Positions 1 to 64,000 are shown, counted from the first letter of the stretch. The stretch is DNA of 64,000 nucleotides from Botryllus schlosseri (GCA_051294905.1 CM119385.1:19778001-19842000), one strand, 5' to 3'. The notes: generated by a model from the sequence alone, not told the origin. A program made the numbers and translations.

Positions 1-333
1 TGTCAACTCAACTATTGAAATGGAGCTTTCCGAATGTGTCGCTCAAAAAATCACAATCATCACTAAAACGAATATAATAGCACCTTTTGTGAATGTGCTA
101 CTCAACAAATTCACGATTCTGCCGCTCGAGCAATTTCTCACTCGAACGAATAAACAGCCAAAAATCACAATTCAGCCGCTCTTTGCCTTTCTGACAACTA
201 ACACAGTACTTTCAAATACAGACATGGATAATTCTAGCTGTCTAATTAGACTAATTGCTCTAATTCTAATCTAATTTGTGAAATGTTTCTTTGCTCTAGA
301 TTTAATTATAATGTAATGTCTGGTTTTCTTGTA

Positions 334-1216
334 GGGGGAGCGGAGGCCAAGATGAGACACGGGTCAAGATGAGACATGCAATTTTTTCATAGAAAAATTT
401 TCTAATGGACAGATTCCTTCAACTATGTTGTTTACATAATGTCATTCTATAGTCCTACCATATTAACAAGGCAAACAGATTTGACGTTGGGCAGAAAAAT
501 GCCCAAAACTATATTTTCATGGGTCAGTTATGTGAATTCATGTTTGTAAGGGCATCCCTATCGTAGTACTTCATAACGTAGAACAACATTATTTTAGTAG
601 CATTGTAATCATGCACTTACCTGTAAAAAGTAGTAGACAAAAAATTTTTTATTGACGTTTATACAATAATTGAGGTGTGGGGGTAAGTTGAGACGTGGGT
701 ATCGGAGGGCTTTTCCATTGAAAGCCTTTTAATATTCAAAATTTACTGTTAAAGGCAAAAGGCATTGCAAGACAAAATAATAACTAAAGTCTTATTGTAG
801 CTGGATCCCATGGATAATTGGTTTGCGATGTCTTTTAAATTCGTATATGATGTACAAATTCTTTTTAAAAATGAATTATTTCATGCTTATTATATTTTAT
901 TCATGATGTTGCTAGTCGATTCATCATTTGGGATGGATTGGTGGTGTAATGAGCAAGAATTGCTTGGTTTCTCATCTTGAACACAGTGTGTCTCATCTTA
1001 CCCTCACTTGGGGAAAAGTTGAGACATTTTAGCAAGGATTTTTGAGGGCCAAGAAATCCATAAGCATGTTGTTCGATATAACTCAAGACATACGGTAAAC
1101 ATGAATAGTACAGATAACAGGCTTTCCATTGGTACCAAAATCAATCCTCAGAAGGCGATACTCTTCGAGTGGCATTGAAATATCAGAAAAGTGTCTCATC
1201 TTGGCCTCCTCTCTCC
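334..1216. mobile_element. Non-autonomous DNA transposon (MITE) with TA target duplication, Tc1/mariner/pogo-like
   Basis: Imperfect ~27-bp TIRs: GGGGGAGCGGAGGCCAAGATGAGACAC (334-360) and GTGTCTCATCTTGGCCTCCTCTCTCC (1191-1216). TA on both sides, subterminal AAGATGAGACA repeats, no transposase ORF. Confidence 0.75.
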
Positions 1217-1230
1217 TACATGCTATAGGT

Positions 1231-1941
1231 CAGGGGTGGCCAACCTTTTTGGCAAAAGGGCCACATTTCATTGACGAACGATCGCGCGGGCCACTAGCCG
1301 CGCCACGCGCGAAAATTTTTATGTCCATATTATTGTTACTTCAGTATATTGCGGGTCTGCTGTATATTGCTGGGCTCAGTTTGCAAGAACTGGACTATTC
1401 GGCGCCGGGACATCTATAGATATCGAAAGCTTCGGCCAACATGCGCCAATCATTTTATGCCTATGTTTCATCGTCGACGGTCTTTCTGCGAGCGCAAACG
1501 CAAGGTCACATGTCGGACGACACTTTCTCTTGTAAACGCGATCATAATTAGAATTAATGTATTACATTAGGCGTCCTTTCATTTTTAGGAGGGGGTAACA
1601 ATATTAAAAGCAAGAAATCGAGCGACAACATATTGCGGAAAGCGTGAAAAAAATTACTTTAGATAAATCAAACGCTGAATATTCTGCTTTATTGTAATGT
1701 GCGAAGATCTACCAAAATTTGACTGGACCATGGATCTGCCAATGCGTCGGAACTGATATTTTAGTCGTCACATCCCAAGTGTTGCGGCTAGACTAATCAA
1801 ATTTTTGGTTGGCCATGCAAGTTCACAATCTGGGCAATCCATCTTTGGTAATATTACTAATTTCTAAAATTACCTCGCGGGCCACTCAAAACCTTCTCGC
1901 GGGCCACATGTGGCCCGCGGGCCACGGGTTGGCCGGCCCTG
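1231..1941. mobile_element. hAT-type MITE
   Basis: TIR CAGGGGTGGCCAACC / GGTTGGCCGGCCCTG; perfect 8-bp TSD CTATAGGT (1223-1230, 1942-1949); subterminal CGCGGGCC repeats. Confidence 0.9.
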
Positions 1942-2119
1942 CTATAGGTGAACTGTATAGTACGAAACGAACCAAGCTTGCTGTACGGACATTTGTTTGG
2001 TCACGAGAATGGGCTATATGATTTGATATGAGCTGAACTTGGTTCAATTTCCAAGTTTTCGAGAATTACATTGACCCACACCCAAGATATACGCACAATA
2101 CGAAGAAGACCCAACTCAC

Positions 2120-2384
2120 CCCCGTATGGATGCATGTGTTGCGGCGGCAAATCCACGATCTGCGCCGAATACTTCATCGGCGACATGGTCCTGTGCGGTT
2201 GCTGCATGTACTGCCCGTCGTGCTCCGGCATGAAGTTCTGCCCGTCGGTCATGTCGTTGTAGTGAGTGTGGTGATAGGCCTCGCCGGACACGCTGTCCCC
2301 GGTGCCGGAGTCGTGGGCGTTGGGAGACTCGGCGCTTCCCATCGATTGCAAGTCGGGAAGCACTCGCACTTTGTCGGCCTTGTC
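2120..2384 (-). CDS. Protocadherin coding exon 10 (cytoplasmic, DSGTGDS motif); gene continues beyond window start
   Basis: Acceptor TTTCAG|GAC in phase 0 gives DKADKVRVLP...HDSGTGDS...MHPYG. Donor G|GTGAGT at 2120/2119. GC-rich island; no stop before the donor and no further exon found in 1-2119. Confidence 0.85.
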
Positions 2385-2827
2385 CTGAAATGGAGCCGTC
2401 GATTAGGGTTTTATCATAAAATTGTTTAGTAGCCTAAAAAAGCTTGATTTTGATTTGACTTGAAAAAATAGTATTTAGCCTACGGTGCGAAATTCTTTCG
2501 TTACTATTATGGAATTAGCCACTATACACTGTATAGGAGTTTTCAAATCCCAACTATTATATTCTAATAACTTGGCTTCTACAGATTGGAATTGAGCGAA
2601 ATTTGTTATTCGTCGTTTTTGTAGACAGTCTAACAATTTCACGGGGTGAGAAGCACAGTTTGTTGATGATACTTGCACCAGGGAGGGTGATGATACTCAA
2701 TAAGAAGTAGAAAAAACGTTGTAAATTTCTACTCAACTGAAGGATAGCCTGTGATGTTACATTTGATGATACTACTGCTGGTATACAATATATATTCTTT
2801 TGAATTCTCTGCTAGTTAGTGACGATT

Positions 2828-2861
2828 ACCCCTGACGAGTGTCAACCGAAAATATTCGGGT
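2828..2861 (+). ncRNA. Minimal type-I hammerhead ribozyme motif (intact), within a ~130-bp dispersed repeat
   Basis: Reads ACCC-CTGACGA-G(TGTCAAC)C-GAAA-ATATT-C-GGGT. Stem I is ACCC/GGGU, core is CUGANGA + GAAA, stem II is 1 bp, stem III is the palindrome AAUAUU, and the cleavage triplet is UUC (after 2857). Confidence 0.8.
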
Positions 2862-5226
2862 TCATTTCAATAGGAATATATCATTAAATATTACCAATGA
2901 CGTTAAAAATTGGCGCAATTTTCAAAAACCCATCCAGCTTTGTAAAAAGTGAGTAGTTTTGTCTAAAAAACTGTTCGGTAAGAGTTGAAGTCATTTGCAA
3001 ACATAGCCTCTGGAGTATAAGTAGTGCAAATAGGCAGAAATCACTTGAGTACGTTAATCAGAAACAAGCACTTTGTTACTGATCACCTCTGTGTGTGTTT
3101 GAGAAGTCACGGTACAATGACACCTCTTGATCATGGCTGTAAGTTGGCGATTTCGGTATTTTGATAGTGCCAAGGCAGTAGGTTACTAGCAAAAGTGGAC
3201 TCTTAGCGAGACACACACATTCATGACAGGATAGTCGGGTAGGCCTTGCCGCCATGAATTTGTTTGTGTACTAAATAACAAAGATCTACATAAATTCCAA
3301 CCACTGATCAAATACAATCTGTACACACAATTTCATAGTTGAACACACACTTATTATCCACAAATTTACCAGGGTCACTAAGGCCATCAAAAAATAGAGA
3401 AATTATCAACAATTTACTTTCGAGAAAACCTTTTTTGTCATTCTAGTGAGTGTGGTCAGTGCTCAAAATCACAATCATCTACAATATGCATGTAACAACA
3501 GATTATCCAGTGATCAGTAAGATACCATGACAGTTTTCCAGAGACTGATGAAGCGAGGGCTTAATCAATGTGGCGGTAACTTTTAAGGGCCAGTATCGAA
3601 CAATAATTTGCATGGAATTAACACCGTAAGTTTACGATGTTGACACAGTCTGCACGGGATTCCAACAGTAATATTTTCAAAGAGAGCTAATGTATTAGCG
3701 TAGCCGAGCTGCCAGCCACTCGGCCACCAAACTTTGACTACGTCTCACTTTGAAAGATGGATCGCACGATTCTATTCACAAACGCCGATAAGTCACTACC
3801 ACTGAAAACATCCATAATAATTCACATACGAAAAGCGACACTGCCCAAACACAGCATAGGAAGAGAAATGAAGTCCGTCCTTACAGGATCCAAGATAGAT
3901 CAGTAACAATGGCAGGATCGTAAATCATAACACAATCCGATCCATTGCCAGGATTAAAGTTAATAGCTGGATTGTGAGCATCCGCTGATTACATTAATTC
4001 CATCAAACGAACATGACATCATTGTTCCAGAGACTAGCGCGAGTGGCCATATTGCACGTCAAATCGTTTCAAAATGAACCCAGCTCAAGTAGAAATATAC
4101 GGAACTAATTGGTCAGAAAAATACTTGATACGCACATAAGGGAAGCCTTCTCTATTCGAATGCTTATCAGCGCAAAAGAATGTAGGAGGCAAATAGCTCA
4201 CACCAAAGCATTCCTATCATCGCCACTAGAGCAAATCTGAAGCAACACGTCATTCTGGTTGATAAATACCACACATCGTTGAACAACAATGCCAAAATGA
4301 CTGGCGTTATGAGCGGGGTATTAAAAAGAAGTTAAAGGCCCGAAAAGGCCAAATGATGCGCCTCAAAGGTATTAGCTCCGAGGCCTATTTCCCGAAACAC
4401 GAAATTATTGCTGGTGATCAACAGGATATTCGGATCACTCTGAATAATTTGAACAACTTCCTTGGTAATTATCATGTTCAAAATCTAGCTTCGATTGAAA
4501 GTGACGTTCCGAGAAGGCTAAAACCTCAAAATATCGCTACAAAATCATTTCCAGTTTTCCATATAAAGCACTCAATCGTTGTTGGTTAGCCATCCAAGTC
4601 ATATTTTGAAATCAGTTTCATGAACAATTATTGCAGACGCATAAGCCTATACATTTAGGCTAGCTGGGTACCACTACCAGCCACCATGAAGGACAAAATC
4701 CTATTTCTACACAAAGTAAAGACAATTTGGCATCTTTTCGACCAAGTTTATTTCATTGCACTTAGTTACAATGCTGATGGTTGACCATGACCTCACGGAA
4801 GTGTCCTTCCCATTGACACGAGTAGCTTTGCATTACCAGTTTTGGATGTCAGTGATACCACCAATCGAGGTTTCCAAGGCTTCCACGGTGGGAAAAAAGT
4901 ATCGACACTACAATTCTCGTTGATAAAAAAAGAACTCTTTAGTAGAAATGGAGCAGGGATCATCATTTTAGTAGGTTATTTGAAAAATTGTCTCTCACTA
5001 GTGACCTCAAATCAATTCATTACGATTATTACTTGATTTGAATTCAGCCCTAATCGATACCACTTAGGCATGGTGCAAATCCCGATTTCGAGAATTTAAT
5101 TTCCCGAAATATTGTGATCAACGTAGTTTTGACACAGTCGACAGCATCAAACCAGGACACAGAATCCGAAACTAAGCCGAAAATATACACCGCTCAACCA
5201 CTATTGAGAACCGTTATATAACATAC

Positions 5227-5321
5227 CGGAGGAAGTTGGCTCTGAGACTGGGTCCATTCGGAATGGAAAGACGATCTGCTGTCCACCGTTCCGTGGCCGT
5301 TGTAAGCTCTCTTGCTCGAAC
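5227..5321 (-). CDS. Protocadherin coding exon 9 (cytoplasmic)
   Basis: Follows an 87-nt intron. Acceptor TTTTTTCAG|GT completes Gly in phase (GSSKRAYNGHG...QLPP). Donor CCG|GTATGT; 95 nt. Confidence 0.85.
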
Positions 5322-5408
5322 CTGAAAAAACAACTACCCTTATCTCCGCCCATCTCCTAATCCCACCGGCCCGTAAACACAACGATGATGACTAAAACAC
5401 TTCCTTAC

Positions 5409-5538
5409 CTCGCTTGCGTACATTCTTCTTACTATCGATATCCCCGCCCGAGGACGTGTTCCAGGTGCCGCCTTCCTGGCAATTGTAGCTCCTGCTCTTC
5501 TTGCGCTTGGCGCAACAGCAGCACTTGATCAGCACAAT
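5409..5538 (-). CDS. Protocadherin coding exon 8 (end of TM, Cys-rich/basic juxtamembrane region)
   Basis: Acceptor TTTCAG|ATT gives IVLIKCCCCAKRKKSRS. Donor GAG|GTAAGG; 130 nt, ends phase 1. Confidence 0.88.
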
Positions 5539-7146
5539 CTGAAAGCGAAGTCCTTGTTTTATTGGTGGTCGAAAACAAAACCCACACAAATCCCGATTAT
5601 GGAAATATCAAAAAAGCGAAGTCTTGCTTCATCGACAAAAAGTCTGGCAGACATACTCTCTCGTAAATAGTGACATTGTGGAAATAATCATTGTACATAC
5701 ATATCAAGTGTACTAAAAATTACTTTCACCTAACAGCACGCAGGATAAGCTGATCAGCAACAAGAGATCGGGCCACGATTACTGGACCACAATCTGACAT
5801 CGCGATTTCTCCTACTGACACAGCATATTTTCATCACATGTTCATTTTATGCTATGGTATGTTATTTTTGTGTTCAGTGCGAGTACATAGTATTCCGTAA
5901 GTTAGGTCTTCATTATTATCTGCAGGCGAAGGTGGATGTTTATAAAAGACTATTCCAAGTCGCTTGAACACCGTCTTACCTTTTCATTATATCGGAATTT
6001 TTTTGTTTTGCACTGATTAAAATACCAGTATTTCAAGAGAATTGCTGCCAAAATCTCAAAACGACAGTCAATAATACAAAAGAGATCGCTTCGTCAGGCA
6101 AGCTCATCATTAAATCATTACATAAGCTGACAAAAGTCAACTTTTGACCGTAAAGGTCTAGTTGAGTAGTTTCCATGGAATACTTTGCATCACGGTATTG
6201 TATGTTATTACGTTGAGTGGCCAAGGCTATCTATTTCTTCTATATTTCTAAGGCTCTGTCAGTAGGCTAGTGTTGTTTATCATAAACAAAATCACTACAA
6301 AAATACGTAAAAATATATCAGCAAATAATTTCCTTAAAATACAAATCTACATGATTTATCGGAATAAACCTACAACGTTTATCAGCAAACACCGGGATTG
6401 GACAGAATGTTTAGCATCGTGTCGCGAATTCGCACGTCGAAACCTTATCAATCCAACGACAGTTTCGCTTCATTTCTAAACAACACCGCAACACAGAAAT
6501 ATCGTTAACTTCATTCCCACGTGTCTATTGTTTGACAAGCGCAGTTTCAAAAGTTCCATTTGATCTGCAGCAGGGCACCGATTTAAATCTCAAAAAAACA
6601 AGACTGCGAAACGCCTTTTTCCAAATCGATCTCGCGATATTTACACTCGACCGCATAATCCCGGGCTTATTTTCACGAAATTATCAAGCGTATCACGAAG
6701 AACAGATCTCATATTCAGATAATCGAAACTGGCCAGCATACCTGCTCCGTTCCGCATTAGAACTTATCACTCTACGTAATACAGCCTCGGGGCGAGATTC
6801 CTTCAAGGCGTGGAAAGCCATTAAGCACACAGGTAATAAAACACCAAATGTCTCTCAAAAGACGCCTAAAACCATCCAGGGTGTAATGAGACATTGAATG
6901 ATATATTATTTCAAACACGACTGCCTCAAATTAGGCACGGGTTTACTTTCCATGACACGCCCGGCACACGAATAATTACAAAGCTAAAAGTTGCAAATTT
7001 TAAGGAACGATACAATTATATTCGCCTCGCAGCAATTATACCTCAAATAAGCCACGCATTCCTAATATTGGACAAGTACAAATTCTTAAACAGTGAGGTT
7101 TAAACATCGACACACACAAAGCTAGAATCAACGAAATGTCACTTAC

Positions 7147-7335
7147 CACAATTACGATGATAAGAATCACGATAAGAGCGGCGGCGCCAATAATCAGGTA
7201 CATTTCCGTGGAGCCCATTTTCAGAGGGGGGCTCGGGACCGCCAGTTTTGGAAACAGCGGATTGCTCTTGCACTCTTGCATTGCCTTGGTGGCGTTCACC
7301 GCCGTGGATTCCGACTTGGAAAGGAACAAATTCAC
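7147..7335 (-). CDS. Protocadherin coding exon 7 (juxtamembrane stalk and most of the TM helix)
   Basis: Acceptor TTTCAG|GTG; encodes ...MYLIIGAAALIVILIIVIV. Donor GTG|GTAAGT; 189 nt, phase 0. Confidence 0.9.
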
Positions 7336-7758
7336 CTGAAATATATATCAGCATGAGATACAGTTAAGAATATAAAACACTGTTACTGCCCGGTGAAATT
7401 AGAAGACAGACATTTCATTGTAGCTTCGAAGAACAGTAAAGTTACTACATTATTGGTATTTCGTCTATCAGTTCTGAGAGACGAAATTGTGTGCCCACTG
7501 AAAAATCTAGGGACTTGTTGAGAGTCGTGCCAATGTTTAATCGGCAAACATGCTCATGCTCAGTAATCAAACATCATGTCTCGTTATCAGAACAGCACAC
7601 GGTTCATTGAGACTCTACACGAAATTAAAGAGGATTGAAGGCACTAAACTTGTATACTGCTATAAGACTTTTCGTGCGCTATGTATCAAGAGGCAACGGC
7701 ACATAAACACAATCATATACAGAGATTCATATTGAATAGTATATTCATATTGAAATGA

Positions 7759-7792
7759 ACCCGAATATTTTCGGCTGACACTCGTCAGGGGT
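7759..7792 (-). ncRNA. Minimal type-I hammerhead ribozyme motif (intact), sense to protocadherin intron 6
   Basis: Reverse complement reads ACCC-CTGACGA-G(TGTCAGC)C-GAAA-ATATT-C-GGGT; all core positions match the consensus. Surrounding repeat spans ~7735-7850. Confidence 0.8.
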
Positions 7793-8174
7793 AATCGTCA
7801 GCAACTAGTAGAGAATTTGAAAGAACATTGTATATCAACAATCAAATGAAAACCGAATGAAAACCAATTGGGCAAGGTATGACCTAACAACATAATTTGA
7901 AAACGCTACAGATGACTTTGTCTGGAGATTCGTTTAAATACTGTGTTACTTCGTACTTAGTCAAACTGGCCAAAGCTTGGTTCGTTCCGCACTATATAGA
8001 GTTCTGCTGTAGCATTTACAGGCAAACCAAAAATTAGATTATAAATAAAATTAGAGCATAGAAACATTTGACAAATTAGATTAGAATTACTATAATTAGA
8101 CAACTAGAATTAACTATTTGTCCATGTCTGGAGCATACCAAGCAAATAAGGCACCGGGCCGGAGATTTACTCAC

Positions 8175-8740
8175 ATATGCGTCCGAGTGGCGCTTCGGCG
8201 TTCCAAAATCGCTGACCCTTATCTTCAAAATACGACACCCAAGCTTGACCGTGTCCAGATCGACCCTGTCCGCAAAGGTCACGTTGCCGTTTTTCGCGTC
8301 CACGTCAAAGTAACCTTCCTGGTTTCCGTCGACGATGGCGTAGCTAAGCAACGAGTTCATCCCCAAGTCCTTATCGACGGCCTTGACTTTGGACAGCATC
8401 ACGGCACTGACACCACCGTCAGTCGCGTTCTCTACTTCCTTCACGGTGACCACGGAGATCCATTTTTGCGCGGATCGCGACTTAAACGGTTGCGGTGATG
8501 CGTTACGGTCTTTGTTCGATTCTTTGGTTATAATTTGCACGAAACCCACGTCCTTTCGTCCATCTGGACGCAGCACTGTCGGGTCATTATCGTTCACATC
8601 GTCGAGATATATCTCGACTTTAGCCTCGGCACGTTGCCTGTTGAATCCATTGTCGGTAGCTACGACCGTTAGCACGATGGGAGTGTCTCCGTAGATTTCG
8701 CGATCCAGCTTGGTTGAGTTACCGTAGAAGTGTACGTAGC
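8175..8740 (-). CDS. Protocadherin coding exon 6 (end of EC6, EC7)
   Basis: Acceptor TTTTTTTTCAG|GC completes Gly, giving GYVHFYGNSTKLDRE...LDDVNDNDP...AVDKDLGMNS...VSDFGTP. Donor TAT|GTGAGT at 8175/8174; 566 nt. Confidence 0.93.
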
Positions 8741-8937
8741 CTGAAAAAAAACGCGCGTGACTGTGAGATCACAACAGCACGATCGGCTTCAATGGATTCA
8801 ATTTCGATAGGTTTAAAAAGATGTACTGAATTACCTGTTGTCATATTAAGACTGCTGTCATGTACTAATGCTATGCCTTCAATATCATATGTAATACGAA
8901 ACAATAATTTCATATTATTAATGTATTCCTGAAAAGC

Positions 8938-9474
8938 CAGGGTTGAAATGACTCGAGTCATGACTAGACTCGAGTCATTTTATCAAAATACGGAAAAGAC
9001 TTGAGTCAATCTGTGTATTGACTCGACTTGGACTCGAGTTATTGCGCACGACTCGAACCAAGTCATATGACTCGATACTCAGACGGCCAAGACCGACATT
9101 TCATTGTAATTCCGAATAGGGAAGTAACCACACTATAGGGATTTCGTCTGTTGGTACTGGTACTTGAAAATGCGACCAGAAACTCTGCTAAAAGTGAGGA
9201 AAATTAGTATATTATAAATGCGAACCATTTGATATCACCAAACAGAGTTAGAAAAAGTGTGTTTAACAAACTTTAACTGGTAACTGAGCACTTGAGCAGT
9301 CAACACAATGACTTGGACACGAGTCAGAATACCATGACTCAGACTCGGCCCTCTGCTCGCTAACTTGGACTTGACTCGGAGGTAAATTGAACATGATTCG
9401 ACTTGACTCGAGTCAATACTATAAAAGTGAGATTGATTTGTGACTCGGAGCGTTGTGACTTGGTTACAACCCTG
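8938..9474. mobile_element. hAT-type MITE, GACTCGAGTC-rich family (copy 1)
   Basis: TIR CAGGGTTG...CAACCCTG; TSD tGAAAAGC/cGAAAAGC (7/8); many GACTCGAGTC-like subterminal repeats. Confidence 0.85.
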
Positions 9475-9551
9475 CGAAAAGCTTCCCAACTGAAGTTTCT
9501 TGGAGACCGAACTTCTATATACAATTGAATTATCTAAACATCTTGAAGTAA

Positions 9552-9720
9552 ACCCAAAAATTGACGGCTGACACTCCTCATTGGGGTAATCGTCAGCAAC
9601 CAGTAGAGAATTTTTGATATACGATGTTCTTTCTAATTCTCTCCTCGTTGTTGACGATTACCCCTTACGAGTGTCAGCCGAAAATATTCGGGTTCATTTC
9701 GATATGAAAATATTATTCAA
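9552..9720. repeat. Inverted pair of hammerhead-repeat copies (both degenerate)
   Basis: Minus copy ~9552-9620 has a disrupted core. Plus copy ~9625-9720 has the motif at 9660-9693 with CTTACGA instead of CTGACGA. Confidence 0.75.
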
Positions 9721-10793
9721 TTGTATATTGACTTCTACCAGTATCGAACGTAGGTATTACGGTGATAACTGTAACTGGTGATAGTGTTGAGCCAAATTGA
9801 AATTGGGCGAATACATCAAGTTTTGTCGACTAATGGCAAAAGTACCACTTCAAGGTGCGTGAAGCCGGAAGAGTTTCAATATTATCCTCACCACTACACA
9901 GACATCAATTATGTGGTGTGGAACAGGTGCACCAAGGTCTGCATCTAGGCAAAACCAAAAGTATTGTTTCAGACATAAGACATGGAAGATTCGCTATGTC
10001 TCGCGAGTGTTGAACCTGGTCTTTTGAGAGGAATTTACAACATTTGAAACCATGTTTTCGTTACGCCGTAGTTGAACCATGGTAAGCAAAATATAAACTG
10101 AGATTCTGAGAAAATAGCTAGACGTCACAAGCTATAATGTATCTGAAGTTCCATTTGTGAAGCTAAAATTTCAAACCATCATATCTTTAAGAATGATTCA
10201 ACCCGGCAGGAAAAGATTAGTTTAATTCCAGCCGTCCAGACGTTGGCTAGATGAGTAATTTTATAATATGATCACCTTTTCCGTGGTGTTGCTCACACCA
10301 GGCAATATCTCCCATTTCATATTTTATATCTTTCAAAGTAGGTCACAATACCTTGATAATATTATTATAACAATGAAAATTATTGTCATATAGAACTTAT
10401 GACTCCAGTCATATTCCATTATTACACCAAATGCTTAAAGAGACATCTGTGCAGTTGGGACAGCAGAACAGCTAGGCGGTAATCCCCAGGAGTTAAACGA
10501 GGCGCGAAAAGACATTACTAATATCTCCAAGATTGGAATAGGCGTCTCTGGAGACAATTTATTTTATCACAAAGCCTGGTCATAATGCATATCACGCTAT
10601 CATATTACCGACACAAGGGAGCCAAGCAAATTCCTCAAAGAAAGGCTCTCTCATATGTTTATGGATATCTGACCTGAAAAAATAAGTCACGCAACCCCTC
10701 TTAGATGTGCGTTCGTCCGTGCAAGAAAACCCAATCACACTATCTCATCAGATTCTCGTGTAAGAAAAGTTTTCAAGACTATACAGTATACAC

Positions 10794-12155
10794 CAGTGGT
10801 TCTTAACCTTTTTTCCTCCAGCGCCCCCTTTAAAAAATTATCGTGCTCCAGCGCCCCCCCCCCCAACTTCATAATGTAAGGAATGTAATAAAGACAATGA
10901 GTAAGATGGAGGGCCGTAACAGGACTTCGTCAACCCCCTAAAAACGAGTGCCTTGCGCACCCATAGCGTGATAAACCGAACTTCTGAGGGCTTCGCCCCC
11001 ACGAACCCCCTATCGTGATTTCGATGGTCAGCAAAGTTTGTGTGGCCTGGTCGCTCTAAGTACCAAAATTTTCTATAATGCATGAATGAATAGGTGGTAA
11101 TTACATATATAAGTCGCGATAAACTGAGTGAGCAAACGTTGGTCCTGGGCCCCCATCGGGTGATAAACCAAGCTTCCGGGGGACTTCACTCCCAGACCCC
11201 CATTAGTCTGTCCTCTATTTGCTGAAAGCCTATTAGGTATCTACATTGTGTGTCCATTTACTGAGGCAGCTATTCTCGCCTAGTCGCGCGAAGCGCGAAA
11301 AATTTCACTAATTAATGATTGAATTGGTCAATATCATCGGGAATTGCATGTAAATTGAGATTAATTTTTATCCTCTCTCTGCTCACGTAAACACATTTAC
11401 CGGTAGAGCTGAGTGAGGTGCAATGTTCCCTCTAAGCTGCGCACGTGCGTAGTGCTGACACGGTCTCTGCGCACAGAAAATCTACATTGCGCACAACAAA
11501 TCCGAAGTTATTACCTTTTTTTTTAGTCGATACGCACTGTTGTCCAGGGGTCAGCGCAGTGAGTTGATGAGTGTGCGCAGACTCATCAAAACTTGAAGCG
11601 AACATTGTGAGGTTTCTTGGAAACTGTAGGGCCCGTTACTAATAATTAAACATATTCGGGCGGGCGAACCCGTTGGTATGACTTCGTTGTATGATGTTAT
11701 TTCGTGACCCCCTGTCTGCAATATCAAAAAATATAGAATCGCTCAACGGGGATATCGCCCAACAGGAATATCCCTGTCGCCCAATCGTACTAAACTAAAA
11801 GACGCACACGATTTCAGATTGGTATTTCTTCACTGACATACGTCTTCTGGGGTTCGGATTGCCAAGACAGGAACATTCGGTTTCAGTCATTTATATAGGC
11901 GCCCATGGACAATTAAACCTATATGTATTTTGAAGGCTATATGTAACGAAGTTTTCGGTGTTAATTTGCTCTGAATACTCATTAAAGATATGTGCTATCA
12001 CCAAATCATCTACTGCGAAGTCATTTTTCTCCAGCGCCCCCCATACCGCCCCCCTGAGCCCAGCGCCCCCCATATCGCCCCCTGAGCGTTTCCGCCCCCC
12101 TTCAAAATCGCCAGCGCCCCCTGGGGGGCGCTGGGGGCAAGGTTAAGAACCACTG
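10794..12155. mobile_element. hAT-type MITE (1.36 kb) with a nested smaller MITE
   Basis: Perfect 17-bp TIR CAGTGGTTCTTAACCTT / AAGGTTAAGAACCACTG; perfect TSD GTATACAC (10786-10793, 12156-12163); CAGCGCCCCC subterminal repeats. Confidence 0.92.
11421..11607. mobile_element. Small MITE nested in the 10794-12155 element
   Basis: Ends CAATGTTCCCTCTAAG...CTTGAAGCGAACATTG; GCGCAC/GTGCGC repeats; imperfect flanking duplication TGAGGTG/TGAGGTT. Confidence 0.65.
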
Positions 12156-13278
12156 GTATACACACAGGCAAGTAACCTCTCTTCCGATATGGTAGGTAAG
12201 CAAATAGGAATCATGGAAGCTAACCTAAAACATTCACATTTGTTCAGTGATTAGAAACTCAGAAACTCTGAGTTTGTATGATAAAATTAAGTCATTGTAT
12301 TTCACACAATTACCATTGTACAATTACAGCGCGCACTGTACAAATACTGTGTACTGTACAAGGGCACATCAACGTTCAATGTTATATGTTTGAAATATAC
12401 ATGTACGTATGATCGGTGATCACAGATCTTCTGACAGTAATTAAATAAGTTGGCTTATTAACTTCAAGGGTTATTATCATTTTTTTGCTACGAACAACCC
12501 TTTTGTCACGAAATGCTGACTTGGACAGGAATTTTGCGAGATTGAAGGCGTTTTGAACATAACAAGTAGTATTTTATTGCTGGTTTTGAAGATGGGTCGT
12601 AGGGTAGCATATATTTTACTGGCAGAAAAACGAATTTGGGTCGACACAGTTTGAGTGATTCAAGACTTGTATGTAACACTGCAACAGTACATCCAGCACA
12701 CCTTGGTCATCTGCAGCAGCATTGCATATCCTTGCACAGTAAAGTTGAACCTTAGAATATACCTTTCACGCCACCACTTACCACGAAAGATAGGCCATCT
12801 GCTCAAATTTTGTTATTTATCCATCAGTAATCTCAGTAGATCAGTCTCTCAATTGCCGATATTACCAAATACAATTACAATTTCATATCTCAATTGCAAA
12901 ATGCAAGAAGGACGCTTGTGTATTTGTGAAGAAATAAACACCAAATTTTAAATTGATTTAGAAACTTGAAACGTATATTTCTGAATCTTGTTGTTATAAA
13001 GTTCACGGTTTACCTAGGAATTAGCGTACGTCATAATGCTGCAAGGCGTGTTCCAAAATTTCCAACTCGTTCAAGACCGATTATATGGAAAAGCTAAAAA
13101 GACTTTTCCTACAAAATTTGTTGAGTTTTGACTGTACAATTAACCGACATTTGGCAGTATGGTAAAGGCTAGCAGCAACAAAGTCGCAGATCTTTCAAAA
13201 GAAACCAAAATACAAATATGGTAAGTCGTTTGTAACAGGATTTCGCCTTGCAGAAACTTCAATACAAGCCCGTATTAC

Positions 13279-13528
13279 CTGACGTAGCCCCGACTTGAAA
13301 CATCTTCAACCACAGTTCTCGGTCCGCCGTCGGCGGCAAGCTGCCAGAAGCCGGCCTGAACTCTTCCATGCTGTACGTCACTTTCCCGTTGGTGTCTTCC
13401 GAAAAGTCATCGTCGGTGGCCTCGACCTGACCCACGAATATGCCTTCGGAGGCGTGCTCGTCCACGCGGAACACGTAGGACTGATTGCGGAATTTGGGAG
13501 CGTTGTCGTTTTCGTCGATGACAGTAAT
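13279..13528 (-). CDS. Protocadherin coding exon 5 (EC5/EC6 linker, first half of EC6)
   Basis: Acceptor CTTCAG|ATT gives ITVIDENDNAPKF...EATDDDFSEDTNG. Donor CAG|GTAATA; 250 nt, ends phase 1. Confidence 0.93.
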
Positions 13529-13594
13529 CTGAAGTTTGAATGGAAAAAATTGAATTGAAAATGTCACGAAATTTAAATTACAAAGCCAACAATC

Positions 13595-13660
13595 AATTCT
13601 CTACTAGTTTCTGACAAGTGTCAGCCGAAAATATTTGGGTTTATGAATATGAATATAGCC
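13595..13660 (+). repeat. Degenerate hammerhead-repeat copy
   Basis: CTGACAAGTGTCAGCCGAAAATATTTGGGT at 13611-13640: G8>A, C17>U, 5' strand of stem I deleted. Confidence 0.7.
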
Positions 13661-16600
13661 TACTATTCAAAATCAATGCCGTGAAACGCTAACCTAACTA
13701 GCATACAACAACGGCAGGACATGTGACTTGTTCACAGGGCGTTGAAGCAGTCATCGTTTCGTTGGTACTACTGAGGTAGCAGTTGAAGTAAGAAGTCAAA
13801 ACTAACCCGAACCCAGCCCGAAAATGAACCCCCACTAACCCCAACCCTAAATCTAAGTTTAGCCCAACCTTTAACGCACATGTCAAAATACGACTGGCTA
13901 AAAAGCATGCATCTCAATGCGATGAAGTCCTACTCACAAGAGTATATTAAAGGAGTACTACAAAATACAAAGCATGACTTATCAGCAAAAGAATCGAAAG
14001 GTGCAAAATGACATTTCAGCAGTCCACACAGACTAACGACTGTTAGGTGCTATCATGAAAAGCCAAAAACTCAGATGACAAAATCCGGATGAACGCAAGT
14101 CGCTGACTCAACAACATCTGTCCTTGTATTTCAGGTCCTTTTCGAGCCAACTCAACTGCCGTGGAAGGAACGCGGCTTATTATGCGGTAATGAAGGAAAC
14201 ATTTTCTGTTTCGGTTCACCACGAACGCTTTTAATTGTGTTGTATAAATTCAAAGAATCTTATTTTTTTCCAAGATTCGTTGGCAAATTTAACATGCATC
14301 TGCGGCAAGGGTGTGTCTTATCCAGCAGAAATCATGGCAGAATATACTGTAAGTGGCCATCTAAATTCAATTCATCTCAAAATACAGACAGTTCCCAACA
14401 CCGATCTATACAGTAAGGAGTTGACGGATCCATTTCAGATAAGGAATCAATGTACTGTGTTATCACCACACCACGACATAAAATGACTCTATATCTATAA
14501 CCAGGCGATGATGTCATTTTGACATTGAAATACTAATCTTGTTTTCTACAGTCACACAGTGTAGCATTTTATGGTCGAAACCTACATCTACTACACACTT
14601 GTGGAATATTAATTTGAGTGATCAAAACACAACACAAACGATTAGTTCCAGCAGACCACAAACGGTGTAGTTTACCAGCAAGAAAAAATATCATCTCTTA
14701 GTTCTTATTGAATTACACCGACACCGAGATATTCGCTTGGCTTTTACGGGAAGTGATGAAATATTTACGAATTGATTGCCAACTTGCCGCATTTAAATAA
14801 TGCATATCCCACACCTAGCGAGTAGCGACTGTGCCACAGTCTTATAAGTACAAAAAGGTGAGAAGGAAGGAAAGTCTTCGCATCTAGCTGTATCGGGGCA
14901 CCAATAAAAATAATCAAATTCTCGATTTCGGGATACGGCTGACTCCTAATTCAATTCCCCCCATTTTTTCATAAACAGCGTATGTTGGCGGGAATTGACA
15001 AAATCAATACAGGCCGGCGTGGCTCAAATAAATTTCCTGTCCAGAATAGCAATCCACGGCATTAATAATTGATGGCTTCAATATTGGTGAAAATATAGGA
15101 CTGCAATATCGCACCAAGGTCAAGTACACATTGTCTACCAGAGCCCGTCATTTCATATAGCCGCATGAAAAGCATTGCCTGCAACAATTTCAAGCTGAGA
15201 GTTTGAAAGCATGACAAATAATCTAAACTTGATTATAATATAATATGTAAACAGAGATATCTATATCGATATCCGTAATTAGCACATAACACTTTTGATA
15301 ATTTGAAAAATGCTTTCGGGCCTATTAGACCAAGACTGCACAATAGAATCTGCCGATTTACAAGTATCAGACCATGACAAAGTGGAGATTTGTAAGGAAC
15401 AAATCTAAATTCACGGTCAATATTTGAAGGCACGCCATCGCAAATCAAAATTCACGATTTGAAACGAGTCCATCATAAAACAGCACCGTAGTGAAAAGCC
15501 TTCAGCAGCACACACCTGGTAACGTGGCCGTTTTCCAGAATGGGATACAATGGAATGGTACCATGCGCATTGCCATATATTTACCCAGGTTGAACTAGTC
15601 AAACATAAGGTAACATAGGGAAGGCAAGCTAAACCACCTTGTAAGTCGTCTTGATTAAACATTGCTATCAAAAATTATAGCCGCTATGATGTAGGAATAC
15701 AGGGTACACATAGACCTACTACTAATAGTACTGTTTGAGACTTGAAAAAATGCAAAGACAAAATAATGCAACCCCACAAAACACATATTATATTTTTACT
15801 ACAGGTATTTGAATTGGATTAGATTATCGCAACCAGGGAGAATGAAATCAATAAGTGCACTGACACCGATCCCAAATTATTCATGACCTGTAATTGCTCA
15901 GGAGATCTCAGGGATTCCTACAAAATCCCAAAGCGATCCGTGTAAACAATACGGAATGAATACATCAATATTTGATGCAGTGTCGATACATTACAACAGT
16001 AGACGACAGACCCCGGAAAGATGAAAGTGAAGAATTCATGAAGTTTTCGACGGCGAGAACTTGAAACAATTAGTTTGTTCTGACGCTGAAACTGAAAAGA
16101 TAACCCGGTAACCTCGTCCCATTAACACGGGCAGAGGGAAAGCTGCATTACTTTTACTGGCATTGGCTAGTGTCACAAATCAAGTACTATCAAGAAAAAG
16201 AACAGTTTTGGTATCACCAAGAACGTGTCAAACCATGGATGTGGAGATGTAGTTATAACGAATATCGTACAATTATCAAGTACAATAATGGCATTAATTG
16301 ATATCATAGACGTCATAGATGCACTGGGACCAATAAACCCATTCAAAAGATTAAGAAAACACGGGTGAAATGACTTTTTGAACCATTTCAAGTAGGATTA
16401 ATATTCAAAAACTTTATCTACACCGGAGTCCACACTGTACGATATTATTTGACCTGCATTATTTAAGGTCGGAAATAGCCTAACCAGTCAATAGAGACGT
16501 GTAAACCTGAGCGAATGGGAAACAGTTTGCACTTGAGGGTCTAATTTCGAATTCACATGCTCCCACTAGTGCTAGGATAGAAAACCAAATGTTAACAGTA

Positions 16601-17012
16601 TAAATACCAGGAAATATTGACTGTCAGTAACCCGATTCTCCAAAAAAAATCACAGACAAACCAAGAGAGTTTTTTCTAGGCCAACGACCAGAAAGACAAT
16701 GAGCCCCAAACATTGCTGATGATAGATTATAGCGTAGCGAGTCCAGATCAGATTTCATCACTAAACGCAGCCACTGGAAAATCCGAGCCAACTCGACCAA
16801 AAAACGTCTTTCCATCGAAGCATGAACTGTTGATTTTTGAAGCAAAACAGCCGTCTCTCTTTTAAGTGGTGGAGCAATCCAACAAGCTTAAATCACACAC
16901 ACGCCCACGAATCATCACCATCGAGGTCGTCACGGGTTAATTTTTAATAAAACAACTTTTCCTTAACATTAGTGGCTGTAATCCACATTAGTGCGAGCCA
17001 AATCATCCAAAT

Positions 17013-17439
17013 CAGTGTTTTAACGACTCGAGTCAACTCATATGACATATTTTATATGACTTATCTAAGTCTTGTATCTCAGGACCGATAATTGAAAAGT
17101 ATGCCCACTGCCCAGATAATGACTTTTGTCTGTTTGAATAAACATGTTTGGAGTGAGAAAAATGAGTAAATATATTATAAATCCGGCTTTCGATATGGCC
17201 CAAAAGTTTCACAGCTAAGTGAGTTGAACATAACTTGAACTCGATACTGAACAGTAACAATATGACTCGGACTCGAGTCAACACTATGACTCAAGACTCG
17301 AACTGTTGCTCCCCGACTTTGACTCGGCGGTGAATTGAAATCGACTCGGCGGTGAATTGAAATCAACTCGACCCGAGTCAAAACTATAAAATTCAAATTA
17401 ACTCGCGACTCGGAACCTTTTGACTTCGTTACAACCCTG
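17013..17439. mobile_element. hAT-type MITE, GACTCGAGTC-rich family (copy 2)
   Basis: Ends CAGTGTTTTAACGACTCGAGTC...GTTACAACCCTG; flanks ATCCAAAT/ATATAAAT (6/8). Confidence 0.75.
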
Positions 17440-17480
17440 ATATAAATATACCAGTATATAACGGACACGAATAATCAAAC

Positions 17481-17735
17481 CTGCAGCGTGGTCGTTGTGT
17501 TTAAAGGCGGGATTCCGTTGTCTTTCGCTAACACCTTGAGATCGCCCGGCGTTCGTTCTACCTCCGCGTCCAGCACGTCGGGAATAGCGAGGATCAATGC
17601 CCCAGAACTTGGGTTGACTTGGAATATATTGGTCAGCAGGATCCTTCGGCCGTCTTTGACGATGTGGTCGCTGCTCGGTAGGAACGAGTATGTTATATTG
17701 GAATTCGGCCCATGCTTTTCGTCTTTGTCCGTGGC
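17481..17735 (-). CDS. Protocadherin coding exon 4 (EC5)
   Basis: Acceptor TTTTACAG|GCC gives TLK|ATDKDEKHGPNS...LDAE...AKDNGIPPL. Donor CAG|GTTTGA; 255 nt, phase 0. Confidence 0.92.
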
Positions 17736-18965
17736 CTGTAAAAGGGAAGGCGATAACACTAATGCAAGAGATCATGGTAAAGAGCAGCCAGGGCTGATAT
17801 CCGCCAAATTCATGTCAACGTACTTCAGTACAAAATTTGTTAAATAGTATATTCATAATGAAATGAACCCAAACATAGGCCTACACATAACGTAAACAAA
17901 ACTACTATCCTATCCTATCCTATCGATACTAAGTATTGGAGTCTCAACAATGGAAAAGCCTAAATCTAATGAAAAATATTTACATGCGCCTCAACTTCTA
18001 AAGAATAATAAAAATACCCAATAGTTTGTTTCTAAACAGCAGACAATATGAGGGCGGGTTGGGATTACAAAAAACACACAATAGTATGCAGAATTTCAAA
18101 TACACTACTACAGAGTGCGCTTCTCGAGGGTGACAAAAGTCATAAGGTTGCCGGCAGTTATGCACAATGGTGCTTACAGACAAATGGTAAGTGCCCTCGC
18201 GTATGGTCGTCAAGTATTGTTGTTAAACACTTCAAACGCAAGTACCAATAAAATCCCTGGAATTAATCATTGTGATAGCCTATAGGAAAATCAACTACTC
18301 ATAACTTGCCAGAATCGTGCACACTGCCCAATGATGAAAATCTAAAATGCAATGAACCGCTGGTCTGCCTCAACTGCCAAATATATTTCAATTTTATTAT
18401 CAATTGGCCAAACGTAAGAGGTTGAAGGCTGGTCCATTTATTAGAGAAATCAAATATCAAATTTTAAAATAATTCAGAAATCAGAGCATAATTTAGAATG
18501 CTCTCTGCTGTGATATACAGTTAATCATACGTCACAATAATATACTGAACTGTTTATTACTAGTAATATGTGAAACATAACAAGACTTTTTGAACAAAAC
18601 TCAACAATTGCCACAATTTGGCGACAATCTAGCAAACGGTGAAGTCGCATTTCTTGCAAAATAAACTCAACAGCCAGGACTTAGCCTCTCAGAAACTTTA
18701 TTAAAGCCACGCATAACCAGTTTAATATCAAAAAGATAGCGGTAAACTTCTCATTTCATTAAAGTTTCAATTCTTTGTTTTGACCATAATTATGTCGCAA
18801 CTACATTCTGGGTTGATTTTGATTTTTGAAAATTCACCGATCCACAAAATTTCATATGAAATTTTACCGAGCCGCAAGTTGAACAGGTTGAGATTGTTGA
18901 GAACCACTGCTATACACCAGAGATTCAATAGTAGATCTGGGCGTGATTTCACCGAAAATTTATAC

Positions 18966-19188
18966 CTTCAAAGTCATGACAACAGTTCCTCTTCTCGCAG
19001 TCTCGCTGACCTTCACGGCGAGTCTGTCGTACGAAAATTCCGGTGCGTTGTCGTTAATATCGCCGACGCGGAGGAACAGCGTCTTTGAGCTGGTTTGCGC
19101 TGGAACGCCTTTATCCGATGCTTTTATCTTCAGTGTGTACGAATCTTCCATTTCGCGATCCAGGTTATCGGAAGTTTTGAGGACGAAT
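18966..19188 (-). CDS. Protocadherin coding exon 3 (end of EC4, start of EC5)
   Basis: Acceptor TTCAG|A completes Arg in phase 2, giving RFVLKTSDNLDREMEDS...GDINDNAP. Donor AAG|GTATAA at 18966/18965; 223 nt. Confidence 0.93.
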
Positions 19189-19832
19189 CTGAACGCATAT
19201 TGTGAATCTCAATACAATGACAGTCAAATAGTACAGCTTAAATTGAGCAGAATCCTCTTTTAATTAATCCATTGTCAGAGTACAATGTAGACTTGATTGG
19301 CATACAAGATGAAATTAAAGTGTGGGAACTCATAATTTTAAACGGGCTCGCAAAGCCACAGTGGCATCGCATTATGCAAGACTTTATCAGTTCTGTTCTG
19401 TGGTAACGAAACAAAAGATTTTCTCAGGGCAGACTCGTACTGATATATACACTGTGGGAAAAAGCCGAAAACACCAGCCAAACAGAAAATGCAAATTTGA
19501 AACCCTTTATCAAAGTCAACAGCCTACTCGCCCACGAAAAAAAACTAATAAGCTTTATGGACAACCAAGGGTCGATAACTACATGAATACTTCAGTAAAA
19601 ATACCAAAGACAAGACTAATTACTTAAACTAGTGACATATTGTCAATGCTAGAGGAATGAGGATGATTACTAACAAGCAAGAAGCCTTCCCAAAAGGATA
19701 TCATCACACCGATTTAATAACCTGACGTCATTCACGGATTTGCACTACCGTAATGAAATATATAAGATTTAAATTCAAGCCTTCAAGCGTCAGGAATCGT
19801 TTTGCATGGCGAGACGAAAATGTAATCCTTAC

Positions 19833-20308
19833 CTGGAGTTAGCTCCTGGGATTTCCTCTAGAATGAACACCCCATTGTCTTGCAATTCACAAGTCACAGT
19901 GCCATTAGCACCAGCGTCATTGTCACTTACGGTGACAAATGCAATATATTCTCCAGGGGTGGTATTTTCCATGATTATTTCATCGTATTCGGCGCCTTTC
20001 GGAGGTTTTTTCACAAATGCATTTTGCATGAACGAAACCTTGAATTCTGGTTTGTTATCATTTACATCCTGCACATGCACGGTCACAGTAGCGTACGCCG
20101 GTACGGCGTTAGGACCAAGGTCTGTAGCTTCGACAGTTAAATGATGAATTTTCCTTGTCTCGTAATCCAACAGGGTGCTGTTTTTAACAGATATGACACC
20201 AGTATCCCGATTCAGATCAAAAATCTTTCTTTCACGTTCTCCGACTATGCTGGGAAACGAATAGACTATCCTTCCATTAGCCCCAGTGTCTTCATCAGTA
20301 GCATGAAC
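19833..20308 (-). CDS. Protocadherin coding exon 2 (EC3, first half of EC4)
   Basis: Acceptor ATACAG|GTT at 20309/20308 joins KQ|VHATDEDTGANG. Contains LDYE and DVNDNKP. Donor CAG|GTAAGG at 19833/19832; 476 nt, ends phase 2. Confidence 0.95.
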
Positions 20309-21609
20309 CTGTATATTAAATTGTATGCCAATGTGACGTGACAACTCATTAAATATATATATTTATAAGCTAAAAGCTGCTACCTACTTCTATGTCTTAA
20401 AGGGTAAATGCACTTAAAAATTGTTGCTGCATTGGATTTGGTATCATGGTGATGTCAACAATAATATTGTGATACAAGAATTAACCTCCATTAAATAGGC
20501 TATTAGTAACATGTCCCTATTGCGGCTTTCAAAACATCAATGGCCTATTAAGCACAGTGATACAGGAAACTATTCATTACGATATTACCAACAATTGTGA
20601 GAAGATTTTATCCCACTGAGTTGATGATCAGATTTCCTACTATGTGAACTTTCTCTTGTTTCAATGATTACGATACAACATACTTGGAATGCTTGATAGC
20701 CATATTCTGTTTCCCACGGCACCATATCATTATAATACACACTTGCCATGGATTAGTTTAACTAAGCCCGTTATATATAAGGGCCCAACACACCATGTAA
20801 TTACATCATTGCAAAATGTTCCAAACTTTTTTGTTCATTTCACTTGGTCGTTTTACAATAATCTTTTGATTGTTTGTTCTCTCCATGTCTATTGTGCTGG
20901 ATTAAGCTAAATTAAGCTAATTATAATATATAAAATGGGTTTATTAGGGAACATTTTCTAAATAAACTCATTCTCAAAACAATTTTAATCTTATTAGGCA
21001 TTTTGCATCACACAATTCCATTTAGGGAAGCTTGGAAACAAATCATTTTAGAGTAGAATAGGTCTGGAACTTCTTGATATACAAGCCTGCACAGTTCACC
21101 TATCAATATTGAGCATCCCCGGGGACCAGTATGAACACTGCCTGGAATAATCAATTGTCCGAGAAAAATCAATAGCAGAAATTAATACGTTCCAGTACAG
21201 ACTCTGGGCGATATGAACACCCATGCACCGTTGAAGTTCAATAACAGATCAACGAAAGTCAGTATGTCATAAAGCAATCAAAATAGGGATGTAATATCAT
21301 ATCTAAGTCAAATGGATATTAGATGAGCAATGAGCATAGGCTGGTCTTCCAACTTTATTGGCAGCACACAAATACTATTAGAAGGTACGGCTATTGCATT
21401 GAAATTATTTTAGTTTAAAAATCAGTCTAGGCTAGACTAGGCTAGAGAATTTCTCCACTAGCCTAGATCCCCACTTTCTCTTACCATGTCATCACAGAAC
21501 CTTTTTGCGTAGTCTGATTTTACAGTCGATTACAAGACATGGCACCATATGCCTTTAAATATACTTACAATGCCCCATAAAGTAACAGTATAATAAAATT
21601 TGTACATAC

Positions 21610-22437
21610 CTGCTTTACAATTGTTCCTTCTTTCTCATGTTCATTAACATCAACAACGAATATCTCCTTTTCAAACTTTGGAATATTGTCATTTGAATCG
21701 GTAACATTGATGAGGACAGTAGCTGTCCCAGTCGAAGGAGGCTTGCCCCCGTCATATGCTTCAAGAATCAATTCATGCACCCCCTTATTTTCTCTGTCAA
21801 GTTTTCGTGTCAGCGTCAATTTCGGAATCTTTGAACCATCGACATTGATTATTGTTCCGAGTTCAAAATAATCATCAATCGAATTAGAGCCGCCTTTTGA
21901 AACAAGTCTATAATCCTGAATTGAGTTAGCTCCATAGTCGGGGTCTACTGCACTATCCAGGCGAATGGTCGTGCCCACGCCGACCGCTTCTGAAATGCTT
22001 TTACGTATGACAGTATTCTCAAATGCAGGAGCATTATCGTTTATGTCGGTGACTTCAATGATGATGTTAACCATTTTCACTTCCCGGAATTGACCGAGAG
22101 GCAACGCTGCGACTTGTACCTCCACAGTGCAGTGTGGTCTGTTGTTGATACATAGTACTTCGCGGTCCATTTGTTTCCTCACTTTCAGAATCCCAGAATA
22201 TTTTGTTACTTCCGTATATTCCTGTCCCGTCAGTACCTTATATTCCATCCGCTGAGTACTAGGCCATTTCAGCTTTTGCGGGATGTTGATGAGCACCGAG
22301 CCTTTGTCTGACATTTCGGCAACGTTCAGTTTGATTATGTCTTCTGCTGCGCAAAGCTGGACATTGCATAGCAGCCAAGATGCCGCGATGAGGCAAATGC
22401 ATTGCTTCATCACGGCATTTCTGAAGGTTTGTGTCAT
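21610..22437 (-). CDS. Delta-type protocadherin, coding exon 1 (signal peptide, EC1, EC2, start of EC3)
   Basis: ORF has hydrophobic leader (MKQCICLIAASWLLCNVQLCA; start could be M1 at 22437 or M10) and no prodomain. EC1 has DRE-x-LC-x6-C (MDREVLCINNRPHC); linkers are DINDNAP and DSNDNIP. Donor CAG|GTATGT at 21610/21609; 828 nt, phase 0. Confidence 0.95.
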
Positions 22438-23996
22438 TTAAATGATACTGCCTCGATGCTAGATGTAGAGCATTCTATGCCAAAGGTCTGCTAAATGGAA
22501 CGGCAAACGCTCGTCAAGTTACGACATGAGATCAATCTAAGGAAAAACTTTCAATACAACAACACTTAACGATAATTACTTCGCAAACGACCCCTTTGTT
22601 ACCTGAAGACCCTGCTACTCTAACAAAAACCTGCAAATAATGCGATCGCTAAACCACACCGAGGCGAAGAGAAGACTGTTCCGCCTTCGCGAGCAACGTG
22701 AGACTGGCGAGGTGAGAGAGTCGATAATACTCGATAGCTGATATTACTTGTCTGGTTCGAGAGGGCGGAGAACCATCGGCTTACAGGGCCGAGAAAATTC
22801 ACCAAGGTTTAAGGTAGATGCTGCGATTCATCATCAATAGGTACCAGCATATACTCGACCCAACTTCATTACGAGTCAGATCGGGATTTAGAGGAGGTTT
22901 ACATTTGGCAATCCGATTCCCCAGCGCGCGATAGGCTGCATGTCACAGGGATAAGCTCTAAAATTGAAACGGAAAAACACAAGAAAAATCACAGTCCTAG
23001 CTATAAAATGACCTTGTTGGTTCTACTAACGCACGGCTAGGCTACTATAGCGCATGTACGGTACGTGACTGCCTTATGATTAGTGCGTAATACTGCTGTT
23101 TGCGTATCCGCAACTAGAATATGCTGATCTGGTGCACAGGCGGGAGAGTAGGCCATTTTAATTTTACAAGTAGGCTATACCTGCGGGGAAAAGTTGGGTA
23201 GTCTCCCAGTATCCACGACTACATTATGTGTATTGTGTATTTGGCAGGCGGGAGATTCAGACTTCTGAAAATGAACCTTATGAGCTAAAATAGTATCCCT
23301 GCTATAGCCCGCGCAGCTTTTCGCAAACTACTCCGGTGACTACTAGCTAAAATGAAATCACTTAATTCAAGGACATATAGCAGTTGTTTCCAGCCTTTTT
23401 GGATGTCGGAGCCACATTTCAAACTTCAGAGTACGTATGGAGCAGCATTAAAACATTCGAGTAGGCTACTTGTAACAAAAATTTACAGGTAGCTATCCTA
23501 TTTCTGGATCCCACCATTCAGCTAATTCAAAAGCATGCACATTGTACATAGACTTCTGTAGATTCTATCTATATCGGATATTTTAGCATTGATAGACGCA
23601 GATTGGCGAGTGCTCTACATTGAAATAAACTGAAAATTCATATCATTAAGCCTCTACTACAACATACTATTAAGTCGTTATGTGATAACCCTAGTCTTCA
23701 TACATTCCAGCACTTGATGAACAAGTTTACGGGGGACTGGACTATACAATGGGTACTATTGGACCTAATCACAATGCAACGACCCAATGCGTTTGTTTAC
23801 TACAGAGTACAGAGACGGCTTCTCGAACTTTCATGATCCGCGAGTCTGCAACCTCATTCATTTTCCATATCCCAACCCATCCATTTCTAAATAAATTTGT
23901 ACGGGACCTAAGACTGACTGATGACTTGTGAGTTGTGAGGTATAGCCGACAGATTAGTACAAGTAGTACATACCAGGTCTAGGTCTGGCTCTATCG

Positions 23997-24000
23997 CTCT

Positions 24001-24055
<55 letters not shown>
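23997..24055. repeat. (CT)n/(GA)n microsatellite ~1.6 kb upstream of the protocadherin start
   Basis: Near-perfect CT dinucleotide run. Confidence 0.95.
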
Positions 24056-24059
<4 letters not shown>

Positions 24060-27000
24060 GGCCTATTACAAATGCAAGCTGGGGCTCGGGCTTTCGCATT
24101 GGGACATCAAACCGAGTTACGTAACGCAGGTTTTATCAAACTTTGCAAACTTTCTGTCGTACAAGAGTCAATTAAAACCAGTTACTATGCATTTCCTGCG
24201 CAGTGAAACTGAGGTAGGCTAATTGGTTGCAGTATCCGCAATTACCAGGCCAGCAATTAGCAGACCAGAGCCCGGGCGAGACATGAAGAGATTTTTTGAA
24301 GTTGTAAATTCTCAACAGCAGGAAATTCGGTAACATTCATACAAATTATGTAGGGGGACAATTCTAAACTTCCTACAATCGTTACTCCTTTCTAGTGTGA
24401 CATGTACGATCGAAGTACCTGGAATTGCACATTTTAAGACGAAGGTTCTCGTTCATTATCATTAATGAGCCTATATATAACTTCAAGTAGTACCGAATTT
24501 GAACATGGCGAAGGTACGCGTCATCGCGATGAACGCACTAGCGCTGCGTTCATACAGCGACAGTGATGACAAAAAAGTAGTACTACTTTGTAATTCAAAG
24601 ATAATGTATCGCGATCGCGACTGTTGAGCGTCCCAAATAGGGTCGCAATTTGAGAAGCCCAAATAAGCAAAAAAGTGTAGGAGCATAAATTATGCTGGTT
24701 GCCTTACATGCGAACTGACGGAACAACTGTAAATCAACGCGAAGCTGATCACTTTTATACTTGACATTAACGCAAACCTCCCGCCTCTGAAGTTAACTCC
24801 TGTGGTCGAGTATCGTAGTTAAATAAGCTCACAATGGGTGTAATTTTATTTATAAGATCATAACATGTCGTTGTCTGGATATTTTAGTAGGATTCCTATA
24901 GAACTGTTTGACATGAGCTGCATTGACCTATTATATGCCTCGACCACTACGTGTAGTAGTCATTTAACACACAATTCCAACACATAATAGAGTAGAAGTA
25001 TATATATCAAAACAATCTTAAGGTGAACTCGAGCCGTTGAACTAAAAAGGAGGAATGGCCAGCGGTATCAGTTTACACAAGTATCCGGTTGATAAAAACC
25101 TGTAACACGAGACAAAAAATTCAACATCGCTAACAGACTGAAAAAAAAACATTTGTTCGAATGCTGCAGAAGACTACTACGTATACTTTACAGAAATCGT
25201 AATTGTGGTAACTGTTGTACTTCGAAGCAACATGCCAGCAACGCAATAATTTGGGTCTGGCTTAACTGTGAAAGATTATTCGGATTAGCTATTATGCAAT
25301 ACGACAGAGCAACTGCGGTATGGTGAAGAATATTGATGTCAAAGAAGCCAAATTTATTGATATTATGCGAGTGTAAATGACAACAGATGCACTTTGAGGA
25401 CTCGCTGTAATGAAGACCCGATAATGAAATGAGTAGATCGATGAATGTTGCTCACAACGGCGTTGCGTTCAGTTTTCTTGAAAAACTAACTTACGAGCCC
25501 GATACGACATAACAAGCTCTCGTGTGTTTTCGGATTCAAGTTACACCACACGTGACCCGGTAATACCGAGTAATAAAGCTATTATGATAAATATGCATCT
25601 GTAATGTTCGGAGATAATAGTGTATAACCGACAATTAGCACATATACAACTCCCATTGTGTCCTATCTTCGGCTCGCTGTCAGACCATTTTATCATAAAC
25701 ACTCCTGTATGCGGGCGATATAAATGTATTCATCTAAAATATATTCGTTGCATTATCGTTGTCAGCTAATTTGCCACCTGGTATTTACAGGTCATTAATA
25801 GTTTTACTAGAATTGATAACGAGTGAGTGTAGAGTGTAAACTGTACATATGATAGACCAAAGTGTTGATAACGATCCAGACTAGAGCTAGAATTAAGTTG
25901 TTGCGGAAAATCTACAGTCCTACACGCTTCCCATTTCCTCTCTAGACTGCGCTTCTGATGACTTTATTAGATAAGCTATTGTGTCCGAGTGACAGCTTCA
26001 AAACCGACTGTTACTAGCAGCATATATCCTATTGATATGAGATGTGCATCGATTATGAACTGAACGGTACATTTAATGATTTCCTGTTATGTAATTCTGT
26101 GTACTGTGTGATAGAGTCATCAAAGAAACCTATATGTTACATTTCCTGTAACATCAATTACAGGCTACTTACATATCGAGTCAATCCACGAAAACAGTAC
26201 CCTGTTACACACGCATTGCTACAATATATTTCAAAAGGTTATAACTAAACCAGTCGAAAGAGCGCAAATCAAGCGATCCGTGATCCTGAACTGAATGCGT
26301 ATGTGAACCTGAACAACTGAACAATGAACACTTAACAGTGCTTAATCGATAGAGATTATCCAGTCAAAATCCACCATAAAAATGATCGAATAAAACTACC
26401 GTTTGGACCTTTCCCGTCATTTCTCCAGATACACAGGGCGCAGAAGCCAGTACGACGCAACCCAGACCGATACTTCGGTTATTACTCCACCGAAAGTTCG
26501 ACTATACGTCGCCCTAACTTACGCTAATACTTGAACACTCCATAGTACGATTTTCCAAATCCTGTGAAAAGAATAAACCATCCGTACAATATCCAGCCAG
26601 GGAGCATTGTGGGCGGTCGCAAATCCCTTGGAATCCGAATTAGCCGCACAGTGAAGATCGATTAATCTTGATCTCGGCGATCCCGATGTTTCACGCTTTC
26701 CATATATAATACCTAATTTGCTGCTCTGCGCGTTGCAGTGATCACTCACCGTGTTAATCTGAAATTGCCTAATTCATCTGATAAGTTTTAACCGCCGTAT
26801 ATACGTCTCGTCAAAACTCCGCCCGTGTTTAAGCCACTATTCACACCTATTCTCGGTAATATTTTCATGTCTACGGACAAGATTCTTATCTTAAAATGAT
26901 ACTTGTTTTGATACCACTTAAACGATATCGGATTCGGATATCTCCTTATTATTTGCATGGCGTCGAAAACTATTACACGACAAGCCAAGAATTTCTCGGT

Positions 27001-29104
27001 ATCATATCCAATTACATGGATAGCACACTGCTCGTAGTCTCCAAGACAATTGGCCGTCCGGGATTTAACTACCATGATGCAAAGACGCGCACTTCTAATT
27101 GTAGCGATCCTGTTTGGAAAATAGATTAGCGATGATGCTATGAAAACGTGACGCGCTAATACGTTACTAGAGGCACTATGAATGTGTAATCCCTACACAT
27201 ATACATGGAGCATCCACGATTCAATTCAGGAGAATAAGATCGCGCCTTACACCAACAAAACGCGACTCATGAAAAGCGTAACACTCATCCTTGTCTACCT
27301 TAGCGTGACCGCTTATCCCTCCATTAAACCTGTTATTTGGCAAAATCTCGATGATAGGGAACGATTTACTGACTATTATCTTCGCAGCGCCTTTTGTAGA
27401 TAAAATGAAATTATTTTTCACGCTCCTCTTTGCTACCGCGTCGCCCATCTGCGCTGCCATAGATTCCAACTAACTGGAACGGTCAGCTATCCAATTACGC
27501 GCTCCATGTCCGCGAAGGCGTATATTTCGCGACGGGGCGCGCAGTCAAAAAGTTTAGGAAAGAAAAAGCGATGGTTTGAGTTTTCCACAACTCGCCTGAC
27601 TGATTTTACGCTTCGCGATACGACGCGAGCTGCCAATCGCCCGAGGCTTATACGTAAATACCGCGAGGTAATAAGAAAAATTACAACTATCTTTACACTA
27701 TTCCGTTCTTCTTTGCGGTTGTACTGGACGGGCGGGAGAAAAGACGGCGCGCATCAATAAAGCATGCATGCGACCGCTGTTAAGTGTAGGCTATCTCAAA
27801 TGCGACTATGAGATAAAATCATCGGACATTTGGCGCTATACCTGTCCTATGCTGTGGGCGTATTTGCCCGACGCGGTTTAAAGGTATATCATCACCCATC
27901 GCCATAAACAATGCATGAGTAATACAGTAGATGAAGAGCACGGTTCACTGAAATCTTGAAATTCTTCTAGGTGTTCTAGTGAATTTGTCGACTCGAGGTT
28001 TTGACATTGTAGATATCGGTTACATACATTGCGTTGAAACTGTAAATAACATTGAACGTGGAATTCACCAGTACGACAGAATCAAATGTTACATCTATAT
28101 TACGGTGCCCGGGATCGACACCGTATAATGTACAACGCTGTGTTCTGACACAAAGGTAGTGGTGTTAGCTATATTGTCCAAATTAGCGACGGTGTGAGCT
28201 GCGAACTAATATGAAATATTCGAATTTCTCTGAACTAGAACGCGTAAAGAAAGCTTGTCGTGAACCTGAACGAGAAACTATCACACCGCGAATTCAAAAT
28301 ATGTGCCAAATATCTCCGTCCTTTTGTTATTAATTTCATCGATTCAAAGCATGACAAGATTGCAACATTTTAAATGGCTGTAACAAATCGCAACAGCATC
28401 GCGGAGTTTATTAACCACCAAAATCCCCACCTCCGCCTACAATAGTAATATAATTACTAATGACGTTAACAAATGGCATGCATTGTGAAAATTGGTAGGT
28501 ATAAAATCTCCATGTACTGGGGCGGCCAAAAATGTAATAACGTTTTACAGTACGATTTGGGGAAATAAATAATGATGAAACCGCGATGTCTGAATACAAA
28601 GCAACTTAGCCTCTCACCTGTTATACGGTTATAGATACACATTACACATACACAAGCAGGTCAGTCGGGTTGCAGTGTCATTACGGTGTGTCGTGTGTCC
28701 TATGTAGGATTGACCAGGTCGCAGGCACGTATTTTCTTAATGCAGCTATATGGTACCTTTAGCGACTGTCCAGTGTCCACTGTCCATATTAAGGTTGGTA
28801 ATTGGTCAAATGTCGAATCACAGTCAATTCTAATCGTAGGCCTACTCCTCTCCTAAATCCAAGCCAGAATATAATAAAATCTCTTTCTTTGAAGTTTTTA
28901 TTCACAGAAATAAAACTAAGAGAGTATATGCAGTACACACATAATAGCAATGTAGGCCTATATATCCTTTCATGCACTATTGCTTCAAGGATCTTAAAGC
29001 GCGTAATCGGTTCGTCAGTTCGCACATGCTTATTAGGCGCTGTCAATCAAAACTGCTTTGCCGAATGGGAAAGCGCAAAGTACCTGTAATATGATTATTT
29101 CTGT

Positions 29105-29488
29105 TGCTTCGGTTCGAATCACCTGATTCAATATTTGAAACAGTCTATTCAAAAAATATTCGAATCGAAACCGTGATCCATGTGAATACGATACAGTTTC
29201 ACGTGATTATTGTATCATCTTCTTTTACTTCTCATTCAGTGGACAAGCATCCTCTTTACGTCGCCTAGGCCCAGCTCAGTATCTGATTTCAAAGGCTTCG
29301 CTTGCTTGCTTCGCTTCGAATCACTTGATTCGATATTCGAAACACTTTATTCAAAAACTATTCGAATCGAAACCGTGATCCATGTGAATACGATCCTCTT
29401 TTACTTCTCATTCAGTGGACAATGGACAATGGACATGCCTCCTCTTTACATCGTCTAGGCCCAGCTGAGTATCCGATTTCAAAGGCTA
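29105..29488 (+). repeat. Tandem duplication of a ~190-bp chimeric unit (TTCGAA-rich segment plus LINE 3'-UTR-like segment)
   Basis: Two copies share TATTCGAATCGAAACCGTGATCCATGTGAATACGAT. Each also has TTTTACTTCTCATTCAGTGGA...CCTCTTTAC.TCG.CTAGGCC, which matches 42868-42920. Confidence 0.75.
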
Positions 29489-32122
29489 GTCCAAGCACGC
29501 TCCTATCTTATCGTTGTATCACAGTCTTGTGTTGTTTTGAAATTATGAAATGAAGAAATTATACTGATACTGATCATGCTTTGTTTAAATTTGACCGCGA
29601 AGAGGACGGGGGTTTGTTTCGGTACGTTTGCGAATTTTGTTTCAAAGTTGCCAAAACGCCAATGGTTTTGAGATGGTGTAATACTTCTAGAAATTTTGTT
29701 ATGTTTTGAAATGATTCGGAGCGATGAACTCCGCAGGGTACTATCGTGAGGGGAGTCTGGAGTTCATATCATTCTTTAGTTAGTGCGTAACCATTGATGA
29801 CTCACACATGGTGCATGAGACGCATAGCTTATCCCTGATATATTTCTCCCCAACAAACATGCATCTTATGCCTCTTTTGAAGCATAACTGTAATAGGGGA
29901 GATGTGGTGTGGTTCCGATAGCACGGTGGGATGAAATATAGTTAAACGGTCCTGTATGATAATCCAATCCAATCGTTCCACTATGGTATAATTTGGTTTT
30001 AATTGCATGATACTAGCTTTCGTTTTCCAAAAATACAATAACTCCTGCTTGTGCTGGTTATGCTGCCTGTGGCAGGAATTTTCCGGTTTTGTGGGGAAAA
30101 GTAGATTTTGGTTGACGTAAACATGTTGTCCGATCTTCAACCCGAAGAAACTGATAAAATCATTTCTAATGCGAAGTGCAAGGCTTGTATCATGCTATAT
30201 GATGGCAAATCATTTTTATTCGATTATGCTTGACCAATGACCAGACTTTTTTCACTTTCAATATGACATGACACTAAGGTGAGATCAAACAAGGGATTTT
30301 AACCAACTAATTATGTAAACGGAGTATAATATGAAGACATGGGAAGTTGTTTATCATATTCATACATGCGATATGTTATCGCTAGAACTTACCATTGGAA
30401 AATTACATTTTGCACTCTGTTGGCAGAAGTATAGATGGATATGCTGCTTTTTAATATCCTAATTTATCAGTTATAGGTAAATTTTGCTTCGTTTCTATGC
30501 CCTGATAGATTTCTGACGCGAGGAAGCTTTTTCCGTGTGCTATAGGTCCCTATTCGCAAACGAATGACGTCTTCTGTTGATTTATGGACAATCCTCAAAT
30601 GTTGTAATTGCGACTTTAAATCAAAATGTGATTTTAGGCCAAAGCTTAAGTTAATTTAAATTAATTACATCTATTAAAGTAACCTACCAAACAAGCTGCA
30701 TCTTTGATTATAATATACGACAGGCAATACCGGAATATTTTTAATTTGAGTGCATGTTTTACCAGCCCGGCGTATGCTCCTTTGAACCCACTGGGTGGGA
30801 ACGAAAGATTTCTTTGTACAGCAATTTTTAATAGTTTTGAGTATTTTCTGAGTACGCAGAGATTCCCTGAATGTTGGTAGCGCTTAGAGCAATGTTGAAG
30901 GCTTGGGCGCCATGGTATCATTTTGTATTTTAAGGTCCACGCGGGGCCTTTATCGTAGGCCCCGGTCAACTGGTCCCTTAACTCCGTATTGATGTAGTGA
31001 TATCACAAGACGAGGTTGTTGTTTGTATAATAGACTTCATATAGACTCGGCATTTTGGCATATTCCTGCCGTTCCATTTGCGTATTTTCTGATTCCCAAG
31101 GATGATTTTCAATTATGATATATAGAAGTCTGCTGGTAAATGGGTGGTACAATAAGATCTAGTGCAAAATTCAAACCAGCTCGTTGTCATCGAATTGGTA
31201 ATGTCACGCGAGTCACGACATACTCAGGTTCGCCATCAACCTATGAATTATATAGGAAAGGCGTAACGCCCTGTTCTAAGCGATATAGCCTATGTTCAAT
31301 AAATTTAACCGTGGTGGGACTCAAGCTGGGTACCAAGGCGTAATGGTAGAGCGGTATACCCCGGAGACTTTGTCAAGTGCAGCATGTAGACATTTGATAG
31401 TTATTTAATTTCCACTCCTCTCATTTCTTAGATATGGAGGAAGCAAACATAGCAGATTATCCTAATCGTGCGACGAAGTTTAAAGTCCATGCCCCTCTGT
31501 CGCGTCCAAGATGTTATGTTTCGTTTTCATTGAGTAATAGAACCTCGGAAATGCCACAAAGCCGCTTGAATCGGACGAAATACACGCGCATGTATAAAAT
31601 ACCGCATTCTGTAGTACGTTATTCAACCAAGACGTCTTATCTCCGCAAGATTTTAACAAAATTAGCGAGGTTAAATCAACCCTAACCTTCGTGATCTTTA
31701 TAGCTTACTTTGAAAGGCACTTATTCCGATTCGGGTAAACTCGATCCAAATTCCAACCTGCAGGATGTTACTATCTCCGTGTTTTTGTGTTCTTACATCC
31801 TTTTTGCACGAAGCCGATTATTTTACACATTAACAGTAATCAGGCTGAAATGACATCGTTAGATACGTAGCCTATTGCAAACAAACATAGTACTGCGTTT
31901 TAATAAATGTGCAAAATCAACAGGCACGTTGTTCGTATTAAATGAATCCAGTATTATGCATTTTTAACGAAACGGCTTTGTAATTTCAATTCTACAGTAT
32001 AGGTTAATCTTGAAAGACACGCAAAATTTGAATGCACTGGCGCGCATCGAGTTTTGACAAGTTTTCGAAGGGCAATAATAGTTTGGGAAGGGAACTGTTG
32101 ATATACACTAAATATTCTAGAG

Positions 32123-33009
32123 CAGCGGTTCTCAACCGGGGGCCCGGGAATCATTTTCAGGGGGTCCGCGAAGCCTCAAAATAGTTGATAACCTAATTTG
32201 TATTACATTAATTCGAAAAATCACGACGCAGGTTCGCTTCATTACTAGTACAACTCCAGAGCTCACATCAACAGAATGGCCATCTGAAATGAAATATCCT
32301 ACCGTGCAGACTCATATTAATTGTGAAATTACCAATATAGCCTACTGATACAAACATTTTGCTGTTTAGAGATGTTTTGTTGGGGATTGTCGAAAAAATG
32401 TTTGGATGAGTAAGGTCAATCACGGTGACTTCGAAATGTTTACAAAAATCCATTCTCTCCTGTGATATTCACAACCATTTTCCATAATAACTTCATGATA
32501 AGCTGCTCGAGCTAGATGAAATGAACAGGCTTGACGTTATATGTTCATTAAAAAAATTGTTTGTCAATTTTGGTGCGCTATTTGTTGCGATCATACCTGA
32601 ACATGACGCCGGAAGCGTTACCTGTTATTCGCCACCACCTATTTGTGGAAATAGATTTTCGGCACTCGTTCATATCAAATTGAAGGCGTGAATTTTCAAG
32701 ACACGACCACGTATTTCAAGAAATGCAGTTGCAGAATTTGCTTCGAAATAACAGAGGTCAACCTACTTTTTACATGAATAGTATGATATTATATTCAATT
32801 GTATGTTGAAGTTCTGTACCTCAAAGAAGCTATTCAAGAAAAGTATATTTGTTGCTGTTTATCGCTAAGCCTACAGTTATCATTTGCACAAGACAGATGA
32901 CGATTGCGCGATAATTGAGCTAAATTTGAGCTAAAACGTCGTGGGGCTCCGCGGGGGTCCGTGACGGTGCGAAAGAGGTCCGCGAAGACAAAAAGGTTGA
33001 GAACCACTG
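32123..33009. mobile_element. hAT-type MITE
   Basis: TIR CAGCGGTTCTCAACC / GGTTGAGAACCACTG; perfect TSD TTCTAGAG (32115-32122, 33010-33017); GGGGTCCGCG repeats. Confidence 0.9.
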
Positions 33010-34319
33010 TTCTAGAGGTATAAATGTTTTCAGTGGAGAGGAATCGCTTACAATCGATTTCAAAATATGTGATATCATGAAGTTTGACCTGTGACTTTTA
33101 GTACTAATAATGCTAATGCTAATAAACCGAACTATTATCAACGGCATTTCTGATTCTCGTTTAGTAGGGTTCAGGTGTAGACGTAGACGTAGAATATAAA
33201 CAAAATATAGTATAATTTCACCACAAAGATACATTTTGGCACGTGAAATGCAGTCACTATACAAGAGAAATATTGACAATCTTCTACTGTTGACTGCAAT
33301 TTTGAAGCGTACCAACGACTGCTTTTGCCGGACGCAATTACTGCACACAGATCATTGGCTACATTCGTCTGTGGGTAGGGTTTGTGTCTCATCTGTTTGG
33401 ATTCGCAGCTAAACTTCACAGTTTTGACCCTGACTCGGTTACTTTGAACCGATGAAGTTACGGGATACAATGTCATTAAATTACATGTCGTCCGTTCACC
33501 TCGTACAGTACGCGGCTTGGTGTAATATCAGAATCACGATTTGCTATTGTGTCTAAAATGAACAAACAGTGTCGCACTGATACAAGTTTACCGCGTTGAC
33601 AAGCACTTTCGGGAAATTCATTCACAACAACAAGAACGCGACATACGAAAGCGAGACTTGATATCAAGCTTTTTGGCGGAAAAGCGTGTTACGAACTCAT
33701 CACTAACGCCGGCAACTCGTCAATTTAGTTCTTCAAATTTCACGAAACGACCTATGCGCCGCAGGTCGCCGATGTTCAGAGCGGATGAAAATAATAATGA
33801 GCAGCGAGTATTTCAGCCGTGAAACGTGATCACCAAGTCACACGCAAGCTTGATAAAATACCGCGCCGTTTCAGATCTTAATAATGTCGATCACATGCCC
33901 GTTGAAATATGGTTACTTTTACGTATTGATTATAGTGCCCGGTTAGAGCACCAGGCAACAGAAATCATGAATTTTGTGGAAGTGGTGCCGGGTGAGATAC
34001 TAGAACTGGGGCGTGTTACCAAAATAGATACTCAGTCTGGAAATTACGCATCGGTGAATAGTAAACACATTAAACATACTTGGAGGATGACCTCCAAGAC
34101 TGCAAATACCAAATGCCTATTATATTTCGTTTTTGTGAATTTGATAGCGATATCAACGTCTCGAACCCTTTGCCTTGCAGGTGGACGATCGCCGACGATT
34201 ATGGCAGATAAATATGCGCACTGTTGTTGTTTTGGTGCTCATGGTGCGTCGACTCTAGTGGTCGATATTCTTTATTATCATGCCGACTTGTAGTGCAATC
34301 TACTTCTAGACTTTTTAAG

Positions 34320-34772
34320 CCACGGTGAGGAGGACCCTAATACATAAACCTTCAACACTTTGGTAGGAATTCTGGTGTATATCTCGGTCGGACTCGCATT
34401 CGTAACCCGTCGCTGCTGTATAGCTGTGGAAAATAGCATCATCATCATCATCATCATCATTGGTTTATTAGCAATTTTATCAGTTCAATACACCACAAAA
34501 AATGCGATACAATGAATAGACAGGAAGATGTCGAAGCGACTTGGATTTGTCTATGGAATCAGACACCCACCTTGGCCGAGGCGATGTCAAGAGGATGCAT
34601 GCACACTTAATGAAAGTAAAGAAGACAGTATAGAAAAAGAAAGCGACAAGAATAGGGCGGCATTTCATGGGAAGCGAGATCGATAGGTCAGTCGTGGTCC
34701 GGTAATCTTGAGGATGGACTGTATTTATTTAATAGTAATTGCTTGTAGCACTGTACGCTATATCCCCGCGCA
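34320..34772 (-). mobile_element. tRNA-derived SINE split by the LINE fragment
   Basis: 34320-34436 and 34748-34772 align by eye to the uninterrupted SINE at 39390-39598 (GGTAGGAATTCT, GCTGTGGA..ATAGCA, CCGCGCAAT). Confidence 0.6.
34437..34747 (-). mobile_element. 5'-truncated LINE 3' end with (ATG)n tail, inserted into a SINE
   Basis: Reverse complement matches 42744-43045 closely; (CAT)8 tail at 34437-34460; TAGCA at both junctions. Confidence 0.85.
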
Positions 34773-34818
34773 ATAGGCCTGCTGATCTGCTCACCCCAAT
34801 AAAATAAGACATCACAGC

Positions 34819-35624
34819 CAGACAACTAGATAATTCTAGTTGTCTAATTTCACTAACGTAGAGTGAAATGCAAGTAATCTAATTCTAATCTAATTTGTGA
34901 ACGTTTCTATGCTCTCATCCCCGCAATTCTAATTTAATCTGTGAAATGTTTCTATGCTCTAATTCTAATTCTAATCTAATTCGTGAAATGGTCCTATGTT
35001 CTAATTCTAATTCTAATTCTAATCTAATTTATTGTTTTCCTGAAAATACCTCGCTGTCCGCGACATTTTGCAGGGAAATCCAGTACCAAGCCACCGACGC
35101 ATTACTTACTTACACCGTACTGACAATCAAAGTAGTAATTGTGACGAATAATAGCCATGCGTTAGTACAACGCCGAATCCGTTTCAGCTAGTGCGGAATA
35201 GTGCTGTTGGGCACAGGCGAATAACATATTTCGAAACAACAACAATAATAATTTCAAACTGAAATCAATTACAGCATTTCGAAATGATTTACTTCGCGTT
35301 CTTGCAAAATCACAAATCAGATCACCGGCCGCATGTGGTCCGCATGTGGTTCTCATTCACATTTTCATTCAATTTCCAAGTTTTTTGCGAATTCAGTAAT
35401 TCTAATTCTAATATAATTTGGAAAAATTGTGTAGCTCTACTTCTAATTCTAATCTAATTTGGAAAAATTGTGTAGCTCTAATTCTAATTCTAATCTAATT
35501 TGGAAAAAAAATGTGTAGTTCCAATTCCAAGTATAATCTAATTTAGAAAAAACTATGTAGCTCTAATTCTTCTAATTCTAATCTAATTTGGAAAAGCTGA
35601 AAATGTTCTAGTTGTCCAAGTCTG
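34819..35624. mobile_element. hAT-type MITE with internal CTAATT(CTAAT) tandem repeats
   Basis: Ends CAGACAACTAG...CTAGTTGTCCAAGTCTG; perfect TSD ATCACAGC (34811-34818, 35625-35632). ~45-bp tandem units at 35395-35600. Related fragments at ~230-310 and ~8075-8120. Confidence 0.85.
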
Positions 35625-37609
35625 ATCACAGCAGACTGAGCAGTCCTGTTAATGTGTAGAGTGTGTCGATATATAATAATTATACCGACAAGTGAGTAAA
35701 ATTAAGTGCAGGAGGAACGTGTTCCAGTTTCAGAATTCAAATTTATTTACTCCTGTGGAATCAACCAATAAGCTACTTTTACGAACATGATGATTTTCTA
35801 TATCTGGATATCCAATATCGTTGTGTTTGAAAATTAAATCCCCACATTAGCTAGTACTATATGTATATAGGATAATCGCTGGTCAGTGATTATACGCAAT
35901 GAAATTATACGTGTCGGCCTTGGATCTTGTTTCGTTGAAAATAAATATTCGGAGTTTTCAAAAATAACTTTTTTTAAAAATTTCACTCGCTACATGATAA
36001 AATTGTAAGGTTGGCTAAAAAAACAATAGTCCCATCGCTACAAGAGAAGAAAGTTTTGGATTTATTATATAAAAATAAACAATGTTTTTTTAAATTTCTG
36101 TTCAACCCGTGAAATTGTGAGGTTGTCTATAGAAACGATGCCCACCACATTTGGCTCAATTCCAACCAGTGGAAGCGGAGTTATAACTGTAGAAAAATTT
36201 GTATTTGAATAAAATAGTATTCACGATGGCCAGGTTAGAGAATAAAGGGTTTGGGAACTGACAAGTGGGAAGTTGTGGTTTTGCCCTTCTACGCTTTTTA
36301 GATGCTCAGCAATCGCATGAAACTATGACTGTATAGTCTTTTTTTCGTTATCTAATAATGGAACATATAGCGATTCGATCTGTGCACAATATTAGACGTG
36401 ACCATATTATATCTGAAAATTGAATTTAGTCTCTGATAGCGATAGTTTAACTCAGTTTTTTTCCAAACTTATTCCAGATACCGCCCCCTGGACGACCAAT
36501 AAGGTGCCAGCATCCCCCGGCACCCCCTCGACAAGTCTAAATCATAAACAGAAAGTTTTTCTGCATTTATTACAGCAAATAACCAGAGGTATGAAGATGG
36601 TGTATTATTATCATCATCCTCGTCATATTAGGCTTGAGTTTTGATAAGAACAATCCCATTCTAAAATATCCAGAGTACACGTCCCGTATTTTCAAGTCGG
36701 TTTCTGCTGTGAGTCAGAAATTTTGTCACGGGACTGCCAACACGTTCTATCCAAATATGAGCGGGGAACGGCAACGACGAAAGAGTCAACCCGACTCCAA
36801 TGAGAGTATTTTTATTTGATTCCATTGTGAATCCAGAACGAATGATTGGAGGTATAAAACTTTGGGTTGAACTCAAAATTGTCCTACACTACAATGTGAT
36901 TGGCTCCTCAATCATTTCATGCTCGGGAACTTCACAGAATGGATGGATTATCCAGTGAGGAATTTCTGATTGGAATATATCCAGGAACCAAATCACCATA
37001 TCCTCGTGCATTTTTCTGAAACGATTGATTCATGTTTCTTCATCAAAATCGGGTATTCGAGCTGGACCGGTAGCTCATGCAAGCTTGAGAATATGAACAG
37101 TTCACGTGTCGCAAAATTTCAGCGAACTATCATGGGCTTATCACAGAATCTGGACAGTGCCTTTTTCACCTTTATCAGGTTTCATCATTACTAATAACGG
37201 GTACATGCTACTCATAAATTTTCGAAAGTATGCCCGTAAGTACAAGCGATATCGTTTCTTGCAACCAGAACGCCGTGTCGAAGGCCACGGACGCAGCACT
37301 GTGGAAAATCCACGATGGTTTGAAACAGAGAATAGAATTACGCAAGGCAGTTTCTCGTAATAAGCCATAACACCTCGCAGTGAGCAATATTAAATACTTC
37401 GTAGTTCTCACAGAACACAAATGGACAATGCTTTTCAGGGATACTGGCGACTGCTTAATTAGTTCATTCATCAACATTGTCAAGTAACAATGGACTTCTC
37501 TGGTACAACTGAATAAATACACGGACGACCCTAAATTGACCTGACCGAATTGATTCTGCCTTTTTACTGCGAATTTAGCTGCTTTATTTGTCAATCGTTT
37601 GAACAATAC

Positions 37610-37760
37610 GCAGCAGTTGCCTGCTAAACCTACACCGCCCCCATTTGCTCTCAGTGTGCCCCTACCGCCCAATTTTATACCCAGCGCCCCCAATCGCCCA
37701 TTTCATGGCTCGCGAGCGCCCCCAGTGGGACGCTGGCGTCCACTTTGGAAACCCTTTAAC
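37610..37760. mobile_element. MITE fragment (CAGCGCCCC/ATCGCCC family); related fragment at ~48945-49095
   Basis: Both contain TTGCC..CTAAACCTA.ACCGC..CCAT...CAATCGCCCATT.CATGG...GCGCTGGCG.CCA.CTTTGG. Confidence 0.55.
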
Positions 37761-38319
37761 CTGAAACGCACCTTTACTATGTACCGTAGTCGTACCAATG
37801 GAGTCGTCACACTTCACAGAATAGATCTTGTCAGTTCTTAGCTCAGCGACCCTCGACCGCCGCGTCGCGACAAGATCACGTCTTTCTCTAAACAGCACAC
37901 GCCAGCGTTTAGACGAGACGTGCTGACTTCAAATATTAAATTACAATCCGTCCAGCCCAGTCAAACCCAAGCTATGTTATGCGTAATGTTATGTGTATCA
38001 TTGTGTTCATTCTATGTGTTATTTCAATACACAGCTATTATGTTCGACTAATATTTTTATTACGTAACGTTAATGACGAATTCTCACGGTGCACCCTCAT
38101 AATAATAGAATGGTCAAGCCAGTAGTAGGATCCAGCCGGCACGCACCGGTTCCATAGAGCCGTTTCATAACATTTTATGAGATCCGCGAACCGGTTATCA
38201 TTACTGGTTACTATCAATGACATTTTGTAATAGTACCGGCTGAAAATATGGCATTCGTGATAGAGCTGGCATACAAAAAAATTCAATCCGATCACTGGCT
38301 ATCCCTACACAATGGTAAT

Positions 38320-38713
38320 TAGAGCGCGACCGATTATATCGATTCGCCGATAATATCAAGTCGATATCACACTTTGAAAGAAATATCGGTATCGGCTATT
38401 GGATGCAATTTTGTGACGTCACAACATGGTGGTAGCAAGTCAAAAAACTATAATCCTTGACCGCTAGACTGGGAATATTGCTGTATTTCGCATATCTTAC
38501 ATTTTCAAGGTGTCCTGATGCCGCCTTACGTGGTTTATTTCATGTTCGAGAATTACAATGGCTTAGAAGCTGTTGAAATAAATACTCTGAAGTTTTGAAA
38601 ATGCACCTTTCGAGGTAGATTCCACTTTATTTCAATATTGGTATTATCGGTGAAGGTGTTAGATATCAGTTTTGTCGGTATCGGCCCAAAAATCCAATAT
38701 AGGTCGGGCTGTA
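38320..38713. mobile_element. hAT-type MITE (CGAT/ATCG-rich)
   Basis: Ends TAGAGCGCGACCGAT...GGTCGGGCTGTA; perfect TSD ATGGTAAT (38312-38319, 38714-38721). Confidence 0.85.
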
Positions 38714-39389
38714 ATGGTAATCTTACCTGATTGTTTGGACATGACTTGACGAATGGGGGCGGAGAAGCGCCAGGTCATCTATACGCTAGGGTAGGGACAA
38801 TTTCTCCTTTGTTAACCTGTTAACTCGAAATAAGGTCAACACTTTCTCTCTACCTCAATTATGACTTCAGTTTTACCAATAATGTGTCAATATGGGCTTA
38901 TACTTTCGCCATGACCAAAGAAAGTATGACCAAAAACGCAGTGAACGGCGGTCGAAACACTAAAATGCGGGATGGATTGTCTCCCTAAGTCCCTAACTCG
39001 TCTAGATATAGTGGATATATTTATTCAATAATGACGTCATAGTGATTGATATTGACAGTTGAAAATGTAGGGTAAATATAGCTCCGTTGACGAAATATCT
39101 ACGTACTATAGCTGTTGAACCGAATATTTTGAGCGATCCAACCATCCCAGATCCCATATCGTATACGTCCGCTATATCTGGTGGCAATCGTCTGTAGGCT
39201 TATACAACATGGTTTTTGGAAAGTATTTACACAATTATGGCATAATTATACAATAAAAAAAAACCTTTTTATTTCAAGGTCATATTTGTTTTAAATGCAA
39301 CCCTAAATATATTGTTTGTTTGTTCGTTTGTTTGTTGGTGATATTCATGCTGTTTGTAGACTACAGTGGTCATTTACACCAGGCTGATA

Positions 39390-39598
39390 TTTCTTATTTT
39401 GGATTCCGTAGCATGACGACTTGTAGCACGGCCCACTTCTATGCTTTTTAAGACTCCGCTCATGCGGTTGTGATGGCGAGTAGGCGCCTAGATAAACCTC
39501 CAACAGTTAGGTAGGAATTCTATTGTTGCTATCGGTGGGACTCGAACCCACAACTCATTGGTGTTGTAGCTGTGGATTATAGCACTATACCACCGCGC
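39390..39598 (-). mobile_element. tRNA-derived SINE
   Basis: Minus strand has A-box-like GGTGGTATAGTGCT and B-box GGTTCGAGTCCC (39537-39548), followed by a non-tRNA body. Confidence 0.7.
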
Positions 39599-39847
39599 AA
39601 TCTCGTCACCTATTGGATCTATTGTTGCTCAATGTCCAGAAATTGTCACCGAGCCAGGCCTTTGGTGCGTGTCAATATTTTATGATGTTCGTGGCGTTAA
39701 TGGCACATACTAAATTTGTTTCATTACAGTCCCAATGCAAAATGTAAGAGCGCTTGATCGCAATTGCATAATTGACGTACATATCAACAATTATACAGAA
39801 TATACATACACTGTTGCGCAATGTCTCGGTAATGCTCTGTCGGGAGC

Positions 39848-40073
39848 GGGAATTCCCAAACAGTGATAGTCAAAGATCTCTCTCTCAACGAGAATTGGCC
39901 ACGTCGTCATACAAATGAGCTATAAGCATATCATGACGAACGCTCTTTTGTTATTATGCACTGTCGAGGCTTCCAGAACCTAACGAACACAATGCCATAA
40001 TCTCAGCCCTCCGTTTGATTACTATTTTGTTGGTACATGGGGATTCCCGATTTTTTCACCTGGTTTATATATA
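39848..40073 (+). promoter_or_regulatory. Putative promoter of tri-UBL gene 1: two NF-kB consensus sites plus TATA-like element
   Basis: GGGAATTCCC (39848-39857) and GGGGATTCCC (40039-40048) both match GGGRNWYYCC. TATATATA at 40066-40073, ~60 nt before the ATG. Confidence 0.6.
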
Positions 40074-40131
40074 TTCAGCAGGTTACTGATAGAGCATTCA
40101 TTTGTCTATTTGTCATATGCAAGAAAGCAAC

Positions 40132-40806
40132 ATGAAGATTACTATCATATCTCTGACTGGCCAAAGAATACAACTCGATGTACACCAAGGTGACAAAGTT
40201 GTAGATTTGAAAAAAAGATTAGCTCTATCTCAGAATGTTGGCATCGACCAAATCAAGCTGATATTCAATGACGTAGCAATGACAGACGACGAAAACACAA
40301 TGTCAAGTTACGGTCTCGTGGAGGGCAGTGAGATTCAGATGGGTATTGATCAGAGCTCGACCATCAAGATTACGGTGGATCTCCTCGACGGGGTCCGGCA
40401 AGTCTTCACAATCGACTGTAACGGACAGGTCCAAACGTTGAAGTCGAAAATAAAAGACCATACACGGATTCCTGTAGATGTGATCGATCTGTTCTTTGAA
40501 GGAAAACCAATTTCATGCGGAAAGCTCACTCATCACTCCATAAGAGATGGGTCAACACTGCAGATGAAGTTAAAGAAAATTCAGGTCACTGTGACTACGC
40601 TTGATCAGAAGAAACTGAACATGGAAATCTCCCACACGGAAACTGTCGATGATTTCAAATCCCGTCTGTATCAGGAGACTAGGGTACCGGTTTCGCAGCA
40701 ACGCTTGATATGCAACGGGCACCAGTTCAACACAGGACTCATGGTGGACTATGACATTCGCACCGGGAGCATTATTAACATGGTGGGGCGCCTCAGGGGA
40801 GGATAA
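40132..40806 (+). CDS. Intronless triple ubiquitin-like domain protein with terminal RLRGG (tri-UBL 1), 224 aa
   Basis: Three beta-grasp repeats of about 76+73+75 aa. The third is closest to ubiquitin (SQQRLICNGHQF...MVGRLRGG-stop); no internal GG. Start taken as CAACATGAAG (40132) by homology with the paralogs; an in-frame ATG also exists at 40117. Confidence 0.92.
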   Translation: MKITIISLTGQRIQLDVHQGDKVVDLKKRLALSQNVGIDQIKLIFNDVAMTDDENTMSSYGLVEGSEIQMGIDQSSTIKITVDLLDGVRQVFTIDCNGQVQTLKSKIKDHTRIPVDVIDLFFEGKPISCGKLTHHSIRDGSTLQMKLKKIQVTVTTLDQKKLNMEISHTETVDDFKSRLYQETRVPVSQQRLICNGHQFNTGLMVDYDIRTGSIINMVGRLRGG

Positions 40807-41324
40807 TATAACTGCCGATGAATACCGTACACAGATCTACGTTAATTTTTTCCACTACGTTATTTGTATTGCCATCTTTCTTTGCGTGTAAAATTATCTG
40901 GTGACTGTTCGCATCAGTTATAATACATTTATTTCGTTTACGCTATCGCATTATATTTACGGCAGTTATATCAAGTTATTTCAGCGCTAGAATGATTCGC
41001 AATGACTCGTGAGCGAAATAAGGTAACGAGAAAGACAACGCACAAGCCTATATGTATGGCAATGGATTGTGAAAGTCGTCCAAGGTCATCCAACGAAATG
41101 TGTGTCGATACCGCGAAAAGAAACGCATAACCACTATACCTCTTCAGTCCAGTGGCGTAGCAGCCACCTGGCGGTTCTGGCTCTGCGCCAGGGGCGGCAG
41201 GCTCCAAGGGGGCGGCAAAATGAAGCTGCACAGTGAGAGAGATTATTTTCTTTTTCGCCTGCACAACCGAGATGTTTAGGCGACGGAGATGCGATACGGA
41301 CTTCATAGTAAGATCAACTAGTCG

Positions 41325-41478
41325 GAACCCCCGTTTTTTCCTCCTCCGTCATTGCTGACCGCCTAGCGGGATAACCGCCGATACCAGTTTTCGAGTCATT
41401 GGCCTGACCAGGCCGGGGACCGAACCCACGACCTACCGATCAAGAAGCCGTACGCATCACGATTACACTATCTCGCTC
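41325..41478 (-). mobile_element. tRNA-derived SINE (second family)
   Basis: Minus strand has A-box-like GAGATAGTGTAATCG and B-box GGTTCGGTCCCC (41415-41427), then a body containing AAAACTGGTATCGGCGG. Confidence 0.65.
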
Positions 41479-41883
41479 CGCACAGTGTACACAGCCGGCT
41501 AAAAGAAACGTAATTGGTAGTCCTATAGCTGGCGTCCCGTGAGCTAAAATTTAATCAAGCAGGTCTCAATCGTCGCGCTGATTCCGAAAACACGAATTAA
41601 TATGTTGACATGGCAATGGAACCACTCCGAAATAGCCGCCAAGGCCGATCGTTCGATTGTACTCGAGACCCGTTTTGAGTTGGCAACCACTGGCATAAGC
41701 GGTGTCTTACAAGCCTGGAATTGTGCCGTGCTACATGTCGGTAGTTACGGAATCACAAATAAGAAATATCAGCCTGGTGTAAATGACCATTGTAGTCGAC
41801 AAACACTATGATTACCACAAACGACATTAGGGTTGAGTAGGCTACATGGTAAATGCGGATAATGCGAGTCTTCTCGCTTCTCG

Positions 41884-43045
41884 CTTGGACCGGTCCTTTT
41901 CACCTTATATGTCAACGACATTTTTGAAACCTCCTCATTGAACACCACACTGTTCGCTGATGATACTCACCTCCTCTCTTCCGCATCTTCGACGGCAGAG
42001 CTGGATGCCCTGACTGGTGACCAAATGCCCAAAAGTCCATGAGTGGACGGCCCAGAACAACCTTTGCATAAACGCCTCGAAATCGCAATTGCTGACAGTA
42101 AATTCAAAAAATAACCTAACCGTTAATATCGCTGGTCAGCCCGTTTCCGACACAGATAATGCCAAATATCTCGGAGTTTTACTGGACTCGAACATGTCCT
42201 GGAAGAGTCATATTCAGTCCCTAGAAACTAAATTATCACCGAAGTGCGGCCTGTTCTACAGCCTTGGACGCTTCATGCCTGCATGGGTTCTTCTGATACT
42301 CTTTAAATCCTTAATCCAATCGAAGTTACATTATGGCATCCTCTGTTGGGGGGCTGCCAGTAAAACTGCACTCAAGCCACTGCAGAAACTACAGCATAAA
42401 GTACTCCGAATCATAGCTAGGGCCCCAAAGGGGCCTGGCTGCCCATCCAATAAGTCGCTGCTGAAGAGATTCGGCGTCCTAAACATAGAAGATATGCGGA
42501 AACTAGAAATCGCCAAGTTTACGTATCAGTTTCACTGCGGTCGTTGCCCCGAATATTTCAATGACTTCTTTACCTCTGAATCAAAAGCGCACAAGTACAA
42601 CACACGCGCGTCCACGTCGTCCAAATATCATATGATCGACCGAAAAGATCATCGCTCCATCAAATATGCCGGACCTGATGTGTGGAACAGTATCCCGCCG
42701 GCCATCCGACAGTCGACGAGCATGTCCACATTTAAGTCGAAATACAAGCAATTACTACTAAATAAATACAGTCCATCCTCAAGATTACCGGACCACGACT
42801 GACCTATCGATCTCGCTTCCCATGACATGCCGCCCTATTTCTTGTCGCATTCTTTTTTTCTATACTATCTTCTTTACTTTCATTCAGTGTGCATGCCTCC
42901 TCTTTACATCGCCTAGGCCAAGGTGGGTGTCAGATTCCATAGACTACTTCTTGTCGCTTCGACATCTTCCTGTCTTTTCATTGTATCGCATTTTTGTGGT
43001 GTATTGAACTGATAAAATTGCTAATAAACCAATGATGATGATGAT
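41884..43045 (+). mobile_element. 5'-truncated non-LTR retrotransposon (CR1/L2/Jockey-like RT C-terminus, 3' UTR, (ATG)n tail)
   Basis: LGPVLFTLYVND...LFADDT at 41884-41967, then a frameshift into ORF 42017-42802 (KYLGVLLDSNMSWKSHI, YGILCWG, LQHKVLRII). AATAAA followed by an ATGATGATG tail at ~43023-43045. Confidence 0.9.
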
Positions 43046-43289
43046 TGTACGAACTTACGCGTAAGCTCCACTATCGCACGCTGCGCATGCGCAATTGCGC
43101 AAACACTACACGTATATAATAACATACACTCACTAAAATTGGACCTAGCATGGCCTACTAGTAGGCCATGGACCTAGTAAGCAAGTAGTGGGGAATCTCG
43201 ACAGACTAGGGCCGCGGGCCACATTATCTTGTAAGACGGAAAACAGTCCGCGGGCCGGACAAAATCCCTTCGCGGGCCGTATGTTGCCC

Positions 43290-43880
43290 GCCCATGACTT
43301 AAGAGATATGTTTGGATTTTTGAATTCCCACGCGCTGCTGCAAAGCGAAATTGACAATTTATTCACCATCGCTTTTAGAAGCAATTCTTGGAGTTAGCTG
43401 CGAATATTGTCACGCCTTATGGCTGTCTTATACCTACAAATTAGGGATCATATCTATCAGAAGATTTCTAGCTTTTCGTACAAACCAATATGAGGCCTCT
43501 AGGACGTACACAAATTAAGTTATGATCATATGAAGTTGTTCAACTTGAGATTTTAAATGGGTCAAGAGGCTGGTGCGGAGCAGTGAAACCACGTATGATC
43601 ATAGTGCAACAGCGTTTGATGTTTTACCGCGGTTAGTTAATGCAAAGCTACTTGATTCGACACGATATTTAGGCTCGTGCTCGTGTCTGAAACTTTATCT
43701 GACCGTTGGTGTTTCAATTGCGAGCTGCGTGAGGAGCTTCTCAGAGCTCAAACTGATTAAGTCTTATTTACGTTCTACCATGAATGATGATCGGCTATCA
43801 GCTCTATCCATTCTGTCTACAGAAAGAGACTACGTTCAAAAACTCGAATTTGAGGGTATTATCGCTGATTTTGTTTGAAG
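43290..43880 (+). pseudogene. Degenerate hAT transposase C-terminus (dimerisation domain, ZMYM1-like type)
   Basis: LYLTVGVSIASCVRSFSELKLIKSYLRSTMNDDRLSALSILS matches the hATC motif (S-x-E-RSFS-LK-IK-x-LRSTM-x-x-x-RL), with E>V. Upstream fragments are interrupted by stops; MITE-like CGCGGGCC repeats at 43210-43290. Confidence 0.8.
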
Positions 43881-43913
43881 CGGCTATTGATTTCTACAGG
43901 GTTGGTTCGATTG

Positions 43914-44020
43914 GTTTGAAATAAGGACAGATTTGTTTGAAATGAGGAGAGTCTCATGTTTGAAATGAGGATAGTCATGTCAGAAATAAGGATAGTCATG
44001 TTTGAAATAAGGATAGTCGC
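43914..44020. repeat. ~21-bp tandem repeat, 5 units
   Basis: Units of the form GTTTGAAATAAGGATAGTCAT. Confidence 0.85.
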
Positions 44021-44079
44021 TATATTCACTATAAAGTCAGTTGCAGTACCAGGCACGACTTCCCAGTGGTAACCCAGTC

Positions 44080-44812
44080 CGAATACATCCCAGACATGAT
44101 GTCCGAACACGCCCCAGACACGATGTCCGATTGGCAGCACAGGCCGAACACACCCCAGACATGATGTCCAAACACGCCCCAGACACGATGTCCGATTGGC
44201 AGCACAGGCCGAACACACCCCAGACATGATGTTCAAACACGCGCCAGACACGATGTCCGGGTATCAACGCAGGCCGAACACGCCCAAGACACCATGTCCG
44301 GATGGCAGCACATGCCGAACACACCTCAAACATGATGTTCGAACACGCCCCAGACACGATTCCCAGTGTCAACACAGGCCGAACACACCCCAGACATGAT
44401 GTCCGAACACGCCTCAGACACAATGTCCGAGTGTCAACACAGGCCGAACACGCCCAAGACACCATGCTGAATGGCAACACAGACCGAACACGCCCCAGAT
44501 ACGGTGTCCGAGTGTCATCTCAGTCTGAACACAAACCAGACACCATGTTTGAATGGCCGAACACACCCCAGACATGATGTCCGAACACGCGCCAGACACG
44601 ATGTCCGATTGGCAGCACAGGCCGAACACACCCCAGACATGATGTCCAAACACGCCCCAGACACGATGTCCGAGTATCAACACAGGCCGAAGCCGCCCTA
44701 GACACTATGTCCGAATAACATTACAGACCGAACACGCCCCAGACACGATATCCGAGTGTCAACTCAGTCCGAACACAACCCAGACACCATGTTTGAATGG
44801 CCGAACACGCCC
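44080..44812. repeat. GC-rich compound minisatellite (~20-23-bp subunits in higher-order repeats)
   Basis: Recurring CCGAACAC(A/G)CCCCAGACA(T/C)GATGT interspersed with GATTGGCAGCACAGG / GAGTGTCAACACAGG / GTTTGAATGG variants. Confidence 0.92.
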
Positions 44813-46483
44813 TTGGAAAACGATTGATAAGATGCTTGAATCGGGACGGCAGAGTTTGGCGATTGAATATAATGCTGACGTTCCAATGTAAGCTTTGCGG
44901 AAGTACGAAGAGTCATATACATTTACAGAATTGCAGTCAGAAGACAGAACATTCGAAACTGTTACCCAATGGTTATTGTTGATGTTCAGTATTTGAACGA
45001 ATTTCGATTTGGGAGTGTATGACGGCGCGTTTCCAGGAATGTAGCAGCTGCTGCTGACCAGACCGTCCACAGTCGGAAAATCCAAAGACAACCTCCACAT
45101 ACAATGATCGATTATATCGCTGTTTAGCCATAGATCCGATTCTAGAATTCGCTTGTTTCGCGAGCCAATAGTCGCTAAATGAGGAGAGACAGTTCTTTTA
45201 GCAACAAAGCGATGAGAAAGAGGCCGACAGTTATGCGATACAACAGATCGAACAGAAAGACCGGGCTTGTTCTTATCGACACCGCGTAGTGCTTTTTTTG
45301 GAGCCTGAAAGTATTTGCCGATGTGTCGATTCGGAGGATCATTTCTAAAGGAATTTTTCCACACTTCCACTTCTTCTGGGGGGGTATTAATTGATTCTGG
45401 CAACTTGCCCTTCATGGGATGATTAGCAAATCTGTTCAAATTATCGTAAAATTCTCGAATCAAGGCGGTGTGCAATTCGTCATAGACCATTGCAACTTGA
45501 TCCAGCTTTTCGTATCGACGGCCGTCCAGGCGCGAACGCTTGAGTTCCTGATTGGATTTTTCCATGCTACCAGACGTTCGGCAATCGCGCGTTAAATTCT
45601 GATATGGGCTGGATTCCAAAGATTTGAAAAAGGTGTCATATGCTGCGTAGGTGAGGTTACTCCCAAAACGGCCCAGATTCCCAGTGAGTAAGCTCGTTAT
45701 GTACGGAATCCTTGGAAGAAAATTCTTCTTGAAAGAAGCAACCATTTCAGGCATGCAGTACCTATTTTTGCCAGCGGGTACTAGAGATTCCACCTCAGCC
45801 ATAGCCCGTGAAATTACAGTTTCCAAAACTCCCACGAAGAGATTGACTCCGGTCGACTCATCGCCAGCTTCGTCAAACATATCATCGGCATTTTCAGTAG
45901 AGCAAAATTTGTTATCTTCGCGTGTTATTTTACCGAGAAAAAAATGCAAAGATTTGTCCGCAGCAGTCTCGTTATTGGTGTTCAATAAGATAGTGAGATG
46001 ATGTATATGAAGCAATATGAAGTTCCAATCAGAAGATTCAACGAGCAATCCAAAAATATACATCATCTCCTGAAACCTGCATTTATTGTTTGAGCATAAG
46101 GTCTTGAAATTTTTGATTACGTGACTTGCACACAATTTGAGAAATGTTTTTTTCAAATCATTCCCAGTGGCTGTCCCGGATATAACCCTATAGCAGCGCT
46201 GAAGATAGAACTCAACGGACTCTTCCATGAAATTGCCCAAAATCGAGGTTATCAATACTACGCTTCCATCGCAGATGAAAAGCCGCGCAGCGGTAGGGCC
46301 ACGAAACACGTCCTTTTCGTCACAGCGAAATTGAAAAAGGAAGTTGCTGACCGTGGCTATGTTGTGTCGATTACTCAAAAGAGAGGCAAGAGCAATTGGA
46401 GATTTCCCTTTTACAGGGTGCCTAACAACCAACTCATACATATAAAATGTTCCTTGTACTGCTCTATCGGTTGATGATATCAA
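44759..46483 (-). mobile_element. MULE/Mutator-like DDE transposase fragment fused to a truncated Ulp1/SENP (C48-like) protease domain; 574-codon open frame
   Basis: MULE-type motifs FICDGS (second D), CASH (CxxH) and RTSGSMEKSNQELK (E); first D absent, frame closed upstream by a stop. C-terminal WLNSDIID...HWVTVS...VYDS runs into the minisatellite before the catalytic Gln/Cys. Confidence 0.7.
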
Positions 46484-46779
46484 AACCCCACAACAGAATC
46501 ATTTTATAATGATTTTAGACGAATTCATCAACGTATATATATAAAATGACCAATTTCGAATTCTAAGGTGGGGAGGGGCATGGTGGATTTGACCCCATAT
46601 CGGAATCACCAAAACATACCAGAAAAAATTATTTCATGCGGAGCACACGATTCCGAGTTTGTATTTCTATATGGGGCGCGTCATTTTTCTCCGCTGTTCG
46701 CATCTGTACTGTGGTGCTCTGATTGCAAAAGACGCAATACTGAAATGGAAAATGAAGACGCATTGAATCGCACGTAGCG

Positions 46780-46935
46780 CGAAGAAAATTTCCCGATTTA
46801 TTAAAATCTCTCAAACATTCGGAAGTCAATTCGCAAATTCAATTTGCATGTCGACCGCCGCCAACACATACTAATTGAATTACGTGTCGACGGCCGCATA
46901 GAATTCCTTCTACGGCCGCAGGTTTGCCAACCCTG
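46780..46935. mobile_element. One-ended fragment of a MITE related to 48170-48821
   Basis: Ends GGTTTGCCAACCCTG at 46935; interior resembles the reverse complement of 48175-48300; other end not found. Confidence 0.55.
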
Positions 46936-47812
46936 CTGTAATATGTCATAACAACCGGTGCAATACCTCCTCTATCACGGTTACTGAATATATTTCCATA
47001 ATTGCTGCTGTTCGAAATGTCCTTAGTCATTATGCGTTGTCGCGAAGACCAATGATATATATACATTGCAAAGACGTATCTCCAATTCCGGAAGTAGCCA
47101 CCCCCGATGAACTGCTAAAAGTATGATGTGAGTCTTCGACCAGGTATACTTTCTGAAACTACTTACTTGAGTAACCTACTTTTCATACCTTAATTTTCTA
47201 CTTACAATTGAAGTGGTTTTCTCGTGTCTTGTAATTGAGTAGAGCTTTACGACAATATACACTTCTAGATGAGTAACAATGCTGACTATATTGGTCACGT
47301 CTACTAACTATAGATACAAATTTTTTCTCAAATGTTGCACAATATATAGGTGGCAATGAAAAAAGTCGCAGGCTAGTTAATACATAAGCGTTATTAATTC
47401 ACTAACGAACAGCTCTTTAATAAGAATCGATATCCCTATATGGCTAGCGTAGTACCCATGTAATGCCCCAAGAGAGATACTCTATGATCGATCGTGTGAC
47501 TTTCTATTGAAACTGTTCAAAAAGGCTATACGCTACAAGCTACAGCATATGTTTGCAGAGTGTACGATACTAACCCGCCTACGCACAACGAACCCCTTTC
47601 ATTATTTTGCATGGTCACACCAACACATAAAGCAATACAACACCAAACCTTGAGTTTTGTCAGCCAATAGTCAGAACCACAAGGTACATTACATGATTAT
47701 ATTTATTACACCGCTATAAATAAATATTATACGATCTGATGACCTCACGATCTACCATAGAAATGATAGAATATGTTTGAAAACTTGGATATAGCGAAAA
47801 TGGTATTTCAGC

Positions 47813-47892
47813 ATGAAGATATGTATTGTTCCGCTAAACGGCTGAACGGACAGAATTTGACATTCGGGGTACGTCAAGGTGACAGTGACAAA
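47813..47892 (+). pseudogene. Frameshifted 5' remnant of a fourth tri-UBL gene
   Basis: ATG reads MKICIVPLNG, then an 8-nt tandem duplication (CTAAACGG/CTGAACGG), then QNLTFGVRQGD (tri-UBL 3: MKIYVKTLNGQTFQFEVRQGD). Exact GGTACGTCAAGG shared with tri-UBL 2 and 3. TATAAATA at 47715-47722. Confidence 0.8.
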
Positions 47893-48169
47893 TTCGTTCT
47901 GTCAGTAATAACGAAGACACACACTTGGTCACGTGATACAAGCTACTACAGTCATGGTTTTCATTGCGTGAAAGAAGGTTAAAATCATTTCCTGTTAGAT
48001 GCATAGGGCTGGGTTCAATGATACGTGTGCGCGAATCCGAAACTAGCAGTAAACTGAAGGACAACGAGGAAAAATGCAACCCGACTCCAATGAGAGTATT
48101 TTTGTTTGATTTAGTTGTACACCCAGAGCCATTAAACTCAAAAATGTTCTACAATGCAATCAGCTACGC

Positions 48170-48821
48170 CAGGGGTGACCAACCTGCGGTCATGGACACG
48201 TAATTCTAATAGTATGTGTTGACGGCCGTGCACATGAAAATTTAATATACGAATTGACTCCTAAATGTTTAAGAGATTTTAATCAAAAAATGTTGCGCTC
48301 CATATAGAAGTATCAACTTGGAATCGTGTCTTCCTCACGAAAGAAATTTGTTTCTGGTGCGTTTGGGCAATTTCAATATCTTTCCACTATACCGACAATC
48401 CTGATGGGAGGTCAAGAAATAACAGCAGGCAAAAAAGTGACTAATTACAATTGGCCCATCCGAAGATACATCATCATTTATAACTTGCCCCAAATTTTCG
48501 AAAACACACCCTCCATCAACTGTACCGGAAAATCTGATCACATGGGCCGAGACAGGATACATGTTTGATGAGAATATGTGAATATGTCTGATCCAATAAT
48601 ATATTCATATCATGAGCTGACCAGTCGCGATTTCGGTGCGTATAGTAAGCCGATATAAAGAAATGGATTCGTCCGGACCTCACCAAAAATCGACATCGAC
48701 AGCTTAAAGTGAGTATTTCGCGTCCTATTTGTTCAGTACGAACGTTGCCCTGGAATGCGGTCGTAGACTACATGACTAATCGAAATGCGGCCGTGAATAC
48801 CAAAAAGGTTGGCCACCCCTG
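48170..48821. mobile_element. hAT-type MITE
   Basis: TIR CAGGGGTGACCAACC / GGTTGGCCACCCCTG; perfect TSD AGCTACGC (48162-48169, 48822-48829). Confidence 0.92.
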
Positions 48822-50384
48822 AGCTACGCAATCATTTCGTGATAGGAATGGATTGATTATTCGGTAAGGAATTTCTAATTGGAATATAGCCTGAATACTG
48901 CGTACAGTTGGCTACGTAATGCATCAATCGTTTCAACACTACGCAGGAGTTGCCTTCTAAACCTAAACCGCTCCCATATGCTCGCACCGAGCAATTTTAT
49001 AGCCAGCACCCCAATCGCCCATTGCATGGCCAGCGGCCCCTTCACGCTAGCGAACGCCCCCAGGGGGCGCTGGCGCCAGCTTTGGGAGCCAGCGCCGTTG
49101 TTAAATTATTCGGTATTCGGTACTCGATACAACCAGTGACATTATTTCGCTGTATATCGCAGTCATCACCACCCATGCTGTTTCCCGCGCATAGCCGAGC
49201 ATAGTTGGTAAAGGCCGCCTAAATCTCTAAATGTTTTTCAGTAGTTGCTACACCTATCCTTAGTCACTCATCGCCAGTTTGAACTTTCCATTCATGTAGC
49301 CGCATGAAAAGCCGCTAAATATAGGGATAAAATTGCTACATTGCCAACACAGGTCACCGTGAGTTGATGCTCTTACTAACCATTGCTTATGCTCATTGCT
49401 CCTGTTATTTTCATAACCCTCGGATCTCAACTTGGTTATACGGATCATGACTTCTCCTACATCGCTCTCGGTCTCCTCAAGTCACATATCACGTCGCAAG
49501 AATATACAATATTCAGATTAGATTTGATGGTATATGTGGGAAACAAGTACAGTCGAAACAACTTTCGTAAAAATAAAGCACACATCAGACATCAAGCATG
49601 CACAGTGCACACATCACATTATGCAACCACATAGCCACTGTTTTCGGGTACCAAAATATTCGCTGCTATCGCATTTCGGAAGTACAGAACAAAATGCGCG
49701 AACGCGAGCATGGGCACTGGGCAGCCAATCTACTCGGTAATTTCGTATATACGATATGGTGATCATGTTCTACCCAGACGCATTCACTAATTGGCACTAT
49801 ACGGGATCTATTTACTCATAAAGGACTCGCAAAGATAAGAAAAGAATTAGTACATATTACGACGCGTAATGGTATGAATGAGATTTTTACAATAAAATCG
49901 ATTTATGTATAGTTAGCTATTATATCCATGTAATTAATTTCCTAGTCAATGGCTCGAGAATAAGGACATATTCACTTAAACGCGATCATAGCACCAGGAC
50001 GGGTATTCCCAAGAGCCATGCTCAAAATGCTCATTATTAATCATTAATCAATGATAGGTCTTGTGACTTTCTAACACGCCACGCATGCATGAGTGTTGCA
50101 CATAGCATAATATTTACACGCCTACGCATCGCAAAGTCTATCTTGTCGAGACCTTCCCCATAACTTTTAATATGTATATTCTGGATTTTACAGAGCATGT
50201 AAGGTCCCAGCTGGAGGGTATATGATGAGGGTATGCATGACACCAACATAATCATAAGGTGGATTTCCATGTCATTTGCTTCCCTACAATGTAGCAATGC
50301 AATAGCGGTTTTAGGCGAGTGCCATGAAACAGATTTGAGAAACCGGCTATCGTATTCAAGCAGTAGCATTAGTCGGGAATCGGA

Positions 50385-51047
50385 ATGAAGGTAAACATTC
50401 AAGCCATGAACGATCACGAGTTTAATTTTGAGGTACGTCAAGGAGACACGGTCGGGGATATGAAGCAAAAATTAGCTATATCTCAGCATGTGGGCAGCGA
50501 CCAGATCAAGCTAATGTTCCAAAACAATCCGATGGATGATGATAACAACACAGTGTCTTCTTACGATGTCAAGGAAGGCGACTGTATTTTTATGGTCACC
50601 GACTGCAATTCGCTAATCAAGGTAATGGTAGATGTTCAAGGAGGACAGTCGAGAGTTTTCACAGTCGACTGTAATGAGCGAATCGACCAGCTAAAAGCAA
50701 GAATACACAAGGAGGCTGGGTTTCGTGCGGACCTGATCGAACTGTTCCTTGGCGTAAATCAGATAGAGCGCGGAAAGCTGATGCATCACTCCGTCAAAAA
50801 TGGGTCAAGACCGAAGCTAAGTATGAAGAGAATTCAAGTCACTGTGATTACGATTGACCAGAAGAGCCTGTCCATGGACATCACCCACACCGAAACCATC
50901 GAAAGTTTCATGTCTCGCCTACATGTTACCCCATCGCAATATCGCTTGATATGTAATGGAAAGCAAGTGCACATCGAGCGGATGGCGGACAATGACATTA
51001 CCAACGGAGATACTATTTACATGGTCGCACGACTCAGAGGAGGATAA
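50385..51047 (+). CDS. Intronless tri-UBL 2, 220 aa, terminal RLRGG
   Basis: Paralog of tri-UBL 1 and 3 (FEVRQGD...KQKLAISQ...DQIKL). Open frame ends MVARLRGG-stop; 4-aa deletion in the third domain. Confidence 0.88.
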   Translation: MKVNIQAMNDHEFNFEVRQGDTVGDMKQKLAISQHVGSDQIKLMFQNNPMDDDNNTVSSYDVKEGDCIFMVTDCNSLIKVMVDVQGGQSRVFTVDCNERIDQLKARIHKEAGFRADLIELFLGVNQIERGKLMHHSVKNGSRPKLSMKRIQVTVITIDQKSLSMDITHTETIESFMSRLHVTPSQYRLICNGKQVHIERMADNDITNGDTIYMVARLRGG

Positions 51048-51932
51048 TACCTGAAATTCTCTATTCGATGTGTGCTTTTGCAGTAATGAAGTGAATTTCT
51101 GCTCTCAAATCTCTCATATGCTTCGATTACCTCCATATTGTCTAATTCCTCCCTTTTAAATCGATTATTTTATGTATATAATAGGCCTATAGGTCTACAT
51201 CGTGCGGTGTTCTAAACATACACGATAATACTTGTGAAAACTGCTCCAGATATCCATTCCCTTTATGTTCTGCCACGACCCGTTTCAATTATTGGCCAGA
51301 GGAATTTGGCTCAAATGTACAACAGAGAACCTTGTGTCCAAATTTCAGAAAGATTGCTTCATTAGGCTGTATGACTGATTTCACAGTTCTGTGGGTTGCT
51401 TAGCCCCTTAAACCCCGCGGATTGATACTGTTATATATACTGGCACTATGACATAAGCCAAAGAAATATTTCGGATTTGATATTAATTAAGTCCGTAAAA
51501 GTGTTCATAGTATTGTTATTTTACTAGTCAGATCTTTGTGGGGCGATTTTATCAATGGTATGGTATTTTCGTTGTATTTTTGATTAATGCTCTCCATGTG
51601 AGAAACTACTGTCCGTATTATATCATTTGAATAATACCGAATTCGTCAGTGGATTTGAAAATAAACCTGTTTTGTTATCAATACTTTCTAAAATGAATAT
51701 ACGACCATTACACTGTAATGTACCATTTTACTAATGTATACTATCGGCTATTACGATATTTTTGACGGGTAGCATAATATTTCCCAGCAGGGCGTATTTG
51801 GTCTACCGGCCACATCATGAATTCCCCATGGTCTAAATCAGCAGTGTCAAATACGCATCGCGCGAGATCATTTTGTGTTGTCGGCGTCGACATTTTCGAT
51901 TTTGAAATATTCGACAATATCTAACTGCGGGA

Positions 51933-52125
51933 AGCGAGTGACGCTGTTGGTTAAGCCGTCATAGCCACGACACCAGTTCAAACCCCAGTTCTGCCTAACT
52001 TCTATGTGTCGAAGGTTTATCTGGGCTCCTCATCGCTAACCTCACTGCTATTCAGCCCAGCGTGAAGGTGAGCCGAGCCAAAAATCGGCAGTACGGGTGC
52101 ATGAAAAACGGGGGAACATTTAAAT
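51933..52125 (+). mobile_element. Degenerate tRNA-derived SINE
   Basis: B-box-like AGTTCAAACCCC at 51975-51986. Body GAAGGTTTATCTGGGCTCCTCATCGC resembles GAGGTTTATCTAGGCGCCTACTCGCC of the 39.5-kb SINE. Confidence 0.55.
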
Positions 52126-53348
52126 AATTGCGGTTCGCATATCGAGGGAGAATGTTAAACTTACCACGTACTGCTGAGTATAGACTAATTCAACTTCTAC
52201 TTCTACTTAACTGTTTGGTTTAGTCAAATCTGCTTGGTTTTTCCTCATTGTATTAGCAACGTTGAAGGGACTTTGGGGATAGGTTTAGATCAATTTTATG
52301 AGTGCAATATGTCATAACAACCGAAGAAATACTACCTTTACCACGGTGACTGAATATATGTTCCAAAATTGCAGCTGTTTGTAATGTCATTAGTCATTAT
52401 GCGTCAGTCGCGAAGACCAAGGATATATACATATTCCGATGACGTATCTCCAATTCCGGAAGTAACAACCCGGGATTAGCTGCTAAAAGTATGCGATGAT
52501 TCGACCAGATCTACTTTCTGAAAATACTTTATTGAATAGCCTACTTTTCATACCTTCATTTTCTACTTCCAATTAAAGTGGCGTTGACATGTTTTGCAAT
52601 TGAGTGGAACTTTACGACATCTACTTCTACTTGAGGACCGATGCTGACCACTTTGACCAGATCTGCTAACGAGATGTAAATCCACTCTCCAATGTTGCAC
52701 AGTATTCAGGCAGCAATGAAAAAAATTGCAGGACTAGTTAATACATAAGCGTAATTAATTCACTAACGAACAACGCTTTAATACGAATCGATCTCCTTAT
52801 GGATGGCGTAGTACCCATGTAATTCCCCAGGAGCGATACTCAATGATCGATCGCGTGACTTCCTATTGAAACTGCTTACAAAGTCTACACGCTACAGCAA
52901 ACATGTTTGCAGAGTGTACAATACTAACCCGCCTACGCATAACGAACACTCCTTTATCATTTTGCGTGACCACACTAACACATAAAGCAATGCAACACCA
53001 TACCTTGTGTTTCGTCAACCAATATATTCAGAAGCACAACTGCAAGGGCGTAGCCAGAAAAAATATTTGGGAGGGGCGAAAAACTCGATGACGTTAATGA
53101 GCACCCCGCTTAAAGATAAGTAAAAATAGGTAACAACGATGGCCTTGGGTCCTTATTGGATGAGTAACACAACATCTGGGGCGACCGTATTACCTAGGTT
53201 ATGGTTTTTGTACATGCATTCCACTCACAGACATAAAGTAATGTGATAATATATGATTGTGGAAATATCGGGCGTCAACAATTTTCAAATTTTTCATGGT
53301 TAATGAATGAAATTGATTCCTTATTGTTACGTGCATATTGCAAATACG

Positions 53349-53976
53349 CATGATTGTAATGACTCGAGTTGCGATTTTCTGATGACTTGACTTGACTCGA
53401 GTCAATTTCTCAAAACACAGAAAGGACTCAACTCCAGTCAATCTATGTAATGAATCGACTTGGGCTCAAGTCATTGCGCATGACTCGAGACTCAGGCGGC
53501 TAAGACCGACATTTCATTGTAATTTCGAAGAATAGTTAAGTAACCACACTATTGGTAGTTCGTACATTTGTAGTGGTACTTGAAAATGAGACTATAGAAA
53601 CTGGTAAAAGTGAGAGAAAAATGTATATTATAAATGCGAACCGTTCGATATTACCGAACAGAGTTATAAAAATTGGGTCAAGTGTCAGAAAATATTCGGG
53701 TTTATTTCCGTATGAATGTAGTACTCAATTGTATATTGAAGCTCTGTACCTCCAAGAAGCTCTTCAAAGTGGATTGAACAAGATTTTAACTGAAAACTGA
53801 GCAGTCAACGCAATGACTTGGACTCGGACTCAAGTCATAATACTATGACTTGGACTCGACCCTCTGCTCACTGACTTGGACTCGGACTTGACTCGGTGGT
53901 GAAGTGAAAATGACTCGTCTTGATTCGAGTCAAAACTATAAAAGAGAGATTGACTTGTGACTTGGTTACAACCCTG
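53349..53976. mobile_element. hAT-type MITE, GACTCGAGTC-rich family (copy 3)
   Basis: Ends CATGATTGTAATGACTCGAG...GGTTACAACCCTG; TSD CAAATACG/CAACTACG (7/8). Shares internal AAGACCGACATTTCATTGTAATT with copy 1. Confidence 0.8.
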
Positions 53977-56797
53977 CAACTACGTTTTAATCATCAGATT
54001 TACCGGTAAGACTGATATAAGTGGTGTCATCGAACATTCAGGGAGCACTTAATTATACATCTTGAACTATATGTTCATAGCACACGGCAAGACTATTTAT
54101 GAATTTCTAAATGGTGTGGGCCGGGTGGGACAGTTGTCATTTATTGCTGTTACACTCCATGACTTGCGGAGAATGCTGCCACAATTCAAAACATCGCTCA
54201 CGCGCAGGGCTGTACCCACGTAGCCAGAAAAAACTTTTTTTTTTGTGGGGAGGGGGGCAGTTTGTAATTAGTTTATGCAGCTCCCCCGTGGGAGCACCTC
54301 ACAGAACTGTACATCCTTCCATTGCACATTTTCATCACTACCCTTTTATACATACAATTCTTAGACGCACGCACACACACATACACATACCCCATGGAAG
54401 CTCCCACTTGCCAACTATTACTTGTATTAGGCGATCGTTTAAAGGACGAGCCCAAATCGCTGACACTGACGAACAATCAGTGTGAATTTCGGGCCTATAG
54501 TCGCGCGGAGCGTAAATATTTTGGAATAAATGAAATAATTTGATCAATAATATCGGTGCGTGTATACGAGCAAGTGGTATCCATTCTTATTAATTACTCC
54601 GTTAAAGCACGGTTATTTAGTAACCTCTGGTAAAGATTGACGCTACTATTAAGATTGGAATCGCTAATACATACCAAACCAAATTAAAAAACTTCTTTGA
54701 TCAGACTCGTGCGATTTCATATCAGCACTTTTTAACTGGTGGTGGTGGCGATATTTTCCTGTGTCGAACACATTTATGTTGAAGGCGTCTGATCACAGGA
54801 ACAGATCATTAGGCGCCAGCCATTTAAGCACCCGAAAATCTATATCGAAGGCTTCGGAATACATGCGTCGTTTTTCTGGACGTCAATCATTTTGGAAGCG
54901 CACTTTGCGGAGTCGCGTGTATCAGCCTACTCTATGTGTCTTTGTGTGTCCCGGAACGGAAATTGCCGGCGATTAGGGCCCTTGCCCACACTCTCCTGTC
55001 GAGGCAGGGATTTCGTTTCGACATGGTGAAAACTGATTCTCCCCATCCTCACCATGCTGACAAATTATAGTCTGTTTGCGCTATCCGCCTAACTATCGAA
55101 TCTCACAAGTTGCTTGGCTTTCTTTGTGGTGACGCAAGTATATTAACGTAAAATTGTTGTACACCCGAAGTAATTGTTACATTGTTCGAATGTTTGCATT
55201 CGATAGTTACATCGTGTATATCTACTGCAAAGGATAACAAATCATATAGACCAAATAAAATATAAAATGTCAAACTTTTTGCGTACCACTTGGAAAGGTC
55301 TCGCGGACAAGCACCACAGTTTGAGAACCACTGATGTAGCCGCATGAAAAGTCGCTAAATCTAGGGCCAAAACAGCGAAATTGCCAACACAAGTCACGAT
55401 GAGTTGATGTTATCACTGCCCAATGCTTATGTTCATTGCTCATGGTATTAATCACACTCTGGGTCTTGACGTGGTCACATGAATCATGGCTGCTCTTACG
55501 TAGCTCTTGTACTCCTCAAGCCACGTAGCCGCATAAATATAGAATATTCAGAGTAGATTTGATAAGATGTGTCACACGCAGGTAGAGTCGAAACAATTTT
55601 TGTTAGTAAACCACGCACACATCAAGCGTACGCAGTTTACGCACATCGCATTATGCACCTACATATCTATTGTTTTCGATGTAAATATTCCTACTATTTA
55701 TTTCGAAAGTACAAAAACGCTCAGACCTGAATTGCCGACATACCCGAATTTCGATATCAGTATGTTATGAAGCCTATATCGGATATAGTGATTACTGATT
55801 ATGTTCTGGTTCTACACATACGTATTCGCTAGGTGGCACTATCATTAATCTATCCATATTCCATATCTATCTACAGAAACGGACTCACAATGACAGGCGG
55901 ATGCCGCGGATCATGCTAGTGATGAGTTTTTACAATAAAATCGAATGTGTATAGTTAGCTACCATATCCAATATCCATGTAATTAATTCGCTCACCAACG
56001 GGGGTCGAGAATAAATTATATTCACTATTACAGGTAGCATAGTACCAGTACGGGGTATTCCCCAAGAGTGATGCTCATTGATCAATGACAGCATTGATTG
56101 GTCTTTTGTGTGATTTTCAAACATACCATACAACCATACACAACAAATATTACGCATTGCACAGAACATAATATTCACACGCCTATACGTTGTAAACGCT
56201 CTCTTGTCTTTTTGAGTTGTGGATTGAATGAACAAAACTCCCTTAACATTATATCATACAAGCTTCGGAACGCTTTCGGCCGCATTCAAGAGTTGCTGAA
56301 CTCAGTATTGGCGAATGCGCCGCTAGGTTTAGTCGAATCTCACGTGTAATGTTATGAAATGAAACCATTATGGCGGTATAAAAATAGGTCACACAGGACA
56401 TTTGCATCGAGAACGGTTGAGGTTTCCTCTGACCTTGGTCCCTAGCCTCTAACCTTTAATAAGCATATCCTGAATTTTACATAGAATGCAAAAGTGTGAG
56501 GCCTCATCTCGAAGGTACATGATTTCATAAGAGATGGCAAAGGAGGTGTGTCTAGATCTCTGCTTAGGGCCACCCACTTTTTACGTCGAAAATCTTGGCA
56601 TCTCTCTCGTATGTCCGCCATGTGCATAATTCAATATGATTTCACCAAGCTTGCCTAGCGCTGGTCGATATAGCCAACACCATCTTCTCTCCTTGCATTG
56701 CACCATCTTAACCTAGATAGCCAAAGAATATTTCAGAACCTAACGCCAGCAGCATTACATCATCCAAGCTTGGATCAGGACACCAAAATATTCACGA

Positions 56798-56840
56798 GGT
56801 GAATTCCCGTGTGATTTTTTTCTTCGCCGCAGTATAAAAA
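56798..56840 (+). promoter_or_regulatory. Putative promoter of tri-UBL gene 3: kB-like site plus TATA box
   Basis: GGTGAATTCCC (56798-56808; reverse GGGAATTCAC, one mismatch to consensus) and TATAAAAA (56833-56840), ~120 nt before the ATG. A further GGGGTATTCCCC lies at 56052-56063. Confidence 0.55.
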
Positions 56841-56960
56841 CAGCGCCCTTCTGCGGGTGCCGTCAGACAGATTTCAGAAACCGCTCTTCGACGAGGACCG
56901 TGCAAAATATAACAGAGAAACAGAATAATATTCAAGCAACAGCATCAGCCACGAATCAAA

Positions 56961-57641
56961 ATGAAGATATACGTCAAGACCCTGAACGGGCAAACATTTC
57001 AATTCGAGGTACGTCAAGGCGACAAAGTCGGTGATGTGAAACAAAAGTTAGCGATATCCCAGCAAGTCGGCAGCGACCAGATCAAGCTGCTTTTCCAAAA
57101 GAAACCAATGGATAACGACGACAACACAGTGTCCCAATACGATGTCAAAGAAGGCGACACTATCCATATGGTCACCGACAACAACTCCCGTATCAATGTA
57201 ACGGTTGAAATTCAGCCCGGGCAATCGAACATTTTTTCGGTCGACTGGAATGAGCAAGTCGACCAACTGAAAGCAAAAATACACAAGGAGACTGGGTTAC
57301 GGGTGGACCTGATCGAACTGTCCTTTGGCGCGAAACAAATACAGGGCGGGAAGCTGATGCATCACTCCATCAAAAATGGGGCAACGCTGAAGCTAAGTAT
57401 GAAGAGAGTTCAAGTCACTGTGACTACGCCTAACCACAAGAACCTGTCCATGGATATCTCCCACACGGAAACCGTCGAAAATTTCAAATCTCGTCTGCAA
57501 GGAGAAACTGGCTTAGTCGCTTCGCAGCAGCAGTTGATATGCAACGGGAAGCCACTGGCCAGTGGAGTCATGGTGAACTTGGGGTGCAATATCGTCGACG
57601 GGAGCATTATTAACATGGTGGGACGAGTACGAGGAGGATAA
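56961..57641 (+). CDS. Intronless tri-UBL 3, 226 aa, terminal RVRGG
   Basis: Starts MKIYVKTLNGQ (cf. ubiquitin MQIFVKTLTGK); three UBL repeats; ends MVGRVRGG-stop. AATAAA at 58072-58077. Confidence 0.92.
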   Translation: MKIYVKTLNGQTFQFEVRQGDKVGDVKQKLAISQQVGSDQIKLLFQKKPMDNDDNTVSQYDVKEGDTIHMVTDNNSRINVTVEIQPGQSNIFSVDWNEQVDQLKAKIHKETGLRVDLIELSFGAKQIQGGKLMHHSIKNGATLKLSMKRVQVTVTTPNHKNLSMDISHTETVENFKSRLQGETGLVASQQQLICNGKPLASGVMVNLGCNIVDGSIINMVGRVRGG

Positions 57642-59844
57642 TACCGCCGTCCAATGTACATTTTATGTAGTAAAATGAAAGCGCGAAATCAAATATTATA
57701 TGCTTGATGTGCCTGTTTCTTAATTATTATATTTGCTTCGTAATCCCATGTGACCGACCTTGGCCGCTCATGGCAATCTCGGGGCCAATAGGACCAGGTT
57801 TTGTGGCAGAAAAGGGTGATAAGTTATCTCCGACCCAGTATAGACTAAGAGCATATATCTTATACATGGATCAGATGCCAGACTCAATGCAGGTATTCTG
57901 GTCACTCAGTGACTGTAAGCAGGGAGTCTCAGATCAGTGCAAATTCTTTATATTGCGAATCAGATTTGAGTGAAGCATCTTGATCAATGTTATGGTGTGT
58001 TATTGTATTGTTGACTATGCTCTTGATGAGATATGAATGTCATTATTATGTTCAATTAGTCATATAATCTAAATAAATATACAAAGTATTGTGCGTTGTG
58101 ATTGTGACCAATAATTTCAGAAATGACTGCATCAGAATGACTCGCGTAGTAGCCTACGTTGCGTATTAGGCGCGGTGTCGTATTCAAATATCAGAGACCG
58201 AATGACGCTTCAGCTCTACTAACGTAATCCAAAGACGAGTGAGATGTTCATTAAAAACGTAGACTCCCCGTGATGTGATTGCGTACAAATATTTTGTACA
58301 GTAATGAACTATGAGTAACAAGGAAGTTACAGAATAGTTGAAGAACAAAACAACTCGCCACTGCTGATGTCAGTCTCAAGTTTCTTTGCCAGCCGATTTG
58401 TTTGTTAACATCACGACAAGATCATCATCATAATATTTGTTGTACAAATACTAAATCGGCCCTTGATTCTTATTACCTACTCCGAAAGCACCGCTGCGTA
58501 GTTCGTTTTATTAACAATGCCTTCAGTTCAAAAACGTAACATGATGATAGGAAAGATATAGCAACAAAACAAAGCTTGGCAGAGAAGGTAGTTCTCTCTC
58601 ACTGCAATTGCGTAACATATAGGCCTAGGACAAAGAAAATTCACCGGATGTGTATTATAGGAGAATGGGGATATAGAATGCTAGAGCATCTCCACATGCA
58701 AATAACCTCTCGATGATTCCCAAATTACGCTAGCAAGTTGGTGGCAGTAGCTTGAGGCATATCCACATTTCAATGGGCCAAACAGCATTAAGCATTATGT
58801 ATGTTCGTGCATGCTTATGTATTGGAATTATACAGCAACAAAACCACTCCAAATATTCAAAATACCGAACCACAAAAGCTGATAACAATGTATAAGTTGG
58901 GGTTGGTTGTAGTACAAGGGATCGAACGTAAAGGCCCGTGAAGCAACGCTGAGTAAATGACAAAATGCTTGTAATATCCAGCACATTTCTATCAAATGAA
59001 CAGATTTCTGAGAGTGAATACTTCCGCGTGAACAATTCTTCAACACAACAAATGTCGCACAATTGTTGAATGTTCACTTGCGACATCACAACCTTTCGAC
59101 GACCATGGATTAGCAAGAATTCGACTGTGATATCGGCACTGAGAAGGTACAAAAGTGAAGACGCCGTTTTCAGTAAAAATAGAACAAAGGGTAGTTATTC
59201 ACAGATGCGAAAACGTCATTTAATTGTTGTATGCAATGTGACGTAGGTGGTCAAAGAATATACAACAACGGACACGCAAGGCCACCGCGGCAACGCCGCA
59301 TCACGACTACAACAAAGGGAGCATATGATTGTTTTGTGTGTGCTGAAATTATACGCTCCACGCCATTAAGAGCTACTTTATCAACGAGAATTATAGTTTC
59401 GACAATTTTTCCACCGATGTGAAAGGCTGTATACCTCGATTCGCCTTATCGCAGTATATGAAATTGATAGCACAAGGCCACGAACATTAGTGGAAATGAC
59501 ATATCTGTGAAGTCGTGATTGACACACAGCGTTTTCATAAATTACAATGAAATAGGTCGAAAAATGCCACGTAATCTTTATGATGTAGAACTGGCAGTGT
59601 TTGATTTCGACCATCCCTTATTATGAAACACATTGTATAGGTTTGGAAATGAAGCAAACATCCAAATGACAAACATATAATGTGGTTTCGTGGTAACATT
59701 CTGGAACATTTGATTTAAAACGCATTTTAGAAAAGACACGACCCAATGTGACCTCATAAGAATACTAGGGTAGCATCACAGTAACCATTATCACCGTATA
59801 GCATTCAACAAGCCTGATATGGAAAGCAAGGAGTTAATTTCAAA

Positions 59845-60489
59845 TCACGAATTGGATGATATCCTTCTCGTGGCTGTACCATTAGGCTGTCTGCCGTTAT
59901 CCCTGTTCTCATGCAGTTCGATATCGCTTCCGTTTGAATGCCTGTCGTTTTGCGGATTCACTTTAGCCTGACTCTTGCAGCATCTGCGCCATATAACGTA
60001 ACACAAAATGATAAGAATAACCAACCCAAAAAAGCCGCCGATTGCTATGCCTACAATAGCCCCGATAGAGAGACGTGACGAGGTAGCGGTCGTGTCATCG
60101 ATAACAAACGTTGCGGTACAAGCAGCAGGGTCCTCAAATTCGTTGCACACAGTCTCAGCCAGATAGGTAACGTTACGAGCCGTCACTGTCACCATATGGC
60201 ACACCAGTCCGTCTGGATCGATGCTGCTACGGTCACATGTAACAGACCTTTTTCTGCGACTGCCATTCGTACTATTACTCTCCGAGTACGTATCCAGCAA
60301 GGTGGCAAATTGTTCAGTTGACGATGTTAACCCGACCATGAAATTCAGGTAGAGGAAATACACGTCTTGCGTTGTTTCGTTGTTTCCGAGTATTGTGACG
60401 GCGTTTGATCCCAGTGAGTCAGATATGGAGTTGCCGCTGACACGAAGCTGATTAGACGCGTACGCTGTGGCGTTAGCTGCCAGAAGTGT
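59845..60489 (-). CDS. Terminal exon of an unidentified type-I membrane protein (furin site, Cys-containing stalk, TM, short tail)
   Basis: Acceptor TTTTCATAG|ACA at 60490/60489, then 214 open codons to a stop. Contains RRKR|S, four Cys, several N-x-S/T sequons, TM IGAIVGIAIGGFFGLVILIILCYVIW followed by RRCCK. Upstream exons unresolved. Confidence 0.75.
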   Translation of the reverse strand, partial: TLLAANATAYASNQLRVSGNSISDSLGSNAVTILGNNETTQDVYFLYLNFMVGLTSSTEQFATLLDTYSESNSTNGSRRKRSVTCDRSSIDPDGLVCHMVTVTARNVTYLAETVCNEFEDPAACTATFVIDDTTATSSRLSIGAIVGIAIGGFFGLVILIILCYVIWRRCCKSQAKVNPQNDRHSNGSDIELHENRDNGRQPNGTATRRISSNS

Positions 60490-63029
60490 CTATGAAAACC
60501 AATGTATGCTTTTTACCGTGTAACTTGATGTTAAACATAATTGCATACAGAGTATAGATCAGTGGTTCTGATTGCTAAGACCGGTATATCTTTGTCGCCT
60601 TCCTAAATGCCACTGGTCATCAATAACGACGTACTTCTACTTTTAGTAAGTAAGAGTAAGGTTTATATGTACTACTTTTATTTACTCAAATATTTTTGTT
60701 TTAGACTATACTTCTACTTCAACAGGTTGGGCACTTAATTGTCAAGTGAAAAGTAGTTTTGGATGCATTTCAAAGACGCGTTGCTATGCGAAGATAGTGA
60801 ATTCGTTAACAAGCTAAATTGGCGTAATTTGAAGCAGATTTCCAGGATTTGATCCTTTTCACCTCTTACTGACTAGGATTAGTCAAGCATTGAGCAGCTT
60901 TCATATTAACATTCATCGTGTATAAATTGAACTTAGCACGAATCCAAACGGTTAATTAAAGGGCGTTCAAATATGTTCGCCACTATCGCCCCCCTCGCAG
61001 TATTTGTCCACTTTCTCTCAAAATCGCTCCACTATAGGCAATATCGCCCACTTTTGGACCCAGTGGTACGGCGGAAAGATGACTATTGCGGGTGGAAAAT
61101 ATATGTTTGCCCACATTATATCAATTTCGACATAAACGTATGCCTATTGATCCGCATCAAAGTAATGGATATACGATGCAGGGTTTGAATCGGGCTATTC
61201 GTGCCTAATAAGCGGAATGGTAATTCATTCTCCGACAAATATACCGAACATGATGAATATCAATATCGATTGGGGTGACAGGGCATTCAGTGACGTAGCC
61301 AGTGGTCAAGCGGCACGAAGGCCCCTCCAAATTTTTGATTTGTGCGCGATGACACCATTCATTTCCTAATACGTCACAATAGATACTCATGACGTCACGT
61401 TATCATTTAAAAATTAGCCTCCGCTCCAAAATTTTAAGCCTGACTACGTCTATGATCGCATTTACCAGATGATTGATGGCGTCAGACACTATCCAGTCGA
61501 CTATATTAATGTTTTTGGAATAAATTTGTATTCTGACAGAATCTGGAATATGGGTGACAACACATATGCAGCGTTAACTTCTTTTAGTTATTTTTGATGC
61601 AATGAAGTTAACGTTTCAATTTTAATTCAATGTCATGACAAGGCACTGCGTCGATTGATGTTCTACAATTCCACACTAAAACATGATTTTCCTTGGTACG
61701 GATTTCGGAACGAATGTCACCGAGGCGATAACGTAAATTGTTGCGGATTTTATTGAAAGCATGACAAATATCCATACTTCAGCCAGGACCCATACGTTGG
61801 AATAAAGTGGAAAAATTAAAAATACACCGTACAAATACATGTATATGGTCAATTGTCATGACTCATGACCTATTAAAACAGGCTATAATATGGTGTAATA
61901 AGCAGCTTATTTACCCGCATATTCATGTTTATTATTAGAAAAGATCATGCCTCTTGTAAATTCATTGCCCTGAACTTGGAACAAACAAACCTTTTCACAA
62001 CACACCTCTTAGTAATGATTTCAGACGTTGGTTTAGGTAGGTAGTTCATGGATGGATTATTATCACTTATCAGTAAACGTCACGTGCTTGTGGGATCGGT
62101 CGTGCTAATTTAAGGTTATCGGGAGAGAAAATGAAAGAGGTTCTGCATTAGAAGTGTCTATTGGTGATCACAATTTTCAGCGATTCCGTTCACTGAACCT
62201 GAAATGCGGATGTAATCCGGACCCTGCGCCGCCTCCGGGCTCACGTTCCAGAACCAAAGAAAATCCGGTTGGTAATTTCAGCACCGATATTGTTCGTAAA
62301 GTTTATTAATGCTGAGCGTTAAAAGTAAACGAACTATGAGTCATAAATTTAGCAACCGGCTTTAGGAAGTAACCACTTGGTTCCGATATGAATGCAAAAG
62401 GTCAATACCGCAGAAACGTCACAAAGCAATAATATATTTATAGATGCTGTATTTGAATACCACTTTAGCTGGACGACAGGTAATTTCAACAACACAAGCT
62501 AATAAGCTATTAGCTATGTATGTTTAATATTCCCCATGCAGCCATGCAACCCATTGACCGGCAACATTTTGAGTTGCAGGCCAGTACACAAACTCTGAAT
62601 ATCAGCAGGCTGACAACACATGAATCAATATCGTGAAATTTAAATGAAGTCCAACACAGGCCCATCGGTGTAGAAAGGATGAAAATTTGTGATGGCCATT
62701 GCAATTTACAAAATGTTGTGATGCGTGACGTAAAGAACAAAATGACGTGAGGGCGTCCAAGTCGAATACTTGAAGGAGACATGACCATTGGCCACCTCTG
62801 ATGACTAAATATGTACAGCTACTTGTGCTATAGGGGCTATTTCGTCAAGTATAGTTACGACAATTGCAGTCATAAAAGCGATGCAGACACATCCCGAAAC
62901 TACTTGCTATACTTTACGAATTAAAAGTACAAAAAGTCAGTAGTTTTTCCTAAAAAACTGTAGGGCGCAAAAATGAATATCTTCATGTTGGATTATTGTC
63001 GCTCCATCAAATGTATTATAGAATATTGT

Positions 63030-64000
63030 TATTTATAACTGAGTAATATACACACGGGAATTCACCCTGTGATTGTGAATACACTGGTTGGAAAAAAGGT
63101 TCAGTGTTGTAATACTTTGAGAGTCGGATTTAGAAAGCTTGGGTACGATGGTGCCAGACAAAAGGATAAGATTGCGTTCGTTGTGCGTAAGCGGGTTATT
63201 ATTATGTACTCGGCAAATATGTATTCTGTAGCGTGTAGCCTTTGTGAACAGTTTCAATAAACAGTCACGCGACCGATCATTGAGTATCGCTTTTGGGGAA
63301 TTTCACACACCGGTACCACGCTAGCGATCTGGATAATAATTATTATGAACGTTAGTGAATGAATTGGACTCAGGTATCTGGACCTGTAGGTATTTTCTTT
63401 CTTTGCTTCCTGTATAATGTGCAGCGTTTGAGATTGATCCAGTAGTCACTAGGCAGTCGTGGTCAAAGTAGCCAGCGTTTCCACTCAAGTAGAAGTGACG
63501 TCTCAAACTTCGACTCAATTACCAATAGAAGTATCCCTATTCAAGACATGCATTTGAGATTGACATGTTAAAACTATACCTCAATTGGAAATAGCAAATG
63601 AAGGTATGAAAAATGCCGAAGTAAGCAATTTCAGCAATTGCTGCCATTGGCAAACATTTGTTGGATAATTTTGTTTGTGCTAAACGACTCGGAGTCGACT
63701 GTTATCAAAATACGCAAACCCAGACTTTTAGCCAACAGAAGGAGTTTTTGTACCATCTAAAATGGTACATTGAGCGTAAGCGCTCTCTTCGCCCCTATTA
63801 TTCGAAATTTCATGTTGATGACGTCATATTTGCGACACGATTGTTGATATACAATGTTCTTTCCAATTCTCTAAGTTGCTGACGATTAACCCTGACGAGT
63901 GTCAGCCGAAAATCTCCGGGTTCATTTCAATATGAATATGCTTTTCAACAGCTTAAGAAAGTAGAATTACTTCCGGAATTGCAAGATGCGTCGTTGCGAC
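63030..64000 (-). repeat. Inverted third copy of the block upstream of the tri-UBL genes, ending in a kB-like site and TATA
   Basis: Reverse complement aligns with 46940-47730 and 52305-53040 (GCGATACTCAATGATCG.TCGCGTGACT, TTTTCATACCTTCATTT, CAATTCCGGAAGTA). GGGAATTCAC at 63056-63065; TATAAATA on the minus strand at 63030-63037. Confidence 0.8.
63845..63945 (+). repeat. Hammerhead-repeat copy with mutated stem III
   Basis: AACC-CTGACGA-G(TGTCAGC)C-GAAA-ATCTC-C-GGGT at 63888-63921; AATATT has changed to AATCTC. Confidence 0.75.

What the first reader, a model, noticed from the sequence alone, without database searches (positions are those of the whole stretch)
40132..57641. Cluster of triple-UBL genes with one terminal di-Gly: a candidate ISG15/FAT10-like modifier family in an invertebrate
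Seen: three intronless ORFs (224, 220, 226 aa) each have three diverged ubiquitin folds. Internal junctions lack GG (GIDQSS/TDCNS/TDNNS; KLKK/SMKR), and only the C-terminus has R-(L/V)-R-G-G directly before the stop. Established: polyubiquitin precursors have near-identical, GG-ended repeats cleaved by DUBs, whereas ISG15 and FAT10 are uncleaved di-UBLs conjugated whole. Arg at position 72 is the E1 determinant separating ubiquitin/ISG15 from NEDD8, and all three proteins have it. Inference: these are processing-independent ~25-kDa tri-UBL tags, expanding and diverging quickly like immune effectors, possibly activated by UBA1 or UBA6. I know no characterised tri-domain conjugatable modifier of this kind, but cannot confirm novelty without a search.
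Basis: partly seen in the sequence, partly recalled or inferred. Interest (0 to 1): 0.88.

Follow-up and report, generated by a model that had tools for sequence, protein, structure and literature searches.

The report
Expressed triple-ubiquitin-like gene family, one terminal di-Gly
A marine invertebrate (probably a mollusc) carries a small, actively transcribed cluster of genes, each encoding three fused, diverged ubiquitin folds with a single free Arg-Gly-Gly end; it looks like an uncharacterised ISG15/FAT10-style protein tag that arose separately from polyubiquitin, but attachment to other proteins has not been shown.

Summary
Three intact + strand ORFs (40132-40806, 50385-51047, 56961-57641; 224, 220 and 226 aa) each hold three ubiquitin-family domains. 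Both internal junctions lack Gly-Gly. Only the C-terminus keeps R-(L/V)-R-G-G directly before the stop.

New evidence:
- Gene C is an abundant, unspliced mRNA of about 1.2 kb. Its cap site (56862-56865) lies about 30 bp after a TATA box, and its flanks are silent, so it is not an exon of a larger gene. Gene A is also present in RNA assemblies. Gene B expression could not be tested.
- Five same-architecture relatives (223-224 aa, 35-49% identical) come from three other public samples. All share the non-GG junctions, and 7 of 8 members end in RGG-stop.
- Each domain is under purifying selection (dN/dS 0.09-0.56).
- The AlphaFold model shows three confident beta-grasp domains and a floppy tail.
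- The nearest relative by sequence is ubiquitin / three-repeat polyubiquitin (about 30% identity), not ISG15 or FAT10.
- Copies arose by lineage-specific duplication, and two relics remain in the window.
- kappaB-like sites sit just upstream of the TATA position. The scan's note s1-274270, on this same stretch, saw these too.

Conjugation, the E1 used and immune induction all remain inferences. No description was found in the open-access literature searched.

The parts
39848..39857 (+). Distal canonical kappaB-type palindrome GGGAATTCCC upstream of gene A
   Evidence: Matches the pre-specified consensus GGGRNWYYCC; read in the sequence. Function not tested.
40039..40048 (+). Proximal canonical kappaB-type site GGGGATTCCC of gene A, 18 bp before the TATA-like box
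   Evidence: It aligns with the equivalent motif of genes B and C.
40066..40073 (+). TATATATA box of gene A (predicted promoter)
   Evidence: The start site was not mapped for this gene.
40132..40806 (+). Gene A coding sequence: tri-UBL, 224 aa, ends GRLRGG-stop. An in-frame upstream ATG at 40117 would add five residues (MQESN).
   Evidence: About 70% of the sampled words of 39950-41050 are held in RNA-run assemblies.
47821..47883 (+). Relic of a further copy: about 21 codons resembling the N-terminus of gene C
   Evidence: blastn 84% over 44 nt, E 6e-5; tblastn 57% over 21 aa, E 0.04. Weak but in register with the gene start.
50258..50268 (+). kappaB-like motif GGTGGATTTCC upstream of gene B; no TATA box follows it
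50385..51047 (+). Gene B coding sequence: tri-UBL, 220 aa, ends ARLRGG-stop; has a 4-residue deletion in domain 3
56798..56808 (+). kappaB-like motif GGTGAATTCCC of gene C, about 60 bp upstream of the cap site
56833..56840 (+). TATAAAAA box of gene C, 29-32 bp upstream of the mapped start
   Evidence: together with the start site.
56862..58095 (+). Gene C transcript: single exon of about 1.2 kb. The cap site is at 56862-56865 (the A of a TCAGAC initiator). The 3' end lies shortly after AATAAA at 58072-58077 and is approximate.
   Evidence: Template-switch-oligo tails abut 56862 (26 reads) and 56865 (92 reads). Depth is about 250-300 across the gene and 0 in both flanks. There are no splice joints. 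Collinear RNA contigs span 56875-58042 and 56914-58037 with no differences. Poly(A) signal read.
56961..57641 (+). Gene C coding sequence: tri-UBL, 226 aa, ends GRVRGG-stop
   Evidence: AlphaFold2 model with mean pLDDT 87.7 shows three beta-grasp domains.
62960..63066 (-). Inverted relic: promoter core (GGTGAATTCCCGTGTG, identical to gene C, then TATAAAT) plus ATGAAGATA (M-K-I) at 62986-62984. The frame stops after 21 codons with no further UBL similarity.

Best explanation
Shown: this is a tandem cluster of three paralogous single-exon genes, plus two decayed relics. Each encodes one polypeptide of three ubiquitin-derived beta-grasp domains. The family descends from a ubiquitin / three-repeat polyubiquitin-type gene. 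Both inter-repeat RLRGG processing sites have been lost: the first is replaced by D/Q-rich linkers and the second has a three-residue deletion. The protein therefore cannot be released as monomers by ubiquitin-type processing. The last domain keeps a free, flexible G-R-(L/V)-R-G-G tail that ends exactly at the stop codon, so no C-terminal trimming is needed. At least genes C and A are transcribed, C strongly, from a TATA promoter. All three domains are under purifying selection, and the layout is conserved in relatives from other samples. Inferred: the whole ~25-kDa unit is activated at its terminal glycine by an E1 that accepts Arg72-type tails and is attached to target lysines as a block. 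It would work like ISG15 or FAT10 but with three domains, and it arose independently of them. The conserved kappaB-like sites beside the TATA position suggest Rel/NF-kappaB-driven (stress or immune) induction; this is the weakest step.
For: - Three PF00240 domains per protein.
- End-to-end collinear alignment with linear tri-ubiquitin (5h07, E 3.8e-29; about 30% identity), with the junctions falling on the Ub-Ub junctions.
- Each domain's best solved relative is ubiquitin. The closest reviewed protein is the three-repeat Polyubiquitin-B.
- The model has mean pLDDT 87.7, with beta5 of one domain running almost directly into beta1 of the next. The last block of residues drops to pLDDT 57, so the tail is flexible.
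- Two adjacent domains superpose on mouse ISG15 at TM 0.83 and 2.3 A.
- RNA for gene C: cap-site tags, no splice joints, silent flanks, depth about 270 with only about 6% of the run read. Gene A is held in RNA assemblies.
- Five relatives of 223-224 aa from three other samples share both non-GG junctions. Seven of the eight family members end in RxRGG-stop.
- dN/dS is 0.18-0.43 over the whole gene and 0.09-0.56 per domain, at dS 0.4-3.
- A neutrally evolving ORF of this size stays open with P < 0.01 at 0.2 or more substitutions per site.
- kappaB-like motifs align in all three promoters. Two canonical sites lie within 300 bp of gene A.
Against: - There is no biochemical evidence of E1 charging or conjugates.
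- One relative (P0142) ends in KTRSG, so at least one paralogue works, or decays, without a di-Gly.
- The Ile44-patch residues of the C-terminal domain vary between members, and Leu71 is replaced by Gly. Use of the ordinary ubiquitin E1 is therefore uncertain.
- No E1, E2 or E3 gene lies in the window.
- The kappaB evidence is weak. The canonical consensus is not enriched window-wide (6 matches against 2.7 expected; 10 of 100 shuffles reach 6). The B/C motif pattern was defined after seeing it.
- Gene B has no TATA box, carries a deletion, and has no expression data.
- The ISG15-like domain packing may reflect AlphaFold's training on ISG15.
Confidence: 0.55

Rival explanations
1. It is a non-conjugated tri-UBL protein that acts free. 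It could be a proteasome or UBL-receptor adaptor, a decoy or inhibitor for deubiquitinases (including viral ones), or a stable mimic of a linear ubiquitin chain. The terminal RGG would serve binding rather than ligation.
For: Free ISG15 and free FAT10 also have non-covalent roles (abstracts of PMC9722776 and PMC13731433, listed). Domain 1 keeps the ubiquitin Leu8/Ile44-like/His68/Val70 patch better than domain 3 does. One paralogue (P0142) lacks the di-Gly. The top structural matches by E-value are linear tri- and tetra-ubiquitin bound to UBAN-type readers.
Against: The tail is not needed for the fold, yet it is among the best-conserved stretches: INMVGRLRGG in 5 of 8 members and RGG-stop in 7 of 8. 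UBL domains that are not conjugated usually lose it (general knowledge of integral UBL domains such as those of OASL, parkin and RAD23). Surfaces are only about 30% identical to ubiquitin, and the inter-domain RLRGG segments that linear-chain readers contact are gone.
Confidence: 0.27
2. These are decaying or neutrally drifting polyubiquitin duplicates (polyubiquitin-like pseudogenes) that happen to be transcribed and have no function of their own.
For: Only about 30% identity to ubiquitin. Decayed relics lie nearby. TE debris lies between the copies. Gene B has lost its TATA box and four residues.
Against: ORFs remain intact at dS 0.5-1.0, where the neutral survival probability is below 0.01. 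dN/dS is below 1 in every domain and every pair. Length stays constant at 220-226 aa, and the junctions and tail are conserved in relatives at 35-49% identity. Gene C is highly expressed from a well-formed promoter.
Confidence: 0.05
3. The ORFs are exons or domains of a larger protein, or a precursor that is cleaved into monomeric UBLs.
For: Many long poly-UBL proteins exist in the databases.
Against: For gene C, the transcript starts 96-99 nt before the ATG at a capped end and stops after a poly(A) signal. There are no splice joints and both flanks have zero depth. The stop codon directly follows GG in all copies. Neither junction has a GG, and the domain 2/3 junction has essentially no linker in the model.
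Confidence: 0.03

Closest known systems
Polyubiquitin-B type precursor (three head-to-tail ubiquitins, e.g. P0CG47; linear tri-ubiquitin structures 5h07/7eao)
   Same: Three beta-grasp units in the same register over the whole length. It is the best sequence and Foldseek match. The coding region is intronless, and the last unit has an RLRGG-type tail.
   Different: The units are only 26-32% identical to ubiquitin and differ from one another. Both internal RLRGG cleavage sites are lost. There is no extra residue after the final GG. The family evolves quickly (dN/dS 0.2-0.5) and is lineage-restricted.
ISG15 (vertebrate di-UBL modifier)
   Same: Fused, uncleaved tandem UBL domains joined by a short linker. 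It has an L-R-G-G type tail with Arg at the ubiquitin-72 position. Two adjacent domains of the model superpose on mouse ISG15 (TM 0.83, rmsd 2.3 A). The design is a block modifier with a presumed inducible promoter.
   Different: This family has three domains rather than two. Identity to ISG15 is lower (18-25%) than to ubiquitin (28-31%). ISG15 is made with a C-terminal extension in many species, whereas this protein ends at GG. ISG15 is reported only from vertebrates (PMC9722776 abstract). The UBA7/UBE2L6/HERC5 pathway and interferon control could not be tested here.
FAT10 / UBD (mammalian di-UBL modifier)
   Same: Tandem UBLs made with a free C-terminal GG that needs no processing. The promoter is plausibly NF-kappaB responsive. 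FAT10 is induced by TNF and IFN-gamma and conjugated through its di-Gly by UBA6/USE1 (abstracts of PMC4359146 and PMC10442930).
   Different: This family has three domains. Its tail is GRLRGG, not CYCIGG. Identity is about 21% (7pyv). There is no evidence for UBA6 use or for direct proteasome targeting.
Plant polyubiquitin-like genes and other diverged poly-UBL proteins (e.g. Arabidopsis Polyubiquitin 9, Q9FHQ6; many unnamed UBL-repeat proteins)
   Same: Arrays of diverged ubiquitin repeats derived from polyubiquitin genes. They appear among the structural and language-model neighbours.
   Different: They are not the same family: identity is no higher than to ubiquitin itself. Here the layout is fixed (exactly three domains, 220-226 aa, a single terminal RGG) and conserved across members.

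Membership tests
Ubiquitin superfamily (PF00240 beta-grasp) | Significant match to the ubiquitin family profile and a beta-grasp fold, for each of the three segments | tested here: met
   Three PF00240 stretches per protein, all above the gathering score. The AF2 model has three beta-beta-alpha-beta-beta units, mean pLDDT 87.7.
Polyubiquitin precursor | Near-identical ubiquitin repeats | tested here: not met
   26-32% identity to tri-ubiquitin, and the domains differ from one another.
Polyubiquitin precursor | RLRGG cleavage site at every repeat junction, plus extra C-terminal residue(s) | tested here: not met
   The junctions read D-x-x-S/V and L-K-K/R/N, with a 3-residue deletion, in all 8 members. 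The stop codon follows the final GG directly.
ISG15 | Two tandem UBL domains | tested here: not met
   Three domains.
ISG15 | Closer in sequence to ISG15 than to ubiquitin (orthology) | tested here: not met
   Ubiquitin chains lead every PDB sequence search. Foldseek identity is 18-25% to ISG15 against 28-31% to ubiquitin chains.
ISG15 | C-terminal LRLRGG-type tail | tested here: met
   GRLRGG, ARLRGG and GRVRGG; conserved in relatives.
ISG15 | Interferon-type induction and UBA7/UBE2L6/HERC5-dependent conjugation | not testable with these tools
   No expression-by-condition data and no genome-wide gene search were available.
FAT10 | Translated with a free di-Gly, no processing needed | tested here: met
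   The stop codon comes immediately after GG in genes A, B and C and in 4 of 5 relatives.
FAT10 | Two UBL domains, CYCIGG tail, UBA6/USE1 activation | tested here: not met
   Three domains and an RxRGG tail. About 21% identity to FAT10 in 7pyv. The enzyme used is not testable.
FAT10 | NF-kappaB / cytokine-inducible promoter | tested here: inconclusive
   kappaB-like motifs lie 18-35 bp before the TATA position in all three genes, and two canonical sites lie upstream of A. There is no window-wide enrichment and no induction data.
Conjugatable (type I) ubiquitin-like modifier | Exposed, flexible C-terminal Gly-Gly on the last beta-grasp domain | tested here: met
   The tail is present and conserved. 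pLDDT falls to 57 over the last residues.
Conjugatable (type I) ubiquitin-like modifier | E1 thioester formation and isopeptide conjugates that depend on the terminal Gly | not testable with these tools
   This needs biochemistry.

The most novel reading that the evidence does not exclude
An invertebrate lineage independently invented a block modifier of the ISG15/FAT10 type from a three-repeat polyubiquitin gene. It would be a ~25-kDa tri-UBL tag, ready-made with a free RGG end, switched on by Rel/NF-kappaB signalling and conjugated whole to host or pathogen proteins. It could use its own E1/E2 specificity, since Gly replaces Leu71 in the tail. It would be the first three-domain conjugatable ubiquitin-like modifier, and the first inducible tandem-UBL modifier outside vertebrates.
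Probability: 0.35. Interest if true: 0.82.

Novelty: new variant of a known kind. Interest (0 to 1): 0.66.

Why it matters
ISG15 and FAT10, the two known modifiers built from fused ubiquitin folds, are vertebrate inventions tied to innate immunity. ISG15 is stated to be known only from vertebrates (PMC9722776). A conserved, highly expressed three-fold version in an invertebrate, derived separately from polyubiquitin, would show that "fuse the repeats, keep one tail" is a recurrent evolutionary route to new protein tags. It would give invertebrate immunology a candidate inducible modifier. It would also give ubiquitin biochemists a natural test case for how E1s, deubiquitinases and the proteasome handle a three-domain tag. 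The claim is directly testable with a tagged GG versus AA construct.

Tried and rejected
- Word-indexed search of 5.8 billion protein clusters with gene C alone found nothing. The 5-sequence profile found five clusters. The 8-sequence profile added no new members, only weak generic ubiquitin hits.
- The exhaustive phmmer search was swamped by long polyubiquitins. Only P0136 and P0142 were informative.
- The window's own proteins are not in the 15-billion-protein collection.
- AFDB clusters, Swiss-Prot and ESM-Atlas fold searches returned only generic polyubiquitin/UBL neighbours with no closer family. The Atlas feature search gave the same.
- Organism identity is hidden. The only clues are a mollusc-dominated cluster for the neighbouring protocadherin and a marine-biofilm metagenome source for one relative.
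- Seven literature searches, including one for the signature tail peptides, found no description. One search call failed on syntax.
- The 574-aa and 261-aa ORFs between genes A and B have no Pfam match. I took them for transposon debris, not partners of the UBL genes.
- I considered a linear-ubiquitin-chain mimic and ranked it low, because the inter-domain RLRGG and most ubiquitin surface residues are gone.


Full report

Yes. The ORF listing returns three + strand ORFs at 40132-40806, 50385-51047 and 56961-57641, counted from the conserved M-K start. They encode 224, 220 and 226 aa. I call them genes A, B and C.

Each protein gives three separate matches to the Pfam ubiquitin family, with whole-protein E-values of 7e-34, 2.8e-26 and 2.8e-41.
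- The domain 1/2 junction reads GIDQSS, TDCNS or TDNNS.
- The domain 2/3 junction reads KLKK or SMKR.
- The proteins end in GRLRGG, ARLRGG or GRVRGG, directly followed by the stop.

tblastn with the three proteins finds no other full copy in the 64-kb window.

**2. What the proteins are related to**

A sequence search of the PDB aligns gene C end to end (residues 1-226) with linear tri-ubiquitin (5h07, E 3.8e-29). The domain boundaries fall on the Ub-Ub junctions.

Identity to tri-ubiquitin is 26-32%. The C-terminal domain searched alone again finds ubiquitin first. In the Foldseek PDB search, linear tri- and tetra-ubiquitin lead by E-value at 28-31% identity. ISG15 chains show 18-25% and FAT10 (7pyv) about 21%. 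Among reviewed proteins the closest is the 229-aa, three-repeat Polyubiquitin-B.

The family is therefore a derivative of ubiquitin, most simply of a three-repeat polyubiquitin gene. It is not an orthologue of ISG15 or FAT10. Relative to ubiquitin, the first inter-repeat RLRGG is replaced by an acidic/polar linker. The second has lost three residues including the GG.

**3. Structure**

An AlphaFold2 model built on the 8-member family alignment has mean pLDDT 87.7 and pTM 0.61. It shows three beta-grasp units.

Strand beta5 of domain 2 (residues 142-147) is followed two residues later by beta1 of domain 3 (150-155). Only four residues separate domains 1 and 2. Confidence falls to 57 in the last block of residues, as expected for a free ubiquitin-type tail.

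Two adjacent domains superpose on mouse ISG15 with TM 0.83 (normalised to ISG15) and rmsd 2.3 A over 148 residues. This is suggestive, but AlphaFold may be borrowing a learned arrangement.

**4. Are they genes?**

RNA evidence is strong for gene C. Many RNA-type runs of the same coded organism hold about 86% of the sampled words of 56700-58000.

Laying one 2026 bulk RNA-seq run and three older assemblies on 55800-58999 gave the following:
- Depth is about 250-300 across 56870-57720, with only about 6% of the run read.
- Depth is zero in the 1 kb upstream and in 58154-58474 downstream.
- There are no splice joints. The only joints are a few strand-switch artefacts.
- Assembled transcripts span 56875-58042 and 56914-58037 with no differences from the genome.
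- 26 and 92 reads carry the template-switch oligo sequence (…AACGCAGAGTACATGGGG) immediately before 56862 and 56865. This marks capped 5' ends.

Position 56865 is the A of a TCAGAC initiator. TATAAAAA lies at 56833-56840, that is 29-32 bp upstream. AATAAA lies at 58072-58077, where coverage ends.

Gene C is therefore a standalone single-exon mRNA of about 1.2 kb, with a 5' UTR of about 96 nt, a 681-nt CDS and a 3' UTR of about 450 nt. This refutes the "exon of a larger protein" caveat for this copy.

Gene A is held at up to 0.70 of the sampled words of 39950-41050 in RNA-run assemblies. It also lacks a TATA box and has a four-residue deletion in domain 3, so its status is less secure.

**5. 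Selection**

The paralogues are 49-63% identical.
- Pairwise dN/dS (Nei-Gojobori) is 0.37-0.43 over the whole genes at dS 0.6-1.0.
- For each domain separately it is 0.20-0.56.
- Among relatives from other samples it is 0.18-0.33 overall and 0.09-0.43 per domain.
- In a substitution-only simulation, a 226-codon ORF stays open in fewer than 1% of trials at 0.2 substitutions per site.

All three domains are thus maintained by selection, though far more loosely than ubiquitin.

**6. Relatives elsewhere**

The exhaustive HMMER search returned 5849 hits. Nearly all were polyubiquitins at about 30% identity. Two proteins had the same size and layout: P0136 (42% identical) and P0142 (40%).

Profile searches added P0152 (49%), P0153 (40%) and P0154 (35%). 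P0151 is the full-length form of P0136.

The sources are:
- a marine-biofilm metagenome (SAMN08714533; PMC6355793);
- run SRR32906208, with three paralogues;
- run SRR25569784.

All are 223-224 aa. All share both non-GG junctions, including the three-residue deletion. P0151, P0152 and P0153 end in INMVGRLRGG and P0154 ends in GRTRGG. P0142 ends in KTRSG and has therefore lost the di-Gly.

Mean pairwise identity is highest in the C-terminal domain: 0.49, against 0.43 and 0.42 for the other two.

In a maximum-likelihood tree rooted on tri-ubiquitin, genes A, B and C form one clade (support 89/94). B and C pair within it (98/99), and the clade is sister to P0152. P0142 and P0154 pair in the other clade (100/99). 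Duplications are therefore lineage-specific.

A second profile search found no further members. That collection is dominated by metagenomes, so this says little about the true range in animals.

**7. Cluster anatomy**

Homology between the gene units covers the promoter (about 200 bp), the CDS and parts of the 3' UTR for B and C. For A it covers essentially only the CDS.

Two relics show turnover:
- 47821-47883 (+) encodes about 21 residues resembling the gene C N-terminus.
- On the minus strand at 63066-62960 there is a copy of the gene C promoter core (a 16-nt identical GGTGAATTCCCGTGTG, then TATAAAT) and an ATG-AAG-ATA start. Its frame stops after 21 codons.

Between A and B lie ORFs without Pfam matches, which look like transposon debris. 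The neighbouring gene upstream is a protocadherin-like cadherin. Its nearest Atlas cluster is mostly molluscan, which is the only clue to the host taxon.

**8. Promoter motifs**

I checked it.

In the alignment of the three upstream regions, a Rel-type motif occupies the same column block:
- A: GGGGATTCCC
- B: GGTGGATTTCC
- C: GGTGAATTCCC

It is followed by a T-run and, in A and C, by a TATA box.

With the textbook consensus GGGRNWYYCC the window has only four distinct sites. Two of them (39848, 40039) lie within 300 bp upstream of gene A. Window-wide, however, the count is not significant: 6 strand-matches against 2.7 expected, and 10 of 100 shuffles reach 6. The B/C-type pattern occurs four times against 0.4 expected, but I defined it after seeing the sites.

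The relatives' contigs have TATA boxes at similar distances but no strict kappaB match. This remains a lead for inducible expression and is not evidence of it.

**9. Most likely mechanism**

Shown:
- One polypeptide of three ubiquitin-derived folds is produced.
- It has no ubiquitin-type internal processing site.
- It has one conserved, flexible, free RxRGG end.
- It is expressed, constrained and conserved.

Inferred:
- The tail is not required for the beta-grasp fold, yet it is among the most conserved segments and ends exactly at the stop codon. The simplest function is therefore C-terminal activation by an E1 and ligation of the whole unit to lysines, as with ISG15 and FAT10.
- Arg at the ubiquitin-72 position is compatible with ubiquitin/ISG15-type E1 recognition (established for UBA1 versus the NEDD8 E1).
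- The near-invariant Gly in place of Leu71 and the variable Ile44 patch of domain 3 leave the identity of the E1 open.

I give this reading about 0.55. A free, non-conjugated role gets about 0.27. Drift (pseudogenes) and the larger-protein or cleaved-precursor reading together get less than 0.1.

**10. Novelty**

Full-text searches found nothing describing a tri-UBL modifier. I searched for three, triple or tri ubiquitin-like domains, ISG15-like, FAT10-like or polyubiquitin-like proteins in invertebrates and bivalves, and the family's tail peptides. The library covers open-access papers only.

The ISG15 review PMC9722776 states that ISG15 has been identified only in vertebrates.

Diverged poly-UBL proteins are common in eukaryotes, so the building blocks are ordinary. 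The unusual parts are the fixed three-domain, single-tail layout, its conservation, its high expression, and the analogy to the vertebrate immune modifiers. I class it as a new variant of a known kind (tandem-UBL modifiers). The family is real, but its function is unproven.

Noticed in passing
window 47821-47883 (+) and 62960-63066 (-): Two short relics of further tri-UBL copies. One is an N-terminal coding fragment. The other is an inverted promoter-plus-start fragment with a 16-nt stretch identical to the gene C promoter. Both indicate birth-and-death turnover in the cluster.
   Followed up: partly
window 40117-40131 (+): Gene A has an in-frame upstream ATG, in a weaker context, that would add MQESN to the N-terminus. 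By homology the conserved M-K-I start at 40132 is the likely one.
   Followed up: no
window 42017-42802 (+) and 44759-46483 (-): A 261-aa ORF and a 574-aa ORF lie between genes A and B. Neither has a Pfam match at E <= 0.01. They look like transposon-derived sequence and were not characterised.
   Followed up: partly
window 8076-22437 (-): Several exons encode cadherin repeats. They include an N-terminal exon with a signal-peptide-like start (21565-22437; PF00028 and PF08266). This is a protocadherin-like gene whose nearest ESM-Atlas cluster is mostly molluscan.
   Followed up: partly
window 58551-58999, and ORF 59845-60363 (-): A second, weakly expressed region begins about 450 bp downstream of gene C (RNA contigs from 58551 onward). 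It lies next to a 172-aa minus-strand ORF with a single transmembrane-like segment, and is possibly that gene's 3' end.
   Followed up: no
window 57459-57624 and 57927-57970: A few RNA-seq reads (4-5 each) join opposite strands inside gene C. They are most likely library hairpin or strand-switch artefacts.
   Followed up: no
L002 (P0142, SRR32906208): One relative ends in KTRSG instead of RxRGG, while its sister paralogue P0154 keeps GRTRGG. It is a natural di-Gly-less variant and worth comparing functionally.
   Followed up: partly
window 2780-2875: An earlier scan note (s1-274269) reports a dispersed ~130-bp repeat with a minimal hammerhead ribozyme. I did not examine it.
   Followed up: no
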